Part shown: in pieces, positions 1 to 64,000 of the stretch
Layout of the letters: each line of letters begins with the position of its first letter
Position numbering within the stretch: position 1 is the stretch's first letter
NCBI GenBank assembly: GCA_041650855.1
Contig: JBAZKJ010000001.1
Span: 551,078 to 615,077, forward strand
DNA: 64,000 nt
Direction of reading: 5' to 3'
From: Candidatus Margulisiibacteriota bacterium
GTDB taxonomy: Bacteria > Margulisbacteria > WOR-1 > O2-12-FULL-45-9 > XYB2-FULL-48-7
Notes under the pieces: generated by a model
Told to the model about the DNA's origin: nothing
Database searches by the model: none
Seen by the model: the letters and a program-made list of their open reading frames with translations, nothing else
Translations under genes and position numbers: made by a program

Positions 1-492
1 TTGAACGCCGAAGGCAAGACCCTGTGGTTGACCGACGGCATCCCGATCAACCAGGCGGCCCGCACCCAGCAAAATCCGCAGATCGACAGCGGCCAGATCC
101 TCGTTTGGGAAGATTACCGCTTGGGGAACTGGGATATCTTCGCCAATTCGGTCTCCAGCCAGGGCAAACTGGCCTGGGGCGAAGAAGGGGTCCCGGTGGT
201 GTCGCTGCCGCTGACGCAGTACGCGCCGGTGATCGCCCCCTGGAAAGGGCGGGGATTATTGGTCGCCTGGGAAGATTACCGGAACGGCAAACAATACGAG
301 ATCTTCGCCCAAAAGTTGAGCGCCGAAGGAAGGCCGGAATGGCCGGCGAACGGGATCATGGTCAAAACGACCAACGGCGCGCGCGCGCCCAAACTGCTTG
401 CCCTCCCGAACGAAGCCGCCTTCATCGTGATCTGGGAAGATTACACCGGCGGCGGCAAGGCCATCTTCGGCCAGAAATTCCAGCTGGACTAG
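1..492 (+). CDS. 3' end of a repeat-protein gene (partial; start is upstream of window)
   Basis: ORF open from base 1. Three roughly 48-aa tandem repeats each carry W-E-D-Y-R ... IFA ... G ... W motifs. Stop TAG at 490-492 overlaps the metK stop. Confidence 0.5.
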
Positions 493-1685
493 GACTGGCC
501 GGCTTTCTTTTTCAAGCCCGCCGCTTTATCGGTTTTTTCCCACGGCAGATCAAGCTCCGGCCGCCCAAAGTGGCCGTACGCCGCGACCTGTTTATAGATC
601 GGCCGGCGCAGCTGCAGTTGCTTGATGATCATGCCGGGCCGCAGGTCAAAATTTTCGGCCACCAGCTTGCCGAGCTTAGCGTCCGGGATCTCGCCGGTGC
701 CGAAAGTGTCGACCATGATCGACAGCGGCCGGGCGACGCCGATCGCGTAAGCGATCTGGACCTCGCATTTTTTCGCCAAGCCTGCCGCCACGATGTTCTT
801 CGCTACCCAGCGCGCCGCGTAAGTGCCGGAGCGGTCGACCTTGGTCGGGTCTTTGCCGGAAAACGCCCCTCCCCCGTGGCGGGCGTAACCGCCGTAGGTA
901 TCAACGATGATCTTGCGCCCCGTCACTCCGGTATCCCCCTGCGGCCCGCCGATCACGAACCGCCCGGTCGGGTTAACAAAATACTTGATCTTGTCGTCGA
1001 CCAGCTCCGCCGGCAGCGTCGGCAGGATCACCCGCTCGATGATCTCGGCCTTCATCTGCTTGGCGTCGACTTCCGGGGCATGTTGGGCGGCGATCAGCAC
1101 CGTGTCGATCCGGACCGGCTTATCGTCTTCGTACTGGATAGTGACCTGCGATTTCCCGTCCGGGCGGAGGTATGACAGCTCGTCGGTCCGGCGCACTTCG
1201 GCTAACCGCTTGGCAAGCTTGTGGGCCAGGGTGATCGGCAGCGGCATCAGTTCTTTGGTCTCGTCGCAGGCGAACCCGAACATCAGTCCCTGGTCCCCAG
1301 CCCCCAGTCCCTCTAAGTCTTCCTTTACGACCTCGCCCCCCCTGATCTCCAGCGCTTTATCGACGCCGCGGGCGATATCTTTCGACTGGCCCTGGATCGC
1401 CACCATCACGCCGCACATCTCGTAGTCAAAACCGTACTTGGCGCGGGTATAGCCGGCGTTCTTGATCGCTTCGCGGACGATCTGGGGGATCTCGACGTAG
1501 CAGCCGGTCGTTACCTCGCCGGCGACGATACAAAGCCCGTTGGTGACCAGCGCTTCCACGGCGACCCGGCCGTGCGGATCGTTTTTCATGATCGCGTCCA
1601 GGATACTGTCGGAGATCTGGTCGCAAAGCTTGTCGGGGTGGCCTTCCGTGACGGATTCGGACGTAAAAAGATAGTTCTTCTTCAT
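489..1685 (-). CDS. metK: S-adenosylmethionine synthetase
   Basis: 398 aa. Hallmark MetK motifs [13 protein letters not shown] and [16 protein letters not shown]. Strong SD GGGAGGAG upstream of the ATG. Confidence 0.95.
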
Positions 1686-1761
1686 TTTTTTCTCCTCCCT
1701 CTTGCGAGCGGACCGGATACTGCAATGAACTTGCTGCTATTGTATAATGTTATTAGTCACC

Positions 1762-3606
1762 ATGTCAAAAAAGACCTTAGCCGTCCTGTTGGTATTCTGC
1801 CTGACGTTCGCCGTTTATCTGCTGACGCTCTGCCCGACCGTCGCGCCGCGCGACAGCGGCGAGCTGATCACCGCCGCTTACACTCTCGGGATCCCGCATT
1901 CGCCCGGTTATCCGCTCTACACCATGCTCGGCAAGCTGTTCGCCTTTATCCCCCTCGGCTCCATCGCCTGGCGGGTCAATCTTTTTTCCGCCGTCTGCGC
2001 CGCCGCGGCCGCCAGCCTGACGTTCCTGCTGATCGCCGGCTTGACCAAAAGCCTGCTCGCCGCCGCGGCCGCCGCGCTCCTGCTCGCCTTCTCGCCGATC
2101 TTTTGGTGGCAGGCGGTCGTCGCCGAAGTTTTCCAGCTTAACTTGCTGTTTGCCGTCGCGACGGTCAGCCTGATCGTCTGGTGGTCGAGGACCAAAGAGC
2201 TCAAACGGCTGCTGCTGTTCGCCTTTGTCTACGGGCTGAGTTTCTCCCACCATCATACGACGGCGCTGCTGGCCCCCGGCTTTCTCTATTTCATCTGGGC
2301 GAACGACCGGACGATCTTTTGGCAATGGAAAAAGATCTTATCCGGCATCTTTGCCTTTGCCCTAGGACTCATCCCTTATGCCTACCTCCCGATCCGCTCC
2401 CTGGCGAATCCTTATATCGATTGGGGCGATCCGCAAAACCTGACGAACTTTATCCAGGTCGTGACCAGGTCGCAATTCGGGTCAATGAAGCTGGACCCGT
2501 CGGTGCCGAACGCCGCCTGGTCTTTCTCCTTGGCGCTCGCTCAAGCCCGAACGCTCCTCGGCTGGCTGCTCGACAGTTTTGTTTGCCTCGGCGTCCTGGT
2601 CGGGCTGATCGGCGCGGCGGCTAACTACAAGGCCGACCGCAAACTTTTCTGGTTCTGCCTGCTCCTCTTCGCCTGCGCCGGCCCGCTCTTTATCCTGCTG
2701 TCGCGTTATCCGCTTGACGACATTTATTATTATCCGTACTGCGCGTCGATGCTGAGCCGGTTCATGCTCCCGGCCATGTTCGTGTTCGCCGTCTGGGTCG
2801 GCTACGGCGCCGCCGCCCTGCTAACCTGGGCCAAGGGATATCGGGCTAAATTATTTGTCGCGCTCCTGCTCCTGGCGCTCCCCTGCCTTTCTTTCTCGCT
2901 CCATTACGCCAAAGCGGACAAAAGCCATTTTTATTATGTCGACGATCTGGCCAGGAACGTCCTGCTGTCGGTTAAGCCTAACGGGATCATCTTTGGCAAT
3001 TCCGACAGCTCGCTTTTCAGCCTCTGGTATTTGCAGGGAGCCGAGGGTTTACGGCCGGACGTCCGGATCGTCAGCGGCACGCCGCACAAGTGGCGGGCGT
3101 TCCAGCTGCTGCGGCGCTATCCCGGGCTAGTCGCTGTCGAGCCGAGCGATCGGGCGATCGCCGCCCGGATCGACGCTTATCCCGACGGGATAGCGTTCCT
3201 GGCCGATATTATCAGCACTAACCTAGACAAAGCGCCGATCTACGTCGATATCAACAGCGCCCCGGAATTCCGGGCTTTTTACCCGCGCTTTGCCCCGGCC
3301 GGGATGATCTACGAGATCCTGCCGACGGCCGATCAGGCGGCAAAATTACGGGCGCTGGAAGGAAGCAAGCCGCTCTGGGGTAAATATCAGTTCCGTTCGC
3401 CGCTCGGCTCGGCCGATCGCGACGATTATTTTCAGTACGAGATCCTCAACCTTTACGCCGAAGCGCGTAATTATTCCGGCGTGGTTTTTGCTCTGAACAA
3501 TCGCTATCAGGAAGCGAGGGGAGAGTTCCAGGCCGCTCTAGCCGTCCTGCCGGACCACCGGAACGCGCTTACCAACCTGGCCAAACTGAAAAGCCTCGGC
3601 TATTGA
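1762..3606 (+). CDS. DUF2723/TMEM260-like GT-C fold polytopic membrane glycosyltransferase with C-terminal TPR repeats
   Basis: About 10 predicted TM segments. PRDSGELITAAYTLGIPHSPGYPLY motif typical of DUF2723 (PMT-like). C-terminal TPR-like repeats. An alternative ATG at 1747 overlaps a TATAAT box (1743-1748), so the 1762 start is preferred. Confidence 0.75.
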   Translation: MSKKTLAVLLVFCLTFAVYLLTLCPTVAPRDSGELITAAYTLGIPHSPGYPLYTMLGKLFAFIPLGSIAWRVNLFSAVCAAAAASLTFLLIAGLTKSLLAAAAAALLLAFSPIFWWQAVVAEVFQLNLLFAVATVSLIVWWSRTKELKRLLLFAFVYGLSFSHHHTTALLAPGFLYFIWANDRTIFWQWKKILSGIFAFALGLIPYAYLPIRSLANPYIDWGDPQNLTNFIQVVTRSQFGSMKLDPSVPNAAWSFSLALAQARTLLGWLLDSFVCLGVLVGLIGAAANYKADRKLFWFCLLLFACAGPLFILLSRYPLDDIYYYPYCASMLSRFMLPAMFVFAVWVGYGAAALLTWAKGYRAKLFVALLLLALPCLSFSLHYAKADKSHFYYVDDLARNVLLSVKPNGIIFGNSDSSLFSLWYLQGAEGLRPDVRIVSGTPHKWRAFQLLRRYPGLVAVEPSDRAIAARIDAYPDGIAFLADIISTNLDKAPIYVDINSAPEFRAFYPRFAPAGMIYEILPTADQAAKLRALEGSKPLWGKYQFRSPLGSADRDDYFQYEILNLYAEARNYSGVVFALNNRYQEARGEFQAALAVLPDHRNALTNLAKLKSLGY

Positions 3607-3609
3607 GGA

Positions 3610-4707
3610 TCAGGGCGCGTATCTAAATATCGTGCCGCCGGCGCCGATCGCCCACCCTTCGGTGCTGGAAAGAAAAAATACGTCGTATAGGTCCGCGGCC
3701 GTCCCGCTCCCCTGAATTTCCCAATCAGCCCCGCTATTCGTCGTATGGAGGACCGTCCCGCCGGTCCCGACCGCCCAACCCTCAAAAGTATTAATAAAGT
3801 TGACCCCGTACAGGTCTGCTGACGTCCTGCTGCTTTGCGGCGACCAGGCGCCGCTGTCCCAATTCATGATGTTCAAGATCGTGCCGCCGTCGCCAACCGC
3901 CCAGCCGATATGCAGCTGGCTGCCGGGGAAACAGACCGCTCGCAATGTCCCGGTCGTGCCGCTCGTTCGCGTGCTCCAGCTGGAGCCGTTGGCCGTTCGG
4001 ATAATGGTCCCGCCCGCTCCGACCGCGACGCCGTAGGCGGTGGTAATACACTGGACCTTTCTCAGGTCATAGCTGGTCCCGCTGCTCTGGGTTGACCAGT
4101 TCGCGCCGCCGTCAGACGTCTGCATGACCAACCCATTGTTGCCGACGACCCACGCCTCAAGCGTGCTGACGAGCGAAGCGCCGTACAGATCTTCGGTCGT
4201 GCCGCTGGTCAGCGGCGCCCAGGTCCACCCGCTGTCCGTGCTCCGCAAGATGAGCCCGTTGTCGCCCGGCAAGAGTTCGATGTTTATGCCCGCAGCCCAG
4301 AAATACTCATAGCCGCGCAGCGTTTCCGGCGTGCCGCTGGCAATGACCGACCAATTGCCGGGAGTAGAGTATGAGCTGGAGATTATTTTCCCGCTTTTAC
4401 CGACCGCCCAGGCCCGGTAATTGCTGCTGCCGGTGCCGTAAGCGAACATTCCCAGCAGGTCCTCGGCCGTGGAGCTGGTTTCCGGCGACCAGACCGTCGT
4501 GGTCGTAGTGCTGGTCGTCGTGGTAGTCGTGGTGGTCGTGGTGCTGGTCGTGGCGATCGTGGTGGTCGAAGTGGCGGGCGCGGAAGTGGTCGTTGTGACC
4601 GGCGCGGCGGTGGTCGTGGTCGTGTCCACTCCGGTCCCGCAACCGGCCAAGCTAACGGCTAACAAGGCAAAGAGTAAAACGGCAAAGGCGACAATTGTTT
4701 TTTTCAT
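3610..4707 (-). CDS. lipoprotein with poly-Thr linker and BNR/Ycf48-like beta-propeller repeats
   Basis: Signal peptide with lipobox LAGC, then a 40-aa Thr/Ser-rich linker. At least 5 repeats of the form GWAVGxGGTIxxTxxGGxxW. Confidence 0.75.
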   Translation of the reverse strand: MKKTIVAFAVLLFALLAVSLAGCGTGVDTTTTTAAPVTTTTSAPATSTTTIATTSTTTTTTTTTTSTTTTTVWSPETSSTAEDLLGMFAYGTGSSNYRAWAVGKSGKIISSSYSTPGNWSVIASGTPETLRGYEYFWAAGINIELLPGDNGLILRSTDSGWTWAPLTSGTTEDLYGASLVSTLEAWVVGNNGLVMQTSDGGANWSTQSSGTSYDLRKVQCITTAYGVAVGAGGTIIRTANGSSWSTRTSGTTGTLRAVCFPGSQLHIGWAVGDGGTILNIMNWDSGAWSPQSSRTSADLYGVNFINTFEGWAVGTGGTVLHTTNSGADWEIQGSGTAADLYDVFFLSSTEGWAIGAGGTIFRYAP

Positions 4708-4730
4708 AAGGCCATTTTAACAACCGTGGT

Positions 4731-4759
4731 TTGCTTAGTCAACAAAAAGCCCATATAAT
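4731..4759 (+). promoter_or_regulatory. sigma70-type promoter TTGCTT-17-TATAAT; ATG 7 nt downstream (leaderless)
   Basis: -35 at 4731-4736 and -10 at 4754-4759. Start codon 4767. Confidence 0.55.
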
Positions 4760-4766
4760 ATATGTA

Positions 4767-5192
4767 ATGGGGAACCTGAGCGAGAATTTTAACCACAAGG
4801 ATTTTGCCTGCAAATGCGGGAAATGCCGGAACGAATACCGCATCCATCTCGGGTTGGTCGGTATCCTGGAGAACATCGCCGTCCATTTCAAGAAACGGCC
4901 CAAGGTCCTGGCCGGCTATTACTGTGAGGACCAGATCGAAGCGATGAAGCGCGAAAAGATCAGCTGGCACTCCAAGGGGAAAGCCGCCCACATCACGCTG
5001 GACGGCATCCCGGCCAAGGATGTCTTCAAATACGCGGAAACGATCGAAGGAGTTAACGGCCTCGGTTTGTACGTCGATGAGAACGCCGTCCATCTCGATA
5101 CCCGCCCGGTCGAAAAGAAAGAAGCCTGGATCAAAGAAAAGGGGAAATATTATCCGCTGACCGCCGACAAGCGGGCGCAATATGGACTCTAG
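4767..5192 (+). CDS. peptidase M15A-like (DUF882/YcbK-type) zinc peptidase domain protein
   Basis: N-terminal CxCGxC, plus SWHSKGKAAHITLDG and AVHLDTRP motifs resembling Peptidase_M15_3. The ATG sits 7 nt after TATAAT (4754-4759). The TTG at 4731 used by the ORF track is the -35 element. Confidence 0.55.
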   Translation: MGNLSENFNHKDFACKCGKCRNEYRIHLGLVGILENIAVHFKKRPKVLAGYYCEDQIEAMKREKISWHSKGKAAHITLDGIPAKDVFKYAETIEGVNGLGLYVDENAVHLDTRPVEKKEAWIKEKGKYYPLTADKRAQYGL

Positions 5193-6057
5193 CCTCCTCC
5201 CCGCCTATCTCAATTACCTGCGCAACGAACGGCGTTATTCCGACCACACGGCCAGCAATTACGCGCGCGATCTCCGGTTCCTCGTCAAGTTCCTCGACCG
5301 GCAGGACGTCGACCGGCTGGCGGCGCGGGAGTACCTGCTGGCGCTGGAAAAGAAGAAATACTCGCGCCGGTCGATCGCCCGCAAGCTGTCGGCCGCCCGT
5401 TCGTTCTTCCGTTATTTGCAAAGAGAGAAAAAGATCAGGGCCAATCCTTTCCAAAACCTGTTAACACCCAAGCTGCCGAAAAAACTGCCGAATTTCCTTT
5501 ACCCGGAGGAGATCAAGGCCCTTTTCAACGCGGTTGACAGCGCCAAGGCGCCCGGGAAGCGGGATATGGCGATCCTGGAAATGATCTATGGGACCGGGAT
5601 GCGGGTCATTGAGGTTACCCGGCTCAACGTTAATGACCTCGACCAGGATGATAACGAGATTCGGGTCTTTGGCAAGGGTTCCAAGGAGCGGATCGTCCTT
5701 TACGGCTCACACGCCCGGACAGCCCTGAAAGAGTATCTGGCCGGCGCCCGGAAAGAGCTCCTCAAGGGGGCTAAGTCCGCCGCCCTCTTTGTCGGCCGGC
5801 GGGGGAGCCGGTTAACGCCCCGGCAGGTGGAGCGGCTGATCCACTTCTACGCCAAAAAGGCGGGGCTCCAGAAAAAAGTGACCCCCCATACTCTCCGCCA
5901 TTCGTTCGCCACCCACCTTCTGGAGGGGGGAGCCGACCTCCGGATGGTCCAGGAGCTGCTGGGCCACGTCTCCCTGTCGACCACCCAGGTCTATACCCAC
6001 GTGACCAAGGAACGCCTGAAAAAGGTCTACGACCTTGCGCACCCCCGGGCTAAATGA
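5182..6057 (+). CDS. tyrosine site-specific recombinase, XerC/XerD family
   Basis: 291 aa. N-terminal SAM-like domain and C-terminal catalytic motif HTLRHSFATHLLEGGADLRMVQELLGHVSLSTTQVYTHV. Overlaps the previous gene by 11 nt. Confidence 0.9.
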   Translation: MDSSLLPAYLNYLRNERRYSDHTASNYARDLRFLVKFLDRQDVDRLAAREYLLALEKKKYSRRSIARKLSAARSFFRYLQREKKIRANPFQNLLTPKLPKKLPNFLYPEEIKALFNAVDSAKAPGKRDMAILEMIYGTGMRVIEVTRLNVNDLDQDDNEIRVFGKGSKERIVLYGSHARTALKEYLAGARKELLKGAKSAALFVGRRGSRLTPRQVERLIHFYAKKAGLQKKVTPHTLRHSFATHLLEGGADLRMVQELLGHVSLSTTQVYTHVTKERLKKVYDLAHPRAK

Positions 6058-6063
6058 TATAAT
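6055..6063 (+). promoter_or_regulatory. extended -10 TGaTATAAT for yceD-rpmF-plsX-fab operon
   Basis: TG at 6055-6056 is part of the xerC-like stop TGA. TATAAT at 6058-6063. GTG start at 6075. Confidence 0.45.
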
Positions 6064-6074
6064 TTGACGTTGTT

Positions 6075-6512
6075 GTGAGACTTGACCTGACAGACCTCCT
6101 CCGGAATACGGGTAATGAGGCCAATATTGACGAGGAGTTGAAGGTCAACTTCGCCGAAGACGGCCTGAGGGCGACCAAGCCGGTCCATGTCAGGCTCCAT
6201 TTGGCCAACACCGGCCCCCTGGTCCTGATGGATGGGACTGCGGAGACTGAGTTCGAGCTGGAATGTTCGCGCTGCGGGAAGATGTTCACCACCTCGCTGG
6301 CCGCTGATATTTCCGAAGAATACTCGAAAAATCCGCGGGAGGTCACTGTCCAGAAAGGGAAAGAGGTCGAGCTCCGTGACGAGGATTTTGTTTACCGGAT
6401 CGAGCCCGACAATACCCTGGACCTGAACGAGGTGGCCCGGCAAGATTTGATCCTGGCCCTACCGCTGCAGACCATCTGCGGCGGGTGCCAGAGCAATAAA
6501 GGAGAGAAATAA
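6075..6512 (+). CDS. yceD: YceD/DUF177 family protein
   Basis: 145 aa with two Cys pairs (CSRCG ... CGGCQ). Conserved position directly upstream of rpmF-plsX-fabH. GTG start 11 nt after a TGaTATAAT extended -10. Confidence 0.75.
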   Translation: MRLDLTDLLRNTGNEANIDEELKVNFAEDGLRATKPVHVRLHLANTGPLVLMDGTAETEFELECSRCGKMFTTSLAADISEEYSKNPREVTVQKGKEVELRDEDFVYRIEPDNTLDLNEVARQDLILALPLQTICGGCQSNKGEK

Positions 6513-6513
6513 A

Positions 6514-6738
6514 ATGCCAGTACCGAAAAAACGACACTCGAACATCAGGCAGGGAAAGCGGCGGTTTTCCAATTATCGTTTAAAGTCGACCAACATCGGC
6601 AAATGCCCGCAATGCGGCGCCCCGGCTCTCCCGCACCAGGTTTGCATGAACTGCGGCACCTATAAGGGGAAGCAGGTCATCAAGCTCAAGGAAAAGAAAG
6701 GGGAGAAGAAAGGGAAACAGAAGGGACCTAAAGAGTGA
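6514..6738 (+). CDS. rpmF: 50S ribosomal protein L32
   Basis: 74 aa. MPVPKKRHS N-terminus and a CPxCG ... CxxCG zinc ribbon. Confidence 0.9.
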   Translation: MPVPKKRHSNIRQGKRRFSNYRLKSTNIGKCPQCGAPALPHQVCMNCGTYKGKQVIKLKEKKGEKKGKQKGPKE

Positions 6739-7721
6739 TCCGGATCGCCCTCGACGCCATGGGGGGCGATCACGCCCCCGGCGAGATAGTCAAAGGCGCT
6801 GTTCTCGCTTCCCTTGAATACCCGGTCAGCATCAGTCTGGTCGGCGATAAACCGCGGCTCGAAAAAGAGCTTTCCCAGTACAAAAAACGGGGAAACCTCT
6901 CCATTGTCCACGCCACCGAAACGATCGGCAATGACGAGCCACCGGTTGCCGCCGTCAAGCAAAAAAAGGATTCTTCCCTCAACGTCGCCATCTCTCTGGT
7001 CAAGAATAAAGCGGCCGACGCCGTCGTCTCGGCCGGCAACACCGGCGCGCTTATGGCCGCCGGCCTCTTTGGGCTGGGGCGGGTGTCCGGCATTGAACGC
7101 CCGGCGATCGCCACTATTTTCCCTACCCCGGCGGGCCCGATCTTACTGTTAGACATGGGCGCTAACGTCGATTGCAAGCCGAAACATCTCCAGCAATTCG
7201 GCGAAATGGGGGCCCAGTACGCGGAGCACGTCATGCACATCAAGAACCCGCGCGTCGGCCTGCTCAACATCGGCGAAGAAAAGGAAAAAGGGAACCAGCT
7301 GGCAGTGGAAAGCTGGCCGCTCCTCAAGGAAGCCCGGATCAACTTTGTCGGCAACGTGGAATCGAAGGAGATCCTTTCCGCCAAGGTCGACGTGGTGGTC
7401 GCCGACGGCTTTGTCGGCAACTTAATATTAAAATTCGGCGAATCGATCAGCGCCTACACGGTCAATCTCCTCAAGCAGGAGCTCAACAAGAATTTGATCA
7501 CCAAGTTCGCCGCTTTTCTCCTTTTGCCGGCGCTCGGCAACATCAAGAAGAGCGTCGATTACGACGAGGCGGGCGGCGCGCCGATGCTCGGCATTAACGG
7601 CGTGGTTTACAAGGCGCACGGCCGGGCCAAGGCGAAAGCGATCAAGAACGCCGTCCGGGTCGCGATCGAGGCGGTCAAGGAAGACCTGGTCGGCTGTATC
7701 TCAAAAATGGAGGCAAGATGA
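6735..7721 (+). CDS. plsX: phosphate acyltransferase PlsX
   Basis: 328 aa. MIRIALDAMGGDHAP N-terminus is diagnostic of PlsX. Four-nt overlap with rpmF. Confidence 0.95.
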   Translation: MIRIALDAMGGDHAPGEIVKGAVLASLEYPVSISLVGDKPRLEKELSQYKKRGNLSIVHATETIGNDEPPVAAVKQKKDSSLNVAISLVKNKAADAVVSAGNTGALMAAGLFGLGRVSGIERPAIATIFPTPAGPILLLDMGANVDCKPKHLQQFGEMGAQYAEHVMHIKNPRVGLLNIGEEKEKGNQLAVESWPLLKEARINFVGNVESKEILSAKVDVVVADGFVGNLILKFGESISAYTVNLLKQELNKNLITKFAAFLLLPALGNIKKSVDYDEAGGAPMLGINGVVYKAHGRAKAKAIKNAVRVAIEAVKEDLVGCISKMEAR

Positions 7722-8680
7722 AAGCGAAGATACTCGGGACCGGTTCGGCTCTGCCCAGCAAGATCGTCACGAATGACGACCTCTCCAAGATCGTCGACAC
7801 CAATGACGCCTGGATCCAGGAACGGACCGGCATTAAGGAGCGCCGGGTCTCGGACGCGGGGACCGCGACCTCGGACCTCGCGCTGATCGCCGCCGAACGG
7901 GCGCTGGCCGCCGCGAAAATTTCTCCCGACCAGCTCGACCTGATAATCGTCTGCACCTGCAGCCCCGACATGCTCTTCCCGTCCACCGCCTGCATCCTCC
8001 AGGGGAAAATTAAGGCGACCAACGCGGCCGCTTTCGACCTCTCGGCCGCCTGTTCCGGCTTCAACTTCGGGTTAACGGCCGCCAGCAGCCTGATCCAGAG
8101 CGGCCAGTTCAAAACGATCCTCCTGGTCGGCGCTGATACCTTAACTAAATACTTGGATTGGACCGACCGCGGCACCTGCATCCTCTTCGGCGACGGGGCC
8201 GGAGCGGTCGTTTTAACCGCGACCGATAAGAACGAGGGGGTCCTGGCTAGCCTGATCCGGGCGGAAGGGAGCCTCGGCCATTTTCTGACGATGCCGGGGG
8301 GCGGTTCGCGCGACCCGGAAGAGAAAAACGGCCGTTTTATCAAGATGAACGGCAAGGAAGTGTTCAAATTCGCCGTTCGGGCGCTCGAGACCTCCGTCCG
8401 GGACATCCTGCTTCAGGCGGGAAAAACGATCGCCGACATCGACCTCTTCATCCCCCATCAGGCCAATATCAGGATAATTGAACATGTCAGCAAGAAGATG
8501 GGGTTGCCAAAGGAAAAGGTTTATGTTAATCTCCACAAGTACGGCAATACCTCGGCAGCTTCCGTCCCCATCGCCTTGGACGAAGCACTGGCTGAAGGGA
8601 AGATAAAATCAGGCGATCTTTTGATCCTTTCTGGTTTTGGTGCCGGATTAACCTACGGCTCGAATCTGATCAAATGGTAG
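7718..8680 (+). CDS. fabH: 3-oxoacyl-ACP synthase III
   Basis: 320 aa. N-terminal KILGTGSALP ... DAWIQERTGIKERR, an active-site Cys region (AACSGF) and a C-terminal GFGAGLTYG. Confidence 0.95.
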   Translation: MKAKILGTGSALPSKIVTNDDLSKIVDTNDAWIQERTGIKERRVSDAGTATSDLALIAAERALAAAKISPDQLDLIIVCTCSPDMLFPSTACILQGKIKATNAAAFDLSAACSGFNFGLTAASSLIQSGQFKTILLVGADTLTKYLDWTDRGTCILFGDGAGAVVLTATDKNEGVLASLIRAEGSLGHFLTMPGGGSRDPEEKNGRFIKMNGKEVFKFAVRALETSVRDILLQAGKTIADIDLFIPHQANIRIIEHVSKKMGLPKEKVYVNLHKYGNTSAASVPIALDEALAEGKIKSGDLLILSGFGAGLTYGSNLIKW

Positions 8681-8690
8681 GGGGTAAGTT

Positions 8691-9851
8691 ATGCTCGATT
8701 ATGGCTTGACCGAAGAACAACAGATGGTCCGCGACCTGGCCCGGAAAGTTTCTCTGGAAAAAGCCCTCCCCAAGCGGGCGGAATGGGACGAGACCGGCGA
8801 ATTCCCCTGGGAGGCGTTAAAAGCTTACGCGGCGGCGGACCTCTGCGGCCTCTACATCCCGGAAGACCTTGGCGGCATGGGCCAGAGCGTTTTTAATTTC
8901 TGCCTGGCCACCGAGGAGATCAGCCGGATCTGCGGCGGCGTCGGCGTCTCCTTTGCCGCTTCCGCCCTCGGCTCGACCCCGATCCTCCTCTTCGGCACCC
9001 CGGAACAGAAAAAGAAATACATGCCCGACATCGCCGCCGGCAAAAAACTGGCGGCTTTCGGCCTGACCGAAGCGAACGCCGGGTCGGACGCGGCCGGCAT
9101 GGAAACGACCGCCAAAAAAGACGGCGACTACTTCATCATTAACGGGACCAAACAGTGGATCACCAACGGCGGCGAAGCGGAAACCTATTCCGTGATCGCG
9201 ATCTCGGACAAGAACAAGGGGGCGCGCGGCGCCACCGCTTTTATCCTGGAAAAAGGGATGCCCGGCTTCACCTTCGGCAAGAAAGAGAACAAGATGGGGA
9301 TCCGCTGTTCCGCGACCCGCGAGCTCGTCTTCCAGGACTGCAAGGTCCACAAGAGCCAGATCCTCGGCCGGGAAGGGATGGGCTTCATCGTGGCGATGAA
9401 GACGCTCGATATGACGCGGCCCGGCATCGGCGCCCAGGCGGTCGGCATCGCCCAGGGGGCGCTGGATGAGGCGCTCAAGTACGCCCGCGAGCGGGTCCAG
9501 TTCGGCAAGCCGCTCAGCTCGCTGCAGGCGATCCAGCACATGCTGGCCGACATGTCGACCCAGATCGAAGCGGCCCGCTCGCTCGTCTACGCCTGCGCCC
9601 GGATGATCGACGCCGGCGCCAAGGACTTTACCCTCCCCGCCTGCCAGGCAAAGCTCTTCGCGTCCGACGTCGCGATGAAAGTGACGATCGACGCCATCCA
9701 GATCCTCGGCGGCTACGGCTACATGAAGGAGTATCCGGTCGAGAAGATGGCCCGCGACGCCAAGATCACCCAGATCTACGAGGGGACGAACCAGATCCAG
9801 CGGAACCAGATCGCCCTTTCGCTGATCAAAGAGCTGGCTTCTTCGAAGTAG
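8691..9851 (+). CDS. short-chain acyl-CoA dehydrogenase (Bcd/CarC-like)
   Basis: 386 aa. ACAD N-terminal, middle and C-terminal domains. Catalytic Glu lies in the YEGTNQIQR motif. Confidence 0.9.
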   Translation: MLDYGLTEEQQMVRDLARKVSLEKALPKRAEWDETGEFPWEALKAYAAADLCGLYIPEDLGGMGQSVFNFCLATEEISRICGGVGVSFAASALGSTPILLFGTPEQKKKYMPDIAAGKKLAAFGLTEANAGSDAAGMETTAKKDGDYFIINGTKQWITNGGEAETYSVIAISDKNKGARGATAFILEKGMPGFTFGKKENKMGIRCSATRELVFQDCKVHKSQILGREGMGFIVAMKTLDMTRPGIGAQAVGIAQGALDEALKYARERVQFGKPLSSLQAIQHMLADMSTQIEAARSLVYACARMIDAGAKDFTLPACQAKLFASDVAMKVTIDAIQILGGYGYMKEYPVEKMARDAKITQIYEGTNQIQRNQIALSLIKELASSK

Positions 9852-9852
9852 C

Positions 9853-10635
9853 ATGGACATCATCGTTTGTATCAAGCAGGTTCCGGATACAACCGAGGTC
9901 CGGATCAATCCGGAGACCAACACCCTCATCCGCGAAGGCGTTCCCTCCATTGTTAACCCTTTCGACGAAAATGCCGTCGAAGCCGCCCTGCAGTTAAAGG
10001 AAAAACACGGCGGCAAAGTAACGGTCGTCACCATGGGCCCGCCGCAGGCGGCCGAAGCGCTCAAGACGACGGTCGCCATGGGAGCGGACGAAGTCGTGCT
10101 CGTTTCCGACCGCGCCTTTGCCGGCTCCGACACCTGGGCCACTTCCTACACCCTCTCGCAAACGATCAAGCAGCTCGGGCATTATGACCTGATCCTCTGC
10201 GGCAAGCAGGCGATCGACGGCGATACCGCCCAGGTCGGTCCCGGCATCGCCGAATGGCTGGGCATACCGCAAGTCACCTTCGCGGTCAAGGTCGAGGTCA
10301 ACGGTCCCAAGCTGACGGTGGAAAGAATGCTGGAGGAGAACAACGAAAAGGTGGAATGCCCTCTCCCGGCCGTTATTACCGTCGTCAAACAGATGAACGA
10401 GCCGCGCCTCCCCTCCCTCAAAGGGATGATGCGGGCCAAAAAAGCGGAAGTTAAGATGATGAACGCCGCGCAGATCGAGGGCGACCCCAAGAACCTCGGC
10501 CTGAACGGCTCCCCCACTTCGGTCGTCCGGATCTTCACCCCGCCGGCGAAAGGCGGCGGCCAGATCCTGGCCGGCGAGCCGGCGGAGATCGTGGATAAAC
10601 TGCTCGGCAAGCTCAAAGAGAGGAAGACGATCTGA
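9853..10635 (+). CDS. etfB: electron transfer flavoprotein beta subunit
   Basis: 260 aa. MDIIVCIKQVPDT N-terminus is typical of EtfB. Confidence 0.9.
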   Translation: MDIIVCIKQVPDTTEVRINPETNTLIREGVPSIVNPFDENAVEAALQLKEKHGGKVTVVTMGPPQAAEALKTTVAMGADEVVLVSDRAFAGSDTWATSYTLSQTIKQLGHYDLILCGKQAIDGDTAQVGPGIAEWLGIPQVTFAVKVEVNGPKLTVERMLEENNEKVECPLPAVITVVKQMNEPRLPSLKGMMRAKKAEVKMMNAAQIEGDPKNLGLNGSPTSVVRIFTPPAKGGGQILAGEPAEIVDKLLGKLKERKTI

Positions 10636-11864
10636 TGAGCATTAAAATCTTACTGGATAAATGTACGGGCTGCACTCTTTGCGTCAAAGCCTGCCCGTTC
10701 GCGGCGATCAAAATGATCGACCGCCCGGCCGACGCTCCCGGCAAGGGAAAAAAAGTCGCGGTCATCGACCTTGACACCTGTACCCTGTGCGGCGCCTGCG
10801 TCGAGTCCTGCAAGTTCGGCGCGATCGAGCTGAAAAAAGAGCTCGGCGGCACCGACCACGATCTCTCGCATTTTAAAGGCGTCTGGGTTTTCGCCGAACA
10901 GCGCGAAGGCAAGGTCCAGGCGGTCGCTTATGAGCTCCTGACCGAAGGGAGAAAACTGGCCGGCGACCTGAAGACCGAGATCTGCGCCATCCTCTGCGGC
11001 GACGCCGCTATTGAGGAAGAGGTCGAACACCTTTTCGCTTACGGCGCGGATAAAGTTTACCTGATCACCCATCCGGAGCTTAAGCATTACCACACCGCCC
11101 CCTACACCAGCGCGGTCGCCGAGGCGATCACCAAGTACAAACCGGAAATAATGCTCCTGGGCGCGACGACCATGGGCCGCGATCTCGCCGCCCGCCTGGC
11201 GATCCGGGTCGGCGCCGGCTTAACGGCCGACTGCACCGGCCTCGATATCGATCCGGCCAAGAAAATTTTATTGCAGACCCGGCCCGCGTTCGGCGGCAAC
11301 ATCATGGCGACCATTCAAACCGTCCGGCACCGGCCGCAGATGTCAACGGTCCGCCCTAAAGTTTTTAAGAAGGTCAAGGTTGCTAACCCGAAAAAGGGCG
11401 AAGTCATTAAATTCCAGCCGGCGATCGGCGCCGAAGACCTGGCCGTTAAACTGCTGGAGGTCATTAAGGACGAGAGCGTTAAGGTGAACCTGGCCGAAGC
11501 GGAGATCATCGTCTCCGGCGGCCGCGGCCTGCAGGAAGCGAAGAACTTCAAATTGATCGAAGAGCTGGCTGCCGTCCTCGGCGGCGCGGTCGGCGCCTCG
11601 CGCGCTACCGTCGATGCCGGCTGGATCAGCGCTCACCACCAGGTCGGCCAGACCGGGAAAACTGTTTCGCCCAAACTTTATATCGCCTGCGGTATCGCCG
11701 GCAAGATCCAGCACCTGGCCGGTATGCAGTCTTCGGACACGATCGTCGCGATCAATAAGGACCCGGATGCGCCGATCTTCAAAGTCGCGACTTACGGTAT
11801 TGTCGGGGACCTGTTCGAATACGTCCCCTTGCTCACCCGCAAGATCAAAGAATTACGAGGTTAA
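10635..11864 (+). CDS. etfA: electron transfer flavoprotein alpha subunit with N-terminal 2x[4Fe-4S] ferredoxin domain (CarE-like)
   Basis: 409 aa. Two CxxCxxCxxxCP motifs in the first 65 aa, followed by an EtfA FAD-binding domain. Confidence 0.9.
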
Positions 11865-12740
11865 ATGACAACCGCTTTCGTATTCCCGGGCCAGGGGTCG
11901 CAGTCGGTGGGGATGGGGAAAGAGCTGGCCGAAAAATATCTCGACCGGGCCAATGCCGTCCTCGGCTTTGACCTGAAAAAGATCGTCCTGGAAGGCCCCG
12001 AGGATGAACTCAAGAAAACCGCTATCCAGCAGCCGGCTATTTTCACCGTTAGTGCTGCCATGTATGAGCGACTCGCGACCCGTGACCCGCGACCCGTGAC
12101 ATTTGCCGGCCATTCCCTCGGCGAATACTCGGCGTTATATGCCGCCGGCGTCATTTCGTTCGAGGACGGGGTCAAGACCGTTAACCTCCGCGGCCAGTAT
12201 ATGCAGGAAGCGGTCCCGGCCGGCCAGGGGGCGATGGCGGCCCTCCTTGGCGGCGACCGGCAAGCGATCGCTAACATTTGTAAAGAAGTTGGCAATGTCT
12301 GGCCGGCAAACTTTAACTCGCCCGGCCAGGTCGTTATTTCGGGGACCAAGTCAGGCGTTGACGCTGCCGCCGGGAAGCTGAAAGCGGCCGGCGTCAAAAA
12401 GATCATCCCGCTCGCCGTCTCCGCCCCTTTCCACTGCCCGCTGATGCAGCCGGCCGCGGATAAACTGGCGGAGCAGCTGAACAGGATCACCTTCCAGGAC
12501 GCGGCGATCCCGGTCTACGCTAACGTGACCGCCGCTCCCGTCACCGCCGCCGCCGAGATCAAACAGCTGTTAATTAAACAAGTTACCGGTTCTGTCCTCT
12601 GGGAAGATTCGATCAATAAAATGGTCGCTGCCGGAGTTAACTCGTTCGTGGAAGTCGGCCCGGGCAAAGTCTTGACCGGCCTGATCAAGAAGATCAACGC
12701 CGGCGTGGAGGTAAAAAGTTATGACGAATTTAAAGGATAA
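11865..12740 (+). CDS. fabD: malonyl CoA-ACP transacylase
   Basis: 291 aa. FVFPGQGSQ and GHSLGEYSAL active-site motifs. Confidence 0.95.
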   Translation: MTTAFVFPGQGSQSVGMGKELAEKYLDRANAVLGFDLKKIVLEGPEDELKKTAIQQPAIFTVSAAMYERLATRDPRPVTFAGHSLGEYSALYAAGVISFEDGVKTVNLRGQYMQEAVPAGQGAMAALLGGDRQAIANICKEVGNVWPANFNSPGQVVISGTKSGVDAAAGKLKAAGVKKIIPLAVSAPFHCPLMQPAADKLAEQLNRITFQDAAIPVYANVTAAPVTAAAEIKQLLIKQVTGSVLWEDSINKMVAAGVNSFVEVGPGKVLTGLIKKINAGVEVKSYDEFKG

Positions 12741-13464
12741 GGTCGCCTTGGTCACCGGCTCGGCCCAGGGGATCGGCAAGGCGATCGCCGTCGCGTTCGC
12801 CAAGGCCGGGGCGAACATCGTCGTTTCCGACATCAATCTGGAGCTGGCGCAGCAAACGGCCAAAGAGATCGCCGCGCTCGGCGTCAAAACGCTGGCGGTC
12901 AAGACCAACGTCGCCGATCCGGCCGACGTGGAAAGAGCGGTCGGCGAGATCGTCGCCGCCCTGGGGCGGATCGACATCCTGGTCAACAACGCCGGGATCA
13001 CCAAGGACAACTTGCTGGTCCGGATGAAGAAAGAGGAGTGGGACGCCGTCCTGGCCGTCAACCTGACCGGCGTCTTTAACTGCACCAAGACAGTTGGCAC
13101 CTTGATGATGAAGCAGCGGTGCGGTAAAATAGTGAATATCGCCTCGATCGTTGGCCAGATGGGGAATTTCGGCCAGGCCAACTACGCGGCGAGCAAGGGC
13201 GGGGTCATCGCCTTTACCAAGACGGTGGCCAAGGAGCTCTCTTCGCGGGGGGTCAATTGCAACGCGATCGCCCCCGGGTTCATCCAAACCGCGATGACGG
13301 ACAAATTGTCCGAGGACGTTAAGAAAAAAATGATGGAGCAGATCCCGCTCGGCAAGCTGGGCACGCCGGAAGACATCGCCAGCGCGGCGCTCTTCCTGTC
13401 GGGCCCGGAGTCCGATTACGTTACCGGTCAGGTCCTGGCCGTTAATGGCGGAATGTACATGTAG
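12721..13464 (+). CDS. fabG: 3-oxoacyl-ACP reductase
   Basis: 247 aa SDR. TGSAQGIGKAIA Rossmann motif, NNAGI and YAASKGG catalytic motifs. Confidence 0.95.
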   Translation: MTNLKDKVALVTGSAQGIGKAIAVAFAKAGANIVVSDINLELAQQTAKEIAALGVKTLAVKTNVADPADVERAVGEIVAALGRIDILVNNAGITKDNLLVRMKKEEWDAVLAVNLTGVFNCTKTVGTLMMKQRCGKIVNIASIVGQMGNFGQANYAASKGGVIAFTKTVAKELSSRGVNCNAIAPGFIQTAMTDKLSEDVKKKMMEQIPLGKLGTPEDIASAALFLSGPESDYVTGQVLAVNGGMYM

Positions 13465-13491
13465 TTTAGAGTTTAGTATTTAGAGTTTAAT
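13464..13491 (+). repeat. tandem heptamer array (G/A)TTTAGA x4 immediately upstream of acpP SD
   Basis: GTTTAGA GTTTAGT ATTTAGA GTTTAAT. AT-rich island in a 62% GC genome. Confidence 0.7.
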
Positions 13492-13507
13492 AAGGAGGAG
13501 GTGGAAC

Positions 13508-13753
13508 ATGGACGAAAATCAGGCTTTTGAAGCAGTTAAAAAGGTGGTCACCGAGCAGCTCGGCGTTTCCGACGCGGAAGTGAAGCGCGAGTCATCTTTC
13601 GTCGACGACCTGGGCGCCGATTCGCTCGACACCGTTGAGCTGGTCATGGCGTTGGAAGAGGCGTTCGGGATGGAAATTCCGGACGAGGACGCCGAGAAGA
13701 TCAAAACGATCGGCGATACCATTAATTACGTGATGCAACACGGAAAGAAGTAA
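13508..13753 (+). CDS. acpP: acyl carrier protein
   Basis: 81 aa. [18 protein letters not shown] phosphopantetheine attachment site. Strong SD AAGGAGGAGG. Confidence 0.95.
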
Positions 13754-13756
13754 AAC

Positions 13757-14719
13757 ATGGACCTGCCGCAGCTCAAAATAGATAAGCTGACCGCCCGGCT
13801 CCCGATCATTCAGGGAGGGATGGCGGTCAGGATCTCCACCGGGACGCTCGCCGGCGCGGTCGCCGCGACCGGCGCGATCGGCATTATCGGCGCCTCCGGG
13901 ATGGCTTTTGACGAGCTGCGGAAAGAGATCCAGATCGCGCGGGGGTTGGCGCGGGGAGGCATTGTCGGCATCAACATCATGTTTGCCGCCCGGGAGTTCT
14001 GGGGAATTGTCCAGACGGCCATTCAGGAGAAGATCGACCTGATCATCACCGGCGCTGGTTTTTCCCGAGACATTTTCAAGGTTGGACGGGACGGGAATAC
14101 TCCCATCGTCTCGATTGTCTCCTCCGCCCGCCTCGCCGAGACCGCCCAAAGGCTCGGCGCCGCGGCGATCGTGGTCGAAGGCAAGGAAGCGGGCGGGCAC
14201 CTCGGCACCGACCGCTCCGTCTGGGATATCTTCCCCGAGGTCCTGAAGGCGGTCAATTTACCGGTCATCGCCGCCGGCGGCATCATCAACGGCGCGGAAA
14301 TGTGCCGGGCCCTGAAAATGGGGGCGTCCGGCGTGCAGATCGCGACCCGCTTCGTCCTGGCCGAGGAGTGCGCCGCCGCCCCGGAATATAAGCGGAAGTA
14401 CCAAACGGCGACCAAGGATGACGTTGTCCTGATCTCTTCCCCGGTCGGCATGCCGGGCCGGGCGATCAAGTCGGCATTCGTCGAAAAGATCCTGGCGAAA
14501 AAAGCCCCCCGCCCCGTCGGCTGCGATTTCTGCCTCAAGCATTGTTCCCTGGAATACTGCATCATCCAGGCGCTGATCAACTCCCAGAAAGGGGACGTCG
14601 AGCATGGCGTGGTCTTCTCGGGCGAATACGTCTGGAAGATCCCCGACCGGTCGATCAAGCCGGCCGCCCAGATCGTTAAAGAGCTGGTCCAGGAAGCCGC
14701 GGAGGCGAAAGATTGCTGA
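13757..14719 (+). CDS. fabK: enoyl-ACP reductase FabK (NMO/2-nitropropane dioxygenase family, FMN)
   Basis: 320 aa. LPIIQGGMAVRIS ... AIGIIGASG N-terminus as in FabK. Sits inside the fab operon. Confidence 0.85.
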   Translation: MDLPQLKIDKLTARLPIIQGGMAVRISTGTLAGAVAATGAIGIIGASGMAFDELRKEIQIARGLARGGIVGINIMFAAREFWGIVQTAIQEKIDLIITGAGFSRDIFKVGRDGNTPIVSIVSSARLAETAQRLGAAAIVVEGKEAGGHLGTDRSVWDIFPEVLKAVNLPVIAAGGIINGAEMCRALKMGASGVQIATRFVLAEECAAAPEYKRKYQTATKDDVVLISSPVGMPGRAIKSAFVEKILAKKAPRPVGCDFCLKHCSLEYCIIQALINSQKGDVEHGVVFSGEYVWKIPDRSIKPAAQIVKELVQEAAEAKDC

Positions 14720-15954
14720 ACCCCAGGGTAGTGATCACCGGCCTCGGCGCCATTACCCCGATCGGCATCGGCAAGGACGCTTTTTGGGAGAACCTGTCCG
14801 CCGGTAAAAGCGGCGTTGGCCGCATTACCCACTTCGACCCGACCGGTTTTGACACGCAGATCGCCGCCCAGGTCAACGATTTCGATCCCTCCCTCTACAT
14901 GGACAAAAAAGAGGCGCGCCGCCTGGCCCGCTTCCTGCAATTCGCCATCGCCGCCGGCCAGCTCGCCGTCCAGGACGCCGGTCTGGCCATCACGCCCGAG
15001 AACGCGGCCGACATCGGCGTGATCGTCGGCTCCGGGATCGGCGGCATCGATTATTTGGAAGAGATGGCTTACACCTTGAAGGACAAGGGCCCCAGCCGCA
15101 TCTCTCCTTTCACCGTCCCCTACATGATCACCGACATGGCGGCCGGGATGATCTCGATCAAGACCGGCGCCAAAGGCCCGAACCTCTGCATCGTCACCGC
15201 CTGCGCGACCGGCACCCACTGCCTCGGCGAAGCTTATAAAACGATCCAGCGCGGCGCCGCCAAGGCGGTGATCGCCGGGGGCAGCGAGGCCGCCATCACC
15301 CCGCTCGGCGTGGCCAGCTTTATCGCGGCCGGCGCCCTGTCGAACCAGAACGCCGAACCAACCCGCGCCAGCCGGCCGTTCGATAAGGCGCGCAGCGGCT
15401 TTGTCATGGGCGAAGGGGCCGGCATCCTGGTCCTGGAAGAACTGGAGTTCGCCAAAGCGCGCGGCGCCAATATTCTGGCCGAGATCATCGGCTACGGCGC
15501 CAGCGGCGACGCCAACCACATCACCGCCCCCGCCCCCGGCGGCGAAGGGGCGGCTCGCGCCCTGCGGGCGGCGCTCAAAGACGCCAACCTTAAGCCGGAG
15601 GAGATCGATTACGTCAACGCCCACGGCACTTCGACCGAATTGAACGACAAATACGAGACCATGGCGCTCAAGACCGCTTTCGGCGACCACGCCCACAAGC
15701 TGGCGATCAGCTCCAATAAATCGATGGTCGGCCACCTGCTCGGCGCTTCCGGCGCGGTCGAGGCGATCGCCACCGTCATGTCGATCCGGCATCAGGTCGC
15801 TCCGCCCACGATCAACCAGGAGAATCCCGATCCGGAGTGCGACCTCGATTACGTGCCGAACCGGGCCCGGCCGCTGAAGATCACTACCGCCCTTTCCAGT
15901 TCTTTCGGTTTCGGCGGCCACAACGCGATCATTGTAGTCAAAAAATACGCCTGA
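14713..15954 (+). CDS. fabF: 3-oxoacyl-ACP synthase II
   Basis: 413 aa. Cys-His-His KAS II architecture (TACATGTHC ... NAHGTST ... GHLLGASG). Confidence 0.95.
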   Translation: MLNPRVVITGLGAITPIGIGKDAFWENLSAGKSGVGRITHFDPTGFDTQIAAQVNDFDPSLYMDKKEARRLARFLQFAIAAGQLAVQDAGLAITPENAADIGVIVGSGIGGIDYLEEMAYTLKDKGPSRISPFTVPYMITDMAAGMISIKTGAKGPNLCIVTACATGTHCLGEAYKTIQRGAAKAVIAGGSEAAITPLGVASFIAAGALSNQNAEPTRASRPFDKARSGFVMGEGAGILVLEELEFAKARGANILAEIIGYGASGDANHITAPAPGGEGAARALRAALKDANLKPEEIDYVNAHGTSTELNDKYETMALKTAFGDHAHKLAISSNKSMVGHLLGASGAVEAIATVMSIRHQVAPPTINQENPDPECDLDYVPNRARPLKITTALSSSFGFGGHNAIIVVKKYA

Positions 15955-15963
15955 TGTTATAAT
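15955..15963 (+). promoter_or_regulatory. extended -10 TGtTATAAT 7 nt upstream of GTG start of the 1347-aa outer-membrane protein gene
   Basis: Immediately follows the fabF stop TGA (15952-15954). Same stop-TGnTATAAT-N7/11-GTG architecture as at yceD. Confidence 0.4.
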
Positions 15964-15970
15964 ACGGCGT

Positions 15971-18900
15971 GTGAAAAAGCTCGCCGCCGCTTTCATTATT
16001 ATTATGCTGTCCGCCGCCATTGCCTTGGCGGAAAGCGCCTACCCGCAGATCGACATCTCCGGCTTCAAGAAATGGGAACAGAAAAAGGTCGAGGTTGACC
16101 CCGCCCGGAACTACTTCTCCGGCCTGACCCAGCTCGGCGGCTACTACCAGACCTATTCCGGCGGGCCCTGGCAGGAACGGCTGCAGCTCCGGATCCTCGG
16201 CCAGCTGTCGGAGAATCTCTCGGTCGCTTATGACCTGGATCAGCAGCCGGAAACGCCGGAAAAGTTCGACGTCAAGGTCAAGTACTACAACACCGAGCTG
16301 ACCTTCGGCGATTTTACCGCCAACTTTACCGGCAACGAGTTCGTTTCCGCTTCCAAGTACCTGAACGGCGTCATGCTGACCGCCAAGGAGCCCTGGTACG
16401 ACGTCGTCGCCGTCCCTTCCGCGAAGCTCAAGTCGCAAACCCAGGCGCTGACCTCGCAAAAAGGGACGAATACCAAAGGCCCCTATAATCTCGGCCACGG
16501 TTCGATCGTCGAGGGCTCGGAGCAGATCCAGCTCAACGGCATCTACCTGACGCGCAACGTCGATTACACCATCGATTATTTTGAAGGCAAGGTGACCTTC
16601 AACCGCCTGCTCAACGAGACCGACGAGTTCAAGTACTCTTACGAATACACCAACATCCTCGATCTGTTCTTCCCGTCGCTCTCCAAACGCGACTTTTTCG
16701 GTTTTCAGAGCCGCTTTACCATCGACCCGGAAAAATTCGGCAAGCCCGCGCCCAAAGAGGAGCCGGTAATTTCGCCCGCGCGGGAGGTTTTCCCCTCTTC
16801 CGGCTCGGCCGAGCCCGAGGTCCAGGAAGAAGAATCGTCCGGCCGTTATCGGGTGCGCAACGCCCCGTTGGTCAAGTTCAGTGAAACCCTCTCCTTTATG
16901 GGGACCCAGCTGAAAAAGAACGAAGATTATATCATCCGTTACGATACCGGCGAGATCAAGCTGATGACCAGGTTCCTGCCGACTTCGGAAGAAGCGCTGG
17001 CGATCGAGTATTCCTATTACCAGACGTCCGGCGAAGTGGAAATGGTCTCCGGCATCGGCAGCCGCGGGCCCTACCGGACCTCGTTTCGGCAACTGGTGCC
17101 CGAGAGCGAGCGGGTCGAGGTTGACGGGAAGCTTTTTGTCCGGGACCTCGATTACACCATCGACTACGGTAAAGGGGAAATGCTGTTCGGCGTGGTGATC
17201 GGGCCGACGTCGCAGATCAAGATCGGCTACCGGCACAGCGTACTGGCCCTGCCGCCGGAAACCCCTTCCAAGTTCCCGAAAGAGCTGAAGCTCGGCGCCA
17301 CCTATTTGCGTGAGTCGGCCAAGAAAAGCACCACCAGCGCCCCCACCTCGGTGATCGAATCCTTTACCGGCCAAACCGCGATCACCAACGGGCATATCAT
17401 TTACCTAAAGAACCGGCCGGTCGCGACCACCGCCGAGGCAGCCATCGTGGTCCGGCTCTTCCAGGGCGGCGTGAGCCGCGAACTGACCTGGGAGGTCGAT
17501 TACGCCGTCCCGACCACCGAGAGCGACCCGACCGGCCAGACAATCGTGACCCCCAACGTGCCGCTCGCCTATATCACCGACCGGAGCGACCCGAGCGACG
17601 GCTACGATACCGGCTCCCTCTGGCTCAACAACGACCGGCTTAACATCCAGCCGACCGACGAGATCACCGTCACTTACGGTTACACCAAGAGCATCGTCAG
17701 CAAGTACAGCGGGGTCGGCGACGGCACCCGCGGGCCGTACTATCTGCGCAACACGCTCAATATCGTGCCGGGGACGGAAACGGTCCAGGTCTGGGAACAG
17801 GGCGCTTCGGCCATCACGACCTACACCCGGAACACCAGTTTCGACGCCAATGCCGGCGACACCGGCTATTCGATCAATTACAACAACACCAACCCGTCGA
17901 TCACCTTCAACACCGAGCTGTCCACGACCAAGAATTTCCAGGTGATCTACCAGTACGTCCCCTCGTCTTCCGACCAAAGCGGCGACATCGCCCAGTCGGC
18001 TTTCGGCCTGGACGGCGGCTTCAAGATCGGCGACGTCTTCAAGATCGACTCTTCCTACGCGAAGAGCGAGAGCGACCAGGTCTTTGTGGCGGAAACGACC
18101 AATGAAACGTTCAGCGGCAGCGGGACCAAGACCTACGTCCTCCATTCCGGCGCCGACCTGATCGACGGCTCCGAACAGATCTTCGTCAACAATAAATTAT
18201 TGAACCGGGACATCGATTATTTCATCAGTTATACCAAGCCCGGCCAGTTCAATTTCTACTACATCACCCCGACCACGCTCGACGCGATCTCGGTCCAGTA
18301 CAACTACCAGTCGGCCTCCGGGGTCGTGGCCGGCACCAAGGTCAAGACCGACACCGCTTTCCGGCTCGGCGCCGAGACCCGGCTCTGGGGCGACATGCTG
18401 ACGATCAACGGTACGACCAAGCGGATCGGTTTCGATTTCTCGCCGCTCGGCAGCACCGCCATCGGCAACGGCTCGGAATACGAAGAGTACAACATGAACT
18501 TCAAGCCGACCTGGCAGCAGTTCTTCAGCAACTACTCGTACAAGTTCAACAAGAGCCCGATTGGCACCACCCGCAAGACTTTCCTGCGCACCTACGACCA
18601 TTCGATCGCGACCGGCGTCAATCCGGGCGGCTTGGCCAAGCTCGATCTCGGTTACCGCCGTTTCGACTCGCTCGACGACCCGTTGGCCAACGACGCCCTG
18701 CACAACAGCGACAATCTCCAGGAATCCTATTCGGCCGGCCTGGCCCCGGTCGACTGGTCCCGCGGGCCGTTGACCCTGAACCAGAAATACGAACTGCGCA
18801 AGACCACGTCCAAGACCGACACTGTCGACCGCACGGCGAACCTTTCGACCTCGACGATCGATTATTACCGCGCCGGCGGCGGCCTGAAGTTTACCGACCG

Positions 18901-20014
18901 TTTTTCCGCGGGGATCGATTTCCAGTACAACGAAACGACCGGCCTCAACTCGCAGGAAACCGTCGCCAACAACACGCAGTCGATCGACAACGCCTATAAC
19001 GCCCAGCTCGACCTGACGATGCTCTTTTTGCAAAAGTGGATCGCCCGGGCCTCGTTCCAGGACCACCAGGACCTCAAGTCGCTGCCGACCCCGGAAAGCT
19101 CGGTCAAGACCAAGAACGAGACCTACCACATGGACCTGACCCCGTTCTCGATCCTGACCGGCTCGCTCGATCATAACCGGCAGGAACGGACCTCTTACGT
19201 GACCGGCGGGGAAAACCCGCTCAGCCTGCGCACCGCCGGCTCGGCCCGGCTGACGCCGTTCTCTTTCCTTTCCCTCGGCGTCAACGGGAGCAAGAGCGAG
19301 ACCATCCCGGAAACCGGTTCTCTCTACAAAGCGACCGGCAGCGCCAAGGCCGGCGATCTCGACTTCACGCCGCTCTCGCTCTCGTTCGCCCGGCTCAACA
19401 CCCACTTTGCCGTGGCCAACACCCGGCAGACCGGCCCGCAGGGCACCGTGCCGGTTTCGACCCTGACCGATACCTTGTCGCAGAATTACACGCTCAACCT
19501 GAGCCCGGTACCGATCCTGCCGCTGACCTTCGGCTTTATCTCCGAGGACTACAAGAACAAGAATAACTCGCCGACCGCGCCGGTCACCACGGAAACGCAG
19601 AACCAGACCACCACGGCCAACGCCACTTTGACCCTCCCCTTCCTGCCGCAGTTGGCGGTCGGGGCGGATTACAACCAGAAGATCACCAAGAATCTCTTGA
19701 CCGGCGACGCCCGGCCGAAAACGGTGACCAATGGCAAAGCCAGCTACCAGGTTTTCAGCTGGGGGCAATTGATCTACGACCTGTCGCAGGAGATCAACAA
19801 GGGCGAGGTCCAGGCCGGTTCGGTGGTCGATCTTGACTTGGTCAAGACCACTACGACGATCAGCATGAACATCACCATCCCGGTCGACAATCCGGTGCTG
19901 TCAAACTTTAACGTGCTGGCTTCGATCAAGCAGGTGGATTACATCAACAATAAGAACCATAATGACGACTTCAAGGCGAAACTGATCTCGTTCGAAGGGA
20001 CGATGAACTTTTAG
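15971..20014 (+). CDS. very large (1347 aa) secreted beta-rich outer-membrane/surface protein with internal repeats and C-terminal Phe
   Basis: Signal peptide. Repeated modules of the form DYTIDY ... GKVTF ... Y.Y. Rich in Thr/Asn/Tyr/Gly like beta-barrel outer-membrane proteins. Terminal residue is F. GTG start 7 nt after a TGtTATAAT box. Confidence 0.65.
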   Translation: MKKLAAAFIIIMLSAAIALAESAYPQIDISGFKKWEQKKVEVDPARNYFSGLTQLGGYYQTYSGGPWQERLQLRILGQLSENLSVAYDLDQQPETPEKFDVKVKYYNTELTFGDFTANFTGNEFVSASKYLNGVMLTAKEPWYDVVAVPSAKLKSQTQALTSQKGTNTKGPYNLGHGSIVEGSEQIQLNGIYLTRNVDYTIDYFEGKVTFNRLLNETDEFKYSYEYTNILDLFFPSLSKRDFFGFQSRFTIDPEKFGKPAPKEEPVISPAREVFPSSGSAEPEVQEEESSGRYRVRNAPLVKFSETLSFMGTQLKKNEDYIIRYDTGEIKLMTRFLPTSEEALAIEYSYYQTSGEVEMVSGIGSRGPYRTSFRQLVPESERVEVDGKLFVRDLDYTIDYGKGEMLFGVVIGPTSQIKIGYRHSVLALPPETPSKFPKELKLGATYLRESAKKSTTSAPTSVIESFTGQTAITNGHIIYLKNRPVATTAEAAIVVRLFQGGVSRELTWEVDYAVPTTESDPTGQTIVTPNVPLAYITDRSDPSDGYDTGSLWLNNDRLNIQPTDEITVTYGYTKSIVSKYSGVGDGTRGPYYLRNTLNIVPGTETVQVWEQGASAITTYTRNTSFDANAGDTGYSINYNNTNPSITFNTELSTTKNFQVIYQYVPSSSDQSGDIAQSAFGLDGGFKIGDVFKIDSSYAKSESDQVFVAETTNETFSGSGTKTYVLHSGADLIDGSEQIFVNNKLLNRDIDYFISYTKPGQFNFYYITPTTLDAISVQYNYQSASGVVAGTKVKTDTAFRLGAETRLWGDMLTINGTTKRIGFDFSPLGSTAIGNGSEYEEYNMNFKPTWQQFFSNYSYKFNKSPIGTTRKTFLRTYDHSIATGVNPGGLAKLDLGYRRFDSLDDPLANDALHNSDNLQESYSAGLAPVDWSRGPLTLNQKYELRKTTSKTDTVDRTANLSTSTIDYYRAGGGLKFTDRFSAGIDFQYNETTGLNSQETVANNTQSIDNAYNAQLDLTMLFLQKWIARASFQDHQDLKSLPTPESSVKTKNETYHMDLTPFSILTGSLDHNRQERTSYVTGGENPLSLRTAGSARLTPFSFLSLGVNGSKSETIPETGSLYKATGSAKAGDLDFTPLSLSFARLNTHFAVANTRQTGPQGTVPVSTLTDTLSQNYTLNLSPVPILPLTFGFISEDYKNKNNSPTAPVTTETQNQTTTANATLTLPFLPQLAVGADYNQKITKNLLTGDARPKTVTNGKASYQVFSWGQLIYDLSQEINKGEVQAGSVVDLDLVKTTTTISMNITIPVDNPVLSNFNVLASIKQVDYINNKNHNDDFKAKLISFEGTMNF

Positions 20015-22224
20015 TTGAGGACGATTATCTTGCCCCGCCCGATGACTTTCCGGTCCGCGGTGATCTGGTAGAAGTAAACGCCGTTCTCGACCGGCTCCCC
20101 GTACTGGTTCCGGCCGTTCCAGGCCGGGCCGTTGTGCCCGGCTTTCCCGCCGTCCTCGCCCGCTAAGTAATTTTGCCGCCAGATCAGGTTGCCGTTCAGG
20201 TCGAACAAATAGATGGTCGCGTCGAAATTGCCGGCCAGAGAATAAACGAACGCGGTCTCGGCCGTGGCCGAGCGGTTCAGGGGATTGGGGAGCGCGTAAG
20301 CCAAAGGGACGCCCGGCTGCGGCTCAACCTCTTTGGTGGGGGTTTGCCGCTCGACCTGCACGATCACGCTGTCCTGGCCAACGTTGCCGGCCAGGTCGGT
20401 GGCGGTCAAACGGATAGTGTAAACGCCCGCCAGTCCGCTTGTTTCCCAGGTGCCCAGCGCGCCGCCGCTTACCGCATTATAGTATTGGCCGATCGCCTGG
20501 AAAGCGGTCGGGTTCAGGCCCGGGCCGTACTCCAGCCGGTAGTTGTCCAGGTGATCGTCCGTGGCTTTGCCGACGATCTGGAGCCGGCCGGTGACCGCCG
20601 CCCCCGCGGCCGGCGCCGTGATCGCCGCTTCCGGCGACGTATTGTCCACTATAATGGCGACCGAGGCGTCAGCCGAGGCCAGATCGGCCGTGATCACCCG
20701 CAGGCGGACCGTGTAATTGCCGTTCAGCCCGGCCGTATCCCAGAGCCCCAGGCGGCCGGCCGCTTCGACCGAAACAAAACTGCTGGTGATCAGCGCCTCC
20801 ACGGAGCCGCCGCGCAGCGCTTCCAGCTGGAAAGAGCGGAAGTTCCAGCCGCCCGCTTTGCCGGTCACTTCGACGATCCCGCGGGCGTAGGTCCCGCTCG
20901 GCGGCGCGTCGATCTCGGAGATCACCCCGGCCAGGGCGCGGTAAACGTTGATCCGTCCGCTCCCCAGTTTTCCTTTGTACAGCGGGTTCAGGTCATCGAT
21001 GTCGTCGGCCGCTTCGCTGATCTGGCTCATCACTTTGTCGACCGTCATGCCCGGGCTCAAGCCCCTGACGAGGGCGGCCAGCGCCGCGACGTAGGGCGAA
21101 GCCAGGGAGGTCCCGTTCCAGCCGCTGCTGTAACCGCCGTCCTTGTCGGTCGTGTAAATGGCGCTGCCGGGGGCGGTCACGTCGACCCAAAGGCTGTCCG
21201 CGTAACCGACAACATCTTTCCGGCTGTAATTGGAAGCCTGGGTCCGGCCGGTCTCGCTGTCGATCCCGGTCCAGACCGATCGTTTGTCGCCGGTGTCGGT
21301 CGCGGCGACCGCGATAACGGTCGGATAGACGGCGGGATAAGTGTTCCAATCGACGCTCCCGTTGCCGGCGGCGGCCACCAGGATTATCCCCTCATCGTAT
21401 GCGTCCTGGCAGCGGTCCCTGAGGTTCGCCGGGTTCTCTTCCGCGTAACGGTCGACCCCGGTGTTATACTGCCCCAAACTCAGGTTCGCCACGGTTACAT
21501 TGACCCCGGTCGATTTGAGCGCCGCCAGGTAAGCCAATGCCTGGGAAATGGTGGAAACCAGCCCGCTCCCCGTGCTGTCCAGGACCTTGATCGGCAGGAT
21601 CTTGCAGTTCCAGTCCAGGCCGGCGATCCCTTTGCCGTTATTGCTGACCGCGCCGATCACGCCGGAGATCGCCGTGCCGTGCCCGTAATCGTCCAGCGGG
21701 TCGTCGTCGTCGTTGACGAAATCCTTGGCGTAGGCCAGGTTAACGCGGCCGACGAAATCTTCGTGGTTATAATTTATCCCGGTATCGAGGACGGCGACCA
21801 GGACCTCGTTGGTGCCGCTCGTCTTTTCCCAGGCCTGGGGGGCCGCGATCTTCGGCAATCCCCACTGCTGGGGGTAGTAAGGATCGTTGGGGATGACCTC
21901 AAAAGCGCGGACGCGCGAATCGGGAGCGGCGGTAACGACGTTGGCGTCTTGCCGGAATTCGTCCGCCGCCGCGCTGGCGTCCTTGTCCTTGGGCAGGACG
22001 ACCAGATAGTCGTCCGCCAGATAGGTCCAGTCGGGGCGGATCCGCAAGGCGGCGGCATAAAGCGGCTTGACCTCGACCGCATTATATTTGGCCGCCAGCG
22101 CGCGGACCGATGAGGCGGATACGCCGCGCGCCTTGAACTTGACGATCAGCTGATTGGGGCCTGCCGCTTGAGCGGCGCAGAAAAGCAAACAGCAGACGAT
22201 AAAAGTTGAAAGCAGCCGCGACAT
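20011..22224 (-). CDS. secreted subtilisin-like serine protease (peptidase S8) with I9-like propeptide and T9SS-type/FlgD-Ig-like C-terminal domain
   Basis: Signal peptide. Catalytic motifs DTGINYNHEDF, HGTAISGV and GTSLASPYVAALAALV. C-terminal 80 aa is NGVYFYQITA ... GKIIVLN. Confidence 0.9.
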   Translation of the reverse strand: MSRLLSTFIVCCLLFCAAQAAGPNQLIVKFKARGVSASSVRALAAKYNAVEVKPLYAAALRIRPDWTYLADDYLVVLPKDKDASAAADEFRQDANVVTAAPDSRVRAFEVIPNDPYYPQQWGLPKIAAPQAWEKTSGTNEVLVAVLDTGINYNHEDFVGRVNLAYAKDFVNDDDDPLDDYGHGTAISGVIGAVSNNGKGIAGLDWNCKILPIKVLDSTGSGLVSTISQALAYLAALKSTGVNVTVANLSLGQYNTGVDRYAEENPANLRDRCQDAYDEGIILVAAAGNGSVDWNTYPAVYPTVIAVAATDTGDKRSVWTGIDSETGRTQASNYSRKDVVGYADSLWVDVTAPGSAIYTTDKDGGYSSGWNGTSLASPYVAALAALVRGLSPGMTVDKVMSQISEAADDIDDLNPLYKGKLGSGRINVYRALAGVISEIDAPPSGTYARGIVEVTGKAGGWNFRSFQLEALRGGSVEALITSSFVSVEAAGRLGLWDTAGLNGNYTVRLRVITADLASADASVAIIVDNTSPEAAITAPAAGAAVTGRLQIVGKATDDHLDNYRLEYGPGLNPTAFQAIGQYYNAVSGGALGTWETSGLAGVYTIRLTATDLAGNVGQDSVIVQVERQTPTKEVEPQPGVPLAYALPNPLNRSATAETAFVYSLAGNFDATIYLFDLNGNLIWRQNYLAGEDGGKAGHNGPAWNGRNQYGEPVENGVYFYQITADRKVIGRGKIIVLN

Positions 22225-22227
22225 TGG

Positions 22228-22257
22228 TTGAAGTATAGCATAACTTTAGCGTATAAT
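22228..22257 (+). promoter_or_regulatory. promoter TTGAAG-18-TATAAT; ATG 9 nt downstream (leaderless aminotransferase mRNA)
   Basis: -35 at 22228-22233 and -10 at 22252-22257. Sits in the 42-nt divergent gap with the S8 protease gene. Confidence 0.5.
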
Positions 22258-22266
22258 AAAAGTATC

Positions 22267-23463
22267 ATGCCAACATTAAAACAACGCGGTTTAAAGGTCA
22301 TGTCCCCGGTCCTCGGCAAATATTTCGACGATTTCGAGATCAAGGGAGCCAAGGGCGGTTACTTGATCGGCCTGGACGGCAGAAAGTATCTCGATTTCGC
22401 CACCGGCATCGCCTGCTGCGTGATCGGCCATTGCCATCCGAAAGTTTCCGCCGCTGTTAAAAAGCAAGCGGACACCCTGCTCCACACCTGCATCGGCGTC
22501 GCTTATTACGAAGGTTATGTCAAACTGGCGGAAGAGCTGCAAAAGGTCGCCCCGCTGAAGGACGCGCAGGCGTTCTTTTGCCAGAGCGGCAGCGAGGCGA
22601 TCGAATCCTCCTTGAAGTTGGCCAAGTACGCGACCAAAAAGCCGGGGATCATTGCTTTTCAAGGGGGGTTCCACGGCCGGACGCTCGGCGCTCTTTCCAT
22701 CACCACTTCAAAAATGAAATACCGCGACGGTTACGAGCCGCTCCTGCCGGAAGTCTACGTCGCCCCGCTCGATCTCAAGGTCGTTGCCGGATTGCTGGAG
22801 ACCAAACAGATCGCCGGGATCATCATTGAACCGGTCCTCGGCGAAGGCGGCTATATCGTGGTCAAAAAAGAGTTCCTCCAGGGGCTGCGCCGGCTGGCCG
22901 ACCAATACGGCGCCTTGCTGATCTTTGACGAGGTCCAGACCGGGATCGGCCGCACCGGCAAGTGGTTCGCCTGCCAGCACGCCGGAGTATCTCCCGACAT
23001 TATTGCCCTGGCCAAAGGGATCGCCTCCGGCCTGCCGCTCGGCGCCTGCCTGGCCAAAGCGGAAGTGATGGCCAAATGGTCCCCCGGCGCCCACGGTTCG
23101 ACCTTTGGCGGCAATCCGGTCAGCTGCGCCGCCGCGATCGCGACGCTGCAGGTGATCAAAGAGCAAAAACTGCTGGCCAACGCGGCCAAGCTGGGCGGCT
23201 ACCTGATCGGCGAACTGAAAAAACTGCAAAAGAAATATCCGGCGATCAAGGATGTCCGCGGTCTTGGCCTGATGATCGGCGTCGACTTTGGCGCCAACCC
23301 CCCGGTCAAGTCGATCATGAACCAGTGCCTCAAGCAGGGTGTCCTGATGATCCCGACCGGGGCCGACGGCACGGTCATGCGCCTGATCCCGCCGCTCAAC
23401 GTCACCCGGGCGCAGGTCGACCAGGCGCTGCAGGCCTTTGCCGCCGCTCTCGAGAATGTTTAA
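22267..23463 (+). CDS. class III (omega) aminotransferase, GabT/ArgD-like
   Basis: PLP fold-type I class III motifs (GGFHGRT, DEVQTGIGRTG, AKGIASG). Start chosen 9 nt after TATAAT (22252-22257), since the ATG at 22228 lies inside the promoter. Confidence 0.8.
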   Translation: MPTLKQRGLKVMSPVLGKYFDDFEIKGAKGGYLIGLDGRKYLDFATGIACCVIGHCHPKVSAAVKKQADTLLHTCIGVAYYEGYVKLAEELQKVAPLKDAQAFFCQSGSEAIESSLKLAKYATKKPGIIAFQGGFHGRTLGALSITTSKMKYRDGYEPLLPEVYVAPLDLKVVAGLLETKQIAGIIIEPVLGEGGYIVVKKEFLQGLRRLADQYGALLIFDEVQTGIGRTGKWFACQHAGVSPDIIALAKGIASGLPLGACLAKAEVMAKWSPGAHGSTFGGNPVSCAAAIATLQVIKEQKLLANAAKLGGYLIGELKKLQKKYPAIKDVRGLGLMIGVDFGANPPVKSIMNQCLKQGVLMIPTGADGTVMRLIPPLNVTRAQVDQALQAFAAALENV

Positions 23464-23971
23464 GTACTGCGACCTGTCAGCCCTGCTGGCGGCCGCCGCG
23501 GCCAAGAACGAGCCCCCGTTCCTTCTCATCCTCGACGGGCTGGAAGACCCCCACAACTTTGGCGCCATCCTGCGTACCGCCGAGGCGGCCGGCGTCCACG
23601 GCATCGTCATCAGAAAAATGCGCCAGGTCCCGGTAACCGAAACGGTCTTCAAGGTCTCGACCGGCGCCGCCGAGCTGGTCCCCGTCGCCCGGGTCCCCAA
23701 CATCGCCGAGGCCGTCCGCCGGCTTCAGGACGAATCTTTGACGGTAATCGGGCTTGAAATCGACGGAAAGAGGTTATATAATCAGGCAGATTACCGGGGC
23801 GGGGTCGCTTTTGTCGTCGGCAGCGAAGGGGCCGGGCTCTCCCGTCTCGTCAAGGAACGTTGCGATGAAGTGGTCCGCCTGCCGATGCGCGGCCGGATCA
23901 ATTCCCTGAACGCGTCAGTGGCTACAGGCATTGTCCTGTACGAAGTCTTAAGACAAAGGGAGGTGAAATGA
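23456..23971 (+). CDS. SpoU/TrmH-family RNA 2'-O-methyltransferase (minimal, no N-terminal L30e-like domain)
   Basis: SpoU motifs LILDGLEDPHNFGAILRTAEAAGV and GSEGAGLS. ATGTTTAA overlap with the upstream gene. Confidence 0.8.
   Translation: MFKYCDLSALLAAAAAKNEPPFLLILDGLEDPHNFGAILRTAEAAGVHGIVIRKMRQVPVTETVFKVSTGAAELVPVARVPNIAEAVRRLQDESLTVIGLEIDGKRLYNQADYRGGVAFVVGSEGAGLSRLVKERCDEVVRLPMRGRINSLNASVATGIVLYEVLRQREVK
23754..23782 (+). promoter_or_regulatory. internal promoter TTGAAA-17-TATAAT inside SpoU methyltransferase coding sequence
   Basis: Near-consensus -35/-10 with 17-nt spacing, 190 nt upstream of the small basic ORF and 380 nt upstream of tRNA-Tyr. Confidence 0.4.
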
Positions 23972-23972
23972 A

Positions 23973-24098
23973 ATGGCAGAAAAAGTAATGAAGTGCGGTA
24001 TCAAGAAACAGAAAGGATACCTTTATTTCATCGACAAGAAAGGTGATATCTCCCGCGCCAAAATGGCCCGCGGCCGGAAGAAATCCAAGAAACGGTAG
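23973..24098 (+). CDS. small basic protein (41 aa), unknown function
   Basis: ATG 2 nt after the SpoU stop, with SD GGAGGTG 7 nt upstream. pI is very basic (KK/RK rich). Too short for the ORF track. Confidence 0.35.
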   Translation: MAEKVMKCGIKKQKGYLYFIDKKGDISRAKMARGRKKSKKR

Positions 24099-24107
24099 TC
24101 TTTTTGC

Positions 24108-24164
24108 GAATCCGCCAAAGGCGGGTAATTAACTTGCTCGCCTTTGCGCGGGTTCTTTTTTTGT
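24108..24164 (+). terminator. GC hairpin(s) plus T-run (possible terminator or processing site immediately 5' of tRNA-Tyr)
   Basis: CCGCC-AAA-GGCGG hairpin, a second GC-rich stem, then TTCTTTTTTT ending 1 nt before the tRNA 5' end. Confidence 0.4.
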
Positions 24165-24247
24165 GGAGAGGTAGCGAAGTGGTCAAACGCATCTGACTGT
24201 AAATCAGACGGCTTACGCCTTCGAAGGTTCAAATCCTTCCCTCTCCA
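24165..24247 (+). tRNA. tRNA-Tyr (anticodon GTA), class II with long variable arm; CCA not encoded
   Basis: Cloverleaf folded by hand. Acceptor GGAGAGG/CCTCTCC, anticodon loop CTGTAAA, long variable arm, T-arm GAAGG-TTCAAAT-CCTTC. Confidence 0.9.
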
Positions 24248-24287
24248 TTTTTCTCTCTTACTCAGATCGACCCGGCGGCATTAGCGA

Positions 24288-26732
24288 ATGGCAAACGAAA
24301 CAAATAGCCCCCTGCTCTCGATAATCATCCTCGGCGAGAATGACGGCTCGTTCCCGCCGGACGCTCTGCAAAGCGCCGAACAGGCGGACAAGGCGCTGGC
24401 GGAGATCGTCCTCGCCCCCCACGGCGCGGCCGGGCGGGCGGCGGCGCTCAATACCGCGATCGCCGCGGTAAACGGCAAATATCTTCTCATTCTCGACTCC
24501 GGCAATTTTATCCGGCCCGGCTACCTGGAAAAAGCCTTGCCGCTGCTGGCAAGCGACCCGAACGTCGCCGTTGTCTATTCCGACAGCGAAGCGTTCGGCG
24601 CGCGGAACGAAACGGTCAAGGCGTGGGACTTCACGCCGCTCCGGCTGCTGCACGCTGATTTTATCCCCCGCTGCGCCTTGTTCCGCCGCGCCGCGTGGCA
24701 GGCGGCCGGCGGCTACGACGAATCGCTGCCGGATTGGGAGGATTGGGATCTCTGGCTCAAGATCTGCGGACAAGGCGGCCGCTTCGCTTACTTGCCGGAA
24801 CCGTTCTGCTTGTCGCGCGTCAGGCCCGGCGCGGCCCATAGCTGGCGGCCGGACGCGGAAAAAGACGGCGACCTGCTCGGTTGTTTTTACCGGAAGCACC
24901 TGCCGCTCCTCCGAACGGCCCTGGCTGACGGCATCAAGCGGTCGGCGGAAGCGGCTGTTCTCCAGCAGCGGCTGGACAAAAGCAAAGCCCCTAGCTGGCC
25001 TCATAAGCTGGCGCGGCGGTTAAAGTCCCTGGCTCGCGCTCTCTTTTTTTTTAGGGCGCGTCCTCCCCAACAAAAAACTCCGCCAGCGGCCTTCGGCTAC
25101 GACGCTTGGATCAGGCGCCGGTTAAGCGCCCGGACGGTCGAGCGGCTCCGTTCGCAAGCCAGGGCCTTTCCCTATCGGCCGTTGATCAGCGTGATCATGC
25201 CGGTTTGCGATATCGCTCCCGGCATCCTGCGATTGAGCCTCGGCTCGGTCCTTGGCCAGCTCTACGAGAACTGGCAGCTCTGCGTCGCGGACGCCAGCAC
25301 TCGCCCCGACGTCGCTCAGGTTTTGCAGGAATTGACGGCCGCCGACCGGCGGATCAAATTGGTTAAAACTGCCGCCGGGAGCGGCATCGCCGACAACACT
25401 AACGCGGCGCTCGCCCTGGCCGACGGCGAGTTCGTCGCTTTCCTGGACCATGACGACGAATTGACCGCCGACGCGCTGCTGGTGGTAGTGGCCCGGCTGC
25501 AAACGGACCGGGATGCCGATCTGCTTTACAGCGATGAAGATAAGATCGGCGTTGACGGCGAATATTGCCACCCGTTCTTTAAACCCGATTGGTCGCCCGA
25601 CCTACTGCTCGGCATCAACTATATCTGCCACCTGTGCGTCCTGCGGAAAAGCCTGCTGGACCGCACCGGTCCGCTACGGCGGGAATACGACGGCTGCCAG
25701 GATTACGACCTGCTGCTGCGCGTTACCGAGCTGACCGGCAAGATCGTCCATCTCCCCGCCGTCCTTTATCACTGGCGGATGAGCCCGAGCTCCTGCGCCG
25801 GGTCAGCCGACGCCAAGCCGGACGTCTTTACCCGGACGCGGGCGGTGCTTGAGGACGCCCTGCGGCGGCGCCGGCTTAACGCCCGGCCGCAGGCGAGCGG
25901 CAATATTTGGCTGCACCATGTTCGCTACGCCCTGCCAAACCATCCGCTGGTCAGCATCATTATCCCGACCCGGGACCGGCCGGATCTGATCGAAAAGTGC
26001 GTTGCCTCCATCCTGGCGAAAACCGATTATGCGCCTTATGAAATGATCATTATTAATAACGGCTCAGGGCGGCCCACCGCGCCGGACTCCCCGGCCAACC
26101 GGGTAAGGGTTATCGACTTGCCGGGACAGTTCAACTATTCAGCGATAAATAATTTCGCGGCCGGGCAGGCTCAAGGCGAAGTGCTGGTATTACTGAATGA
26201 CGATACGGAAGTGCTCGAGCCGGCGTGGTTAACGGCGCTGGTCGAACAGGCGCTGCGGCCCGAGGTTGGGGCGGTCGGCGGCAAATTATTGTACCCGGAC
26301 GGGACCATCCAACACGCGGGAGTGATCGAATCCCCTTACGGCCACCTGCACGCCTTTGCCCGGCAACCGGAAAACAAGAACGAGTTCTCCCTGGCGAACG
26401 CCATCAGGGACTGCGGCGCCGTCACCGGCGCTTGCCTGGCGATCCGGCGTGAAGCCTGGGAGCGGGTTGGCGGCTTAGATGAAAATTACCGGGTCATCCT
26501 TAGCGATGTCGACCTCTGCCATAAATTACGGCAGGCAGGATTGCTGATCGTTTATACCCCGTTAGCCCGCCTTTACCACCTTGAATCCGCCTCCCGGGGA
26601 ACGGCCTGGTATCCGGAAGACGCGGCCGTCTTCCAGGCCAAATGGCGAAAGGGGCTCCCCCTTGACGACCCCTATTACAACCCGAACCTCAGTCTTGCCC
26701 CGGACCGGACCTTTCTCTGGCGCGGCTATTAA
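24288..26732 (+). CDS. multidomain family-2 glycosyltransferase (three tandem GT2 domains)
   Basis: 814 aa. Three GT2-type N-terminal beta-alpha-beta signatures (LLSIIILGEND, LISVIMPVCD, LVSIIIPTRDRPD) plus DxD motifs. Confidence 0.85.
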   Translation: MANETNSPLLSIIILGENDGSFPPDALQSAEQADKALAEIVLAPHGAAGRAAALNTAIAAVNGKYLLILDSGNFIRPGYLEKALPLLASDPNVAVVYSDSEAFGARNETVKAWDFTPLRLLHADFIPRCALFRRAAWQAAGGYDESLPDWEDWDLWLKICGQGGRFAYLPEPFCLSRVRPGAAHSWRPDAEKDGDLLGCFYRKHLPLLRTALADGIKRSAEAAVLQQRLDKSKAPSWPHKLARRLKSLARALFFFRARPPQQKTPPAAFGYDAWIRRRLSARTVERLRSQARAFPYRPLISVIMPVCDIAPGILRLSLGSVLGQLYENWQLCVADASTRPDVAQVLQELTAADRRIKLVKTAAGSGIADNTNAALALADGEFVAFLDHDDELTADALLVVVARLQTDRDADLLYSDEDKIGVDGEYCHPFFKPDWSPDLLLGINYICHLCVLRKSLLDRTGPLRREYDGCQDYDLLLRVTELTGKIVHLPAVLYHWRMSPSSCAGSADAKPDVFTRTRAVLEDALRRRRLNARPQASGNIWLHHVRYALPNHPLVSIIIPTRDRPDLIEKCVASILAKTDYAPYEMIIINNGSGRPTAPDSPANRVRVIDLPGQFNYSAINNFAAGQAQGEVLVLLNDDTEVLEPAWLTALVEQALRPEVGAVGGKLLYPDGTIQHAGVIESPYGHLHAFARQPENKNEFSLANAIRDCGAVTGACLAIRREAWERVGGLDENYRVILSDVDLCHKLRQAGLLIVYTPLARLYHLESASRGTAWYPEDAAVFQAKWRKGLPLDDPYYNPNLSLAPDRTFLWRGY

Positions 26733-26798
26733 CCCCTTTACTTCCGCGCCTGCAACGCTATAATAATGCTGTAGCCGATCCCTAAAGGAGGGTTAATA

Positions 26799-27002
26799 AT
26801 GTCAGATATTAAGATGAACATGAGCACCTTTGACCGTTTCGCCCGGATCATCATCGGTGGCGTCCTGCTGCTGCTGGCGACTTACGTGCCGGTCAGCGGC
26901 CTAGTGGCTTGGCTCCTGGTCGTTGTCGGGCTTATCCTGATGCTGACCGGCCTGGCCGGCTGGTGCCCGTTGTATTCCCTGTTGAAGATCAGCACAAAAT
27001 AA
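26799..27002 (+). CDS. DUF2892 (YgaP-like) small inner-membrane protein
   Basis: 67 aa, two TM helices, GWCPLY motif. SD AAGGAGGG upstream. Confidence 0.7.
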   Translation: MSDIKMNMSTFDRFARIIIGGVLLLLATYVPVSGLVAWLLVVVGLILMLTGLAGWCPLYSLLKISTK

Positions 27003-27496
27003 TGAAGCGGCTCCTCTCCCTCCTGTTGCTCGGCGCTTTTTTGCTGGGGCTAGTACCTTTGGCGCCGGTCGCTGTCCGCTCGGCCGAAGGCAAGGCCCGC
27101 AAAAAGATCGTGCGGCGGGTAAAGAAAAAGAAAGCCGTTAAAAAGAAAAAGCGCGTTATCCGCAAGGCCAGGAAAGTCGCCAAAAAATCGGTCCGGCTGC
27201 CGAAAAAAACCGCACTTAAGAAGCCCGCGGCCAAAAAGCCGATCAAAGATGACGCTGAATACCAGCTGCCGGGCCGGACCGGCAATCTTACCCAGCGCTA
27301 TTCCCTGGAAGAGGGGCTGGGAGAGCAAGAGGCCGACAACGTGATCGGCGAGCTCAAAGCCCTGGGGGCGGACGACGCCGCGATCGACGTCAACAATAAC
27401 GCCCTGTCGGTCACTTTCAATCCCGCCGAGCTCTCCGCCATCGGCATCATCAAAAAGCTTAAAGAGCTCGGTTACACCGTTAAAAGGATAAATTAA
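27002..27496 (+). CDS. secreted Lys-rich protein with C-terminal HMA-like (ferredoxin-fold) domain lacking CxxC
   Basis: Signal peptide, then a 60-aa K/R-rich segment with KKPAAKKP repeats. C-terminal IDVNNNALSVTFNPAELSAIGIIKKLKELGYTV resembles the second half of the CopZ/HMA fold. The ORF track N-extension to 26909 is rejected. Confidence 0.55.
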   Translation: MKRLLSLLLLGAFLLGLVPLAPVAVRSAEGKARKKIVRRVKKKKAVKKKKRVIRKARKVAKKSVRLPKKTALKKPAAKKPIKDDAEYQLPGRTGNLTQRYSLEEGLGEQEADNVIGELKALGADDAAIDVNNNALSVTFNPAELSAIGIIKKLKELGYTVKRIN

Positions 27497-27501
27497 AAGC
27501 T

Positions 27502-29340
27502 ATGCTGAAAAAAACGCTCAAATGGGCGGGGATCGCGGCGGGAGGGCTGCTCCTCTTGCTGGTCATCGGGATAGTCGCCCTCCCCTTTGTCTTCCCGCTG
27601 GAAAAGATCAAGGATTTTGCCGTGGCCAAGATCAGCGAGACGATCCACCGCGAGGTCAAGATAGATAAGGTCTCGTTCGACCTCTTTTCCGGCATTAAAC
27701 TGCAGGGCTTGTACGTCGGCAACCGGCCGGGATTTGCCAAACAGCCGTTCGTCACGGCCGACGCGATCGAGCTCCGCTATGCTTTCTGGCCGCTCTTCTC
27801 CCGGCAGGTGATCATCAAGGAGATCGCCCTGGTCAAGCCGCAGATCCTGGTCGAGAAGAACGCCCGCGGCGAATTCAATTTCTCGGACATGGTTGCCGGG
27901 AACGGCAAACCGGCGGCAAAACAGCCGGACAAGCCGGCCGCCAAGCCGCCTTTCGACCTTTTCGTTTCCTCCTTTAGCATCAAGAACGCCAAGCTGACGT
28001 ATGCCGACCGCGCGGCCGGCACGGTCAACGAGGTCAAGAACTTTAACCTGAAGGTGGGCGGGTTCGAGCTGGCGCTCGTCAAGCCGATCGACCTGGCCGC
28101 TTCGGCCGTCGCCACCTATCAGGGGAAAGAGATCCCCCTCTCCCTCGGCGGCCAGATCGGCGTCAGCCTGGCGTCGGAAACGATCAACGTCAAGAACTTA
28201 ACCCTGTCGATCGCGGGAGAAAGCCTCTCGGCCGGCGCGGCCGTCAGCGGCTGGCGCAAGGCGCCGCGGCTGAACGCGACGATCAGTTCGCAAAAGTTCA
28301 ATGTCGACCCGCTGCTGGCCATCTTTGCCGGCGCGGCCAAAACCCCGTCGGCCAAACCGAAGCCGGGCGAGCTGACCAAAATGGTCAATGGCCTGACCGC
28401 GGCAATTCCCAGAAATGTCTCCGCCAATGTTAACCTGGATGTCGCCAACCTGACGTTCCAGAAATTCAAGGTCGACAAGATCGACGCATCGCTCGGCCTG
28501 GCCAACAAGGTCGCGACGGTCAAACTGAAAGGGGTCAAGATCTACGAGGGGCTCCTCTCCGGCAACTTGCAGGCGAACTTGAATACCCCCGGCCTCGCTT
28601 ACGAAGTGAAGGATCTCCGGCTGTCCGGCTTCAACGCGAGCCCGTTCTCGAACGCCGTGGTCGAAACCTTCTTGACCGGTATGCCCGATTCAAAGGACCT
28701 GGTCAATAAGGTCTACGGGACACTCGATATTTCCACCTCCCTGACCGGCCGCGGCGTGGAGCCGGACGCCATTATGTCGAACCTGAATTTGCACGGTTCA
28801 TTGGTCCTGAAGAATGGCGAATTAAAAAGGCTAAAAACCCTGGCCGAGATCGGGAAGACCCTGAAGTCGACCTCTCTCCAGCAGGACCTCAAGTTCGGCG
28901 CCCTTTACACGGCCTTTTCTTTTGCCAACCGGGTCGTTACCGCCAAGGCGCTGAAAGTCGAGGAAGCGGATTTTAAGCTTTATTTCAACGGCGGAGCCGA
29001 CCTAAAAAGCCTGAAATGGGTGCCGGGCAATAAACTGACGCTTAAGCTTGCTCCCCACCTGACCAAAGACCTCCCCCGGGAGTACTCGATCTTCAAGGAC
29101 GCCAAAGGGTGGTTCGAGCTCTCGTTTGAGATGACCGGTGACCTAAAAAAGCCCTTTCCTAAGCCAATTTTAGACAAGCCGCTCGAGGTCTTGACCGAAA
29201 AGGTCAAGGCCAAGATCGAAGCAAAGAAAGTCGAGATCGTCGAATCTGCCAAAACCGAGGTAGCCACTAAGGCAGCCGAGGTCAAAAAAGAGCTCGAAGA
29301 AAAGGCCAAAGGCGCTATCAAAGACCTCCTCAAGTTCTAG
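27502..29340 (+). CDS. AsmA-family outer-membrane assembly protein
   Basis: 612 aa. N-terminal TM anchor plus an AsmA-like N-domain (KISETIHREVKIDKVSFDLFSGIKLQGLYV), then a long beta-rich region and a C-terminal AsmA_2-like segment. Confidence 0.8.
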   Translation: MLKKTLKWAGIAAGGLLLLLVIGIVALPFVFPLEKIKDFAVAKISETIHREVKIDKVSFDLFSGIKLQGLYVGNRPGFAKQPFVTADAIELRYAFWPLFSRQVIIKEIALVKPQILVEKNARGEFNFSDMVAGNGKPAAKQPDKPAAKPPFDLFVSSFSIKNAKLTYADRAAGTVNEVKNFNLKVGGFELALVKPIDLAASAVATYQGKEIPLSLGGQIGVSLASETINVKNLTLSIAGESLSAGAAVSGWRKAPRLNATISSQKFNVDPLLAIFAGAAKTPSAKPKPGELTKMVNGLTAAIPRNVSANVNLDVANLTFQKFKVDKIDASLGLANKVATVKLKGVKIYEGLLSGNLQANLNTPGLAYEVKDLRLSGFNASPFSNAVVETFLTGMPDSKDLVNKVYGTLDISTSLTGRGVEPDAIMSNLNLHGSLVLKNGELKRLKTLAEIGKTLKSTSLQQDLKFGALYTAFSFANRVVTAKALKVEEADFKLYFNGGADLKSLKWVPGNKLTLKLAPHLTKDLPREYSIFKDAKGWFELSFEMTGDLKKPFPKPILDKPLEVLTEKVKAKIEAKKVEIVESAKTEVATKAAEVKKELEEKAKGAIKDLLKF

Positions 29341-29403
29341 ACCCGGCACGCAAGTTTTTCCCCTAATAACCCGATAATATAGGTAGAGAGAGGTGCTATC
29401 TAT

Positions 29404-29733
29404 ATGAAAAAAGCCTTAGTTGTAATTCTCGGATTGGTCATCCTGGCCGGGGTCGGTTTTGCCGCTGCCCATGAGCCGTATTCCCTGCAGGTCAAAAAGC
29501 TCTACTCTGTCCCGGACGAGAACTCGAATATCGTGTTTGATATCCCGATCGACGTTAAGCTCCTCGACATGTCCAACGACGGCAACTGGTACAAAGTCAG
29601 GATCTCTTTTAACCTCGGACCGTTAGGGTATACCTATGTCGGCTGGGCCAAGATCCCGGTCGGCGACATCATCGCCTCGCGGATGGAAAAGATCGCCAAG
29701 GTCGCCCCGGTCGAAGAAGTTACGGAAGAGTAA
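29404..29733 (+). CDS. small secreted protein with SH3b-like domain
   Basis: Signal peptide. The segment NWYKVRISFNLGPLGYTYVGWAKIP resembles a bacterial SH3. Confidence 0.5.
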   Translation: MKKALVVILGLVILAGVGFAAAHEPYSLQVKKLYSVPDENSNIVFDIPIDVKLLDMSNDGNWYKVRISFNLGPLGYTYVGWAKIPVGDIIASRMEKIAKVAPVEEVTEE

Positions 29734-29802
29734 CTGCTTGCGATAACCGTCCTCCCTTGTTATAATCCCGGAGGAATTAAGGGATATAAGGAGGACTCTA
29801 CA

Positions 29803-29967
29803 ATGGTCAGCAAGCTTATCAAGGTTATCCTCGGCCTCGCTCTCATCGCCCTCGGCGCCTGGTTGGTATTTCTCTGGTGGGGCGACCTGCTCGCTCTGGT
29901 CCGGGGCGGACTCGGGTTATTCCTGATCCTCTGCGGCCTGATCGCTTTTGCCCTGGTAGCAGATTAA
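29803..29967 (+). CDS. small (54 aa) two-TM membrane protein
   Basis: ATG preceded by SD AAGGAGG (29789-29795). Strongly hydrophobic. Not in the ORF track because it is under 60 aa. Confidence 0.3.
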   Translation: MVSKLIKVILGLALIALGAWLVFLWWGDLLALVRGGLGLFLILCGLIAFALVAD

Positions 29968-29973
29968 GCTTAG

Positions 29974-30828
29974 CTATTTAGCCTCTTGATTTTTCTTGAA
30001 GGCCATGATGGCCTCCATGATCTCGATCGGCACGGCCAGGACAACCGTGTTGGACGCGGTCGGACCTAGCCCGTCGATCGTCTGAAGGGTACGCAACTGC
30101 ATCGCCCCATTGCTGGCCGCCATCGTCTTGGCCGCTGCCGCCAGGTTGACCGCCGCCAGCATGTCCCCTTCCGCCTTGGTAATGTTCGCCCGCTTTTCCC
30201 GCTCGGCCGACGCCTGGCGCGACATCATCCGTTTCAGGTCCTCCGGCATGTTGATGTCCTGGATCTTGATGTTGGTGATCTCCAGCCCCCAGTTCTTGCT
30301 TTCCGCCTCGACGAACTTCTCGATCTCCTCGCCGATCTTCTGCCGCTCGGCCAGGAGCTCGTCAAGGGTCATGCCGCCGATCACGTCGCGCAGCGTCGCC
30401 TGGGCGAAGTTCGAGACCGCGTAGGTGTAGCTCTGGACGTTGACAATGGCCGCGATCGGGTCGACGACCTTGAAGTAGAGGACCGCGTCGATCGCCACCG
30501 GGACGTTGTCCTTGGTTATAACTTGTTGTTTCGGGATATCGAGCGTCTGGACCCGGGTATCAATGACCGCGGCCGCTTCGATGATCGGGATGATGAAGAA
30601 CATCCCCGGCCCTCTTAACCCTTTCAGCTTACCGAGCCGGAGAACGATCGCCCTTTCCCACTGCAGGGCGATGCGGACCGCCGCGCTGACGAACCAGGCC
30701 AGGAAAAAAGTAACGACGAACGCAGCCCCGCCCAGGAACGTGCTGGTTGCCGCCAGGACGATCAGGCTGCAGAAGCCGCCGACCAACATAATGACCAAAA
30801 ATAATAGCCCCGAGATCGCAAACCCCAT
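29974..30828 (-). CDS. SPFH/band-7 (stomatin-like) membrane protein
   Basis: N-terminal TM helix plus an SPFH domain. Start set at M of MGFAISG because of the SD GGGAGGAG 6 nt upstream. The ORF track extension to 30930 is rejected. Confidence 0.85.
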   Translation of the reverse strand: MGFAISGLLFLVIMLVGGFCSLIVLAATSTFLGGAAFVVTFFLAWFVSAAVRIALQWERAIVLRLGKLKGLRGPGMFFIIPIIEAAAVIDTRVQTLDIPKQQVITKDNVPVAIDAVLYFKVVDPIAAIVNVQSYTYAVSNFAQATLRDVIGGMTLDELLAERQKIGEEIEKFVEAESKNWGLEITNIKIQDINMPEDLKRMMSRQASAEREKRANITKAEGDMLAAVNLAAAAKTMAASNGAMQLRTLQTIDGLGPTASNTVVLAVPIEIMEAIMAFKKNQEAK

Positions 30829-30935
30829 AAAAAACTCCTCCCTTATTATTGACGCCCCGAGCGGCCGCTGTTTAACTATGCTTTCGGCTGCGGCCGGTAC
30901 TTCTATATCGATCTGTTCGCTGTCGCCCATGATGG

Positions 30936-30964
30936 TTAATATTACCCCGGCAATCTGGTATAAT
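30936..30964 (+). promoter_or_regulatory. promoter TTAATA-17-TATAAT; pyrE ATG 7 nt downstream (leaderless)
   Basis: -10 at 30959-30964. ATG at 30972. Confidence 0.5.
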
Positions 30965-30971
30965 CAAGCTG

Positions 30972-31490
30972 ATGGACGCGGTCAATGAACTCAAAAAATT
31001 ATTAAAAGATACCGGCGCGGTCAAGACCGGCGATTTTACCCTCTCCTCGGGGAAGAAAAGCGATTTTTACGTGGACTGCCGCAAGGTAACGCTGCACCCC
31101 AGGGGGGCGAAACTGGTCGGCAAGCTCGTCCTGGAAAAGATCAAAGGGCTCAAGGTCGACGCCGTTGGCGGCATGACCCTGGGCGCCGACCCGATCACCG
31201 GCGCCGTCGTCACCCTCTCCGACCTCCCCGGCTTTATCGTCCGGAAAAAGGAGAAGGAACACGGGACCCGGCAAAAGATCGAGGGGCATATCGCCCCCGG
31301 CTGGAACGTCGTCATCGTCGAGGACGTCGCCACGACCGGCGGCTCCGCCCGGCAGGCGATCGAGGCGGTCGAGCAAGCCGGGGCAAAGGTGGTCAAGGTC
31401 ATTTCCGTGGTCGACCGGGAAGAGGGGGCGAAAGAGGCCCTGGCCAAGTACGACTTCGACCCGCTACTTAAAAAGTCCGAGTTCTTTTGA
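30972..31490 (+). CDS. pyrE: orotate phosphoribosyltransferase
   Basis: 172 aa. PRPP-binding motif VVIVEDVATTGGS. ATG lies 7 nt after TATAAT (30959-30964). Confidence 0.9.
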   Translation: MDAVNELKKLLKDTGAVKTGDFTLSSGKKSDFYVDCRKVTLHPRGAKLVGKLVLEKIKGLKVDAVGGMTLGADPITGAVVTLSDLPGFIVRKKEKEHGTRQKIEGHIAPGWNVVIVEDVATTGGSARQAIEAVEQAGAKVVKVISVVDREEGAKEALAKYDFDPLLKKSEFF

Positions 31491-31496
31491 TATAAT
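31468..31496 (+). promoter_or_regulatory. TATAAT box 8 nt upstream of tRNA-Thr 5' end (within pyrE 3' end)
   Basis: TATAAT at 31491-31496. tRNA begins at 31505. Confidence 0.4.
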
Positions 31497-31504
31497 GGCC
31501 GCGG

Positions 31505-31577
31505 GCCCGTGTAGCTCAGTTGGTAGAGCATTTCCATGGTAAGGAAAAGGTCGCCGGTTCGATTCCGGCCGCGGGCT
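31505..31577 (+). tRNA. tRNA-Thr (anticodon GGT)
   Basis: Hand-folded cloverleaf. Acceptor GCCCGTG/CGCGGGC (one G-U pair), D-arm GCTC-AGTTGGTA-GAGC, anticodon loop ATGGTAA, T-arm GCCGG-TTCGATT-CCGGC. Confidence 0.9.
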
Positions 31578-31605
31578 TTTTGATCCAATCGGGCAAAGGA
31601 GAGCC

Positions 31606-32676
31606 ATGAACTTCCGTTTGAAATTGCTGCTCGCCATAATTGTTACTTTTATTTTCTTCTTTTTCGCTTCCGACCAGATCGGCAAGAAGCTTATCTTCGG
31701 CAATTTCGATAAACTGGAGCGCGATTACGCGATCAGCGACATGGGCCGGGTCCTCTACTTTATCAACGATTCTTTTACCAGTTACGACGACACCTGCCGG
31801 GACTGGGCTTATTGGGACGATACCTACGCCTTTGTCCGGGATAAGAACGAAAAATACCGCCGGTCCAACCTGACCCCGCAAACCTTTGACAACCTCCGGA
31901 TCCATTTGCTGATGATGTTCGACGAAAAAGGCCGGGTGGTGTACGCTTCCGGTTATAACAATTCGGCCGATACGCTTCAGCCGCTCGGTTCGGCGGCCGA
32001 AAAGGCGCTGATCGCCGGTTTTACTTGCAAAGTGATCAATAAAGGGAGCCAGGGAGTGATCATGATGCCCGAAGGGGCAATGCTGGTCAATGCCCGGCCG
32101 ATCATTCAAAGCAGCCAAACCGGCCCGATCAGGGGGACATTGGTAATGGGCCGTTATTTTGACGCGTTCCGTCTCAGGCGCCTGACCTCGGTGACCCATC
32201 TTTATGCCCAGGCTTATTCGCTCAACCAGGAAAACATCCCTGCCGACGTCAAGGCAGCCCTCCCGGCCCTCGCTTCTTCACCGATCAAGCTGGACAATCA
32301 TAAACAAACGATGGTCGGCTATCTGCTGATGAATGACGTTTTTCGCCGGCCGGCCCTGGTCTTTCGCATCGAAATGCCCCGGACCCTTTATTTCCAATCC
32401 CAGATGTTCTCCAGTTTGTTGTCGATCATTCGCCTATCCGCTTTCTTTTTCACCGGGCTGGTCACCTTGCTGATCCTGCAGCCGCTGGTGATCGCGCCGA
32501 TCGACCGGGTCAATAAAGAATTAAACCAAATAATGGACCACTGTAACCTGATGCAGGGGGCAAAGCTGGCCGCACCGACCGACAAGGACGAGCTGGCTAC
32601 TTTACAAACATCCGTGGATAATATGCTAAAAGAACTGGAGCGGCGCCACCAACCAGACCGCGACCCCGAACCTTAA
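31606..32676 (+). CDS. membrane sensor protein: CHASE4-like periplasmic domain + TM + HAMP, no output domain
   Basis: N-terminal TM, a periplasmic region with the DWAYWDDTYAFV motif (CHASE4 hallmark), a second TM and a HAMP-like segment. The ORF ends 70 aa after TM2. Confidence 0.55.
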   Translation: MNFRLKLLLAIIVTFIFFFFASDQIGKKLIFGNFDKLERDYAISDMGRVLYFINDSFTSYDDTCRDWAYWDDTYAFVRDKNEKYRRSNLTPQTFDNLRIHLLMMFDEKGRVVYASGYNNSADTLQPLGSAAEKALIAGFTCKVINKGSQGVIMMPEGAMLVNARPIIQSSQTGPIRGTLVMGRYFDAFRLRRLTSVTHLYAQAYSLNQENIPADVKAALPALASSPIKLDNHKQTMVGYLLMNDVFRRPALVFRIEMPRTLYFQSQMFSSLLSIIRLSAFFFTGLVTLLILQPLVIAPIDRVNKELNQIMDHCNLMQGAKLAAPTDKDELATLQTSVDNMLKELERRHQPDRDPEP

Positions 32677-33599
32677 GGAAGGGTCGTGAACGACAACTGG
32701 GCCCCCTCGATCTCCCCTCCGCTGTATTGCAGCCGCGCCACGAAATAATAGAGGCTGTTCCTGGTTAAGCCGCTCCGGTTCGTGTTATACGAACCCGAAC
32801 CGTTCCTGATCGCCCAAGCCGTATAGGTCCAGGTCGCTACGCCGGACCGCCGGTATTTGAACTGCACTTGCCCGGTCGCGTACCCCCCGAAATTATAGGT
32901 CATGTTCAGGCGGGCGTTGTTGCGGCCGATGCTGGTAGCTGCCTGGGTCACAACGCTGGGCGGCGCCGGCGGCGTCGTGGTGGTCGTGACCGTGGTGGTG
33001 GTTGTGGTCGTCGTAGTTGGCGCCGCTGTAGTGGTTGTCGATGTCGTAGTCGACGTTGAGGACGTTGTTGTTGACGTGGTCGTTGTGCTGGTCGTAGTCG
33101 ACGTAGAAGTCGTGGTTGTTGTGGTACTGGTAGTCGTTGAAGTCGTGCTGGTCGTGGTCAATGGAGTTGTCGTTGGCGGCGGCATGATGGTCGTGGTGGT
33201 CGGCGCTTCGATCAGCCGGAACAAGCCGGAAAGTTCGACGCGGTACTCATAAGTATTGCCGGTCGGGGTGAATTGCCAGGTGTTCGCGCTCAACTTCTGC
33301 CAATCCCTCTTGACCGGCTCCTGCAGGACCACGCCAAAAAAAGGGTTGGTGTTGGTGGCATAGGACCCGGCCTCGGCCGAATCCAGCTCGGGGGGGAAGT
33401 TCCTGGTCCCGCCCTGCTGCGGGTCGAGGAAGTAGATCATGACCCCGGTCTTGATCGCCTCGGCCGTCGATTTTTCCACCGATTCCTGGGCGACCGGCTC
33501 AAAATTGCGGTATACGGAAAAAGCGATCGCCACGATGATGCTCAGGATCACCATCACCATGATCGTGCTTATTAAAGTGAAGCCCCCTTTTGTTCTCAT
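32673..33599 (-). CDS. type IV pilin-like (prepilin N-terminus) protein with poly-Thr linker and C-terminal Fn3/Ig-like domain
   Basis: MRTKGGFTLISTIMVMVILSIIVAI resembles a class III signal/N-methylation region, but position +5 is Ser rather than Glu. An 80-aa T/S/P linker and a C-terminal beta-sandwich. Alternative GTG start at 33629. Confidence 0.55.
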   Translation of the reverse strand: MRTKGGFTLISTIMVMVILSIIVAIAFSVYRNFEPVAQESVEKSTAEAIKTGVMIYFLDPQQGGTRNFPPELDSAEAGSYATNTNPFFGVVLQEPVKRDWQKLSANTWQFTPTGNTYEYRVELSGLFRLIEAPTTTTIMPPPTTTPLTTTSTTSTTTSTTTTTTSTSTTTSTTTTSTTTSSTSTTTSTTTTAAPTTTTTTTTTVTTTTTPPAPPSVVTQAATSIGRNNARLNMTYNFGGYATGQVQFKYRRSGVATWTYTAWAIRNGSGSYNTNRSGLTRNSLYYFVARLQYSGGEIEGAQLSFTTLP

Positions 33600-33666
33600 G
33601 GCAAACCGGCAGCCCTTCCACCTGCTCACCGTGTGGCTATTATAGCAGATATCCCGGTTTTACAAC

Positions 33667-33697
33667 TTGACAATCCCCCCCGGTTTTAGGGTATAAT
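33667..33697 (+). promoter_or_regulatory. consensus sigma70 promoter TTGACA-19-TATAAT for tuf
   Basis: Perfect -35 and -10 hexamers. A 50-nt leader with SD AGGAGGT. Confidence 0.6.
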
Positions 33698-33747
33698 ACA
33701 ACGTTGCCTAAAAAATAGGTCACGAATCACTTTAGGAGGTATGTATC

Positions 33748-34941
<1,194 letters not shown>

Positions 34942-34952
34942 CAGCCCGTTAG

Positions 34953-36281
34953 TTGAGGACGCTGATCAAAGTATTCGGGGTCGTGGCGGCAGCCTCGCTG
35001 CTCGTCACGGCCGGCCTGATCGGCTTTGATTTCTTCCAGGTCCAGGAGAAATTCCCCGCGCAGACCTATATCGGCGCGGTCAACGTCTCCGGGCTCGACC
35101 AGCCGCAAGCCCTCGACAAGATCCGCTCCCTGAACCCTTCCCAGGTCTTCGCGCCGGCCGTTTCCTTTGAGGCGGAAAAAGAAAGTTTCTCTTATTCCCC
35201 CGAAGAGCTCGGCGTCACCGTCAACTACGAAGAGAGCATAAAACAGGCCTTTAAAATGACCCACCAGGATGGCTATATCCGGGAGCTGAAGGAGCGCCTG
35301 ACCGAGGGGATGATCCACTGCCCTGTTGTCCTGTCGCTGAACGAGAACAAATTGCGCGATGCGCTGGAAACCCTGGCCAACAAGATCCGCTCCGATTCCC
35401 AGGACGCTTCGATCATCCTTTACGAAGAGACCGGCGGCTACCATATCGAACCGGAGGAAATGGGGCGCGAGGTCAATATCGATGACACCGTCAAAGAGTT
35501 CAAGGCCGCCCTGGCGGCCGAAAAAAAGACCTTCCCGGTCGTCATTGAGTACGAGGAGCCGTACATCACGGAAAAGGAGCTCCGCGCCGCGCCGCCGGCT
35601 CACCGCCTCTCCGCCTTCACCACCTATTACGGCAAACACGATTCGCCTAACCGAATCCACAACATCCGGCTGGTCGCCTCCTGGATCAACAACACCATCC
35701 TGATGCCGGGCGAGGTTTTTTCGGTCGGGGACATCCTGGGCGACATCACGCCGGAACGCGGGTTCAAGGAAGCTTTCGTGATCATGAAGGGGGAACTGGT
35801 CCCGCAGCTGGGCGGCGGCTCCTGCCAGATCGCAACAACCCTGTACAACACCATCCAGCTGGCCGACGTCAAGGTCGTCCAGCGGCGGAGCCATTCGATG
35901 TATTTTAATATCTACCCGCTCGGCCGCGACGCCGGCGTGTTCCCCCCGTCGCTCGATTTCAAGTTCGAGAACGACACCGGCCACCCGCTCCTGATCAAGG
36001 CGCTTGCCACCAACCGGCGGCTCTCTTTCCGGCTCTACGGGACGCCGACCGGCAAGACGGTCAAGTTCACCTACCCGCGCGTTCATATGCTGACCGAATC
36101 CGGGTACGTCCCGGCCACGGTCCGGGCGGTGCTGGCCGCCGACGCGCCGTTCAAGACCGAAGTGACCCGCACGGTCTTCGACAAAGAAGGCAAAGAGCTG
36201 AAGAGCGAAAAGATCCTCAGCTTCTACAAGCTTTATGGAGAAAAAGAAAATGTGCCGATTGCCAGGCCTGAACCAAGATAA
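34953..36281 (+). CDS. VanW-family protein
   Basis: N-terminal TM anchor, a PG-binding-like region, and a VanW domain (YYGKHDSPNRIHNIRLVASWINNTILMPGEVFS). TTG start 11 nt after the tuf stop. Confidence 0.8.
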   Translation: MRTLIKVFGVVAAASLLVTAGLIGFDFFQVQEKFPAQTYIGAVNVSGLDQPQALDKIRSLNPSQVFAPAVSFEAEKESFSYSPEELGVTVNYEESIKQAFKMTHQDGYIRELKERLTEGMIHCPVVLSLNENKLRDALETLANKIRSDSQDASIILYEETGGYHIEPEEMGREVNIDDTVKEFKAALAAEKKTFPVVIEYEEPYITEKELRAAPPAHRLSAFTTYYGKHDSPNRIHNIRLVASWINNTILMPGEVFSVGDILGDITPERGFKEAFVIMKGELVPQLGGGSCQIATTLYNTIQLADVKVVQRRSHSMYFNIYPLGRDAGVFPPSLDFKFENDTGHPLLIKALATNRRLSFRLYGTPTGKTVKFTYPRVHMLTESGYVPATVRAVLAADAPFKTEVTRTVFDKEGKELKSEKILSFYKLYGEKENVPIARPEPR

Positions 36282-36287
36282 CCAAAA

Positions 36288-36317
36288 CTCGAAATACTAA
36301 ACTCTAAATTCTAAACA
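36288..36317 (+). repeat. tandem heptamer array TCTAAAC-like x4 (reverse orientation) immediately upstream of lpxC ATG
   Basis: CTCGAAA TACTAAA CTCTAAA TTCTAAA C. Its reverse complement matches the acpP array at 24/25 positions (TTTAGAGTTTAGTATTTnGAGTTT). Confidence 0.7.
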
Positions 36318-36325
36318 AATCCGAA

Positions 36326-37114
36326 ATGCGAAACCCGAAATTCCAAACAACGATCAAAAAGGCTTTTACCCTGGAGGGGATCGGGCTGCATAGCGGGGCA
36401 AAGGTCTCCGCGACGGTCGCGCCAGCTGAAGCAGGCGCCGGGGTAACGTTCAACGGGACCCGAGCAATCCTGTCTAACGTAACCGCGACAAAACGGGCAA
36501 CTACAATTGGCAACGTGGCCATGGTCGAGCATCTTCTTTCGGCCGCCGCCGGCCTTGGCATCGACAACCTTGCCGTTATTGTTCAGGGGCCGGAAATTCC
36601 TGTTCTAGATGGGAGTGCTTTGCCTTGGGTTGAGGCCTTGGAAAAGGCGGGAATTCTCCCCCTCTCCTCACTACTTACCCCTCTCATCATTCAACAACCT
36701 ATCCGCCTAACCACCCAGGATGCCTCCCTGGAAGCCTTCCCTTACGATGGCTTCGAGGTCGAATTTATGGTAGACTTTAAAGGGGTTGGAGAGCAGAAAT
36801 TCGCTTATAACGCTGAAAAAATGAGCTATAAGGCGGAGATCGCCCCGGCCCGGACATTTGGCTATCTTGAAGAGATCGACGCGCTAAAAGCGCAGGGCTT
36901 GGGTCTGGGGGCATCTTACGACAACGCTCTGGTCTTAAATAACAGCGGCTACGTCAACGAACCCCGGTTCCCCGATGAGCCGGCCCGCCACAAGATACTG
37001 GACCTGATCGGCGACCTGGCGCTGCTGGGAAGACCGCTTAAGGCCCGGCTCAAGGCCAGCCGCTCCGGCCACAAGTTGAACGCGGAATTAGTAAGGAGGA
37101 TATTACAGCCATGA
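36326..37114 (+). CDS. lpxC: UDP-3-O-acyl-N-acetylglucosamine deacetylase
   Basis: 262 aa. [23 protein letters not shown] and [10 protein letters not shown] motifs. No SD. Preceded by an AT-rich heptamer array. Confidence 0.9.
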
Positions 37115-38394
37115 ACGAAGTGAACATCGATATCAAGGAGATCATGAAAACGATCCCCCATCGTTACCCCTTCCTGCTGATCGACCGGGTGATCGAACTG
37201 GAAGAAGGAAAACGGGCCGTCGCCATCAAGAACGTGACGATGAACGAGCCGCAATTCACCGGCCATTTCCCCGGCATCCCGATCATGCCCGGCGTTCTTA
37301 TTATTGAAGCGCTCGCCCAGGTCGGCTGCGTCATGGCGCTCCGGCAGCCTTCGGCCGAAGGGAAGATCGTCCTTTTTGCCGGGATCGACGGCGTCCGCTT
37401 CCGGCGGCAGGTCATTCCCGGCGACCAGCTCCGGCTGGAGGTAGAAACTGTCTGGGTGCGCGGCCCGCTCGGCAAAATGAAGGGGAAGGCGACCGTTAAC
37501 GGCGAAGTCGCCGCTGAGGGCGAATTCACCTTCTCGCTCGCAGACCCGGCCGCCGGCAGCGCCAAGGTCCACCCAACCGCAACCGTCCACAAGAACGCCG
37601 TGCTGGGCAAGAACGTCGAGATCGGCCCCGACACCGTGATCGGCGCCGACGTCAAGATCGGCGACGGCACGAAAGTCGGCGCCCATTGCCTCATTACCGG
37701 CTGGACGACGATCGGCAAGGAGAACGCCATCCACAACGGGACGGCGATCGGCCTGCCGCCCCAGGACGTTAAATACAAAGGGGAAAAAGGCGAGATCATC
37801 ATCGGCGACAAGAACATCATCCGCGAGTTTGTCACGATCCACATCCCTTCCGCCGGCGGGGAGACGCGTATCGGCAACGAATGCTTCATCATGGTCCACG
37901 CCCACGTGCCGCACAACTGCCGGATCGGCAACCAGGTGATCCTCGGCGGGTACGTCGGTTTGGCCGGCTACACGGAGATCGGCGACCAGGTCATCATCGG
38001 CGGGCTGGCGGGGGTCCACCAGTTCTGCCGGATCGGCCGGCTGACGATGGTCGGCGCCCAGTCCAAGGTCACCCAGGATATCGCCCCGTTCATGCTGGTG
38101 GAAGGGAACCCGGCGCAGGTCCGCGGGATCAACAGCATCGGCATCCAGCGGCGCGGCATCAGCCAGGAATCCCATTCGGAGATCAAGAAAGCGTTCAAGC
38201 TCCTCTACGAATCGGGCCACACTACCGCCGAAGCCGCCAAAGAGATCAAGAAACGGCTCCGGCCGCTCCCCGAGATCGAGCAGATCGTCGCTTTCCTCGA
38301 ACAGGAAAGCCACCGCGGGATCAGCAAGAAGACCGCCCTGGAAGAAGAGGCGGAAGAGCTGCTTCTCCCCGACATCCCCGAACTCGGCATATGA
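37111..38394 (+). CDS. bifunctional 3-hydroxyacyl-ACP dehydratase FabZ / UDP-GlcNAc acyltransferase LpxA fusion
   Basis: Residues 1-150 form a FabZ hot-dog fold ([25 protein letters not shown]). Residues 160-427 carry LpxA hexapeptide repeats and a C-terminal helical domain. Confidence 0.9.
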
Positions 38395-39497
38395 AAATAA
38401 TGGTCAGCGCCGGGGAGGTCTCCGGCGATGTCCACGGCTCGTACCTGGTCAAGGAGCTGAAAAAGCTTCGCCCTGACCTGGCGTTTTTCGGTCTCGGCTC
38501 CGAACGGCTGGCCGAAGCCGGTGTTGATATTAGATTTGACATCATCAAGCGCGGTTCGATCGGGATCCTGGAAGCCCTGCCCAATGTTTTCCCGCTATTT
38601 TCTATTTTCCGCAAGGTCAAGAAGCTCGTTTTAGCGGAAAAGCCTGATCTTGTCATCCTGATCGACTCGCAGGGGATCAACCTGCCGCTCGCCAAGTTCT
38701 GCAAAGCGGTCGGCATCAAGACTGTTTACTACATCGCGCCGCAGGAGTGGCTCTGGGGAACGCCGCGCGGCGTTAAACATGTCGCGCAGATCGTCGACCT
38801 GATCGTCGCTATTTTTCCGCGCGAATACGAAGCATATAAGGCCGCCGGCGCCAATGTCATCTACGAGGGGCACCCTTTGATCGACATTGTCCAAGCCCCC
38901 CAGCCCCTTAGTCCCCGATCCCCTAGTCCCCGTATTTCCCTCTGTCCAGGAAGCCGGATGCAGGAGATCGGGGGGCTGTTGCCGATCCTGTTAAAAGCCG
39001 GTGAATTGATAAAAAAGGAGCTCCCTGACGCCGAGTTTCTCATCCCGGTCTCGTCGCGCAATCTCTTTCAGGAGATATTCGCCCTGGTCGGCGACTTCCG
39101 GCCGATGGCGGTCTTCGGCAAAACGTATGAGACCCTCGCTTCGTCCAATCTAGCGATCTGCACTTCCGGAACGATCAATTTCGAAGCCTCCCTGCTCGGT
39201 GTTCCCAACATTATGACCTATAAATTATCCCGGCTGACTTACTGGGCCGGCAAATATATCCTGAAGATCGACCGGAAGATCAAATATTTCTGCATGCCGA
39301 ACATTCTGATGGATAATTTAGTCATCCCTGAATTGGTGATGGAAAACGCGACCGCGGAAAAGATCGCTCAAGAAGCTTTGGCTATTTTGCGCGACACTCA
39401 GCGGCAGGAGAAAATGAAAAAGGAGTTCGTTAAACTAAAAGGGGAACTCGGCCGGCCGGGAATGATCGGCCGGATCGCTAAGTCTATCCTCGCCTAA
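38391..39497 (+). CDS. lpxB: lipid-A-disaccharide synthase
   Basis: [14 protein letters not shown]-terminus is typical of LpxB. ATGA overlap with the previous gene. The ORF-track N-extension to 37881 is a frame artifact. Confidence 0.9.
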
Positions 39498-42400
39498 GCC
39501 CCGATCACCGAGCAACCGCAGCCGCCGCCCCCGCCCCTGATCTCGTCGTCCCCGCCCGGCGTATCGGTATCATCGCTCGTATCGGTGTCATCGATCGTAT
39601 CCGTATCATCGATCGTGTCGGTATCGTCATAGGTGTCGGTCTCTTCGTCCGTATCGGAATCGGTGTCAATGATCCCCGGTGTAGCGGTCGCGGTGGACGA
39701 CCAGGGGCCTAAGTTGACCGGGTCGGCGTTATCGTACGCCAGGACCCGGAACTCGTATTCGTCGTGGTTGGCCAGGCCGGTGACGGTAGCGCTGGCAACA
39801 TTGCCGGCATCCGTTTCGATCCAGGCGCCGGCGGCGGCAACGTTGCGGTAAGCAACGATATACCCGGCCAGGTCGGTCAGCGGCGAACCGTCGATATTCG
39901 TTCCCGGCGGGAGCCAGCTGACGGTCGACTGGGATTCTTCTTCGCTCGTCGCCGCCACTCCGGTCGGCGCCGCCGGGGAGAGCGCATCAACGATGTCAAC
40001 CGTATATACTTCGGTCGTCATGGCATTGCTGGCAACGTCGACCGCTTCCAGGTAATATTCCAGCGCCGGCTGGACGACCGCAGGCGCGGCAATATTAGCG
40101 CTATAGCTCGATCCGGTCCCGGACATAGGCAAGCTTTGCCAGGCGGTCTCGCCGGCCGTCCGGAAATGGAGATAAACGGTATCGACCGCGGCGTTATCGG
40201 TCACTGTCGCTTCTATCGTCAGTTGTTGATATGCCTCGGCGGTGGCCGGCGGCAGGTGGTCGATCAGCGGCGCGATCGGGTCGGTAACGGTGACGGAAAG
40301 GACGTCTTGCGGGGCGCAATTCGGCTCGAGCCGGGGGTTGAGGTAACGGTCGTGGGCGACATAGTAATAATTGATCTCCTGGTTATACTGGGCGACGGCC
40401 AACGGGATATCCGCCGTCCACTCTTCGCCGGAGATATTGGCCATTTCGACATAGCTATAAGCCGACTCGGCCGCTGGCTTGTAATAGACCCTTCCCCGCA
40501 CTACCCCGGCCGGATCGCTGAACGTCGCGCCGACCGTGATCGGATAGCCGGCGATCGCGGTTGTCGATTCCGGCGCGATCGTTGGCGGGATGATGTCGCT
40601 GTTATAATTGTAAGTGCGGCGGGAATCGTGAGTAAAAAGCGGCCACGGGTTTGCTTCCGGCTCCCATTCGGCGTCGAGTTCCCACCAGTAAACGGTGGAG
40701 CCGACAGACATTCCTTCAAACCATTCCGTGACGGCGATCAAGTCGGTCCGGCAATCGCCGTCGAAGTTGCCGAGCATCATCCGGTTATGTTCTTCGAGTG
40801 AAGTGCTGATCGTCTTGGGGAAGCCGGGGAGAGAAACTCCGCCGCCGTTCCAGGCGTTGATCTGGTTCGAAGACATCGCCAGGATATCTGCCGTCCCGTC
40901 GCCGTCAACATCGCCCAGTAAAAGCTTTCCGCCGGCCGCCTTTGGCCAGCCAGGGAGAGGCGTTCCAGCCATATTATAAAGATAGGTGTTGTCGGCATTG
41001 CTGGCGGCGATTTCCAGGGCGCCATCGCCGTTGACGTCGCCGATAGCGATATTCGTTGTCTCGTGGTTCTGCGGCCATCCCGTTAGCGGGCTAAACTGGC
41101 CGTTATACCCTCTAAAGTTCGTCACCGTCCCAACAAAGTACTCATCGCTTCCGTTGCCATCCAGGTCGGCCACGGCATAAGCCCTGACCGCTTCCCCCGA
41201 CGCTAAAATATAGGGGCTGCTGGAGGAGTACGCCCCGCTACCATCAACAATGTTCAGGTAGTTATCCGCTTCCGAATTCATGCTGTAATCGAAGACGATC
41301 TCTTGTTCCCCGTTGCCGTCAAAATCGCCAATGGCGCACTGGTTAACAGGGCCGGGCGCCAACGGCCAACCGGTCAGATTAAGCCCCCCGCTGTCCAAGA
41401 AATATACCCGCCCCGCCGTCCCGGTGCTTGTCCCTGCGATTATATCGATATAATCCGGGCTATTAAGCTTACTTAAGGCCAGGCAATCATAAAAGTTTTC
41501 CCACACATTTACCGGGCTTTTTGGCCATCCGGCGCCGATTATCCCGTCGGCGCCCCAAAGATATATTTTATTCCCTGCCGGATCGGCCGACCATTGGCTG
41601 CTGATCACGTCGTTGAACAGATCGTTGTTTATGTCGCCAATGGCGATCGATTTACTGCCCGATAGAGTAGTGGCCGGCCAGGAAGCGAGCGTCGAATAAT
41701 CGCCGGCCTGGATGCTGACTTTCCCGTCGTAGCCGATCGCGATCTCCATGAATCCATCCGCGTTCATGTCCGCACGGGTCAGGTCGTAAACAACTTCTGT
41801 CTGCGTCAATGGGTACCCGCTCTTGGCCATGCTATCAACTACAAAATATGTAGTGGAGAGAGAATTGTTGCCGCTACTGTCGTAGGTCGTCAGGCGGATC
41901 GCATAGGTCCCATTATCCGGGAAGTTGATCGTCGCCAGATCGCCGTTCGCGACGGGAGTCGTCCCTCCAGCCGTCAACGTTACTCCCGTTACCGACCAAA
42001 TAGTCGGACTGGTCCCCTCGCCCCATTCCACGATATAGTAGGCAAAATCGACGCATTCCGCCCGGCCGGTGACCATTATATCGCCCGGCTCATAAGTAGC
42101 CGCGGGAATAGGCGAGAAAATGCGTGACTCGGGGTAGTTGGTCGTGTCCATCTCCGTCAGGGCGCGCGCAACGTTGATCCGCCCCCAGCCGCTGAAATAA
42201 TCCCACCCCGGCTGGTTTAGATCGTCCGCCGAACGACGGATAATGGTCTTGACCTGGGCGGGGGTCAGCACCGGGTTTTGCGCCAGGATCAGCGATGCCA
42301 GGCCGGCAACGAGCGGAGACGCGACCGAAGTCCCGTCGACCGAGATTGCGCCGCCGCCCAAATGAGTCGTATAAATATCCTGCGCGGGAGCATAAATGTC

Positions 42401-43423
42401 GACAAAGGGGCCGTTGTTATATAGGGAGCCGCCTCCCGGATCGAGCCCGCCGACCGAGATGACCCCGTTTAACGCCGCCGGATAGAACGGTTGGCTGGTC
42501 CCGTCGTTCCCGGCGCCGCCCACTATCACGCAGCCAAGCGCGATCGCATAATCGATCGTATCCTGGATGTACTCGGTGAAAAAGTACGCCCCCCAACTGC
42601 AGTTGATCACGCACGGGCCGCCAATGTTATCGGCCGCGTAGACGATGGCGTCGTAGCCGTCATTCGTCTTGATCGCCATTATCCTGGCGTACCAATCCAG
42701 CCCCGCCACCGCTTCTCCGTTGTTCCCCGTCGCCGCCGCCGCTCCGGCCACTTCCGTCCCGTGGCCGGCTGAGCCGATAATGCCCCCGCCTTCGTCATAG
42801 ATATTATTATCGCTGGAGCAAAAGTTCCAGCCGTTGATATCATCAATATAACCGTTGCCGTCGTCATCGATCCCGTTGTCCGCCGTTTCGCCGCTGTTGA
42901 CCCATAGCCGCCCCGCCAAGTCCGGATGGCTGTAATCGATACCGCTGTCGACGATCGCGATCGTGACAGACGAGGAGCCGGTCGAAATATCCCAGCCCGC
43001 CGGCGCGGAGATCTGGGGGAGGTGCCATTGGGAACCGTAATTGGTATCGTCGGGAGTGGTCGTTTTGGCGGGGATGCTGACCGGTTCCGCGTATATCACC
43101 CGCGGGTCGCGTCTCAGTTTTTCCAGCGCCTTGAGAAGATCGGCGCCCGGCGACAATTTCCAGCGGTAAATGTTGGTCAGATCGGGCAGTTTTTGTCCGG
43201 CCGCCCTTTGCAAGGCCGCCTTTTTGGGCCGGGGCTTGAATGCCCGGCGGTAACCTGCGCCGTTGTAGTCATGAGTTAGCCTGTCGGGATCGACTCCCGG
43301 CTTGAGCTTGATAATGACTTCGTCCGGCACATATTGCAGGGGCAGCAGGGCGACAGGCCAAGCCTGACCGCCCGTAACGCCTCCGGCGCCCTTAATGGCG
43401 CTGGTCGCTGCGGGATCTGACAT
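39494..43423 (-). CDS. 1309-aa subtilisin-like protease (S8) with FG-GAP/VCBS-like repeats, Fn3-like domains and acidic DT-repeat C-terminus; no N-terminal signal peptide
   Basis: S8 motifs (DSGIDYSHPDL, HGTEVAG, GTSVASP). Many 'G.DG.NDL' FG-GAP-like repeats. C-terminus is TDSDTDEETDTYDDTDTIDDTDT ... [13 protein letters not shown]. Confidence 0.85.
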   Translation of the reverse strand: MSDPAATSAIKGAGGVTGGQAWPVALLPLQYVPDEVIIKLKPGVDPDRLTHDYNGAGYRRAFKPRPKKAALQRAAGQKLPDLTNIYRWKLSPGADLLKALEKLRRDPRVIYAEPVSIPAKTTTPDDTNYGSQWHLPQISAPAGWDISTGSSSVTIAIVDSGIDYSHPDLAGRLWVNSGETADNGIDDDGNGYIDDINGWNFCSSDNNIYDEGGGIIGSAGHGTEVAGAAAATGNNGEAVAGLDWYARIMAIKTNDGYDAIVYAADNIGGPCVINCSWGAYFFTEYIQDTIDYAIALGCVIVGGAGNDGTSQPFYPAALNGVISVGGLDPGGGSLYNNGPFVDIYAPAQDIYTTHLGGGAISVDGTSVASPLVAGLASLILAQNPVLTPAQVKTIIRRSADDLNQPGWDYFSGWGRINVARALTEMDTTNYPESRIFSPIPAATYEPGDIMVTGRAECVDFAYYIVEWGEGTSPTIWSVTGVTLTAGGTTPVANGDLATINFPDNGTYAIRLTTYDSSGNNSLSTTYFVVDSMAKSGYPLTQTEVVYDLTRADMNADGFMEIAIGYDGKVSIQAGDYSTLASWPATTLSGSKSIAIGDINNDLFNDVISSQWSADPAGNKIYLWGADGIIGAGWPKSPVNVWENFYDCLALSKLNSPDYIDIIAGTSTGTAGRVYFLDSGGLNLTGWPLAPGPVNQCAIGDFDGNGEQEIVFDYSMNSEADNYLNIVDGSGAYSSSSPYILASGEAVRAYAVADLDGNGSDEYFVGTVTNFRGYNGQFSPLTGWPQNHETTNIAIGDVNGDGALEIAASNADNTYLYNMAGTPLPGWPKAAGGKLLLGDVDGDGTADILAMSSNQINAWNGGGVSLPGFPKTISTSLEEHNRMMLGNFDGDCRTDLIAVTEWFEGMSVGSTVYWWELDAEWEPEANPWPLFTHDSRRTYNYNSDIIPPTIAPESTTAIAGYPITVGATFSDPAGVVRGRVYYKPAAESAYSYVEMANISGEEWTADIPLAVAQYNQEINYYYVAHDRYLNPRLEPNCAPQDVLSVTVTDPIAPLIDHLPPATAEAYQQLTIEATVTDNAAVDTVYLHFRTAGETAWQSLPMSGTGSSYSANIAAPAVVQPALEYYLEAVDVASNAMTTEVYTVDIVDALSPAAPTGVAATSEEESQSTVSWLPPGTNIDGSPLTDLAGYIVAYRNVAAAGAWIETDAGNVASATVTGLANHDEYEFRVLAYDNADPVNLGPWSSTATATPGIIDTDSDTDEETDTYDDTDTIDDTDTIDDTDTSDDTDTPGGDDEIRGGGGGCGCSVIGA

Positions 43424-43469
43424 TCCGGAAGATTATCGGTCTGCAATTTTGGGGATTTCAGGGACTTTT

Positions 43470-43494
43470 CCCTCTCCATCGGCGATGGAGAGGG
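43470..43494. other. perfect 11-bp inverted repeat (stem-loop) CCCTCTCCATC-GGC-GATGGAGAGGG in the only sizeable gap of the surface operon
   Basis: Not followed by a U-run on either strand. Lies between the CTD-protein gene and the giant S8 gene. Confidence 0.6.
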
Positions 43495-43518
43495 GTGTGC
43501 TACCGCGGGTGAGGTGCT

Positions 43519-44706
43519 TTAGTCAACCAGCGTCATCTTCACCTTGCCAAGCAGGCGATTGTCGTCCTTGGCCAGGATGGTGCCGACGTAGATGGCGTTG
43601 CCGGCCAGGTATCCCTGGTCGCTCCGGCCATCCCATTCAACCTTGTTGACGCCGGCCGAGCCGCCTTCGCTGCCGGCCAGGCAGTTCCAGCGCTTGATCC
43701 GCATGCCGCCGACGCCGATCAGGTAAATGTCGATATTGGCGTCGGTCGACAGGGTGTACTGGATGTAGACCTTCTTCTGCTTGGAGATGCTGAACGGCGA
43801 CGGATAGGTGATCGGCGTGCCGATCAGGCGGACCGGACCGCCCATCACTTCGACCGAGGCGATCTCGGTAGCGGTCGTCGCGGCGGCGATCAGGCCGCTG
43901 GAAGTGGCTTTGACCTTGAACGAATGCTCGCCTTCGCTGAGCGCTTCTTCAAAGGTGTATTTAACGGTCATGCTGCTAACTTTCCCTTCGTCGGCTCCCG
44001 TTCCCGCCGCGTAAACCGTGGAAGCGACGTTGGCGGCGGTCAGGGAGAGCGTCCTCGCGGTCGCCGTTCCCTCGTCGACAACGATCGAGTGCGATTCGAT
44101 GTTCCGGGCCAGGGTGAACGGGCTGTCCATCCCCATTTCCACCTTGATGTCCGGGGTGCTGGAAATAACGAACTTCTCTCCCTTGGCGACCAGCACTTTT
44201 TGGTAGAGGCGGTTGCCGAACCAGATCTTGATCCGCGGGGCCGGCTCGCCGCCGACTTCGGTCGTGACGACTATGGCCAGGCCCTTCCCTTTGGCCAGGA
44301 TCAGCGTCCCCGAGGCGAGGTCGAGCCCCGCGCCGGTGATCTTGACGCTGACCGGGTCTGATCCGTAGCCGTTGGCCGGGTCGCTCGGGTTGTCGTTGGG
44401 AATGGAAACATAGTATGTTTCGCCGACCGTCAGCGAGCTGAATTTAAGCCCGTAGGTATTTAACATATACTGCCCGGTGGCCTTGGCGACCCCGGCCAGC
44501 CCGATCTTATCGAAAGAGTATTTCCCGGCCATCGCTTCATCGGCTGTTTTGTAAAAAATGACGTAGCGCCCTTCCACCGTCTTGCCGTCTTCGGAATCCT
44601 GCGCTCCGCCCTTTACCCAATATTGCGGATAGAACGGCAGGGTGTACGCGACTACCGCCGCCGCCGCTATCAACGCTATTAACAGTCCGATGTAAGCTCT
44701 TTTCAT
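43519..44706 (-). CDS. secreted surface-operon protein: N-terminal CarboxypepD_reg-like (YWVKG) module, Ig-like middle, T9SS-type/FlgD-Ig-like C-terminal domain
   Basis: Signal peptide. PFYPQYWVKG ... VIFYK module shared with the genes at 46771 and 49493. C-terminal YPSPFS ... VEWDGRSDQGYLAGNAIYV ... KMTLVD. SD GGGAAGGAA. Confidence 0.8.
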   Translation of the reverse strand: MKRAYIGLLIALIAAAAVVAYTLPFYPQYWVKGGAQDSEDGKTVEGRYVIFYKTADEAMAGKYSFDKIGLAGVAKATGQYMLNTYGLKFSSLTVGETYYVSIPNDNPSDPANGYGSDPVSVKITGAGLDLASGTLILAKGKGLAIVVTTEVGGEPAPRIKIWFGNRLYQKVLVAKGEKFVISSTPDIKVEMGMDSPFTLARNIESHSIVVDEGTATARTLSLTAANVASTVYAAGTGADEGKVSSMTVKYTFEEALSEGEHSFKVKATSSGLIAAATTATEIASVEVMGGPVRLIGTPITYPSPFSISKQKKVYIQYTLSTDANIDIYLIGVGGMRIKRWNCLAGSEGGSAGVNKVEWDGRSDQGYLAGNAIYVGTILAKDDNRLLGKVKMTLVD

Positions 44707-44716
44707 TATTCCTTCC

Positions 44717-46750
44717 CTAAGGGAGAGTTAAGGTAAAGTCCTCGTTCACGAACACCTGGTATCCTTCGCCCGCGGTGACCAAGAAGTCGGTCCCCTCGCC
44801 GGCCGGGGTCCAGCCGAGCGCCGTGCCGGTGGTCCTGTCCCATTTACCGACGACAATAACGACGCTCTTCCCCGCCTTGGCGTTGATCACGTTGATCAGC
44901 TGGCTCGCGTTGGTGACGGTCGCGCCGGTCGCTTCCTTCAAGCCGCTCGGAATGGTGATCGAGTTGACGATCAGTTTATCCGTGGCCGAGGCCTTGAGCG
45001 GGAAGGTCATACTGCCGCTGCCGCCGGGCACTACGCGGCCGCCGGACAGCACGCCGCCGGAGAACTGGTGCCCGGCAATGGAGGCGGCGCTGGTCGGATC
45101 GAGCGCCGTGCCGGCATTGTAGGCGAACGCCTTAAAGTAGTAGATCGTCCCCCCGGTCGTGTCGAGCGTCTCGCCGGCGAAGTTCGCCAGCGGCGCTTCG
45201 GTCAGCAATCCCGCCTCGGCCGGCGTCGGCCCCGGCTGGTTCAATACCATCTTGGCGATCGCCGGGTTATCCAGGTGCGAGGTTGTCGTCAGGTCCGCCC
45301 AAGCCCCCAGGCTGGTGGTGCCGATGATCAGCGCGCCGCCAAAGAACGCTTCGGGCGGGTTATTCCAGCGGAAAGCTAGCCCGCTGGACGAGGCAAGTGA
45401 AAGGAAGTTCTTCAGCGCGGTCGGGGCCACGCCCGGCGCGGCCGACTTTTGCGTCGCTGCCGACCAGTTGTTCCCCTGCTCTCTCGGCGGGCCGGCAACC
45501 GCCCGGTCGTAAGCATACAGGGCATAATAATAAACCTTGCCGTTCGTCAGGCCGTTGTCGACGTAGCTGGTCCCGGTCCCTTTATAAATAACGACCGCGT
45601 TCGCGTCGCCGGGCGGGTTCGCGCCGACCGCCGGGGCCGGTGTTCCGTCGCTATTGCCGCTGGCGTTGCTGAAAGTCGGCGCCGGCATGCCGGTTTCTTT
45701 TCTCAGCAAGATAACGCCGCCCAGATCGGGGGCGCCCGGGTTCGTCCAGGAGATCGTCAGCTTCTTGTCGGCGGCGGCGATCGCCATGCCGGTCGGCGCG
45801 CCCGGCGCGGTGTAGTCGTGCGGCGTCGCCGATAACTGGGTAGTATTCGCTTCTTCGTTCCGGGTCGGCAAACAATCGTCCAGGCCGTGCGCGGTAAAAT
45901 AATAGGTCGTACAATCGCTCAGCTGTTCCATGGCCGTCCCCGGGATCCCGGTATCCGGACCGTTGGTGTAGGCGGAGGCGTTGATCGCCGAACCGTTAAC
46001 CTTGCTCCCCAGCGTGCCCGAGGCTTCGCTCCGGTATAAGTTGTAGCGGAGTTTGGTGCCGGAAGCGTAGATCGTTTCGGCGTTCTCTTTCTTGTCGTTG
46101 GCCGCCGCTTCGTTCGCCGCCCAACCGAGGGAGACCGTGTTTCCCTTGGTCGTGTCGGCCGCGGTGTTGAGCCCAACAAAGTTCGGCACCTTGGACGCCT
46201 CTAAGTGGATGGTGGTATCGGTCGCGTCGACCGGGTCGACGATGCTGCCGGTAACCGCGGTCCCCGACTGCACGACTGAGACGTTGTTCACCCGGTCGGT
46301 CATGGTGAAGCGGATATAGTAGGTCTCGCTGCCGACCGTCGCCCCCTGGTTAACGTGGAAGCTGATCGTTGCCAGCGTTTTGCTGGCGCCGGCCGCGACC
46401 GCCAGCGGCACCTTGCCGGAGGCCGGATCGGTCTTCAGCTGATAGCGGATCGAGCCCGGCGTGGCGACATTGTTTTCGGAGACGACAAAGTTCGCCGAGT
46501 TCGCCTGGGTGACCGCGATGGACGCTTGCTCCAGAATGTTGCTTTCGTAATCGATGTAGAGCTTGGCGGCGTCGACATTGACAGCCGCGCCGGTGTTGTT
46601 GGTGTAAATGACGTTGACTGTGCCGGTGGCGCCGACCTCAACATAGCGGTATTCGGCCCGGCCGACGTACGGCGCGGAGAACTCGAGCTTGGCGGCGGCG
46701 GCTGTCGCGAGCACCCCTCCTATTAGCAAAAATATTAAGGCTTTTTTCAT
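44717..46750 (-). CDS. secreted surface-operon protein: cohesin-like N-domain, Fn3 domain, shared C-terminal module
   Basis: 677 aa with signal peptide. Residues 20-170 follow the cohesin pattern (LYIDYES ... SIRYQL ... TISFHV). Fn3 in the middle (LTISWTNP ... YYYALYAYD). C-terminal LINVINAKAG ... VGKWD ... GEGYQVFV. Confidence 0.8.
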   Translation of the reverse strand: MKKALIFLLIGGVLATAAAAKLEFSAPYVGRAEYRYVEVGATGTVNVIYTNNTGAAVNVDAAKLYIDYESNILEQASIAVTQANSANFVVSENNVATPGSIRYQLKTDPASGKVPLAVAAGASKTLATISFHVNQGATVGSETYYIRFTMTDRVNNVSVVQSGTAVTGSIVDPVDATDTTIHLEASKVPNFVGLNTAADTTKGNTVSLGWAANEAAANDKKENAETIYASGTKLRYNLYRSEASGTLGSKVNGSAINASAYTNGPDTGIPGTAMEQLSDCTTYYFTAHGLDDCLPTRNEEANTTQLSATPHDYTAPGAPTGMAIAAADKKLTISWTNPGAPDLGGVILLRKETGMPAPTFSNASGNSDGTPAPAVGANPPGDANAVVIYKGTGTSYVDNGLTNGKVYYYALYAYDRAVAGPPREQGNNWSAATQKSAAPGVAPTALKNFLSLASSSGLAFRWNNPPEAFFGGALIIGTTSLGAWADLTTTSHLDNPAIAKMVLNQPGPTPAEAGLLTEAPLANFAGETLDTTGGTIYYFKAFAYNAGTALDPTSAASIAGHQFSGGVLSGGRVVPGGSGSMTFPLKASATDKLIVNSITIPSGLKEATGATVTNASQLINVINAKAGKSVVIVVGKWDRTTGTALGWTPAGEGTDFLVTAGEGYQVFVNEDFTLTLP

Positions 46751-46770
46751 GTTCCTCTTGCTCCTCCTTT

Positions 46771-48225
46771 TTATGGCGTGACCGCCGGCACATAGCCGTG
46801 CGGGCCAGGATCGTTCAGTTCCAGGGCCAGGTTATTAAATGAACCGTACCACCAGCTCGTGTCGATGACGTCGACCAGGCCGTTCTGGTCCAGATCGGAC
46901 CGAATGAACGGATCGGCCGGGTCGTCCTCGCCGGTGGCGTTAAATCTGGTGAACAGGCGATACCAGTGCGAGGTATCGACCACGTCGATGTAATTGTTGC
47001 CGTCCATGTCGCCGGCCCGCAGCATCGTCCGGCCATTGGCCGTGACCAGCGCCGGCGGCTTGCCGGACGGCGCGTAGCAGGTTTCGTTATAAACTCTGGT
47101 CGCCGGGTCGTCGATCACCAGCGTATCGCCGGTCAATTCGAGGCGGGTCGTCGACGCCGCCGTATCCGCGCCGGTGTACAGCGTGATCTTCCGGCTGGTG
47201 ATCGCGGAAAGGTGCCCGATGCCGACCAGTGTCGGCGTTAACCACTGCTTGACCGCCAGGTAATAGTCGCCGTTGGGGAGCGGCGCGACGGCGCCGAACT
47301 CTGTCCCGTCCGGCTTCAGGAAGCCGTTCATCCCGGTCGTGTTGCCGCTCTGGTCGAGAATGACGTCGGCGTAACCGACGATCGTCGTCGCCGTATCGGG
47401 CGACACGCCGGACCGCGCTTCGATCCGGACATATTTCGGCGCCGCGTGGCTAAAGGTCGTCGCGTTGGCCAGCGCCTGGAAGAGAAGTGTCGGCTTGATC
47501 TGCGGCCCGTAAGCGATGATCTGGATCGCGTAAGTGACCGACAAGGTCAGGTTCGCTTCCACGAACTGGCCGGTGGCGTCGGTCACCCTGATCGTGATGT
47601 TATAGGTGCCGGCGGTCGACGGCGTTCCGCTGATCAAGCCGTTGGAAGTATTAAGCGTAATACCCGGCGGCAGGTCGCCCGAAGTAATCGACCAGGTCAG
47701 CGGGTCGGTCCCGCCTTCGGCGGAAACGATCGCGCTATACGGCTGGCCGACGGTCGCGTTCGGCAAGGCCGAGATCGTGATGTGGAGGCTGATCTCCGGA
47801 TCGGTCACCCCTTCGCCGGCCGCCAGCGCAAGCAAGTCGGCGGCCAGGTTCTTATAGCCGTTATTCAAGTCGGCCGTGCTGATAATGACATCTTTCTGGT
47901 TGACGCCGAATCCGCCCTTGTTGACCACCCCGATAAAGTAAGTCGTGGTCGACAAGGGAAGCATTCTCAGGTCGTCCATGGCGTTGATCTTGAACTGACC
48001 GTAAATATCGGTGGTCGCGTCGGCGTAAGCCGCGGCGGTATCGCCGGTCACTTTGTAGAATATGACCTTGAACCCGGAAAGGTCGGTTAAACCGCTGGCG
48101 CCGGCATTGACCACCCCGTTCACCCAGTAGGCGGCCGGGTACGGCGCCAGCTGCTGCGCGGCGAAAACGCTCCCCGCCAGCAGGGCCGCCGTGATCAATA
48201 TTGCCGTTAGTAACTTACGCGCCAT
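46771..48225 (-). CDS. secreted surface-operon protein: CarboxypepD_reg-like N-module, putative Ig domain, C-terminal type-I-like dockerin
   Basis: Signal peptide plus the PYPAAYWVNG ... KVIFYK module. PPGITLNTSNGLISGTPSTAGTYNITIRVTD Ig-like domain. C-terminal duplicated Ca-binding loops DMDGNNYIDVVD and DLDQNGLVDVID. Confidence 0.8.
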   Translation of the reverse strand: MARKLLTAILITAALLAGSVFAAQQLAPYPAAYWVNGVVNAGASGLTDLSGFKVIFYKVTGDTAAAYADATTDIYGQFKINAMDDLRMLPLSTTTYFIGVVNKGGFGVNQKDVIISTADLNNGYKNLAADLLALAAGEGVTDPEISLHITISALPNATVGQPYSAIVSAEGGTDPLTWSITSGDLPPGITLNTSNGLISGTPSTAGTYNITIRVTDATGQFVEANLTLSVTYAIQIIAYGPQIKPTLLFQALANATTFSHAAPKYVRIEARSGVSPDTATTIVGYADVILDQSGNTTGMNGFLKPDGTEFGAVAPLPNGDYYLAVKQWLTPTLVGIGHLSAITSRKITLYTGADTAASTTRLELTGDTLVIDDPATRVYNETCYAPSGKPPALVTANGRTMLRAGDMDGNNYIDVVDTSHWYRLFTRFNATGEDDPADPFIRSDLDQNGLVDVIDTSWWYGSFNNLALELNDPGPHGYVPAVTP

Positions 48226-48239
48226 GGTTCTCCTTCTGT

Positions 48240-49460
48240 TTATTTGTACCCGGTCAGCGTCATGGTAAAGGCGTCTTTGTCGACGCTAACTTGATACGGC
48301 CGGTCCTGGACGATCGAAGCCGCCAATATGTTCGCGACCGAATCTCCTGTGGCGACAGTCAGACCGGTATCGATCGCCGTTCCGGAGTAGCTGATCGCCG
48401 TCAGACCGACGTGCTTCTGGGTGTCGGCGTCGTACCAGCCGAACACTTTAACCGTTTGCTGCGCGGCCTTTTCGTTGATCTTTTCGATCAGCGCCTGGAC
48501 GGTCAGCGTTTTCGGCGCGCCGGTGGTTATTTCCGTCGTGCCATCCCAGATCCCGCTCGACGCGGTGAACGGAATAGAGAGCGTGTTGATGCCGGACGAC
48601 GGCCTCTTAAAGTACCAGGTAACGGGCACCAGGGTGGGACCGCCGGTCCCGCCGGTTAAAGTGGTCCACGCCGGATCGAGCGGAGCGCCGACCGTTGAGC
48701 CGAACCAGTTATAGGCCTTGGGGACAAATTGGTATGTTCCGGCAATGACCAGCGGGTCGGTGCTCGTGGAAAGGACCAGCGTGCCATTCGTGTATTTTGT
48801 CGCCGTCCCGCCCGCGCCCGGATAGGTCACATCTATTGAATATTTAGTCGTGCCTGGCGAAACCGCTGCAGTTTGGATCACTTTAGGCGTTGTTTCGCTG
48901 CAAACAACCGGGACTGTCAGCGTCAGAAACTGGTTCGTTGTGCTGCCGTCCCTTTGCGACGCTTCAACGACCGAGCCGATCGTCGGGGCGTTCGGCGCTT
49001 CTTCGAAATAATTTGCCGAAAAGTTCTTGAGCCACTGCATTGAAGAAGCGATGTTCGAGCCCAAGGCTAATGTTTGCGTCACGGTCTTATCGTCGCTATA
49101 ACCCTGCGTGCCGTACCCGTATTTCCCGCCGGCTTTGTATCTTACTGTAATATTGATCAAATTTTCGGCAAAATAGAACCGGTTAAACGCCGGCTTCCCT
49201 CCAGCCGCCGGGAGTTCATCGATCGTTCCATAAGGAACAAGCGGCGTCCCGTCCTGGTCGGGCGTCGGCAAGCTGGCGGAATTATAAAACTTCAACTCGC
49301 CTGCCAGATAAGCCGCTTTTGGGTCGCTGACCCCGGTGATGGTGCAGTCCGGCGAGCCGATGCTTTTTTCGATCTTAATATATCCTGACGCAAAGGCTGC
49401 TCCCGCCAGCAATAACACCAGCAGTGCAGTCAACCCTCCTTTGATATTGAAATTTTTCAT
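48240..49460 (-). CDS. secreted surface-operon protein with shared C-terminal module
   Basis: Start placed at MKNFNIKGG (SD GGAGGGAG 5 nt upstream). The MEGDNM start in the ORF track is a translation of the SD. C-terminal LIEKINEKAAQQTVKVFGWYD module. Confidence 0.75.
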   Translation of the reverse strand: MKNFNIKGGLTALLVLLLAGAAFASGYIKIEKSIGSPDCTITGVSDPKAAYLAGELKFYNSASLPTPDQDGTPLVPYGTIDELPAAGGKPAFNRFYFAENLINITVRYKAGGKYGYGTQGYSDDKTVTQTLALGSNIASSMQWLKNFSANYFEEAPNAPTIGSVVEASQRDGSTTNQFLTLTVPVVCSETTPKVIQTAAVSPGTTKYSIDVTYPGAGGTATKYTNGTLVLSTSTDPLVIAGTYQFVPKAYNWFGSTVGAPLDPAWTTLTGGTGGPTLVPVTWYFKRPSSGINTLSIPFTASSGIWDGTTEITTGAPKTLTVQALIEKINEKAAQQTVKVFGWYDADTQKHVGLTAISYSGTAIDTGLTVATGDSVANILAASIVQDRPYQVSVDKDAFTMTLTGYK

Positions 49461-49492
49461 ATTATCTCCCTCCATTAATTTATCACTACCTT

Positions 49493-51079
49493 CTAAGGCC
49501 TCGGCGCGTTCCAGTCGATTGGATCGGCATCCAGCTTGTGATAGTACCAGTATCCCTTCCCAATTTCGATCGGCGTATCAGCCCAGGCCGGATCGATCTT
49601 GGAAACAGGGATCAACCCGATTCCATCCCACTTTTGGATCACATCTTCATCTGTCGGGCCCGTGCCTAGCCCAAAGTTGTCAACAATATAATTGATCGGG
49701 TAAGGAGCCGCAATCAGGTTAAAGCTACCTCTGATCTGGCTGCTAAAGTCTGTGTTCTTGACCACTCCAACCATGCGCAATGCTCGCGGGTCTGCCCCAG
49801 TTCCGTCGGTTAATGGCCGGTAGACCCACAATCCCTTACCAAGCGTTATCTCGAAGGGCGGAGTTCCCCAGCCACCCGCCGTATCATTGTAGGAAGCCGG
49901 ATCCAACATCCAGTTGTTCGGATTAAAATCGGTCGTTTTCCATGACTGGATGATGCTTTCGTTCGGCAATTGTGCGCCAACAATATTAGGTATGCTTCCA
50001 TCAATGTGGTTGTTATCGGGCGAGCCGGACGGCGTCGTCGGGTAGAACGGCACGCCGACCAAGTTAAAGCCTTTGGCGAGATCCCATGTATACTTGACCG
50101 CGGTGATGGAGTTCTCCGAGTCTGCCATCCGGAGCGCCGGGTCGGAGGTGGTGACGACGCGGTAATACCGGATCGGCACGGCGGCGTCGGTGATGAGCTT
50201 AGATGTTACTCCGGCGACTTCCGAACCGAGGTTAACGCTGTAATCATCCGGGTTCGTAGAGAACGGCCCGCCGTCCTTGGCATAAATATGAATGGTATAT
50301 CCGGCCGGCGTATCGTAATCCCAGTGGAGGATCACGTTGCCGTTCGTCATCCTTTCGATCCAGGTCTTCCGGACCTTGCCGGTGTCGGCATTGCCGCCGA
50401 CGCTTAACCGGAAGCCGACCCAGGTAACGTTATTGGCGGTAACCGCCGCCGTCTTATTGACCGTGCCGTAGCTCGCCTTGGAACAGGCCAGCGCGTAAGA
50501 TCCCGGATCGAAATTGTCCAGCAAATAGGCGCCGCTGGTGTCGGAGGTATCGGAGGCGCCGGTATTGGCGATAATGGTCGCGCCCGCTACCACCGCCCCG
50601 ACTTCGTCGGTCACGATGCCGGCGATCTGGCCTTTGCCCGCCTGCGGCCCGCCGCCATTGATCAGCGTCAAGCCGGTAGTAATATAACCTTTGGACCAGT
50701 CAACCGTGCAGATCTCCGACGAACCGTAGTTGTTCGTAACGCCGCCCCAGTCCCTGACCACGGCGACGTTGAACACCGGCTTGCCGCCGATCTCCATATA
50801 GTTGTCGTCCTTGTGGTAAAAGAAGAGGTCATAGGCGTTAAAGTAGAACACGCCGCCGGTCCCCACTTCCGCCGTCACGACTTTGGTGCTGTCGAAAGTC
50901 GTGGCGTAAAGAATGACCGGGCGGCCGGCTAATTGGCCGCTCGGGTCGTTGACCGTCCCCTTGACCCAGTAGAACGGCATGGTGCCGGCTTGCGGCGCCG
51001 GCCAAACTGCCGCCGCGGCGCCGGCGAATATCGCCAGTCCGAGCAGCAGCAGTGTCAGTATCTTGATCCGTTTAAACAA
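49493..51079 (-). CDS. secreted surface-operon protein: CarboxypepD_reg-like N-module (x2) and shared C-terminal module
   Basis: TTG start with SD AAAGGGGAA. MPFYWVKGTVNDPSGQLAGRPVILY N-module. Second CarboxypepD_reg-like segment AGATIIANTGASDTSDTSGAYLLDNFDPGSY. C-terminal IEIGKGYWYY. Confidence 0.75.
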   Translation of the reverse strand: MFKRIKILTLLLLGLAIFAGAAAAVWPAPQAGTMPFYWVKGTVNDPSGQLAGRPVILYATTFDSTKVVTAEVGTGGVFYFNAYDLFFYHKDDNYMEIGGKPVFNVAVVRDWGGVTNNYGSSEICTVDWSKGYITTGLTLINGGGPQAGKGQIAGIVTDEVGAVVAGATIIANTGASDTSDTSGAYLLDNFDPGSYALACSKASYGTVNKTAAVTANNVTWVGFRLSVGGNADTGKVRKTWIERMTNGNVILHWDYDTPAGYTIHIYAKDGGPFSTNPDDYSVNLGSEVAGVTSKLITDAAVPIRYYRVVTTSDPALRMADSENSITAVKYTWDLAKGFNLVGVPFYPTTPSGSPDNNHIDGSIPNIVGAQLPNESIIQSWKTTDFNPNNWMLDPASYNDTAGGWGTPPFEITLGKGLWVYRPLTDGTGADPRALRMVGVVKNTDFSSQIRGSFNLIAAPYPINYIVDNFGLGTGPTDEDVIQKWDGIGLIPVSKIDPAWADTPIEIGKGYWYYHKLDADPIDWNAPRP

Positions 51080-51100
51080 AAATTTCCCCTTTGTTATCGC

Positions 51101-52393
51101 CTATTGGCTATTCTTTAAAACGAACTCGATCTTGGCCGGCGGCGCCGTGACCCCGTCCGCGTTGACCGTGCCGATATAGAACTGCGCGCCCATCCCCTCT
51201 TTAAGCGGCGAGGCCTTCAATGCCGCCGCAGCCGAAGAAGCGTCCGGATCGTTCAATGGCAGCAGTACATAGCTCGGCGTCTGGGTCGTTGCCAGCCAGC
51301 TGCCGACCGTGGAAACAACCTTATTCCCGGCCGCAGTGTTAATGACCTTGACCAGGTCGTAAGCCATTTTGACTTCATTTGTCGTGCTGCCGTCATAATT
51401 GGTAAAGTTGAGCGCCGCGCCCAGTTTATCGTACGCGAACCACGGCCCCGGCGACGGCATAGCGATAAAGTTCATCCCCGCGCCGAGCGGTGCCTGCGAT
51501 TCCAGCGTGATAACGTACGTGCCGGAGCCCGCGCCGCCGAACTTCGTGGTGAACGTGTAGGTGTTCGGGGCCGCGCTCGGACCGAACGCGTTCCAGCCGG
51601 TGGTCAGCAGGGTGTAGGTCGTTCCCGCCGTGAGCGCCAGGTTGTCCGGGGCCGCGGCGATCCGGCCGATCAGCTTGGTCGCCGGCGTGCTCGCGTGCGG
51701 CAGGGCGGAGAAACCGACCACTTCCAGCGACATGCCGCTGTAGGAATAATTGGTGTCATAGCCGAGCGTCAGGAACGCTTCACCCATGCTGACGTTCACC
51801 TGGTTAACAACGCCGCCGGTCGAATTGGTCACGGTCGGGGCCGGCGGTGCGCCTGCCGTCTTTTCGGTCCCGCCCAGGGTCCAGCTGGCGCCGACAATCA
51901 GGCCGAACGCGGTCGCGTCGGCCGGGACGGAATACGCCGTCAGGATCGAGTATCTGATAGTGCTCCAAACCACGGGGACGATCTTTTTGCCCAGCACCAG
52001 GTTATCTATGTCAACGTCGAGCCCGCTGCCAAAGTTGACGCTGGTCGTTGGCCCGGTCATGACCTTCAGGTTCGTCCCGTCATATTGGCAAGTAAAGGAG
52101 ATCGCCGGCGAATAGACGGTCGTGCCGACCTTGGCCAGTTTCGGCACCGTAATGTCGGTGGAGATCGCCGTGCCGTCGATCATCGGCTTGATGAAGCCGG
52201 CAATGATGTCGCTTTCGCCCCAGCCGGCCGGCACTTGCAGTACTATGATGTCCCGGTTTTGCAGAGCCGTCGTTAAAGAGAGCGATCCCTGTCTGAGCTG
52301 CATCGACATGCTTTCCGCGTTGGCGACGGAGCATAACAAGATCAAGCTTAAGGCCAGCAACCCACCTTTCACCAAAAATTTACTTACTCTCAT
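51101..52393 (-). CDS. secreted surface-operon protein with shared C-terminal module
   Basis: Signal peptide (MRVSKFLVKGGLLALSLILLCSVANA). SD AAGGGGGAA. C-terminal LVKVINTAAGNKVVSTVGSW ... GMGAQFYIG. Confidence 0.75.
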   Translation of the reverse strand: MRVSKFLVKGGLLALSLILLCSVANAESMSMQLRQGSLSLTTALQNRDIIVLQVPAGWGESDIIAGFIKPMIDGTAISTDITVPKLAKVGTTVYSPAISFTCQYDGTNLKVMTGPTTSVNFGSGLDVDIDNLVLGKKIVPVVWSTIRYSILTAYSVPADATAFGLIVGASWTLGGTEKTAGAPPAPTVTNSTGGVVNQVNVSMGEAFLTLGYDTNYSYSGMSLEVVGFSALPHASTPATKLIGRIAAAPDNLALTAGTTYTLLTTGWNAFGPSAAPNTYTFTTKFGGAGSGTYVITLESQAPLGAGMNFIAMPSPGPWFAYDKLGAALNFTNYDGSTTNEVKMAYDLVKVINTAAGNKVVSTVGSWLATTQTPSYVLLPLNDPDASSAAAALKASPLKEGMGAQFYIGTVNADGVTAPPAKIEFVLKNSQ

Positions 52394-52420
52394 CTTATTC
52401 CCCCTTTTACTTTGTGCGCC

Positions 52421-53644
52421 TTATTCGGCAAGGCTCATTGATTGATAACTCAAACCGGCCGCGTTCAAGCCCCAGCTAAAAGCCGTGACCGAAGCGGGAT
52501 TATTCGATTGATAGAAGTAGCCCCTGCCGCCCTTAAAATCAAGGACCGGCGGAGAAAGCGTCCAGGTGATCGCTGCTCCCGAGACAACCGCCTTTGCCTT
52601 ATCGTATGTCGGATTAGCCGCTGACGTTTTCTTGAAGACCGTGTCGTTGTTAGACGCGAAGTTAAATAAATTTGCCCCTTCGCCGTCCGGGATCGCCCTG
52701 GGAACCGCCATGGAAACGATCGCGAAGCCGCCATTCCCATAGATCCTCGAGGAACCCACCAACTGGACGCTGCCGAGCAGTGTTAACATCTTCGATGCGC
52801 TGGTCTTGACAAAACATCCTGTTCCGGCCGGGATGGTGAGCGAGAACGGATCGCTCCAGGCGGAACCGTTGTATATCGCTTTGTCGTAAGTCGGATTGCC
52901 GGAGGTCTTTTTAAAGATCATGTCTTGGTCCGACCAGTTCGCGATAAAATCGCTGACCAGATGACCTTCGCCTTTTACTAAATGGACGCCCACCAAATTG
53001 AAGCCGCTGGAAAGCTGGATATTGATCTTGCCGACCGCTTCCGCGCTCGGTATGTAGTAGCTGTATTGTGTCGACGGGATCGTCGACCAAAGAGCCTTAT
53101 AATAAACTTCACCCGTCCCCATTTTCACCTGGTTTTGGTGAACTAATTTATTATCCGCATAGGTGAATGTTCCATATCCATCCGGCGTTGGAGAGACCAA
53201 CGCGCCGCCGGAGGCGATCAGCTTCCATTTGGCCGCCGAATAGTCGTTTAAATATTCACCGGCGCCGTTGCCTATTAACGCGAAGATCTGCGGGTTATCT
53301 GTCGTTTCCCAAGTTATTTCGACGTTATTGCCGTTGGCGGATATGTATAATTTATAAGTCCCATCCGCGGCAATTCCCTGGTCGTCCAGCAAGCCCAGGA
53401 TCCCGGGAGTGATCCGGATCAGGCCGGTATCGTTCTGGAAATTAGCGCCTGCCGGCTCGCCGAATGTCTGGTAAAGCTTGATCGTCGCGTTCGCTTCTTT
53501 GGTCCCGCCGCCGTTGGCCGTGTCATACAGCGTGATCTGGGGGTCCGCGTTTATCAGCTTATCCGCGTACACCACGCCGCCGATGGCCAACACCATGGCC
53601 GCGACCAGCGAGATCCTAATTACTAAATTCGAAACTCTAAACAA
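52421..53644 (-). CDS. secreted surface-operon protein with internal duplicated FKKTS..PTYDKA module
   Basis: TTG start with SD AAGGGGAG. Signal peptide. Two repeats of the form D..(I/V)FKKTS(G/A)NPTYDKA. C-terminal GRGYFYQ. Confidence 0.75.
   Translation of the reverse strand: MFRVSNLVIRISLVAAMVLAIGGVVYADKLINADPQITLYDTANGGGTKEANATIKLYQTFGEPAGANFQNDTGLIRITPGILGLLDDQGIAADGTYKLYISANGNNVEITWETTDNPQIFALIGNGAGEYLNDYSAAKWKLIASGGALVSPTPDGYGTFTYADNKLVHQNQVKMGTGEVYYKALWSTIPSTQYSYYIPSAEAVGKINIQLSSGFNLVGVHLVKGEGHLVSDFIANWSDQDMIFKKTSGNPTYDKAIYNGSAWSDPFSLTIPAGTGCFVKTSASKMLTLLGSVQLVGSSRIYGNGGFAIVSMAVPRAIPDGEGANLFNFASNNDTVFKKTSAANPTYDKAKAVVSGAAITWTLSPPVLDFKGGRGYFYQSNNPASVTAFSWGLNAAGLSYQSMSLAE
53615..53642 (+). 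repeat. tandem heptamer array (CCTAATT ACTAAAT TCGAAAC TCTAAAC) overlapping the TTG start of surface-operon gene 52421-53644
   Basis: Reads GTTTAGAGTTTCGAATTTAGT in gene orientation and encodes F-R-V-S-N-L. Confidence 0.5.
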
Positions 53645-53656
53645 ATGCTTCTCCCC

Positions 53657-56335
53657 TTACTTCGCCGACTTGTCCTCCAGCGCTTTGATCCGCGCCTTCA
53701 GCGCTTCGTTCTCCGCTTTCAATTCCTTGATCGCTTCGACAAAGAGGGCGCTAAAGCCATTGTAGTTGACCGCTTTATAGCCGTCCGGCCCTTCGCTGAC
53801 CAACTCCGGCGCCACCTTCTCAATCTCCTGAGCGATCAACCCGAGCTGGGTCGTCCCCGGCAATCCTTTGGCCCCCGCATCCTTCCACTTATAGCTTACG
53901 CCTTGCAGTGCAGCAACCCTATTAAGCGAGCCGGAGAGCGGCGCTATGTCACTCTTAAGCCGCATATCTGAGAAGACAATGCCAACTGTTGAGTAACTAT
54001 ACTTACCGATCGACGTACCGTAAGTTATTTCGTCAGCTGTTAGTAACGGCGCTTTCATCCGACCAGTATTGTTATTAATCTGATAAGCGGCCTTCCAACC
54101 ACTCGAGCCCCTTACCCCCAACGCCGTTGTTGCCGGATAGTTCACCGTGGCAGGGAAATGCGCGAAAAGCGCCGAGTAGGTTGTGCCTGCCGTGTTATCA
54201 GCGATCCAGATCCCCGGAGCTTGCCCGCCGTTCGTCTCCGGCAAAAGAACAAGGTTTTTCTTGGTCCCGACCGCAAGGTCGTTGATATATTGCGTCTTGA
54301 AAACGTTGTTGGTAAGCCTAGCGTCGGCGATTGTGCCGGTCGTGATATTGGCCGCGTTAAGGCTGGTCAGGTTCGCTCCGCTGATAGCCGGAAGCGCCCC
54401 GGTTAACTTCGACGCGGTAATGCCGCTAGCGATCTTCGCATCGGTAACCGCGCTGGCCGCTATATCGGCCGTGGCAATGGTGTTCCTTTGCGCGATCGTT
54501 CCCAATCCAGCCGAAGCTTGCAGTTTGGTGAATGTCAGGTCGAAGTCTGACGCCACTTTGTGCCACGAACCGCCTACCACGTTCTGGTAGAGACCGGCAC
54601 CGTAGCTGCCTGATGGTGCGGTCAGATTAAAGAATGAACCGAGTGAGTAGTTCCCGGTGTAGCCCGTGCCTGCTGACGGTAAGGCCGTCCCGCTGGGCGC
54701 GACTTGCGAGAACGACAGCAATCCCGATACTTTTGACGCCGGCACGGCGGAGACGTTGCTTAAGTCGGTCTTCGCGTAACCGTCCAGAGCAACCGTGGTC
54801 AGGAAGTCGCCGCTCAAGTTTTGGACCTTGCTCATGTTCGTTGCCAATTTTTGCAGGCTTGATCCCGCCTTCAGCCGGTAAGTTGTGGTAACGCCGCTTT
54901 TGCTCGTATAGGTCCAATCCGACGCCGCGTTGCCGCTCATCCCCATCACGTGTTCTGCCAGCGCAACCCGGTCCTCAACGTCCGACCCTACCGGGTCGCC
55001 AGGGTCGGTTACCGGGCCTGCCGGATCGATCTTCTCAACCGATTGCATAAATTCCGGCAACTCAATTTTGAAGCTCCCTTTGGTGACCCAAATCTTGACA
55101 TCCCCTTCAGCGCTGGAGCTGACTTGGTCGACCACTCTGACCGGGACATTAACAACCGTGGCCCCCGTCGACGGGACCATGGTCGTGAAAACGATCTGGC
55201 CGGTCGTTGGGCCAAATATAACGTCCGAAACCGCTACCGTGATCGGGGGTAAAGGTAAATAACCACCGTCGGGCACGTGATACGCCGTTACAGTTCCCCG
55301 AAGATTCCAGAGGTAGTCGGGGACCCCTCCGCTGGCCTGCATCGTTACAGAAAAATCAGCTATCCCGGCCGAGGCTTTCATGACGTTTATAATCTTGTGT
55401 AAAGTGACCGGCTGCTTTTTAACCATGATGTTTCTTTCTTCGACAGCAACCTGGTTATAAAAATCTTTCATCCTAACCGTCAATTTTCTCCAGCCTTCTG
55501 TGGCGGTAAGCGCTACAGAGCCATTTAGCTGCGCCCTTTGCGTTGCCGTGGGGCCGGTACTAACCGTCAACGCCGACGGATTGATCCCCGTAACAGCCGG
55601 CTCGATTGAAACCGTCCAGGTAAAGGTCGGTGTCCCGGCGCCGGCTTTTCGTTCAAATACGCCTGACCAAGGTTTTCCAATATAGAAATAATCAGCGGGG
55701 TCGGTACTAATGGTAAACGCCGGAGAAGAAGTTACTCCCGTTATCGCTCCCTGGACGTTCATGTTCCCCCGGACCAGCAAGTCGCCGTTAATGTCACATT
55801 CGTAACCCGTTGTCACTTCCGGGGTCATGACGCCGACGCCGACGTTCGTGACCCGCAGCTTACTAAGGTCGCTGTAGCCCTGGATATCCAGGCCGTTGCC
55901 GGCGCCAACGCCGGTGCCGCCGGTCCTGATCCTGGCGACGTCATTCCACCAACCCAGGCTGACGCTCGCATTGTCGTTGTTGGGATTTCTGCTGATCACA
56001 TGTCCCGCTGTTATCGCGTAGGGAGCAGCAGTTAATGCCTGGCCCGGTAAAGCAGTGCCGTTCACTTCGACGGTAACTACGGCGTATTCGGGGAGCAATA
56101 ACGCGGTCTTTGACCCCAACTGGACGCTGAAAAAACCTTTTTCATCGATGTTAAGTTCGGTCGCGGTGTAGCTTTCCGACCAGCTGTTGATCCTGAACAC
56201 GACGGTTTGGCTGCCGGTCGGCGCCCCTTTCTTGAAGACCCCCTGGAAGTTTATTTTTTGCGGGACCGCCCAGCCCGGACTCGCCACCACCAGCGCCACA
56301 AAAAGGACCACGACCGCCATCATTAATTTTTTCAT
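53657..56335 (-). CDS. tail-fibre-like trimeric surface protein with C-terminal peptidase-S74 intramolecular chaperone domain
   Basis: 892 aa with signal peptide. Repetitive beta-helix/fibre-like middle. C-terminal 104 aa SDMRLKSDIAPLSG ... VSYKWKD ... GLIAQEIEKVAPELV ... IKELKAENEALKARIKALE matches the endosialidase chaperone domain. Confidence 0.85.
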   Translation of the reverse strand: MKKLMMAVVVLFVALVVASPGWAVPQKINFQGVFKKGAPTGSQTVVFRINSWSESYTATELNIDEKGFFSVQLGSKTALLLPEYAVVTVEVNGTALPGQALTAAPYAITAGHVISRNPNNDNASVSLGWWNDVARIRTGGTGVGAGNGLDIQGYSDLSKLRVTNVGVGVMTPEVTTGYECDINGDLLVRGNMNVQGAITGVTSSPAFTISTDPADYFYIGKPWSGVFERKAGAGTPTFTWTVSIEPAVTGINPSALTVSTGPTATQRAQLNGSVALTATEGWRKLTVRMKDFYNQVAVEERNIMVKKQPVTLHKIINVMKASAGIADFSVTMQASGGVPDYLWNLRGTVTAYHVPDGGYLPLPPITVAVSDVIFGPTTGQIVFTTMVPSTGATVVNVPVRVVDQVSSSAEGDVKIWVTKGSFKIELPEFMQSVEKIDPAGPVTDPGDPVGSDVEDRVALAEHVMGMSGNAASDWTYTSKSGVTTTYRLKAGSSLQKLATNMSKVQNLSGDFLTTVALDGYAKTDLSNVSAVPASKVSGLLSFSQVAPSGTALPSAGTGYTGNYSLGSFFNLTAPSGSYGAGLYQNVVGGSWHKVASDFDLTFTKLQASAGLGTIAQRNTIATADIAASAVTDAKIASGITASKLTGALPAISGANLTSLNAANITTGTIADARLTNNVFKTQYINDLAVGTKKNLVLLPETNGGQAPGIWIADNTAGTTYSALFAHFPATVNYPATTALGVRGSSGWKAAYQINNNTGRMKAPLLTADEITYGTSIGKYSYSTVGIVFSDMRLKSDIAPLSGSLNRVAALQGVSYKWKDAGAKGLPGTTQLGLIAQEIEKVAPELVSEGPDGYKAVNYNGFSALFVEAIKELKAENEALKARIKALEDKSAK

Positions 56336-56360
56336 TTTATTTCCTCCTAATCGACTTTTC

Positions 56361-58265
56361 TTAGTATGTGTCCCAGTTCAAGAGGTCTTTCTTCAAGACC
56401 TGCTGCACGTAATCGGTGCGATAGAGCATCTCCACCGTTTCCGCTCTGGTCAATTGCTTGTTCGGCTCAAAGTTCAGCCCTTTCAGATACTGCAAGATAT
56501 TAACTTTATTGCTCCCGGCGATGATCTTGGCCGCCCAGTGGTTGCCGGCGACGTCCGGGAAGTCGCGGGCGTAGGTCTCTTCGCTGACGCCGGCAAAGCG
56601 GGCGATCATTGCCAGCCCTTCGGCGCGGGTGATCTTGCCGTTCGGTTTAAAGACGTTGCCGGGGTAGCCCTTGACGACGCCGAGCGCCGCCGCTTCCGCG
56701 ACGAACGCGCTGGCCCAGTGCTTCCCGGGGACGTCCTTGAACGCCGCCGCCGTTAACGCCGCCTCTGCCGTCGACGCGTTCTGTTTCCTGGTCTTCATCA
56801 GTAGTGAGCACATTTCGGCGCGGGAAATGCCGCCCTCCGGCTTGAACGTGCCGTCGGGATAACCGGTGATGATGTTCTGCATCGCCAGGAGCGAGATCGG
56901 CTTGTCAACCCAGTAGCCGATGACAACGTCCGGGAAGGTCGTTAAGCGGAGCAGGCGGACCTTGGACGAGCCGACCAGCTTGCCCCGGTCGTCGCTGCCG
57001 GCCAGGATGATGCCGTTCTTGCCGATCTTCAGTTCCACCTCGGTCGAGATGTCCCCCTTCAGGTTCATCTTGACCGGCTGGCCGTTGATCGTGGCGGTGC
57101 GGATCCGGCTGTTCGCCGCGTGCGCGTGGACCCGCGTCGCGCCGGCAAACGTGATCGTCTTGTCATCGGGCGAAGTAAAGGTGAATGGGTCCTTGCTGCT
57201 CTCAACGGCCGGCGGCAGGTAGTTGTAAGAGAGCGAGAAGAAATGGTTGTCGATATTCGGCGCGCCGGCGAAAGCGTGGTAGGCGTAGTCGAACCGGAAC
57301 CCGCCGAAATACATGCCGACGCCGTAAGTCGGATCGGAATAAGTCGTCAGGCCGCCGTTGCCGTCGCCGCCGGCATCCTGGTCGATACCGGCCCGGATCG
57401 CCAGGATCGAGACCGGCTTCCATTCCGCGCCCAAATGCATGACCGGCGGATACCCGGCCAGCGAAGGATGGAGGTCGATGTCGGTCATGATCTTGAGCTC
57501 GTGGTCCCCGTATTTCGCCAGCGCTTTATCTTTGCCGAGCACGGAAAAGGCGGCGCCGGTCTCGATCACCGCCGGGTACGATTCTTCGTGGCCGCCGGAG
57601 TATGTCAGTTTGCCGCCCAGGCCGGCGGGGAGAGCGTTTTGCACCGCCATACCGAGCGCTAGCCAGCGCAGCGGCGTGTATTTGATGCCGAAGTCGAGCT
57701 CCTGGCCGGAGGCGTCGCCGTTCTGGATCCCGTCGCCGTAGAGGCGCGCCCGGAATAATTTAACACTGGTGCCGAGCGTGATCTTGTCCGCTTGCGGGAC
57801 CTGTTTGACGTAAGGGATCTTGTCCGCTTTGTTGCCGTAAGAGAAGACCATGGCGGCGTTGTCGTTCCCCATGGTCGGCTGGCTCGGGTCGATCGTGTAG
57901 ATCGGATCGGCCGGGTCGGACCCCGCTTCGATCGTGGTGGCGAACGCCCCGGCGATCGAGGTCCCGGCGTAACCAAAACCGAAAACGCCGTACTCGGTCG
58001 GATATAAGCCGGAAAAAGAGAGATAGCTGTATTCGTCGAGGAATTTACCGGACATAGAAGACAATTGCCACCCGGAAACGTCGCCCATGCCGGCCGGGTT
58101 GGTGTACATCGCGCCGGTATCGTCGGCCAGGGCGATATACGCTTTACCAAGCCCCAGGACGCGGCCGTTCGGTACGTATCTCGTCGGGTCTTGCGCGACA
58201 TACTGGGCGCAGGCAACGCCCGCCAGTAAAACGGCGGCCACTATGGCGGTTAATATTCGTTTCAT
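56361..58265 (-). CDS. outer-membrane FadL/OmpP1/PorV-like beta-barrel with three C-terminal SLH domains
   Basis: Signal peptide. N-terminus LGLGKAYIALADDTGAMYTNPAGM matches the FadL signature ([25 protein letters not shown]). Three C-terminal SLH repeats (GYPDGTFKPEGGISRAE, GYPGNVFKPNGKITRAE, ... NKQLTRAE). Confidence 0.8.
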   Translation of the reverse strand: MKRILTAIVAAVLLAGVACAQYVAQDPTRYVPNGRVLGLGKAYIALADDTGAMYTNPAGMGDVSGWQLSSMSGKFLDEYSYLSFSGLYPTEYGVFGFGYAGTSIAGAFATTIEAGSDPADPIYTIDPSQPTMGNDNAAMVFSYGNKADKIPYVKQVPQADKITLGTSVKLFRARLYGDGIQNGDASGQELDFGIKYTPLRWLALGMAVQNALPAGLGGKLTYSGGHEESYPAVIETGAAFSVLGKDKALAKYGDHELKIMTDIDLHPSLAGYPPVMHLGAEWKPVSILAIRAGIDQDAGGDGNGGLTTYSDPTYGVGMYFGGFRFDYAYHAFAGAPNIDNHFFSLSYNYLPPAVESSKDPFTFTSPDDKTITFAGATRVHAHAANSRIRTATINGQPVKMNLKGDISTEVELKIGKNGIILAGSDDRGKLVGSSKVRLLRLTTFPDVVIGYWVDKPISLLAMQNIITGYPDGTFKPEGGISRAEMCSLLMKTRKQNASTAEAALTAAAFKDVPGKHWASAFVAEAAALGVVKGYPGNVFKPNGKITRAEGLAMIARFAGVSEETYARDFPDVAGNHWAAKIIAGSNKVNILQYLKGLNFEPNKQLTRAETVEMLYRTDYVQQVLKKDLLNWDTY

Positions 58266-58271
58266 TCTTGT

Positions 58272-60236
58272 TTATCTAACGGCTGCCGGCTTGATCATGA
58301 TCCGGTTCTCGACGATCTTCTTGTTCTTTTCGTCAAAAACCAGCAAGGTGTAAAGTCCCGACGTCAGATAGGGGGCCATTTTCGCCCTTTCGATCACAAA
58401 GTCGACTTTGTTCGTCGCCGGCGGATTGAACGTGAAGGTTTCTTCCCACATCTTGCGGCCATAGCCGTCGCTCAGCACCGCTTTGAGGTAGCTGATCTGC
58501 ACACCCTTGGGAAGACGGATAAAGGCGGGCATGGCCCCTTTGGTTTCCGGGTCCCAGGTCTTTTCTTTCATGCCGCCGTAACCGATGGCGCCGTTCCCCG
58601 CCCCGGTCGCCGGGACGATCGCCCCGGTCTCGCCCGTGCTGGGGACAGCCACCCGGACCAGGAGATATTGCTGGCGGTTGTTGCCGGCCGCGTCTTCGGT
58701 ATAAATGATCAGGGCCGCGTCCTTGCCGCCGGCGGTAGTCGGCAGGCTGAACTGATACCCGGCCTCAATGCTGACCGGCGAAATAAGGCTGACCGAGCTT
58801 TCCGGAATGAGATAGTCATAGCTGGCTCCATCCAGATTAATAATGAACCTGACGATCTTGGTCATATTATTGCTGGAAGTAGCCTCGATCGTCATGATGT
58901 CGTTGCGGCTGATCGTAGTCCGCGGGGTAACGACGCTCCCTTCCGTGGTCGGCGGCAGGTAAACGCTGCGGGAAGCGCCGGCGCCGAACCAAACCCGGGG
59001 GATCTGGACCGTCGCCCCGTTGGCGGCTACCACCAGCGCCCCGGTTTCCGTGGAAACGGTCGCGTCGCCGTTGGTGACCGTAACATCCCAGGCCCCGGTG
59101 GTTACCTCCGGAGTGGTTATTATATATGTAAGAAGCCGGCTGTCCGATTCATAGCTGGAATAGAGCACGGTTATGCCGCTTTTCCCTGTCGCCTCAAAGG
59201 TCGCGTAGGCGCCGGCAATAAACCCGCTGCCGACAACCTCCACCGTCCCCATCCAGCCCGATTTGATCGAACTTGGGGTTACTCCGGTGATCCGGGGAGA
59301 TTCCAGCTTGTAAATGTTCCCGCCGGCACCGGCCAGGAAGGCAAAAACCGAGATATTTGGGCTGGTTCCGACCGTTTTGACCGAAATATCCCTAATATCG
59401 GCGGCGGGCGTCAGGGCATAAGTGGTCCAGCTTAAGGCGCCGTCCGCGGTCAGTGCGACCGTGCCGGCATCCCCGACCACCCAACCAAAGCCTTCTGTGA
59501 CAAAATAAAGGGAATTAAGGTTCGCGACCAAGCCGGCGGAGATCTCGCTCCAATTTGCCCCGCCGTCGAGCGATTTCAAGACCAACCCGGAGGCGCCGAC
59601 CGCGTAGCCGACCGAAGCACTTGCCAGCATCACGTCCCTGACCGCGCCGGTGCCGGTCCAGACCTCCGTCCCATTACGGATAATAGCGTAATTGACCGAG
59701 TCTTTCCTTTGGCCCCAAACGAAGATGTCCCCGGCCTCGCTTATATAAGCGCCCTGGATATTCAGATTGCTTTGCAGTTCGGGAGTCCAGTTTGCGCCGC
59801 TATCGGTCGATCGATACAGGTAGCTGTCGCCGGATGAGCCGTTGGAGGCGGCGATCGCCCGGGCCGCGCCGCTGAAGCCGATCTTGAGCAGGTTTGCCGT
59901 GCCGACCCCGGCGAGCGCGACGGGAGAGAACGTTTCGCCGTCATCGAGCGACTTGAGCAGGGTGCCGGACGCGCCGGCGGCATAGAGCTCGCCGGCTGCC
60001 GGGGCAGCCACGTCATATAATGTTTGCGCCGTACCGGTAACTTTTGCTTCCCAGGTGACGCCGCTGTTGCCGGTCTTTAAAAAGGTCCCGTTATTGCCGA
60101 CGGAGAAGCCGATGGCCGAAGCGGGGAAATAACAAGCCTGGAGATCTTGAGTGGTCGTTGACTCTTGCGTTACCCATCCCGCCCACGCGAGGGGAGCAAG
60201 CAGAGCCACGATGAAAAAACTTTTCATCAGCCGCAT
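58272..60236 (-). CDS. secreted Ycf48/BNR-like beta-propeller protein with Ig-like domains; first gene of surface operon
   Basis: Signal peptide MRLMKSFFIVALLAPLAWA. The GTG 60258 in the ORF track lies inside the promoter. Ycf48-like repeats (GNNGTFLKTGNSGVTW, ... SLDGGANW, ... TADGALSW). C-terminal beta-sandwich possibly CTD-like. Confidence 0.75.
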   Translation of the reverse strand: MRLMKSFFIVALLAPLAWAGWVTQESTTTQDLQACYFPASAIGFSVGNNGTFLKTGNSGVTWEAKVTGTAQTLYDVAAPAAGELYAAGASGTLLKSLDDGETFSPVALAGVGTANLLKIGFSGAARAIAASNGSSGDSYLYRSTDSGANWTPELQSNLNIQGAYISEAGDIFVWGQRKDSVNYAIIRNGTEVWTGTGAVRDVMLASASVGYAVGASGLVLKSLDGGANWSEISAGLVANLNSLYFVTEGFGWVVGDAGTVALTADGALSWTTYALTPAADIRDISVKTVGTSPNISVFAFLAGAGGNIYKLESPRITGVTPSSIKSGWMGTVEVVGSGFIAGAYATFEATGKSGITVLYSSYESDSRLLTYIITTPEVTTGAWDVTVTNGDATVSTETGALVVAANGATVQIPRVWFGAGASRSVYLPPTTEGSVVTPRTTISRNDIMTIEATSSNNMTKIVRFIINLDGASYDYLIPESSVSLISPVSIEAGYQFSLPTTAGGKDAALIIYTEDAAGNNRQQYLLVRVAVPSTGETGAIVPATGAGNGAIGYGGMKEKTWDPETKGAMPAFIRLPKGVQISYLKAVLSDGYGRKMWEETFTFNPPATNKVDFVIERAKMAPYLTSGLYTLLVFDEKNKKIVENRIMIKPAAVR

Positions 60237-60245
60237 TACCGCATA

Positions 60246-60274
60246 ATAATAGCACACCACACAACAATGTGCAA
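60246..60274 (-). promoter_or_regulatory. candidate promoter TTGCAC-17-TATTAT for the 20-kb minus-strand surface operon
   Basis: Read on the minus strand. The -10 lies 9 nt from the ATG of MRLMKSFF. Confidence 0.35.
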
Positions 60275-60307
60275 TACCTTTTTACGCTCATTCTTCTTCC
60301 TTCCGGT

Positions 60308-60336
60308 TTGATTTTGGCCCGATTTCTTGCTATAAT
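60308..60336 (+). promoter_or_regulatory. promoter TTGATT-17-TATAAT for beta-helix gene (divergent region)
   Basis: -35 at 60308-60313 and -10 at 60331-60336. SD AAGGGGG before the ATG at 60375. Confidence 0.55.
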
Positions 60337-60374
60337 TACTCGTTGATCCTTTTCGCAAGGGGGTACCATATATT

Positions 60375-62441
60375 ATGTATAAGAAACTCTTGTGCGCGGC
60401 TCTTATTGGCTTGGCCCTGCTGACTTTTTCCCATCCAGCCGCAGCCGCTTTTGACGGCCCGCAAACCTTTACCGTCACGGAAACCGGCGATGACGATAAC
60501 GAAGGGACGTTCCGCTGGGCTGTCTATCAGTCCAATTCCAATGTCGGCCACCGCGACACGATCGCATTTAATATTCCGACTTCCGATCCCAGCTACCAGT
60601 CCGGCGACGGTGCCCACTGGTGGAAGATCGCGCTCGGCCCGCCGATCAATATCACTGACGAAGTGATCATCGACGGCACCACCCAAACGACTAATGTGGG
60701 AAATGTTAACCCCTACGGCCCTGAGATCCTGCTGACTAAATCGGGCGACGCGATGAACGACGGCTTGACGATCGCCGCCTCCAACGTGACGGTCAAGGGG
60801 CTTTGCATCAGCGGCTTTGGCCAGAACGGCGTTTATGTTTACGGCGGGGACGTCAGCAACACAGTTGTCTCCGGTTGTTACATCGGAACCAACGCCGTCG
60901 GCTCCGCCGCCTTGGCCAACACCAAGAACGGCATTTATATCCTGACCGGCCCCGACTACACCCTGATCGGCGGTTCGTCCGAGGCGGAGCGGAACGTCAT
61001 TTCCGGCAACACCGAGAGCGGCATTTATTTCTCGTCCCGCGGTGAAGGGGTGGAATCGCTGATGAACCTGCACTCCACGGTCATCGGCAATTATATCGGG
61101 ACCGACCGGACCGGCGCGGCCGCGATCCCCAATGGCGATTACGGCGTTTGTCTCCGCGAATATACCCGCCTCACCCGCATCGGCGGCCTTAATGCCGGCG
61201 AAAGGAACGTCATTTCCGGCAATACCAGGGCCGGTGTCATAGTCGGCCATATAACCGCTTACTACACCGTGATCGCCGGCAACTATCTCGGCCTTGACCG
61301 GACCGGTACGGCCGCTTTAGGGAACGGCACCCATGGCGTCCTCTTCCAGGCCAAATACACGACAGTTGAGGCGAACGTCATTTCCGGCAATGCCGCCGGG
61401 ATATCCTTTAACGGCACCAGCGCCACCAATGCCGTTATCCGGGGAAATTACGTCGGCACCGACGCGACTGGCGCCTCTGCCCTGCCGAATACGATGGCTG
61501 GCATCGTGGCGTGGAACGGCGCCAACAGCAACGTGATCGGCCCGGGAAACATTATCGCTTTTAACCCGGCCGGCCTGGCCCTCAGCGGCGAGACGACTGT
61601 CAGCAACCAGATCACCCAGAACTCGATTTTCCAGAACAACGGCCTTGGCATTTTCCTGCTGGACGGGGCTAACCATCTGTTGGCCGCGCCAACCATCGAA
61701 TCGGCCGTCTTTAACGCCGACGATACCGTTCTGACCGTGACCGGCGTCTGTACTCCGTCGGCGATCGTGGAGCTCTTCCGCTCCGACCCCGCCGGCGCGT
61801 CGCTCCTGACCGCCGAGGGAAAAACCTATCTCGGCTCGGCGACCGCCGATCTTACCGGTAACTGGTCCGCCGCCCTGACCGGCGCGGCGGGCGGCGGCCA
61901 GGTCTGCGCCACGGCGACTCAGCCTGTCGCAAGGATCGTCGCTAACTTTGTCCGGCCTTCGGCCGCCCGCATCGAGCCGGATTATTTTAATACCTCCGCG
62001 TTCTCGGGGCGCTACCCAGTGCCGACGACAACGACCACCACCACGACGACCACGACTACCACTACGCCCAGCTCAACGACGTCGACGGTGACCACCACCT
62101 CAACGACCACGACCACCACCTACCCGATCCCGGACGGATCGGTCGTTTCTCGGATCTATCCGTGGATCACCGGCGCGGCCGCCGGCGGTTCCGCCAGGAT
62201 CGATCTCGACTTTTCCTCCAAGGTGGCGGGCGAAGGTTTTGTCCGGGTCGTGGATAACCTGACTGGCGAAGAATATCTCGGCTGGACGCCTGTCACCCTG
62301 AAGGTCGGCTCCAACCTGGTCCCGGTCACGCTGGTCGACCCGCGGGCCTACGGCAAGCTGATCATCGTCATGTTGAAAGTTCCGTCCGGTGACGGCGGCT
62401 TCAAGCTCTACAGCATTAAAACGATCGTCGAAAAGAAATAA
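60375..62441 (+). CDS. secreted right-handed parallel beta-helix (PbH1/NosD-like) surface protein with poly-Thr linker
   Basis: Signal peptide. At least 8 PbH1-like repeats (NVISGNTESGIYF, NVISGNTRAGVIV, NVISGNAAGISFNG ...). 30-aa poly-Thr linker and a C-terminal beta domain. Consensus promoter TTGATT-17-TATAAT upstream. Confidence 0.8.
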   Translation: MYKKLLCAALIGLALLTFSHPAAAAFDGPQTFTVTETGDDDNEGTFRWAVYQSNSNVGHRDTIAFNIPTSDPSYQSGDGAHWWKIALGPPINITDEVIIDGTTQTTNVGNVNPYGPEILLTKSGDAMNDGLTIAASNVTVKGLCISGFGQNGVYVYGGDVSNTVVSGCYIGTNAVGSAALANTKNGIYILTGPDYTLIGGSSEAERNVISGNTESGIYFSSRGEGVESLMNLHSTVIGNYIGTDRTGAAAIPNGDYGVCLREYTRLTRIGGLNAGERNVISGNTRAGVIVGHITAYYTVIAGNYLGLDRTGTAALGNGTHGVLFQAKYTTVEANVISGNAAGISFNGTSATNAVIRGNYVGTDATGASALPNTMAGIVAWNGANSNVIGPGNIIAFNPAGLALSGETTVSNQITQNSIFQNNGLGIFLLDGANHLLAAPTIESAVFNADDTVLTVTGVCTPSAIVELFRSDPAGASLLTAEGKTYLGSATADLTGNWSAALTGAAGGGQVCATATQPVARIVANFVRPSAARIEPDYFNTSAFSGRYPVPTTTTTTTTTTTTTTPSSTTSTVTTTSTTTTTTYPIPDGSVVSRIYPWITGAAAGGSARIDLDFSSKVAGEGFVRVVDNLTGEEYLGWTPVTLKVGSNLVPVTLVDPRAYGKLIIVMLKVPSGDGGFKLYSIKTIVEKK

Positions 62442-62465
62442 CGGTTCCGGCAAGGAGGGTTAGCT

Positions 62466-63773
62466 ATTATCAGGAGGGGGTCGCTCGCGCTGCTTGCGCT
62501 CGCGCTATTCCTTGCCGGCGCGGGAAACGCGGTCTATTTTAGCGGCAGCACCGGCGCCCGGCCGTTAGCCCTGGGCAACGGCTACGTCGGCCTGGCCGAC
62601 GACGCCGCCTCGCTCTTTGCCAATCCCGCCGGCCTGGCTTCCCTCGGCCGCCCCGCCGTGACCAGCATGTATTCCCAGCCGGATGCCGATACGACTTTTT
62701 CCTCGCTCGGCGGCGGCTTGCCGTTTTTCGGCGGCTTTCTCGGCATTGGCTACCGCGCGCAAACCGTGGCCGGCGTTCAGGTCTCGACCGAAGTTTTCAG
62801 CTTCACCGACCAGGACATCATGTTCGCTTACTCGCGCCAGCTGGGAGAGCAGCTTTCGTTCGGCCTCGATTACCGCCTTCTCGCCAAAGGCCCTTCCCGC
62901 GCCTATCCCGGCTCGGACGGGGCCACCGCCAACGGCAGTTCGGCGGACTTTTCCCTGAAATATAATTACCAGCCGAATTTTTCTCTCGGCCTGGTCTGGC
63001 GCGAGATCGGCGGCCGTTTTAATTACCAGAACGGCGCCGTCGAGAACTTCCCGACCAATGTTACCGTTGGCGGCGCTTACCGTTGGCGGCCGGACCTGAC
63101 CTATACCCTTGACGTCAACAAGGAAAACGGCCAACCTCTCCTGCTCCATTCCGGACTGGAATGGTCGCCGGCCTCGCTGATCTCGCTCCGCTTCGGCGTT
63201 GACCAGACCGCCGCCGGCGCTTCCGCCCATTCCAACATTACCTCCGGCCTCGGCATCCACCTGGGCGGTTTTGCCATCGATTACGCGCTTTACAGCTGGA
63301 AGGACCAATCCCGCGCTTCGATCCACTATTTCTCCATCAGTTACGCGCCGCCCGCCAAGAAAGCGGCCGTCCCCGTAACTTATTATCCGACGCCGGAACC
63401 GACCCCCGAGGTCAAGATCCCGCGCATCAGCTTCCCCGACCTGCCGGCCAAGCACTGGGGGAAGAACGAGATCGAGCAACTCGCGACCGCCGGCGTCATC
63501 TGGGGATATCCCGACGGGACGTTCCAGCCGAACAAAAAATTGACGCGCGCCGAATTCGCGGCGATCGTGGCCGCCGCCAAGCACCTGGAACCGGCGCCGG
63601 TCGACAACGCCAACAAGCTAATCACCCGGGGAGAAGCCGCCAAATTGCTCGACCTGACCGAGCCCGTTTCCCGCGCCAAAGCCCCTCTCACCCGGGCGGA
63701 AGCGGCACTGATGATCTACCAGACCCCGTTCGGCCAGGCCGCGATCAAGCGTTTGCCGCCGCTCGCCGACTGA
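62466..63773 (+). CDS. second FadL/PorV-like outer-membrane barrel with C-terminal SLH domain; probable ATT (or ATC) start
   Basis: The ORF track starts at GTG 62658 but the frame is open back to 62442. The upstream frame encodes a perfect signal peptide IIRRGSLALLALALFLAGAGNA plus the FadL motif LALGNGYVGLADDAASLFANPAGL. SD AAGGAGGG lies 6 nt before ATT 62466. Confidence 0.6.
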   Translation: MIRRGSLALLALALFLAGAGNAVYFSGSTGARPLALGNGYVGLADDAASLFANPAGLASLGRPAVTSMYSQPDADTTFSSLGGGLPFFGGFLGIGYRAQTVAGVQVSTEVFSFTDQDIMFAYSRQLGEQLSFGLDYRLLAKGPSRAYPGSDGATANGSSADFSLKYNYQPNFSLGLVWREIGGRFNYQNGAVENFPTNVTVGGAYRWRPDLTYTLDVNKENGQPLLLHSGLEWSPASLISLRFGVDQTAAGASAHSNITSGLGIHLGGFAIDYALYSWKDQSRASIHYFSISYAPPAKKAAVPVTYYPTPEPTPEVKIPRISFPDLPAKHWGKNEIEQLATAGVIWGYPDGTFQPNKKLTRAEFAAIVAAAKHLEPAPVDNANKLITRGEAAKLLDLTEPVSRAKAPLTRAEAALMIYQTPFGQAAIKRLPPLAD

Positions 63774-63790
63774 CCGTTCCCTCGCCCGCT

Positions 63791-63820
63791 TTGCCGAATG
63801 CCGCGCAAATGTGCTACAAT
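63791..63820 (+). promoter_or_regulatory. promoter TTGCCG-18-TGcTACAAT (extended -10) for partial beta-helix gene
   Basis: TG at 63812-63813 and TACAAT at 63815-63820. Confidence 0.45.
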
Positions 63821-63851
63821 GGGCGCACTTTACTTCCAAGGAGGGGCACCC

Positions 63852-64000
63852 TTGATCTTTTTAAAGCGCTTTTTGTCCTTTCTGACGCTCTTGCTCGTTT
63901 GTGCTACGTCCGCCTCTGCCACGACTTACTACGTTAATGTGAATACGGGGGACAATTCCCGCTCCTCCGCCGAGGCGCAAAATCCGTCCACCCCCTGGAA
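63852..64000 (+). CDS. 5' end of secreted beta-helix-like protein (partial, runs off window)
   Basis: TTG start 5 nt after SD AAGGAGGGG. Signal peptide MIFLKRFLSFLTLLLVCATSASA, then TYYVNVNTGDNS..S..PW typical of PbH1 N-termini. Extended -10 TGcTACAAT upstream. Confidence 0.55.
   Translation, partial: MIFLKRFLSFLTLLLVCATSASATTYYVNVNTGDNSRSSAEAQNPSTPW

What the first reader, a model, noticed from the sequence alone, without database searches (positions are those of the whole stretch)
46240..46693. Cohesin-like domain in the gene immediately downstream of the dockerin protein
Residues 20-170 of the 677-aa protein follow the cohesin beta-sandwich pattern (LYIDYESNILEQASIAV ... PGSIRYQL ... TLATISFHV). 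They are followed by an Fn3 domain and the shared C-terminal module. Cohesin and dockerin encoded in adjacent genes is the hallmark of scaffoldin-type assemblies.
Basis: inference. Interest (0 to 1): 0.6.

Follow-up and report, generated by a model that had tools for sequence, protein, structure and literature searches.

The report
Cohesin–dockerin joint in surface-protein operon
The start of this secreted 677-residue protein from an uncultured Margulisiibacteriota bacterium really is a divergent cohesin fold. It sits directly after a gene ending in a dockerin-like module, but the pair looks like a one-to-one joint between two non-enzymatic surface proteins in a conserved operon of head-to-tail connector modules, not an enzyme-carrying scaffoldin.

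Summary
Residues 21-170 of the 677-aa protein (window 44717-46750, minus strand) match Pfam Cohesin over nearly the whole profile, but below threshold (18.7 bits against 24.1). Three homologues pass the threshold. An AlphaFold2 model (pLDDT 90.8) finds cohesins only as its 41 best PDB neighbours.

The upstream 484-aa protein ends in a duplicated calcium-loop module. Its own sequence misses Pfam Dockerin_1, but its orthologues hit it above threshold.

Dockerin gene followed by cohesin gene recurs in 8 diverged loci from Margulisiibacteriota and WOR-1 relatives. The "scaffoldin" reading is only partly supported. The 64-kb window holds one cohesin and one dockerin. No enzyme or carbohydrate-binding module is involved. 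Some relatives have the cohesin protein with no dockerin gene nearby.

A second junction type emerged. Every gene ending in a shared C-terminal module (no structural neighbour found in the two libraries available) is followed by a gene starting with a shared N-terminal module, at 19 of 19 junctions. Six relatives are covalent fusions that lack both modules.

Best reading: a collinear, non-covalent chain of structural surface proteins, with cohesin–dockerin as one joint. No binding has been shown.

The parts
44717..46750 (-). Gene g677: 677-aa secreted protein. Order: signal peptide, cohesin-like domain, about three Fn3-like repeats, shared C-terminal module. NCBI MFA5113232.1, annotated 'hypothetical protein'.
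   Evidence: ORF; SD before ATG; exact match in public MAG.
46691..46750 (-). Signal peptide, residues 1-20 (MKKALIFLLIGGVLATAAAA|K).
   Evidence: Read directly from the sequence. An N-terminal signal-like segment is conserved in all 28 family members.
46241..46690 (-). Cohesin-like beta-sandwich domain, residues 21-170 (the finding itself).
   Evidence: Pfam Cohesin 18.7 bits, profile 11-137/139; family members above threshold; AF2 pLDDT 90.8; top 41 Foldseek PDB hits are cohesins.
45056..46177 (-). Fn3-like region, residues about 192-565, probably three repeats.
   Evidence: Weak fn3 hit E=0.46; 3 of 20 family members hit fn3, best 6.2e-6; distant hits P0006, P0008 and P0009 carry fn3-type Pfam families.
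44720..45028 (-). Shared C-terminal module ('Cmod'), residues about 575-677.
   Evidence: Profile hits to g411 and g430. AF2 pLDDT 87.9. No significant neighbour in PDB (best E=0.29) or BFVD (best E=0.18). No PDB sequence match better than E=0.056.
46771..48225 (-). Gene g484: 484-aa secreted protein. Order: shared N-terminal module, He_PIG Ig domain, middle domain, C-terminal dockerin-like module.
   Evidence: ORF; He_PIG E=4.6e-17; homologues.
46774..47061 (-). Dockerin-like module of g484, residues about 389-484, ending in a conserved tail GPHGYVP.
   Evidence: Own sequence hits only EF-hand models weakly. Four of 9 orthologous C-termini hit Dockerin_1, best 2.2e-8. L005 orthologue scores 24.4 bits against a cut-off of 22.9. 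P0045 carries precomputed PF00404. The family profile hits PDB dockerins 2ccl_B, 8ajy_B, 1ohz_B and 5nrm_B at E=0.01-0.03, among calmodulins.
46975..47010 (-). First Ca2+-binding loop, DMDGNNYIDVVD (g484 residues 406-417).
   Evidence: Regex and sequence.
46861..46896 (-). Second Ca2+-binding loop, DLDQNGLVDVID (g484 residues 444-455). The 20 residues from each loop start share 11 identities.
47776..48162 (-). Shared N-terminal module ('Nmod') of g484, residues about 22-150.
   Evidence: A profile from g484 orthologues also hits g528 (E=2.7e-19) and g395 (E=1.7e-12).
43519..44706 (-). Gene g395: 395-aa secreted protein. Nmod (residues about 4-143), then a core ending in a FlgD_ig-like domain. 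In some relatives the core is fused directly to the cohesin protein.
48243..48626 (-). Cmod copy at the C-terminus of g411 (gene 48240-49475).
   Evidence: E=5e-19; 3.3e-31 with the clean profile.
51104..51538 (-). Cmod copy at the C-terminus of g430 (gene 51101-52393).
   Evidence: E=3.5e-12; 4.5e-29.
50639..51007 (-). Nmod copy at the N-terminus of g528 (gene 49493-51079).
   Evidence: E=2.7e-19.
56361..58265 (-). Gene g634: SLH-domain protein of the same operon, a candidate cell-wall anchor.
   Evidence: SLH E=1.6e-31. NCBI name 'S-layer homology domain-containing protein'. Syntenic in L002 and L009.

Best explanation
g677 is a Sec-exported, non-enzymatic surface protein of a Candidatus Margulisiibacteriota bacterium. 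Its first domain is a divergent, non-cellulosomal cohesin.

The gene immediately upstream (g484) encodes another exported structural protein that ends in a divergent dockerin, a duplicated Ca2+-binding F-hand. The most likely mechanism is that the C-terminal dockerin of g484 binds the N-terminal cohesin of g677 in a Ca2+-dependent, roughly 1:1 complex. This would join the two proteins end to end outside the cell.

The same operon uses a second, undescribed junction. The C-terminal module (Cmod) of one gene product probably docks onto the N-terminal module (Nmod) of the product of the next gene: g430 to g528, g411 to g484, g677 to g395. Together these joints would give a collinear chain g411-g484-g677-g395, a fibril or S-layer-associated appendage. 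An SLH protein and trimeric fibre-like proteins are encoded alongside.

Shown: the fold, family-level homology, module sharing, gene order and the fusions. Inferred: all physical binding, the stoichiometry, and the cellular location and role.
For: - Cohesin fold and homology.
- Dockerin-type module: two canonical Ca2+ loops with internal duplication. Orthologues score above the Dockerin_1 threshold. PDB dockerins are hit by the family profile.
- The dockerin-then-cohesin gene order holds in 8 loci whose proteins share only about 30-60% identity: window, L002, L007, L009 (WOR-1 genome GCA_001771365.1), L010, L014, L016, L017.
- The window holds exactly one of each module.
- Genes are co-directional with gaps of 6-27 nt.
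- Cmod is followed by Nmod at 19 of 19 evaluable junctions in 9 loci. L016 shows perfect alternation over 8 genes.
- Rosetta-stone fusions: six family representatives (P0019, P0024, P0026, P0027, P0034, and a shorter match in P0015) join cohesin-Fn3 directly to the g395 core. They lack both Cmod and Nmod.
- All partners carry signal peptides and no catalytic Pfam domains.
Against:
- The window's own sequences are below the Pfam thresholds: Cohesin 18.7 bits against 24.1, and no Dockerin_1 hit at all.
- The dockerin profile also hits calmodulins at similar E-values, so a generic EF-hand pair is not excluded by sequence.
- Five loci have the cohesin protein with no dockerin gene within the fetched flanks. 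Two are of the split type (L006, L015). Three are stand-alone fusion genes among housekeeping genes (L011, L012, L013).
- In L005 the gene after the most canonical dockerin has an N-terminal domain that neither the family profile nor Pfam recognises as cohesin.
- The Cmod/Nmod alternation could also arise from tandem duplication of a two-gene cassette, without direct binding.
- The loci are phylogenetically related, not independent.
Confidence: 0.6

Rival explanations
1. Scaffoldin-type hub. The g677 cohesin recruits several dockerin-bearing proteins, possibly enzymes, that are encoded elsewhere in the genome. The adjacent g484 is only one client.
For: Cohesin and dockerin modules are both present and adjacent. 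An SLH protein is encoded in the same operon, as in anchoring systems of cellulosomes. Only 64 kb of a contig of at least 951 kb was visible, so other dockerins cannot be excluded.
Against: - There is a single cohesin per protein and per window.
- The only dockerin is on a non-catalytic protein.
- No CAZyme or CBM Pfam hit occurs in the operon.
- The SLH protein carries no cohesin.
- The strict one-dockerin, one-cohesin gene order across 8 loci points to a dedicated pair.
Confidence: 0.13
2. The cohesin-like domain is only a structural beta-sandwich, acting as a spacer or glycan-binding module. The dockerin-like module is only a Ca2+-stabilised EF-hand pair. They do not bind each other, and the adjacency reflects shared operon membership.
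For: - Both window sequences are below the Pfam thresholds.
- Cohesin proteins exist without an adjacent dockerin gene (L006, L015, L011, L012, L013).
- The cohesin fold resembles CBM3-type sandwiches (2xfg_B, E=5e-3).
- Calmodulins score like dockerins against the profile.
Against: - The first 41 structural neighbours are all cohesins, ahead of any CBM.
- The dockerin shows the characteristic internal duplication, and Dockerin_1 is hit above threshold in orthologues.
- The C-terminal-dockerin then N-terminal-cohesin junction is kept in 8 diverged loci. It parallels the Cmod-then-Nmod junction, for which fusions argue for physical coupling.
Confidence: 0.22
3. Chance resemblance: there is no real cohesin-like domain.
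For: The full-length protein gives no Pfam Cohesin hit. A profile search of PDB sequences finds nothing.
Against: The Pfam alignment is nearly full length. Thirteen of 28 homologues hit Cohesin and three pass the gathering score. A high-confidence model has exclusively cohesin neighbours at the top.
Confidence: 0.02

Closest known systems
Cellulosomal cohesin–dockerin pairs (type I and II; e.g. Clostridium thermocellum CipA/SdbA, Acetivibrio cellulolyticus ScaA/ScaB, C. acetobutylicum CaCohA2: PDB 6kgd, 5nrm, 3kcp, 2b59, 1aoh)
   Same: The beta-sandwich fold is the same; these are the best structural neighbours. The partner has a duplicated Ca2+-loop module at a C-terminus. An SLH protein is encoded nearby.
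   Different: There is one cohesin, not a tandem array. The dockerin is on a non-enzymatic Ig-domain protein. No CBM or glycoside hydrolase is present. The host is a diderm (LpxB, LpxC and an LpxA-type acyltransferase domain in the window) candidate-phylum bacterium. Helix positions 10-11 of the loops are V-V and V-I, not the Ser-Thr pair typical of C. thermocellum (from the sequence; the comparison rests on my own knowledge). Sequence identity to solved cohesins is only 12-20%.
Non-cellulosomal cohesin- and dockerin-like modules (Peer et al. 2009 FEMS Microbiol Lett 291:1, cited in PMC10066038 and PMC5244752; structures 2xdh from Archaeoglobus fulgidus; 2jh2, 2vo8 and 2w1n from Clostridium perfringens glycoside hydrolases)
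   Same: The modules occur outside any cellulose-degrading context. The function of such proteins is stated to be unknown (PMC5244752) or guessed to be adhesion (PMC10066038). The cohesin followed by Fn3 mirrors the C. perfringens GH84C cohesin-FN3 construct 2w1n (rank 38).
   Different: Here both partners are non-enzymatic and encoded in adjacent genes in a fixed C-terminus to N-terminus order. They are embedded in an operon with a second, unrelated junction-module pair. Neither Margulisiibacteriota nor WOR-1 appeared with cohesin or dockerin in the papers found.
Collinear head-to-tail assemblies: the phage T4 long tail fibre (gp34-gp35-gp36-gp37) and PKS/NRPS docking domains. This is an analogy from my own knowledge, not tested here.
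   Same: The C-terminal element of one gene product pairs with the N-terminal element of the product of the next gene, so gene order matches assembly order. Covalent fusions replace the joint in relatives.
   Different: No sequence or fold relationship was found. Cmod has no structural neighbour in PDB or BFVD. The proteins here are Sec-exported cell-surface proteins, not virion or cytoplasmic megasynthase components.

Membership tests
Cohesin (Pfam PF00963) | Nine-stranded beta-sandwich (jelly-roll) cohesin fold | tested here: met
   AF2 pLDDT 90.8, with about 10 strands between residues 36 and 166. Foldseek PDB ranks 1-41 are all cohesins, best E=2.2e-6. The strand topology itself was not inspected, because coordinates are not returned.
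Cohesin (Pfam PF00963) | The window protein's own sequence scores at or above the Pfam gathering score (24.1 bits) | tested here: not met
   18.7 bits, E=0.0021, although the alignment spans profile 11-137 of 139. No hit when the full-length protein is scanned.
Cohesin (Pfam PF00963) | Homologous family linked to the profile by members above threshold | tested here: met
   P0022 30.3 bits, P0014 26.0 bits, P0011 25.2 bits. Thirteen of 28 members hit at E<=1. These members match the window domain at E=1e-9 to 1e-45.
Cohesin (Pfam PF00963) | Binds a dockerin (Ca2+-dependent) | not testable with these tools
The indirect evidence is conserved adjacency.
Dockerin (Pfam PF00404 Dockerin_1) | Two duplicated segments of about 22 residues, each a 12-residue Ca2+ loop (D-x-D/N-x-D/N-...-D) plus a helix | tested here: met
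   DMDGNNYIDVVDTSHWYRLF and DLDQNGLVDVIDTSWWYGSF lie 38 residues apart and share 11 of 20 identities. The motif is conserved in 9 orthologues.
Dockerin (Pfam PF00404 Dockerin_1) | The window protein's own sequence scores at or above the gathering score (22.9 bits) | tested here: not met
   No Dockerin_1 hit even at E<=10. Only EF-hand_8, EF-hand_7 and EF-hand_1 hit weakly.
Dockerin (Pfam PF00404 Dockerin_1) | Orthologues linked to the profile above threshold | tested here: met
   L005 orthologue 24.4 bits as the full protein and 28.3 bits as the isolated module. Four of 9 C-termini hit, best 2.2e-8. P0045 carries precomputed PF00404.
Scaffoldin / cellulosome | Several cohesins on one polypeptide | tested here: not met
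   One cohesin-like domain in g677 and in the whole window. There is one per protein in all 24 family representatives scanned.
Scaffoldin / cellulosome | Dockerins borne by carbohydrate-active enzymes; CBM on the scaffoldin | tested here: not met
   The only dockerin is on a He_PIG Ig-domain protein. No GH or CBM family appears among the 17 neighbouring proteins scanned. Genes outside the window were not visible.
Scaffoldin / cellulosome | Cell-surface anchoring through an SLH-bearing cohesin protein | tested here: inconclusive
   An SLH protein (g634) is in the operon and syntenic in relatives, but it has no cohesin-like domain.

The most novel reading that the evidence does not exclude
The operon encodes a previously undescribed kind of collinear extracellular assembly line. 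The C-terminal module of each gene product docks non-covalently onto the N-terminal module of the next gene's product. Two orthogonal joint types are used: a divergent dockerin:cohesin pair, and a new Cmod:Nmod pair. The Cmod fold has no solved or viral-predicted neighbour. The result would be a defined hetero-oligomeric surface fibril in Margulisiibacteriota and Saganbacteria.
Probability: 0.35. Interest if true: 0.75.

Novelty: new variant of a known kind. Interest (0 to 1): 0.55.

Why it matters
Non-cellulosomal cohesin and dockerin modules are widespread, but their function is stated to be unknown (PMC5244752). This case has a clean genetic context: one dockerin, one cohesin, adjacent genes, a fixed C-terminus to N-terminus order, and non-enzymatic partners. 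That makes it a simple, directly testable model for what such pairs do outside cellulosomes.

The accompanying Cmod/Nmod junction, if it is a real binding pair, would be a new orthogonal protein-docking system. It would also give a first view of how a sibling lineage of Cyanobacteria builds its cell surface. Every one of these proteins is currently annotated 'hypothetical'.

Tried and rejected
- PDB sequence searches with the full protein and with the cohesin-domain profile found nothing useful. Only fold comparison showed the relationship.
- All-against-all BLASTP of the operon proteins missed the shared modules. Profiles were needed.
The 6-sequence alignment gave only 2 loci.
- The third homologous-protein search, with the cohesin-domain alignment, returned a single protein and was wasted.
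The last structure job then went to Cmod, so the dockerin fold was not modelled.
- The idea that the C-terminal regions of g528 and g407 are divergent Cmod copies (motifs such as GFNLVGVPF and GKGYWYY) was not supported. hhalign probabilities were 9% and 0.2%.
- The N-terminal domains of L005, P0005 and P0007, in the cohesin position, gave no Pfam or family-profile match. Whether they are cohesins is open.
- Promoter and terminator scans were at the chance level.
- P0021, a 1368-aa repeat protein that hit residues 75-121 eight times, was set aside as a repeat match and not treated as a family member.
- Peer et al. 2009 (PMC3035643) is not held and could not be read.
Full report
**What is there**

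The finding lies in a 677-aa ORF on the minus strand, 44717-46750. A strong Shine-Dalgarno sequence (AAAGGAGGAG) lies about 10 nt before its ATG, and the ORF starts 20 nt after the stop codon of the upstream gene. Residues 1-20 are a typical signal peptide.

The window comes from a Candidatus Margulisiibacteriota MAG. The protein is NCBI MFA5113232.1, annotated 'hypothetical protein', and was called there with a later start that cuts the signal peptide. The window also encodes LpxB, LpxC and a protein with an LpxA-type acyltransferase domain, so the organism is a diderm.

**Is it a cohesin?**

- Scanned whole, the protein gives no Pfam hit of note.
- Scanned alone, the N-terminal domain hits Pfam Cohesin (PF00963) at E=0.0021 and 18.7 bits. 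This is below the 24.1-bit gathering score, but the alignment covers profile positions 11-137 of 139.
- An exhaustive HMMER search of 1.8 billion representatives found 27 relatives of the domain. Nearly all are proteins of about 700 aa with the same position after a signal peptide.
- Thirteen of 28 family domains hit Cohesin. Three pass the gathering score: P0022 at 30.3 bits, P0014 at 26.0 and P0011 at 25.2.
- An AlphaFold2 model of residues 21-191 built on the 28-sequence alignment is confident (pLDDT 90.8, pTM 0.86) and all-beta.
- Foldseek against the PDB returns cohesin modules only at ranks 1-41. They include type I, type II, C. perfringens and Archaeoglobus cohesins. The best is 6kgd_A at E=2.2e-6. 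The first non-cohesin appears at E=4e-3.

By its own sequence the window copy is a sub-threshold, divergent member. It is tied to the family by fold and by above-threshold homologues.

**Is the neighbour a dockerin protein?**

The upstream gene g484 (46771-48225) has a signal peptide, an N-terminal module, a He_PIG Ig domain (E=4.6e-17) and a C-terminal segment. That segment holds two canonical 12-residue Ca2+ loops, DMDGNNYIDVVD and DLDQNGLVDVID. Each loop is followed by a similar helix-forming stretch, and the two 20-residue stretches share 11 identities.

Its own sequence does not hit Dockerin_1; only weak EF-hand matches appear. Its orthologues do hit it:

- The Margulisiibacteriota L005 orthologue scores 24.4 bits against a cut-off of 22.9.
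- Four of 9 aligned C-termini hit Dockerin_1, best 2.2e-8.
- P0045 carries a precomputed PF00404 assignment.

The family profile also finds PDB dockerins (2ccl_B, 8ajy_B, 1ohz_B, 5nrm_B) at E=0.01-0.03, but calmodulins score similarly. I read it as a divergent dockerin-type module.

**Context and conservation**

Ten co-directional genes (60260 down to 43519) are separated by 6-27 nt. All those examined carry signal peptides and none has a catalytic Pfam domain. They include:

- a BNR/Ycf48-like propeller;
- an SLH protein;
- a fibre-like protein with a Peptidase_S74 chaperone domain;
- a series of proteins without annotation.

Family-specific profiles find exactly one cohesin-like and one dockerin-like module in the whole 64-kb window. 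The paired Ca2+-loop motif occurs only in g484.

I fetched related loci from metagenomes and MAGs, including a WOR-1 (Saganbacteria) genome, and mapped modules with local profiles.

| Situation | Loci |
|---|---|
| Gene ending in the dockerin immediately followed by the gene starting with the cohesin | window, L002, L007, L009, L010, L014, L016, L017 (8 loci) |
| Cohesin gene present, no dockerin gene adjacent (split type) | L006, L015 |
| Stand-alone fused cohesin proteins among housekeeping genes | L011, L012, L013 |
| Most canonical dockerin followed by an N-terminal domain not recognised as cohesin | L005 |

**A second junction type**

A profile of the last ~110 residues of g677 homologues hits the C-termini of g411 (E=5e-19) and g430 (E=3.5e-12).

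Independently, a profile of the first ~130 mature residues of g484 orthologues hits the N-termini of g528 (E=2.7e-19) and g395 (E=1.7e-12).

In transcription order the operon reads:

- g430: ends in Cmod
- g528: starts with Nmod
- g411: ends in Cmod
- g484: starts with Nmod, ends in the dockerin
- g677: starts with the cohesin, ends in Cmod
- g395: starts with Nmod

Across 9 loci, every gene ending in Cmod is followed at once by a gene beginning with Nmod, at 19 of 19 junctions. L016 shows this alternation over eight genes.

Six family representatives (P0019, P0024, P0026, P0027, P0034, and a shorter match in P0015) are covalent fusions of cohesin-Fn3 to the core of g395. Matches to that core are as strong as E=5.8e-73. 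These fusions lack both Cmod and Nmod, with E above 0.2 against clean profiles. This is a classical Rosetta-stone argument that Cmod of g677 and Nmod of g395 together substitute for a peptide bond.

The Cmod model is confident (pLDDT 87.9). It has no significant neighbour in the PDB (best E=0.29, TM at most 0.31) or among viral predicted structures. Neither the Cmod nor the Nmod profile matches PDB sequences.

**Most likely mechanism**

At each gene boundary a C-terminal module of the upstream product meets an N-terminal module of the downstream product. One such pair is dockerin then cohesin, a pair known elsewhere to bind tightly in a Ca2+-dependent way (established cellulosome biochemistry). 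By position, the other is Cmod then Nmod.

I infer a collinear, non-covalent chain g411-g484-g677-g395 plus a g430-g528 pair. This would form a structural surface fibril or S-layer-associated appendage, with the SLH protein as a possible anchor.

Shown: fold, homology, module sharing, gene order and fusions. Inferred: every physical contact, the stoichiometry and the role. My estimates are about 0.6-0.65 that this cohesin binds the adjacent dockerin, and about 0.5 that Cmod binds Nmod directly. Tandem duplication of a two-gene cassette is the main alternative for the alternation.

**Comparison with the known**

It works like a cohesin-dockerin joint, but it fails the defining features of a scaffoldin or cellulosome. 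It has one cohesin, no dockerin-bearing enzymes, no CBM, and an SLH protein without a cohesin.

It belongs with the non-cellulosomal cohesin- and dockerin-like modules. These are known to be widespread, and their function is stated to be unknown (PMC5244752; PMC10066038; both cite Peer et al. 2009). The cohesin-Fn3 arrangement recalls the C. perfringens GH84C construct 2w1n. No paper found links these modules to Margulisbacteria or Saganbacteria.

**Verdict**

The cohesin-dockerin pair itself is a new member of a known kind. The fixed collinear junction logic with a second, structurally unmatched module pair makes the whole a new variant. Interest is moderate (0.55). It would be higher if the head-to-tail assembly is demonstrated.

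Noticed in passing
window 43519-52393 (six genes); also L002, L005, L006, L007, L009, L015, L016, L017: Strict alternation of genes ending in a shared C-terminal module (Cmod) and genes starting with a shared N-terminal module (Nmod). Cmod is followed by Nmod at 19 of 19 junctions.
   Followed up: yes
Proteins P0019, P0024, P0026, P0027, P0034 (and P0015); loci L011, L012, L013: Natural fusions join cohesin-Fn3 directly to the core of the g395 family and lack both Cmod and Nmod. They are encoded as stand-alone genes next to mutS, pheST and similar genes, with no dockerin gene nearby.
   Followed up: yes
[not shown]
   Followed up: partly
window 46774-46800 (extreme C-terminus of g484): The dockerin-like module is followed by a conserved terminal tail, D-P-G-P-H-G-Y-V-P. 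Variants are GKHGYVP, GPHTYVP and GDHVYVP in 8 of 9 orthologues; L005 lacks it. Its role is unknown; it might take part in the joint.
   Followed up: no
L006 9896-12199: In a locus with no adjacent dockerin gene, the cohesin-like domain is split by an insertion of about 45 residues rich in proline (…KEKLPPSFGPPAGTPMETPTGKPALPDSYPSQPIEISPVMPAPPPPRS…).
   Followed up: no
L005 7890-11163 (Margulisiibacteriota MAG JAHJBW010000144.1): The orthologue with the most canonical dockerin (Pfam 24.4 bits) is followed by a 762-aa protein. Its N-terminal domain of about 170 residues, in the cohesin position, is recognised by neither the family profile nor Pfam.
   Followed up: partly
window 39494-43423 (-): A 1309-aa subtilase (Peptidase_S8) lies just downstream of the operon. 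It has six FG-GAP-like repeats and an Fn3 domain. It ends in an acidic Asp/Thr-rich repeat (…DTDSDTDEETDTYDDTDTIDDTDTIDDTDTSDDTDT…) and a Gly/Cys tail, [13 protein letters not shown].
   Followed up: no
window 53657-56335 (-); L002 13377-17831: An 892-aa protein carries a Peptidase_S74 (endosialidase intramolecular chaperone) domain at residues 789-846, typical of trimeric fibre or tailspike proteins. The related locus L002 has two such proteins with weak YadA_head hits.
   Followed up: no
window 46715-46750: The NCBI record calls this protein 12 residues shorter (665 aa), which removes part of the signal peptide. The ATG at 46750 with its Shine-Dalgarno sequence is the better start.
   Followed up: yes
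L009 8653-15279 (WOR-1 genome GCA_001771365.1): In the WOR-1 relative the module operon is flanked, on the opposite strand, by the BNR-propeller and SLH genes. These are followed by the flagellar export genes FlhA (FHIPEP) and FlhB (Bac_export_2).
   Followed up: no

Follow-up and report, generated by a model that had tools for sequence, protein, structure and literature searches.

We propose that the last ~90 residues of a 484-aa secreted protein constitute a divergent dockerin that docks the cohesin-like domain of the protein encoded next door, thereby joining two envelope proteins; we put the probability of this reading at roughly 60%. The two are probably a divergent, noncellulosomal dockerin-cohesin pair, which would be a further member of an established class of docking system. 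Both proteins are encoded on the minus strand of the window (the whole 64-kb stretch of DNA that was analyzed), and the first of them has the following features.

46771..48225, minus strand: gene for the 484-aa secreted protein (open reading frame and translation; orthologs P0001-P0005, P0010, P0011, and P0013)
Residues 1-22: signal peptide, read by eye
Residues ~16-149: N-terminal "PYPAAYWVNG" domain
47533..47772, minus strand: He_PIG (putative Ig) domain, residues 152-231 (PF05345, E 4.6e-17, 62.7 bits)
Residues ~232-385: conserved beta-rich domain
46774..47052, minus strand: dockerin-like C-terminal module, residues 392-484 (family alignments A1 and A4)
46951-47013, minus strand: repeat peptide 1, GDMDGNNYIDVVDTSHWYRLF, residues 405-425
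46975..47010, minus strand: putative Ca-binding loop 1, DMDGNNYIDVVD, with D406, D408, N410, D414, and D417 at positions 1, 3, 5, 9, and 12
46837-46899, minus strand: repeat peptide 2, SDLDQNGLVDVIDTSWWYGSF, residues 443-463
46861..46896, minus strand: putative Ca-binding loop 2, DLDQNGLVDVID, with D444, D446, N448, D452, and D455 at positions 1, 3, 5, 9, and 12
46786..46812, minus strand: conserved C-terminal motif DPGPHGYVP, residues 472-480, lying past the match of the Pfam dockerin model

That the 484-aa open reading frame is real is indicated by its orthologs, which are 51-98% identical to it and most conserved in the C-terminal tail; an identical copy of the protein is present on ENA contig k141_902998. 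The He_PIG Ig domain is the only Pfam domain of this dockerin carrier, which by its sequence appears to be nonenzymatic. The signal peptide and the SLH-protein neighbors suggest a location at the cell surface; LPS genes are present in the same organism.

The first-pass annotation had read the span 46774-47016 (residues 404-484) as a type-I-like dockerin with two duplicated loops bearing D/N at positions 1, 3, 5, 9, and 12, each leading into a proposed amphipathic helix. Both of the peptides that it quoted are found exactly in the 484-aa translation, and both loops indeed have D1, D3, N5, D9, and D12, with the position-12 Asp (D417 and D455) being invariant across 18 family tails. The two 21-mer repeats share 11 of 21 residues, and their BLOSUM62 score of 66 is the highest of any pair of 21-mers in the entire 484-aa protein; shuffled controls gave 29.8 +/- 3.8, with a maximum of 44, and 0 of 300 shuffles reached 66. 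The module is made up of two putative Ca-loop-plus-helix segments, whose loops start 38 residues apart, with a Pro-rich linker between them and a C-terminal extension. Positions 10-11 are V-V in loop 1 and V-I in loop 2, and positions 17-18 are Y-R and Y-G, respectively. In the D-T-S-[HW]-W stretch of the helices, D, S, and W are invariant among the close orthologs, and P0004, P0005, and P0011 have A, S, or I in place of T. A regular expression for the loop, run on all six frames of the window, matched the two sites in the tail and one further site in a noncoding-looking frame.

An S8 peptidase encoded in the same gene block has FG-GAP repeats rich in comparable D-x-D-G-D/N-G loops, raising the question of whether the loops of the tail are FG-GAP, VCBS, or thrombospondin-type Ca repeats, or a chance motif, unrelated to dockerins. 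An exhaustive search did bring in the multirepeat proteins P0042 (with 32 matched stretches), P0047, P0049, and P0052, and P0053 has a weak FG-GAP_3 match (0.013). Against this, the duplication runs 9 residues past each loop into conserved helix-forming sequence and is beyond the reach of the shuffles, the tails of all relatives have exactly two repeats, always at the C-terminus, and no FG-GAP match at or below 0.01 was found in the 18 family tails. These observations largely refute such an origin, which we consider highly improbable.

The extension after the second helix is itself conserved: GPHGYVP and the D that opens the motif are invariant in 8 close orthologs, the first P of the motif being Ala in P0004, and in distant members a related "...H.YVP" forms the exact C-terminus. 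A role as a sorting signal similar to those of PEP-CTERM or sortase systems was considered and dropped, since neither a hydrophobic helix nor a basic tail follows the motif and several relatives end exactly with it.

On the window sequence the Pfam dockerin model PF00404 (Dockerin_1), which had been suggested as a check, was not significant: it gave no match at E<=0.1 on the full 484-aa protein, none at E<=0.01 on the 93-aa tail, and 10.6 bits (E 0.7) on the isolated 62-aa tail, against a gathering cutoff of 22.9 bits. The relatives are more informative. The tail of the ortholog P0011, collinear with that of the window and 62% identical to it (E 2e-43), aligns with model positions 1-51 of 57 at 34.7 bits (E 2.1e-8), with further scores of 28.4-29.5 bits for P0053, 25.2 for P0044, and 22.9 for P0051; among the 18 family tails, Dockerin_1 matches 8 at E<=0.01 and EF-hand_1 matches 3. 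Family members were found by a full-length query and an exhaustive HMMER search, a word-indexed homolog search with the 106-aa tail alone having found nothing. When the profile of the 18-tail family alignment (A4) was compared with solved structures, the best matches were 8x3a/8x39 (1e-10), followed, across both loops, by the type I dockerin of Xyn10B (2ccl_B, 1.2e-5; 1ohz_B, 2.5e-5), with further dockerins in 4fl4_A (2.8e-5), 5nrm_B (7.5e-5), 2y3n_B (1.1e-4), and 8ajy_B (1.5e-4). The profile of the 8 close orthologs alone (A1) is weaker (8x39, 0.008; 8ajy_B, 0.047), and the single tail sequence matches 8x39/8x3a at E 7.5e-4. The dockerin reading of the first pass is hence borne out by the family, and homology supports the tail as a divergent dockerin module. 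An AlphaFold2 model of the tail from the 8-sequence alignment had values too low for use (pLDDT 37.7, pTM 0.24).

The top structural match, 8x39/8x3a, is a fragment of ~151 aa labeled "Serine protease" with repeated D-x-D-G-N-G loops (GDIDGNGEISSID and ADVDGNGYVNSID), after each of which comes a helix-like segment; unlike the two-loop tail, it has three to four loops. A literature search found no paper describing it, so we call it a dockerin on its sequence pattern alone.

Calmodulin-lobe EF-hand pairs belong to the same clan and likewise display two paired 12-residue Ca loops. The tail could, then, be a generic EF-hand-type Ca pair, stabilizing the protein or sensing Ca2+ without any docking, which shares with dockerins only the Ca-loop signature. 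Indeed, the window tail scores the EF-hand models about as weakly as Dockerin_1 (EF-hand_8, 14.0-14.3 bits against a cutoff of 28; EF-hand_7, 13.2-13.4 against 30; EF-hand_1, 10.8 against 25.4), the divergent tail of locus L011 matches EF-hand_9, below cutoff, and calmodulins are returned at E ~1e-4 by the family profile (from 1.1e-4, behind 2ccl_B and 1ohz_B) and at 0.07-0.4 by the single sequence. However, none of the family members tested attains the cutoff of an EF-hand family, whereas several attain that of Dockerin_1, and position 12 is an invariant Asp rather than the Glu of EF-hands. Further, invariant prolines lie 5-8 residues ahead of loop 2 and a Gly/Pro/Asn-rich stretch lies ahead of loop 1, so that there would seem to be no room for the entering helices of EF-hands. 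Moreover, this is a C-terminal, predicted extracellular module of a secreted protein with a cohesin-like domain encoded next door. We therefore regard a plain EF-hand pair as improbable.

The candidate partner is encoded by the next gene of a conserved three-gene module.

44717..46750, minus strand: gene for the 677-aa secreted protein, directly downstream of the tail gene (open reading frame; orthologs P0057-P0063)
46175..46699, minus strand: cohesin-like domain (residues 18-192 of this protein), to which the tail is proposed to bind
43519..44706, minus strand: gene for a 395-aa protein, the third gene of the module (N-terminal profile match, 45.9 bits)

The junction between the first two genes consists of the TAA of the tail gene, 20 nt that include AGGAGG, and then ATG. 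The 677-aa protein has an N-terminal cohesin-like domain, a middle part that matches fn3-rich homologs (fn3 families being seen on the distant homologs P0064 and P0065), and a C-terminal domain. The first-pass annotation had referred to a cohesin-like domain in the adjacent gene, and this is likewise borne out: Cohesin (PF00963) is the top Pfam match of residues 18-192 (18.6 bits, E 0.0022, model positions 11-137 of 139, missing the cutoff of 24.1), the ortholog from a WOR-1 MAG (51% identical) passes that cutoff with 25.1 bits (E 2.3e-5), and the model matches 4 of the 8 members of the domain family at E<=1. Fold searches with a weak model of the domain returned mostly cohesins. Comparisons of the cohesin-like profiles A3 and A5 with PDB sequences gave no match even at E<=10, and the single sequence of the domain matched only an L-PSP entry in the PDB, spuriously. 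The start of the 677-aa protein is cohesin-like in character and is likely to be a divergent cohesin.

In 7 of 7 distinct loci with upstream sequence, the tail gene directly precedes the cohesin-like gene. Every locus has a single tail and a single cohesin-like domain, always adjoining, in relatives down to ~26-40% tail identity. Both this strict adjacency and the ortholog that passes the Pfam Cohesin cutoff speak against the chief competing explanation, namely, that the tail does belong to the dockerin family but has its partner elsewhere (a distant cohesin, a glycan, or an envelope protein) and that the neighboring domain is merely a beta-sandwich. The dockerin homology of the tail would hold equally in that case, and each line of the cohesin evidence for the neighbor is marginal by itself. 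Many "orphan" dockerin-like modules outside cellulosomes are suspected of having noncohesin or remote partners, and the Trp/Tyr-rich helices of the tail would also suit the binding of a carbohydrate or a hydrophobic ligand. Further, other cohesins may exist in this genome, since the contig is 504 kb long and the window covers 64 kb of it. On balance, a partner elsewhere seems unlikely to us, though it is less so than a plain EF-hand pair.

Among known systems, the nearest to the proposed pair is the type I pair formed by the Xyn10B/XynY dockerin of Clostridium (Acetivibrio) thermocellum and cohesin 2 of CipA (1OHZ, 2CCL). Here, too, there is a C-terminal module of ~60-70 residues, with two duplicated 12-residue Ca loops (Asp at position 12), each followed by a putative helix, and a putative cohesin-like beta-sandwich is available as a candidate partner. 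The differences are that the carrier is not an enzyme; the partner has a single cohesin-like domain, unlike a multicohesin scaffoldin; the linker of the tail is longer and Pro-rich, and the conserved DPGPHGYVP extension is present; the window sequence scores under the Pfam cutoff; and the host is a Saganbacteria-related diderm rather than a firmicute. Where the type I pair has S-T ... K-R, the two segments carry V-V/V-I (positions 10-11) and, in the helix, T-S-H/W-W-Y. The work of Pages in 1997 and Carvalho in 2003 reportedly identified Ser-Thr at positions 10-11 and Lys-Arg at 17-18 as the type I cohesin-recognition residues. The absence of these residues reduces the type I designation of the first pass to a nearest-neighbor resemblance. 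Type I dockerins owe their dual binding mode to two nearly symmetric segments (PMC12484212), and the tail shares this near-symmetry.

Outside cellulosomes, single-cohesin proteins of unknown function have been described (PMC11557425), and noncellulosomal relatives of known structure include the cohesin of Archaeoglobus fulgidus (2XDH) and the cohesins of Clostridium perfringens glycoside hydrolases (2VO8, 2W1N). In contrast to these examples, both putative partners here are noncatalytic and are encoded by adjoining genes, within a conserved three-gene module that belongs to a larger block of genes for secreted proteins. A literature search retrieved no paper linking Saganbacteria/WOR-1 relatives to dockerins.

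We envisage that, after export, each loop (D406-D417 and D444-D455) would bind one Ca2+ through positions 1, 3, 5, 9, and 12, and that this would fold the tail module, putatively into a three-helix structure. The near-identical helices V-V-D-T-S-H-W-Y and V-I-D-T-S-W-W-Y might then dock on the putative beta-sandwich formed by the N-terminal, cohesin-like domain of the 677-aa protein, whose gene follows after 20 nt, possibly in a dual binding mode and with one-to-one specificity. The result would be the joining of two nonenzymatic, Ig/fn3-rich proteins in one cell-envelope assembly, encoded in an operon-like block together with SLH, fiber-like, and protease genes.

If the pair binds as proposed, cohesin-dockerin docking would extend to a candidate phylum that is the sister group of Cyanobacteria and to a setting without polysaccharide-degrading enzymes, adding to the evidence that it is a general extracellular assembly device. 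Since modules of this kind outside cellulosomes have long been known, the biological payoff would otherwise be modest. In practical terms, both modules fall below curated HMM cutoffs in this lineage and were recovered only with the help of orthologs, family profiles, and gene context. A small, orthogonal one-to-one pair with an unusual aromatic interface might also serve as a connector for designer protein scaffolds.

None of the eleven cluster proteins of the wider gene block matched a glycoside hydrolase or carbohydrate-binding module family, on which account, together with the single cohesin-like domain per locus, we rejected a cellulosome. Beyond the S8 peptidase, the block encodes a fiber-like Peptidase_S74 protein. 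This domain and the "phage tail protein" label on P0064 suggested a phage origin, which was set aside; LPS/envelope genes flank the block, and it is conserved in MAGs. Paralogy among the cluster proteins escaped an all-against-all BLASTP comparison at 1e-3, and profile HMMs revealed it: the C-terminal domain of the 677-aa protein recurs in a 411-aa and a 430-aa protein (37.8 and 22.6 bits), and the 395-aa protein combines an N-terminal domain of the same class as that of the tail protein with a FlgD_ig-like C-terminus (a weak match). No NCBIfam family came near its cutoff on any cluster protein.

A more far-reaching, and to our minds doubtful, possibility is that the pair is a co-diverging one-to-one structural joint of an undescribed envelope structure in Saganbacteria-like diderms, in which docking would build architecture rather than display enzymes. 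Such a structure would comprise paralogous secreted proteins of two classes, in alternation, along with SLH, fiber-like (Peptidase_S74), and subtilase components, and the Trp-rich helices and the GPHGYVP end would be the recognition code of a new dockerin subtype.

The A1-based search for related loci gave one GTDB representative genome only. A gene similar in size to that of the 395-aa protein lies 3' of the cohesin-like gene in loci L003, L006, L007, and L010, its orthology having been read by eye in L007 only. A possible cell-wall anchor of the assembly is encoded in the same block of the window.

56361..58265, minus strand: gene for an SLH-domain protein (PF00395 SLH, E 1.6e-31)

SLH genes are also present in locus L003.

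The C-terminal tail (aa 392-484) of a 484-aa secreted protein very likely belongs, on sequence grounds, to the dockerin family, as one of its divergent members. The ORF that encodes it is a real gene, judging from an identical 484-aa protein annotated on a 504-kb ENA metagenome contig and from orthologues of 51-59% identity, including one from [quoted passage not shown] which the NCBI taxonomy assigns to Candidatus Saganbacteria. The relevant features, all on the minus strand, are as follows.

46771-48225, minus: tail-protein ORF, 484 aa, with the tail at its 3' end
N-terminus: signal-peptide-like stretch, judged by eye
After this stretch: N-terminal domain common to two other cluster proteins (profile searches)
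aa 152-231: He_PIG Ig domain (E 4.6e-17)
Between He_PIG domain and tail: conserved beta-rich region
aa 405-425: peptide 1, GDMDGNNYIDVVDTSHWYRLF, exact match in the translation
46975-47010, minus: 12-residue loop 1, with D, D, N, D, D at positions 1, 3, 5, 9, 12
aa 443-463: peptide 2, SDLDQNGLVDVIDTSWWYGSF, exact match in the translation
46861-46896, minus: 12-residue loop 2, with D, D, N, D, D at positions 1, 3, 5, 9, 12
aa 472-480 (46786-46812, minus): DPGPHGYVP motif, after the second loop-helix and outside the Pfam dockerin model
44717-46750, minus: gene for the 677-aa cohesin-like protein, next downstream of the tail gene

Both peptides quoted in the first-pass annotation, with D/N at loop positions 1, 3, 5, 9 and 12, are thus found exactly in the translated ORF. 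The two 21-mers share 11 identities, and their BLOSUM62 score of 66 is the top for any internal pair of the whole protein. Best pairs in shuffled versions score 29.8 +/- 3.8, with 0 of 300 shuffles attaining 66, and a six-frame regular-expression search of the 64-kb window returned no further credible loop-pattern sites; that chance or FG-GAP-like repeats explain the tail is very improbable. Among the orthologues the tail is the most conserved part of the protein. Its invariant residues include the Asp that ends each loop (position 12), the S-W and S-W-W of the helices, a linker D-P, and G-P-H-G-Y-V-P at the terminus. The last of these (GPHGYVP) is fixed across 8 close orthologues, and in distant relatives "...G(D/K)H.YVP" forms the literal C-terminus; the motif may act as a clasp, or may mark the protein for processing or sorting.

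The window sequence by itself is not recognized by the Pfam model (PF00404): the full 484-aa protein has no Dockerin_1 match, and the isolated tail reaches 10.6 bits (E 0.7; cutoff 22.9 bits), with EF-hand models equally weak. An AlphaFold2 model built from the 8 available orthologues has a pLDDT of 37.7, too low to judge the fold. It is the relatives of the tail that uphold the dockerin reading. Searching 1.84 billion representatives exhaustively with HMMER recovered just 20 proteins at E<=1e-3, which indicates a small family. Within it, the tail of homologue P0011 is collinear with the window tail (62% identical, E 2e-43) and matches Dockerin_1 above the Pfam cutoff (34.7 bits, E 2.1e-8); three further homologues, P0053, P0044 and P0051, also reach that cutoff with 28.4, 25.2 and 22.9 bits, and a search of the whole library with the window tail retrieves them at E-values of 4.7e-4, 1.1e-8 and 1.4e-4, respectively. 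Dockerin_1 is detected at E<=0.01 in 8 of 18 family tails and EF-hand_1 in 3 of 18 (best 0.005). When a profile of these 18 tails was run against all PDB sequences, dockerins ranked first, led at 1e-10 by 8x3a/8x39, a "Serine protease" fragment whose dockerin label derives from its sequence pattern, and followed by the Clostridium thermocellum Xyn10B type I dockerin (2ccl_B, 1.2e-5; 1ohz_B, 2.5e-5) and then 4fl4_A, 5nrm_B, 2y3n_B and 8ajy_B. These alignments cover both loops. Calmodulins appear from 1.1e-4, and a generic EF-hand-type calcium module is the unlikely alternative that such matches bring to mind. The classical EF-hand has Glu at loop position 12 and needs entering helices, whereas the window tail has Asp there and Pro/Gly-rich segments in place of the helices; together with its placement at the C-terminal end of a secreted protein, these features favor the dockerin-type loop-helix motif. 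Coordination through n, n+2, n+4 and n+11 has been described (PMC5429695).

The "type I" part of the original assignment holds only as a nearest-neighbor label: where type I dockerins have their Ser-Thr and Lys-Arg recognition residues, this tail has V-V/V-I and Y-R/Y-G. Its helices instead show a conserved D-T-S-[H/W]-W-Y pattern.

The first-pass annotation had also placed a cohesin-like domain in the adjacent gene, and this too is borne out. The 677-aa gene begins 20 nt after the tail-gene stop codon, with an AGGAGG ribosome-binding site. The best Pfam match of its aa 18-192 is Cohesin (model positions 11-137 of 139), sub-threshold for the window domain (18.6 bits against a cutoff of 24.1, E 0.0022) and above cutoff for the orthologous domain of a WOR-1 MAG, which is 51% identical (25.1 bits, E 2.3e-5); Cohesin matches occur in 4 of 8 family members. 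A weak AlphaFold model from 6 sequences (pLDDT 52.6, pTM 0.50) is all-beta over residues 1-120, and in a Foldseek search of the PDB its ranks 1-13 are cohesins (6kgc_A, 4dh2_A, 1tyj, 5k39_A, 4fl4_K and others), at borderline scores (E 1e-3 to 1e-2, TM 0.30-0.39). Sequence profiles of the domain found no matches in the PDB. We regard it as probably a divergent cohesin. A recent paper notes that HMM searches overlook many cohesins whose sequences have diverged (PMC13463774).

The tail gene lies directly upstream of the cohesin-like gene at every locus with upstream sequence available: the window, L001, L003/L004 (JGI 3300032070), L005 (the WOR-1 MAG), L006, L007-L009 (GCA_964405185.1, where the tail is only ~40% identical), L012 and L011. 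Each locus has exactly one tail and one cohesin-like domain, and the cohesin-like domains of L005 and L007 are detected at E 4e-50 and 6e-13 by a profile built without them. At L011 the most divergent cohesin-like domain accompanies a duplicated tail that has diverged to match, "VNLDDYGVVMTQWL ... INLDDYAVMMRNWF." Across 21 locus pairs, tail identity and cohesin-like identity correlate at r = 0.94 (raw values that include shared phylogeny). A true dockerin serving a partner other than this neighbor, to which the marginal fold statistics leave some room, is rather improbable beside such one-to-one linkage. In the L011 relative (1-756, plus strand, JGI 3300045072) the calcium loops of the tail are largely degenerate, "DPDNLERVNLDD" then "TNDNWINLDD," but the helix is still present in duplicate, "NLDDY[GA]V[VM]M..W[LF]"; this tail is possibly a calcium-independent version of the module. 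At L003, L006, L007 and L010 the cohesin-like gene is followed by a third gene of similar size, whose L007 product clearly resembles the window 395-aa protein.

From this signature, homology and gene linkage, we propose that the tail would bind two Ca2+ ions, fold as a dockerin and dock specifically on the cohesin-like domain of its co-expressed neighbor, joining two non-enzymatic modular proteins in an envelope-associated assembly; to this reading as a whole we give a probability of about 0.6. Type I dockerins have a dual binding mode (PMC12484212), and the near-identity of the two tail helices would permit the same here.

There is ample precedent for cohesins and dockerins that are not part of cellulosomes: PMC11557425 reports "single-cohesin proteins of unknown function" as well as carriers that are non-cellulolytic, and non-cellulosomal structures from A. 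fulgidus and C. perfringens are among the fold matches of the cohesin-like domain. The present pair is a divergent addition, distinguished by its aromatic-rich helices, GPHGYVP end, strictly adjacent one-to-one arrangement, non-catalytic carriers and diderm candidate-phylum host. Modules of both kinds outside cellulosomes were reportedly covered by Peer and colleagues in 2009. Our literature search found no link between dockerins and Saganbacteria, and the two papers naming both Saganbacteria and cohesin touch on them only briefly. The pair would be of greater interest should it turn out to join the parts of an envelope structure of a new kind.

Both genes belong to a larger block, in transcription order:

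39494-60260, minus: whole block, beginning with a BNR/Ycf48-like protein and the SLH protein
56361-58265, minus: SLH-domain protein (E 1.6e-31), SLH repeats at the C-terminus
53657-56335, minus: 892-aa secreted protein with a terminal Peptidase_S74 intramolecular-chaperone domain (E 6.8e-16)
43519-53644, minus: six consecutive secreted proteins, two paralogue classes alternating along the operon
39494-43423, minus: S8 subtilase, 1309 aa, with a Fervidolysin-like prodomain, four FG-GAP repeats and an fn3 domain
36326-39497, plus: adjoining LPS-biosynthesis genes LpxC, FabZ-LpxA and LpxB

Junctions in the block are 6-27 nt, apart from one of 95 nt ahead of the final gene, and its intergenic gaps showed no terminator, terminator-like sites being at background level. 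Paralogy among the six secreted proteins escapes BLASTP, and profile HMMs alone show the two classes: the N-terminal domain of the tail protein ("PFYWVKG") recurs in the 528-aa (54 bits) and 395-aa (46 bits) proteins and the C-terminal domain of the 677-aa protein in the 411-aa (38 bits) and 430-aa (23 bits) proteins. Since no glycoside hydrolase or carbohydrate-binding module was found in the block proteins, we rejected a cellulosome. The block is flanked by LpxC, FabZ-LpxA, LpxB and AsmA genes, a sign of a diderm host, so that the SLH protein encoded beside LPS genes points to SLH anchoring in a diderm; the assembly could be periplasmic or on the outer surface, either of which fits such a host.

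The 892-aa protein has a coiled-coil-like tail after its Peptidase_S74 domain, an ending shared with phage tailspikes and fibres, and L003 has two Peptidase_S74-type genes with weak YadA_head matches. The 1309-aa subtilase contains a long low-complexity linker rich in Asp and Thr, and its unusual C-terminus may be a signal for sorting or lipidation. Weak FlgD_ig/CHU_C/PorU-C-like C-termini, resembling type IX secretion C-terminal domains with all matches sub-threshold, are seen in a second S8 subtilase (20011-22224, minus) and the 395-aa protein (43519-44706, minus). A 1347-aa ORF (15971-20014, plus) with only a weak DUF2460 match (23.7 bits, cutoff 30.4) overlaps minus-strand ORFs of 485, 246 and 523 aa (15938-19768). 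A TMEM260-like/PMT_2 protein O-mannosyltransferase-type gene with TPR repeats (1747-3606, plus) and a gene for an 814-aa protein with three GT2 glycosyltransferase matches (24288-26732, plus) hint that envelope proteins of the host may be glycosylated.

Follow-up and report, generated by a model that had tools for sequence, protein, structure and literature searches.

The gene at positions 53657-56335 of the minus strand, within a 64-kb chromosomal stretch of DNA (64,000 nucleotides, hereafter the window) from an uncultured Candidatus Margulisiibacteriota bacterium, probably encodes a surface fibre or adhesin that is owned by this diderm cell and carries a self-cleaving chaperone, rather than a part of a virion. 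Margulisiibacteriota are an uncultured sister lineage of the Cyanobacteria, and the window contains the housekeeping genes metK, plsX/fabHDG, tuf and lpxCAB, as identified through Pfam. The fibre gene starts with an ATG preceded by a strong ribosome-binding site (AGGAGG), and its product is identical to the NCBI entry ‘MAG: tail fiber domain-containing protein [Candidatus Margulisiibacteriota bacterium]’. The precursor was divided into the following parts.

53657-56335, minus strand: whole fibre gene, an intact ORF encoding an 892-aa precursor of 93.3 kDa
56267-56335, minus strand: signal peptide, aa 1-23 (MKKLMMAVVVLFVALVVASPGWA, then VPQ), of the signal peptidase I type and without a lipobox Cys, with a putative cleavage site
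56015-56266, minus strand: N-domain, aa 24-107 (xPxxIxYQG...W.E...G.FSV.LG...V.V.G..L...L...PYA), a proposed cell-proximal anchor, from alignment with secreted S74 proteins
55766-56014, minus strand: ‘NPNN...SLGWWNDVARIRTGGTGVGAGNGLDIQG’ module and degenerate VGVGxxTP turn, aa 108-190, closing the conserved proximal block, from recurrence in relatives
54536-55765, minus strand: variable middle, aa 191-600, beta-rich and possibly with Ig-like domains, specific to a small family, from comparison with the related genome L001
53972-54535, minus strand: phage-like distal shaft and tip, aa 601-788, from PHROG and phage matches
53660-53971, minus strand: Peptidase S74 / C-terminal intramolecular chaperone domain, aa 789-892, an 11.1-kDa predicted released fragment, from Pfam, PDB, alignment and AF2
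53954-53971, minus strand: predicted catalytic motif S789-D-M-R-L-K794 with the scissile bond between F788 and S789, aligned to SDxRxK of S16 gp37 and the 8jov fibre

Results

The precursor ends in an S74 chaperone domain

The preliminary description of this DNA had placed an S74 chaperone domain at the C-terminus of the protein, at 53660-53975. The Pfam profile PF13884 (Peptidase_S74) aligned with aa 789-846 along positions 1-57 of its 58, at E 6.8e-16 and 58.7 bits, where the cut-off is 22; the Ser/Lys dyad was present. The gene lies on the minus strand with the Ser789 codon at 53969-53971, and therefore the last 104 aa correspond to 53660-53971, within 4 nt of the earlier coordinates. The C-terminal end of the ORF reads ...GIVF, then, across the predicted scissile bond, SDMRLKSDIAPLS...VSYKWKD...GLIAQEIEKVAPELV...KELKAENEALKARIKALEDKSAK.

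Sequence searches of the PDB returned phage S16 gp37 (6f45) and the tail fibre 8jov, the S-D-x-R-x-K motif being aligned in each; a profile search added the MyRF ICA domain 7dc3 (E 3e-9). The protein also matched 24 PHROG families, the majority of them tail-fibre families. Both Ser789 and Lys794 were invariant across an eight-sequence alignment (A4), and SDxxxK was found in 140 of the 157 retrieved proteins, its median distance to the C-terminus being 110 residues, compared with 104 aa in the fibre. Word-indexed homologue searches yielded very few relatives, an exhaustive representative search being far more informative. At E <= 1e-10 the protein has 11,209 relatives. Scans of genomes and metagenomes with the family alignment returned only unrelated S74 loci (L002-L012).

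In the AF2 model, only the S74 part was confident (pLDDT about 67-90), with a long terminal helix at aa 858-890 (pLDDT about 85-90). In Foldseek this model matched the MyRF ICA domain 7dc3 with probability 1.0, E 5e-6 and a TM score (target) of 0.60; its match to the EndoNF chaperone 3gw6 was weaker (E 0.018, probability 0.75). The S74 domain of the fibre protein is confirmed far beyond chance; trimerisation and self-cleavage are predicted by homology to characterised members of the family.

A conserved N-terminal block precedes a phage-like shaft and tip

The signal peptide, read from the sequence itself, shows 100% conservation in the orthologue from L001, and the paralogues P0006 and P0008 carry an almost identical one. 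The N-domain behind it (~85 aa) aligns with the N-termini of 23 other secreted S74 proteins (alignment A5), and its motif occurs in 45 of the nearest relatives with an S74 motif (n=133), 35 of these 45 also having a signal-peptide-like start. Searches with the N-domain gave no match in Pfam, no sequence homologue in the PDB and no match in phages. The following SLGWWNDVARIRTGGTGVGAGNGLDIQG module is 97% identical to that of L001 and is repeated, often in tandem, in P0003, P0015, P0019, P0029, P0074 and P0119.

The distal part consists of repeats at aa 616-690 (DIAASAVTDAKIASGITASKL...) and of a tip, aa 691-788, which autocleavage would expose. Alignments with PHROG tail-fibre families reach back to aa 495-661 and, together with those of phage fibre genes, span aa ~495-788. 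AF2 models of both halves, made from shallow alignments and treating an obligate trimer as a monomer, reached a mean pLDDT of 39 and 43, with about 30 for the shaft ahead of S74; because of these low values, the triple-beta-helix or fibre fold suggested upstream of S74 is drawn only from PHROG and phage homology.

In the phage collection, 1101 records match the fibre, and all of the 25 matches listed fall within aa 604-889. In contrast, tblastn of aa 24-600 against 50,697 phage genomes gave no match, and neither did tblastn of a typical N-domain against the same collection. Among the 25 matches listed, the portion that resembles phage proteins in sequence is the C-terminal third only.

The gene lies in a cellular envelope operon

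The fibre gene belongs to a tightly packed run of minus-strand genes whose products, from 43519 to 60260, start with signal-peptide-like N-termini. Pfam domains in its neighbours include SLH, BNR, He_PIG and CarboxypepD_reg, in agreement with the cellular surface-protein operon that had been proposed earlier. A subtilase/FG-GAP/fn3 gene (39494-43423), which as called has no signal-peptide-like start, ends the run, and further SLH and DUF1565 genes lie just past the window edge. One weak, partial match to the anammox S-layer glycoprotein family was noted in the operon. A scan of the operon for promoters and terminators gave counts at the same level as shuffled sequences. The genes closest to the fibre are as follows.

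58272-60260, minus strand: first gene of the conserved run, a 662-aa BNR/Ycf48-like beta-propeller protein with signal peptide (Pfam PSII_BNR and BNR)
56361-58265, minus strand: upstream neighbour, 634 aa, with a PorV/PorQ-like beta-barrel (aa 32-349), a Glucodextran_B-like domain and three SLH repeats (aa 443-618), from Pfam, NCBIfam and PDB
52421-53644, minus strand: downstream neighbour, a 407-aa secreted protein with an internal ‘FKKTSxNPTYDKA’ repeat, syntenic in L001 and L015

The barrel/SLH protein scored 108 bits with Pfam SLH and 57.7 bits with the NCBIfam PorV_fam profile, below its cut-off of 90 but over profile positions 11-326 of 326; its PDB matches were Sap SLH domains and the SLH proteins 8bym/8bys. 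These assignments make it a candidate outer-membrane/peptidoglycan anchor. The 407-aa downstream protein, on the other hand, had no match in Pfam, PHROG, NCBIfam or PDB.

Apart from the fibre itself, neither the window nor the DNA just beyond it yielded a phage gene, as the preliminary description had stated for the vicinity, and a search for flanking phage structural genes, which would have pointed to a prophage remnant, found none. PHROG matches among the other ORFs tested were limited to the SLH domains of the upstream barrel/SLH protein and to a marginal one, at 31606-32676, with a family of unknown function. The only ‘Phage_integrase’ match is a 291-aa XerC/D-type recombinase (5182-6057) located 48 kb away among fatty-acid genes, and the tRNAs are more than 22 kb from the fibre gene. 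The gene thus lies outside any prophage. Its GC3 of 0.66 falls inside the range of the window, at the low end, and a recent foreign acquisition judged by base composition was rejected on this ground. The direction of transfer from phage to cell, which the earlier term ‘domesticated’ implies, cannot be established from these data.

Conserved ends enclose a divergent middle

The operon order (BNR propeller, PorV-like barrel with SLH, S74 fibre, further secreted proteins) is kept in two related metagenomic genomes, L001 and L015/L016, the BNR propeller gene being syntenic in both L001 and L015. The barrel/SLH protein, with identities of 98% in L001 and 78% in L015, is always encoded directly upstream of the fibre gene; L015 has two S74 fibre genes in tandem. 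The gene for the 407-aa protein is also syntenic, with 77% identity in L001 and 45% over the N-terminal part in L015.

Comparison with L001 revealed a mosaic pattern of divergence. The flanking genes show 96-98% amino-acid identity and a dS of 0.21-0.25, and the DNA of the flanks and of the first ~175 fibre codons is 91-99% identical between the closely related genomes. Residues 1-200 of the fibre are 93-100% identical; at about window position 55810 (aa ~175) the DNA identity breaks sharply, and the middle (aa 191-600) is only 69-74% identical, with a dS of 0.75-1.3 as against 0.21-0.25 for the flanking genes. Divergence is greatest in the distal shaft and the tip, at 49% and 29% amino-acid identity, respectively, with indels, whereas the S74 domain is again 83% identical. 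Like the distal fibre, the downstream 407-aa gene has diverged beyond the flanking genes (dS 0.65 vs 0.21-0.25). The combination of near-identical flanks with a 29% identical tip points to a cassette-like swapping of the distal shaft and tip between conserved ends.

The relatives of the fibre show a similar arrangement. The tandem paralogues of L015 share only the DNA of the signal peptide (83%) and of the S74 domain (95.5%), and in P0001, P0002, P0006 and P0008 the ends are conserved around unrelated middles. Overall, dN/dS against the L001 orthologue is 0.25, with values of 0.06-0.45 across all segments, and the fibre gene is therefore under purifying selection.

Discussion

Proposed maturation and display of the fibre

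We propose that the 93-kDa precursor would be exported through Sec and cut by signal peptidase I after Ala23. The C-terminal S74 domain would then set three chains in register and act as nucleus for the phage-type distal shaft and tip, which would fold from the C-terminus to the N-terminus. Once the trimer had formed, Ser789, activated by Lys794, would cut between F788 and S789, so that each chain would shed an 11-kDa chaperone fragment. The predicted product is a kinetically stable fibre of 80 kDa per chain (aa 24-788), displayed at the cell surface, with its new C-terminal tip as the distal, presumably adhesive, binding end.

Tethering of this fibre to the cell envelope would fall to its conserved N-terminal part (aa 24 to ~175), perhaps through the PorV-like barrel/SLH protein, which is co-conserved and encoded by the next gene upstream; this anchoring by the N-domain, and its link to the barrel/SLH protein, are possibilities suggested only by conservation and adjacency. 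The signal peptide with the N-terminal block, and the S74 domain, would serve as conserved handles for an exchangeable cassette of shaft and tip, the exchange of which may diversify binding specificity or antigenicity.

Alternative explanations

The phage-like character of the C-terminal third, with its 1101 matching phage records and 24 mostly tail-fibre PHROG families, together with a classically phage domain and a GC3 at the low end of the window's range, might be taken for an orphaned tail-fibre gene left without a cellular role after the decay of a prophage. Such a remnant is extremely unlikely. It is largely refuted by the lack of any other phage family in the 64 kb or just beyond, with no tRNA or integrase nearby, by an operon position that is the same in three genomes while flanking identities fall from 98% to 51-78%, and by purifying selection, with dN/dS of 0.06-0.45 in all segments; the gene, moreover, encodes a signal peptide and an N-terminal stretch of 577 aa that is absent from the 50,697 phage genomes. 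Tail fibres of extracellular contractile injection systems can also carry S74 domains, and the gene could thus have supplied the fibre of such a system, or of a tailocin, with its other genes elsewhere in the genome. However, these particles assemble in the cytoplasm, whereas the fibre and its operon neighbours (43519-60260) carry signal peptides; genes for sheath, tube or baseplate are missing from the window, and the N-domain was not found in phage tails. A contractile particle was rejected on the signal peptide and the window content, and we regard it as scarcely credible.

Other alternatives retain a cellular role. The fibre might be a structural envelope component without a specific external ligand: it could form part of a coat resembling an S-layer, hold an outer layer apart from the outer membrane, or support the other proteins secreted from the operon as a scaffold. 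The operon is indeed rich in SLH, beta-helix and Ig-like proteins, with the weak partial match to an anammox S-layer glycoprotein, and the most conserved neighbour of the fibre is a barrel/SLH protein resembling the outer-membrane tether OmpM. Yet the fast replacement of the tip between near-identical genomes and the differing middles of the paralogues are typical of ligand-binding or antigenic ends, and the tip region shares homology with the ends by which L-shaped and long tail fibres of phages bind their receptors; a purely structural role is unlikely, though it deserves serious consideration. The S74 domain might instead be kept, uncleaved, as a folding and oligomerisation module that perhaps doubles as an export or recognition tag. 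This would agree with the homogenised S74 DNA (95.5% identical) of the tandem paralogues, and with P0015, P0019 and P0029, which end in a similar helix-rich domain lacking the Ser/Lys motif. In the present protein, however, Ser789 and Lys794 are both intact, as are the conserved Asp and Arg, in agreement with members whose self-cleavage is proven (PMC10769870); nothing suggests that activity has been lost, and the retention of an uncleaved domain is very unlikely.

A more elaborate version, which we consider rather doubtful, would make the operon an undescribed fibre-display system of Margulisbacteria. In order, it would comprise a BNR propeller, a PorV-like barrel ending in SLH repeats, one S74 fibre or two, some eight secreted proteins without annotation and an S8/FG-GAP protease. 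The barrel/SLH protein would export or anchor the fibre, the S74 domain would double as a recognition tag, and the distal fibre and the 407-aa gene would be swapped as a cassette. By analogy, the homogenised S74 domain may formally resemble the C-terminal domain that is passed to PorV in type IX secretion. If such a system exists, the cassette swap would serve antigenic variation or partner recognition.

Relation to known S74 proteins and trimeric fibres

The closest counterparts of the cell-owned fibre proposed here are the mosaic adhesive trimer (MAT) fibres of Bdellovibrio bacteriovorus, in particular their S74 subgroup, e.g., Bd3182 (Caulton et al., Nat Microbiol 2024; PMC10769870). In Bd3182 the SDxxxK motif is catalytic, and the S782A substitution blocks cleavage; the MATs (n=21) share a conserved ~130-aa N-terminal beta-rich domain proposed to lie at the cell surface (PMC10769870). 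Like them, the Margulisbacterium gene is chromosomal and not of a phage, and encodes a signal peptide followed by a conserved N-terminal block, a possible counterpart of the MAT N-domain. The size of the polypeptide (about 900-1000 aa), the long fibre (here a predicted one), the C-terminal S74 domain with SDxxxK and the mosaic tip-swapping pattern are likewise similar. Unlike the MATs, the gene is fixed within a conserved envelope operon, adjoining the barrel/SLH protein, and its host belongs to another phylum and is not, as far as is known, a predator. A regular expression for the MAT capping loop, V-G-G/N-pi-x-x-P-x-x-x-L, found no instance in the fibre or three close relatives, and the loop is maybe not obligatory; the nearest sequence in the fibre is a degenerate VGVGVMTPEV at aa ~167. 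Searches of the PDB detected no sequence similarity between the fibre tip and the MAT tips of solved structure.

With phage fibres, represented by the K1F endosialidase (3GW6), the T5 L-shaped fibre pb1 (4UW8) and S16 gp37 (6F45), the protein shares an S74 Ser-Lys dyad about 100 aa from the C-terminus and a terminal helix, and its distal shaft and tip (aa ~604-788) are homologous to those of phage L-shaped and long tail fibres. Unlike phage fibres, it has a signal peptide, a 577-aa N-terminal part without phage counterpart, no virion-attachment domain and no phage neighbours. MYRF is a eukaryotic membrane-bound transcription factor, the cleavage of which releases an N-terminal DNA-binding trimer. 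Its ICA domain (7DC3), the best structural match of the S74 part, is another cellular, non-viral self-cleaving trimerisation module, although the product of MYRF is this DNA-binding trimer and not a fibre. Trimeric autotransporter adhesins of the YadA/UspA1 type are, like the predicted trimer, modular and mosaic surface fibres of diderms. They differ in their opposite polarity and in that trimerisation here is predicted to depend on a cleavable S74 domain; the YadA-type C-terminal membrane-anchor barrel was not found in the fibre, where S74 is the sole Pfam match.

Bacteria-owned S74 fibres are already known as a large secreted class that has been characterised experimentally in Bdellovibrio (PMC10769870), and the present protein is already named in NCBI. 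Because such fibres are known, the Margulisbacterium protein is a fairly ordinary new example, and it raises no new question beyond those of the MAT work. It would nevertheless extend the range of cell-used, self-cleaving S74 fibres from Bdellovibrio (and MYRF in animals) to Margulisiibacteriota, and suggests a common design among secreted bacterial proteins, in which a conserved signal peptide and N-terminal block are joined through an exchangeable shaft and tip to a conserved chaperone. For annotation, the name ‘tail fiber domain-containing protein’ need not mean a prophage. The adjacent barrel/SLH protein provides a candidate anchor partner, and the locus itself appears to be a clean natural case of tip swapping between near-identical genomes.

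The S74 domain of the fibre

The fibre gene is an ORF of 892 aa on the minus strand (53657–56335), with AGGAGG preceding its ATG. The last 104 residues of the product begin at Ser789 (codon 53969–53971) with SDMRLKSDIAPLS and finish in the heptad-like KELKAENEALKARIKALEDKSAK. The Pfam profile PF13884 (Peptidase_S74, ‘chaperone of endosialidase’) matched aa 789–846 over approximately its whole length, with 58.7 bits (E 6.8e-16) against a cut-off of 22 bits. The preliminary description had placed an S74 domain at 53660–53975 and proposed this profile search; the domain is confirmed there by the Pfam, PHROG, PDB and Foldseek matches, at the 3′ end of the ORF, the sole correction being that the gene lies on the minus strand.

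The fibre matched 24 PHROG families, the majority of them tail-fibre families, with several alignments reaching back to aa 495–661. A PDB sequence search returned two tail fibres in which S-D-x-R-x-K lines up with the query, namely the S16 phage long-tail-fibre tip (6f45) and 8jov; using an eight-sequence profile, these matches rose to E 8e-20 and 1e-13, respectively, and the MyRF ICA domain (7dc3) was gained. Ser789 and Lys794 are invariant across the eight-sequence alignment, and SDxxxK is present in 140 of the 157 retrieved proteins at a median distance of 110 residues from the C-terminus. In an AF2 model of aa 471–892, confidence was confined to the S74 part (pLDDT about 67–90), which includes a long helix at aa 858–890, and Foldseek matched this part to MyRF ICA (probability 1.0) and, less strongly, to the chaperone of EndoNF (3gw6). 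Since every testable defining feature is present, the fibre is, as judged from its sequence, a bona fide S74-domain protein.

Genomic setting

The window is ordinary chromosome, carrying metK, a TMEM260-like glycosyltransferase, a 291-aa XerC/D-type recombinase, plsX-fabH-fabD-fabG, an acyl-CoA dehydrogenase with ETF, tuf, lpxC, fabZ/lpxA, lpxB, an AsmA-like protein and two S8 subtilases. The NCBI entry identical to the fibre (‘MAG: tail fiber domain-containing protein [Candidatus Margulisiibacteriota bacterium]’) is on a 951-kb contig. The fibre gene lies within a tightly spaced minus-strand run, with neighbouring gaps of about 12–26 nt:

Minus strand, first gene of the run: BNR/Ycf48-like propeller (domain match)
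56361–58265, minus: 634 aa, PorV/PorQ-like barrel, then three SLH repeats (profile matches)
53657–56335, minus: S74 fibre
Minus strand, following the fibre in order: products of 407, 430, 528 (CarboxypepD_reg), 411, 484 (He_PIG), 677 and 395 aa
39494–43423, minus: 1309-aa subtilase with FG-GAP and fn3, no signal-peptide-like start in the ORF as called

The cellular surface-protein operon proposed in the preliminary description is borne out by the SLH and BNR neighbours and by signal-peptide-like N-terminal segments on all products of 43519–60260. The PorV/PorQ-like match (57.7 bits) is under its cut-off of 90, yet covers the full profile length. SLH and DUF1565 genes continue just past the window edge. 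As also claimed there, no other phage genes are nearby: a PHROG scan of the other tested ORFs in the window found nothing phage-specific, the matches besides the fibre being to the SLH domains of the 634-aa barrel/SLH protein and to one marginal family of unknown function at 31606–32676. The two tRNAs are both >22 kb from the fibre gene, whose GC3 of 0.66 falls within the window range (0.59–0.87). Both the observation and the interpretation of that description are supported.

Relatives and inheritance

Searched exhaustively with HMMER, 1.84 billion representatives yielded >50,000 clusters at E ≤ 1e-3, 11,209 at E ≤ 1e-10 and just 12 at E ≤ 1e-30. These counts mark the S74 module as extremely widespread and the full-length protein as rare. 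The sole full-length relative (P0002, 67–72% identity) is flanked by the same neighbours on a contig of 8 kb. Two further relatives, P0006 and P0008, share a near-identical signal peptide and S74 domain with the fibre around different middles, and are encoded in tandem on a 187-kb contig (L015) in the same operon and position. These two genes (939 and 884 aa; L015 10001–12820 and 12839–15493, also seen in L016 and L017) stand where the window has a single gene. Gene-by-gene BLAST against L015 confirmed synteny (barrel/SLH 78%, propeller 51%, downstream genes 28–46%).

A prophage relic is largely ruled out by this retained operon position and by the lack of phage-specific matches among the other tested ORFs of the window. 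Because the place in the envelope operon is kept across such divergence, comparison of the loci argues that the fibre gene is inherited as a cellular gene. Nor is the fibre a trimeric autotransporter, S74 being its one Pfam hit.

Phage-like and non-phage parts

In tblastn the whole fibre matched 1101 phage records; the 25 matches listed, long fibres of cyanophages and L-shaped fibres of Klebsiella phages among them, all fall within aa 604–889, and aa 24–600 had no match to phage genomes at E ≤ 0.01. The first ~85 residues past the signal peptide (the N-domain, aa 24–107) carry the motif xPxxIxYQG...W.E...G.FSV.LG...V.V.G..L...L.SVPYA, which heads 45 of the 133 nearest S74-terminated relatives, 35 of these 45 with a signal-peptide-like N-terminus. 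We found no Pfam model or PDB sequence homologue for the N-domain, and no match in phage genomes, whether the fibre's own or a typical N-domain served as query. It is followed by a module, NPNN...SLGW.NDVARIR.GG.G.G..NGLDIQG, which occurs in tandem copies in other secreted proteins.

Three short secreted relatives (P0015, P0019, P0029) are built from tandem NPNN...ARLRIGG.G.G..NGFEIQG modules and end in a domain of the form ...PDYVFE..Y.L..L.EVE......HLP..PSA......G..L.....LLQKIEELTLY.I..., the second half of which resembles the S74 helix region but is devoid of the SDxxxK dyad. This domain may be a relative of the chaperone domain that does not cleave; Pfam has a model neither for it nor for the NPNN module. 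The Bacteroidota-like P0005 (1106 aa), with two S74-like segments (SDKMFK..., SDASIK...) and then a type IX secretion sorting domain (PF18962), exemplifies a cell-owned S74 protein that travels by a known outer-membrane secretion system.

Mosaic divergence

Divergence was measured between the window and L001, a closely related genome with an orthologous locus.

Divergence from L001 (region: aa identity; dS)
Flanking propeller gene: 96%; 0.25
Flanking barrel/SLH gene: 98%; 0.21
Fibre aa 1–200: 93–100%; 0.13–0.32
Fibre aa 201–600: 69–74%; 0.75–1.3
Repeat shaft aa 601–690: 49%
Tip aa 691–788: 29%; saturated
S74 domain: 83%; 0.87
Downstream 407-aa gene: 77%; 0.65

In 150-nt windows, DNA identity is 91–99% from about 60450 to about 55810 (two windows 87%), falls abruptly at about 55810 (aa ~175) and is 29–49% over 54462–53957. 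With dN/dS of 0.06–0.45 in all segments, the gene is evidently functional. The L015 tandem paralogues share two DNA blocks only, the first ~70 nt (83%, signal peptide) and 267 nt of S74 (95.5%), a pattern suggestive of gene conversion at the two ends, with unrelated middles in between. From these patterns the fibre appears to consist of conserved ‘handles’ flanking a shaft-and-tip cassette that recombination diversifies.

The 407-aa secreted protein directly downstream (52421–53644, minus) has an internal repeat around FKKTSxNPTYDKA and no family or PDB match. Like the distal fibre, its gene is far more diverged than the upstream genes (77% versus 96–98%). Phage fibre/adhesin and fibre/chaperone gene pairs get swapped together, and this gene may have been swapped jointly with the fibre tip.

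Proposed assembly and anchoring

The precursor would be exported by Sec, losing its signal peptide after Ala23. The S74 domain would register three chains and template folding of the distal fibre, after which Ser789/Lys794 would cut F788|S789, as in established S74 behaviour (EndoNF, Schulz 2010; T5 pb1, Garcia-Doval 2015; both as cited in PMC10769870; Bd3182 S782A, PMC10769870). Each chain would lose an 11.1-kDa fragment, leaving a fibre of 79.8 kDa per chain, with the C-terminal tip exposed by cleavage as the distal binding end of a putative adhesin and the conserved N-block (aa 24 to ~175) remaining cell-proximal.

Margulisbacteria are diderm Terrabacteria, in which SLH+barrel (OmpM) proteins tether the outer membrane (bioRxiv 10.1101/2021.05.31.446380); given this and its co-conservation, the barrel/SLH neighbour is a plausible candidate anchor. 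It is the operon’s most conserved gene product (98% and 78% identity in relatives) and comprises a PorV/PorQ-like barrel (aa 32–349), a Glucodextran_B-like domain and C-terminal SLH repeats; a second such protein (62658–63773, plus) extends into the window end region. Canonical OmpM has SLH N-terminal and the barrel C-terminal, whereas this order is reversed in the window’s proteins.

The closest described system is the mosaic adhesive trimer (MAT) family of Bdellovibrio (PMC10769870). Its members have a signal peptide and then an invariant beta-rich domain that presumably attaches to the cell surface; they form trimeric fibres of about 1000 aa with tip swapping, and 13 of the 21 carry SDxxxK in an S74 domain at the C-terminus. 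The fibre would work like an S74-type MAT (signal peptide, N-block, S74, swapped tip) and is a candidate member of the family. The MAT capping-loop motif is missing from its sequence, and its tip resembles none of the solved MAT tips in sequence. Novelty is small, since the domain is already annotated on the fibre, S74 fibres belonging to cells have been published and secreted bacterial proteins widely share the architecture; this locus adds the conserved envelope-operon setting, the paralogues in tandem and an abrupt recombination boundary.

Other ORFs of the window

At 14023–20014, a series of four minus-strand ORFs (665, 485, 246 and 523 aa) overlaps an ORF of 1347 aa on the plus strand (15971–20014); none on either strand has a Pfam or PHROG match, and they adjoin an S8 subtilase gene (20011–22224). 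The 1309-aa subtilase has an Asp/Thr-rich repeat (DTDTIDDTDT...) near its end, then a terminal 12-residue segment, which together may form a sorting or anchoring signal; lacking an obvious signal peptide as called, its true start may differ. The 427-aa ORF at 37111–38394 (plus) is an apparent fusion of FabZ (FabA-like domain) and LpxA (hexapeptide repeats and Acetyltransf_11), overlapped by about 500 nt by the listed LpxB ORF (37881–39497, plus). Given this overlap and an LpxB profile match starting only at aa 173, lpxB itself probably starts further downstream.
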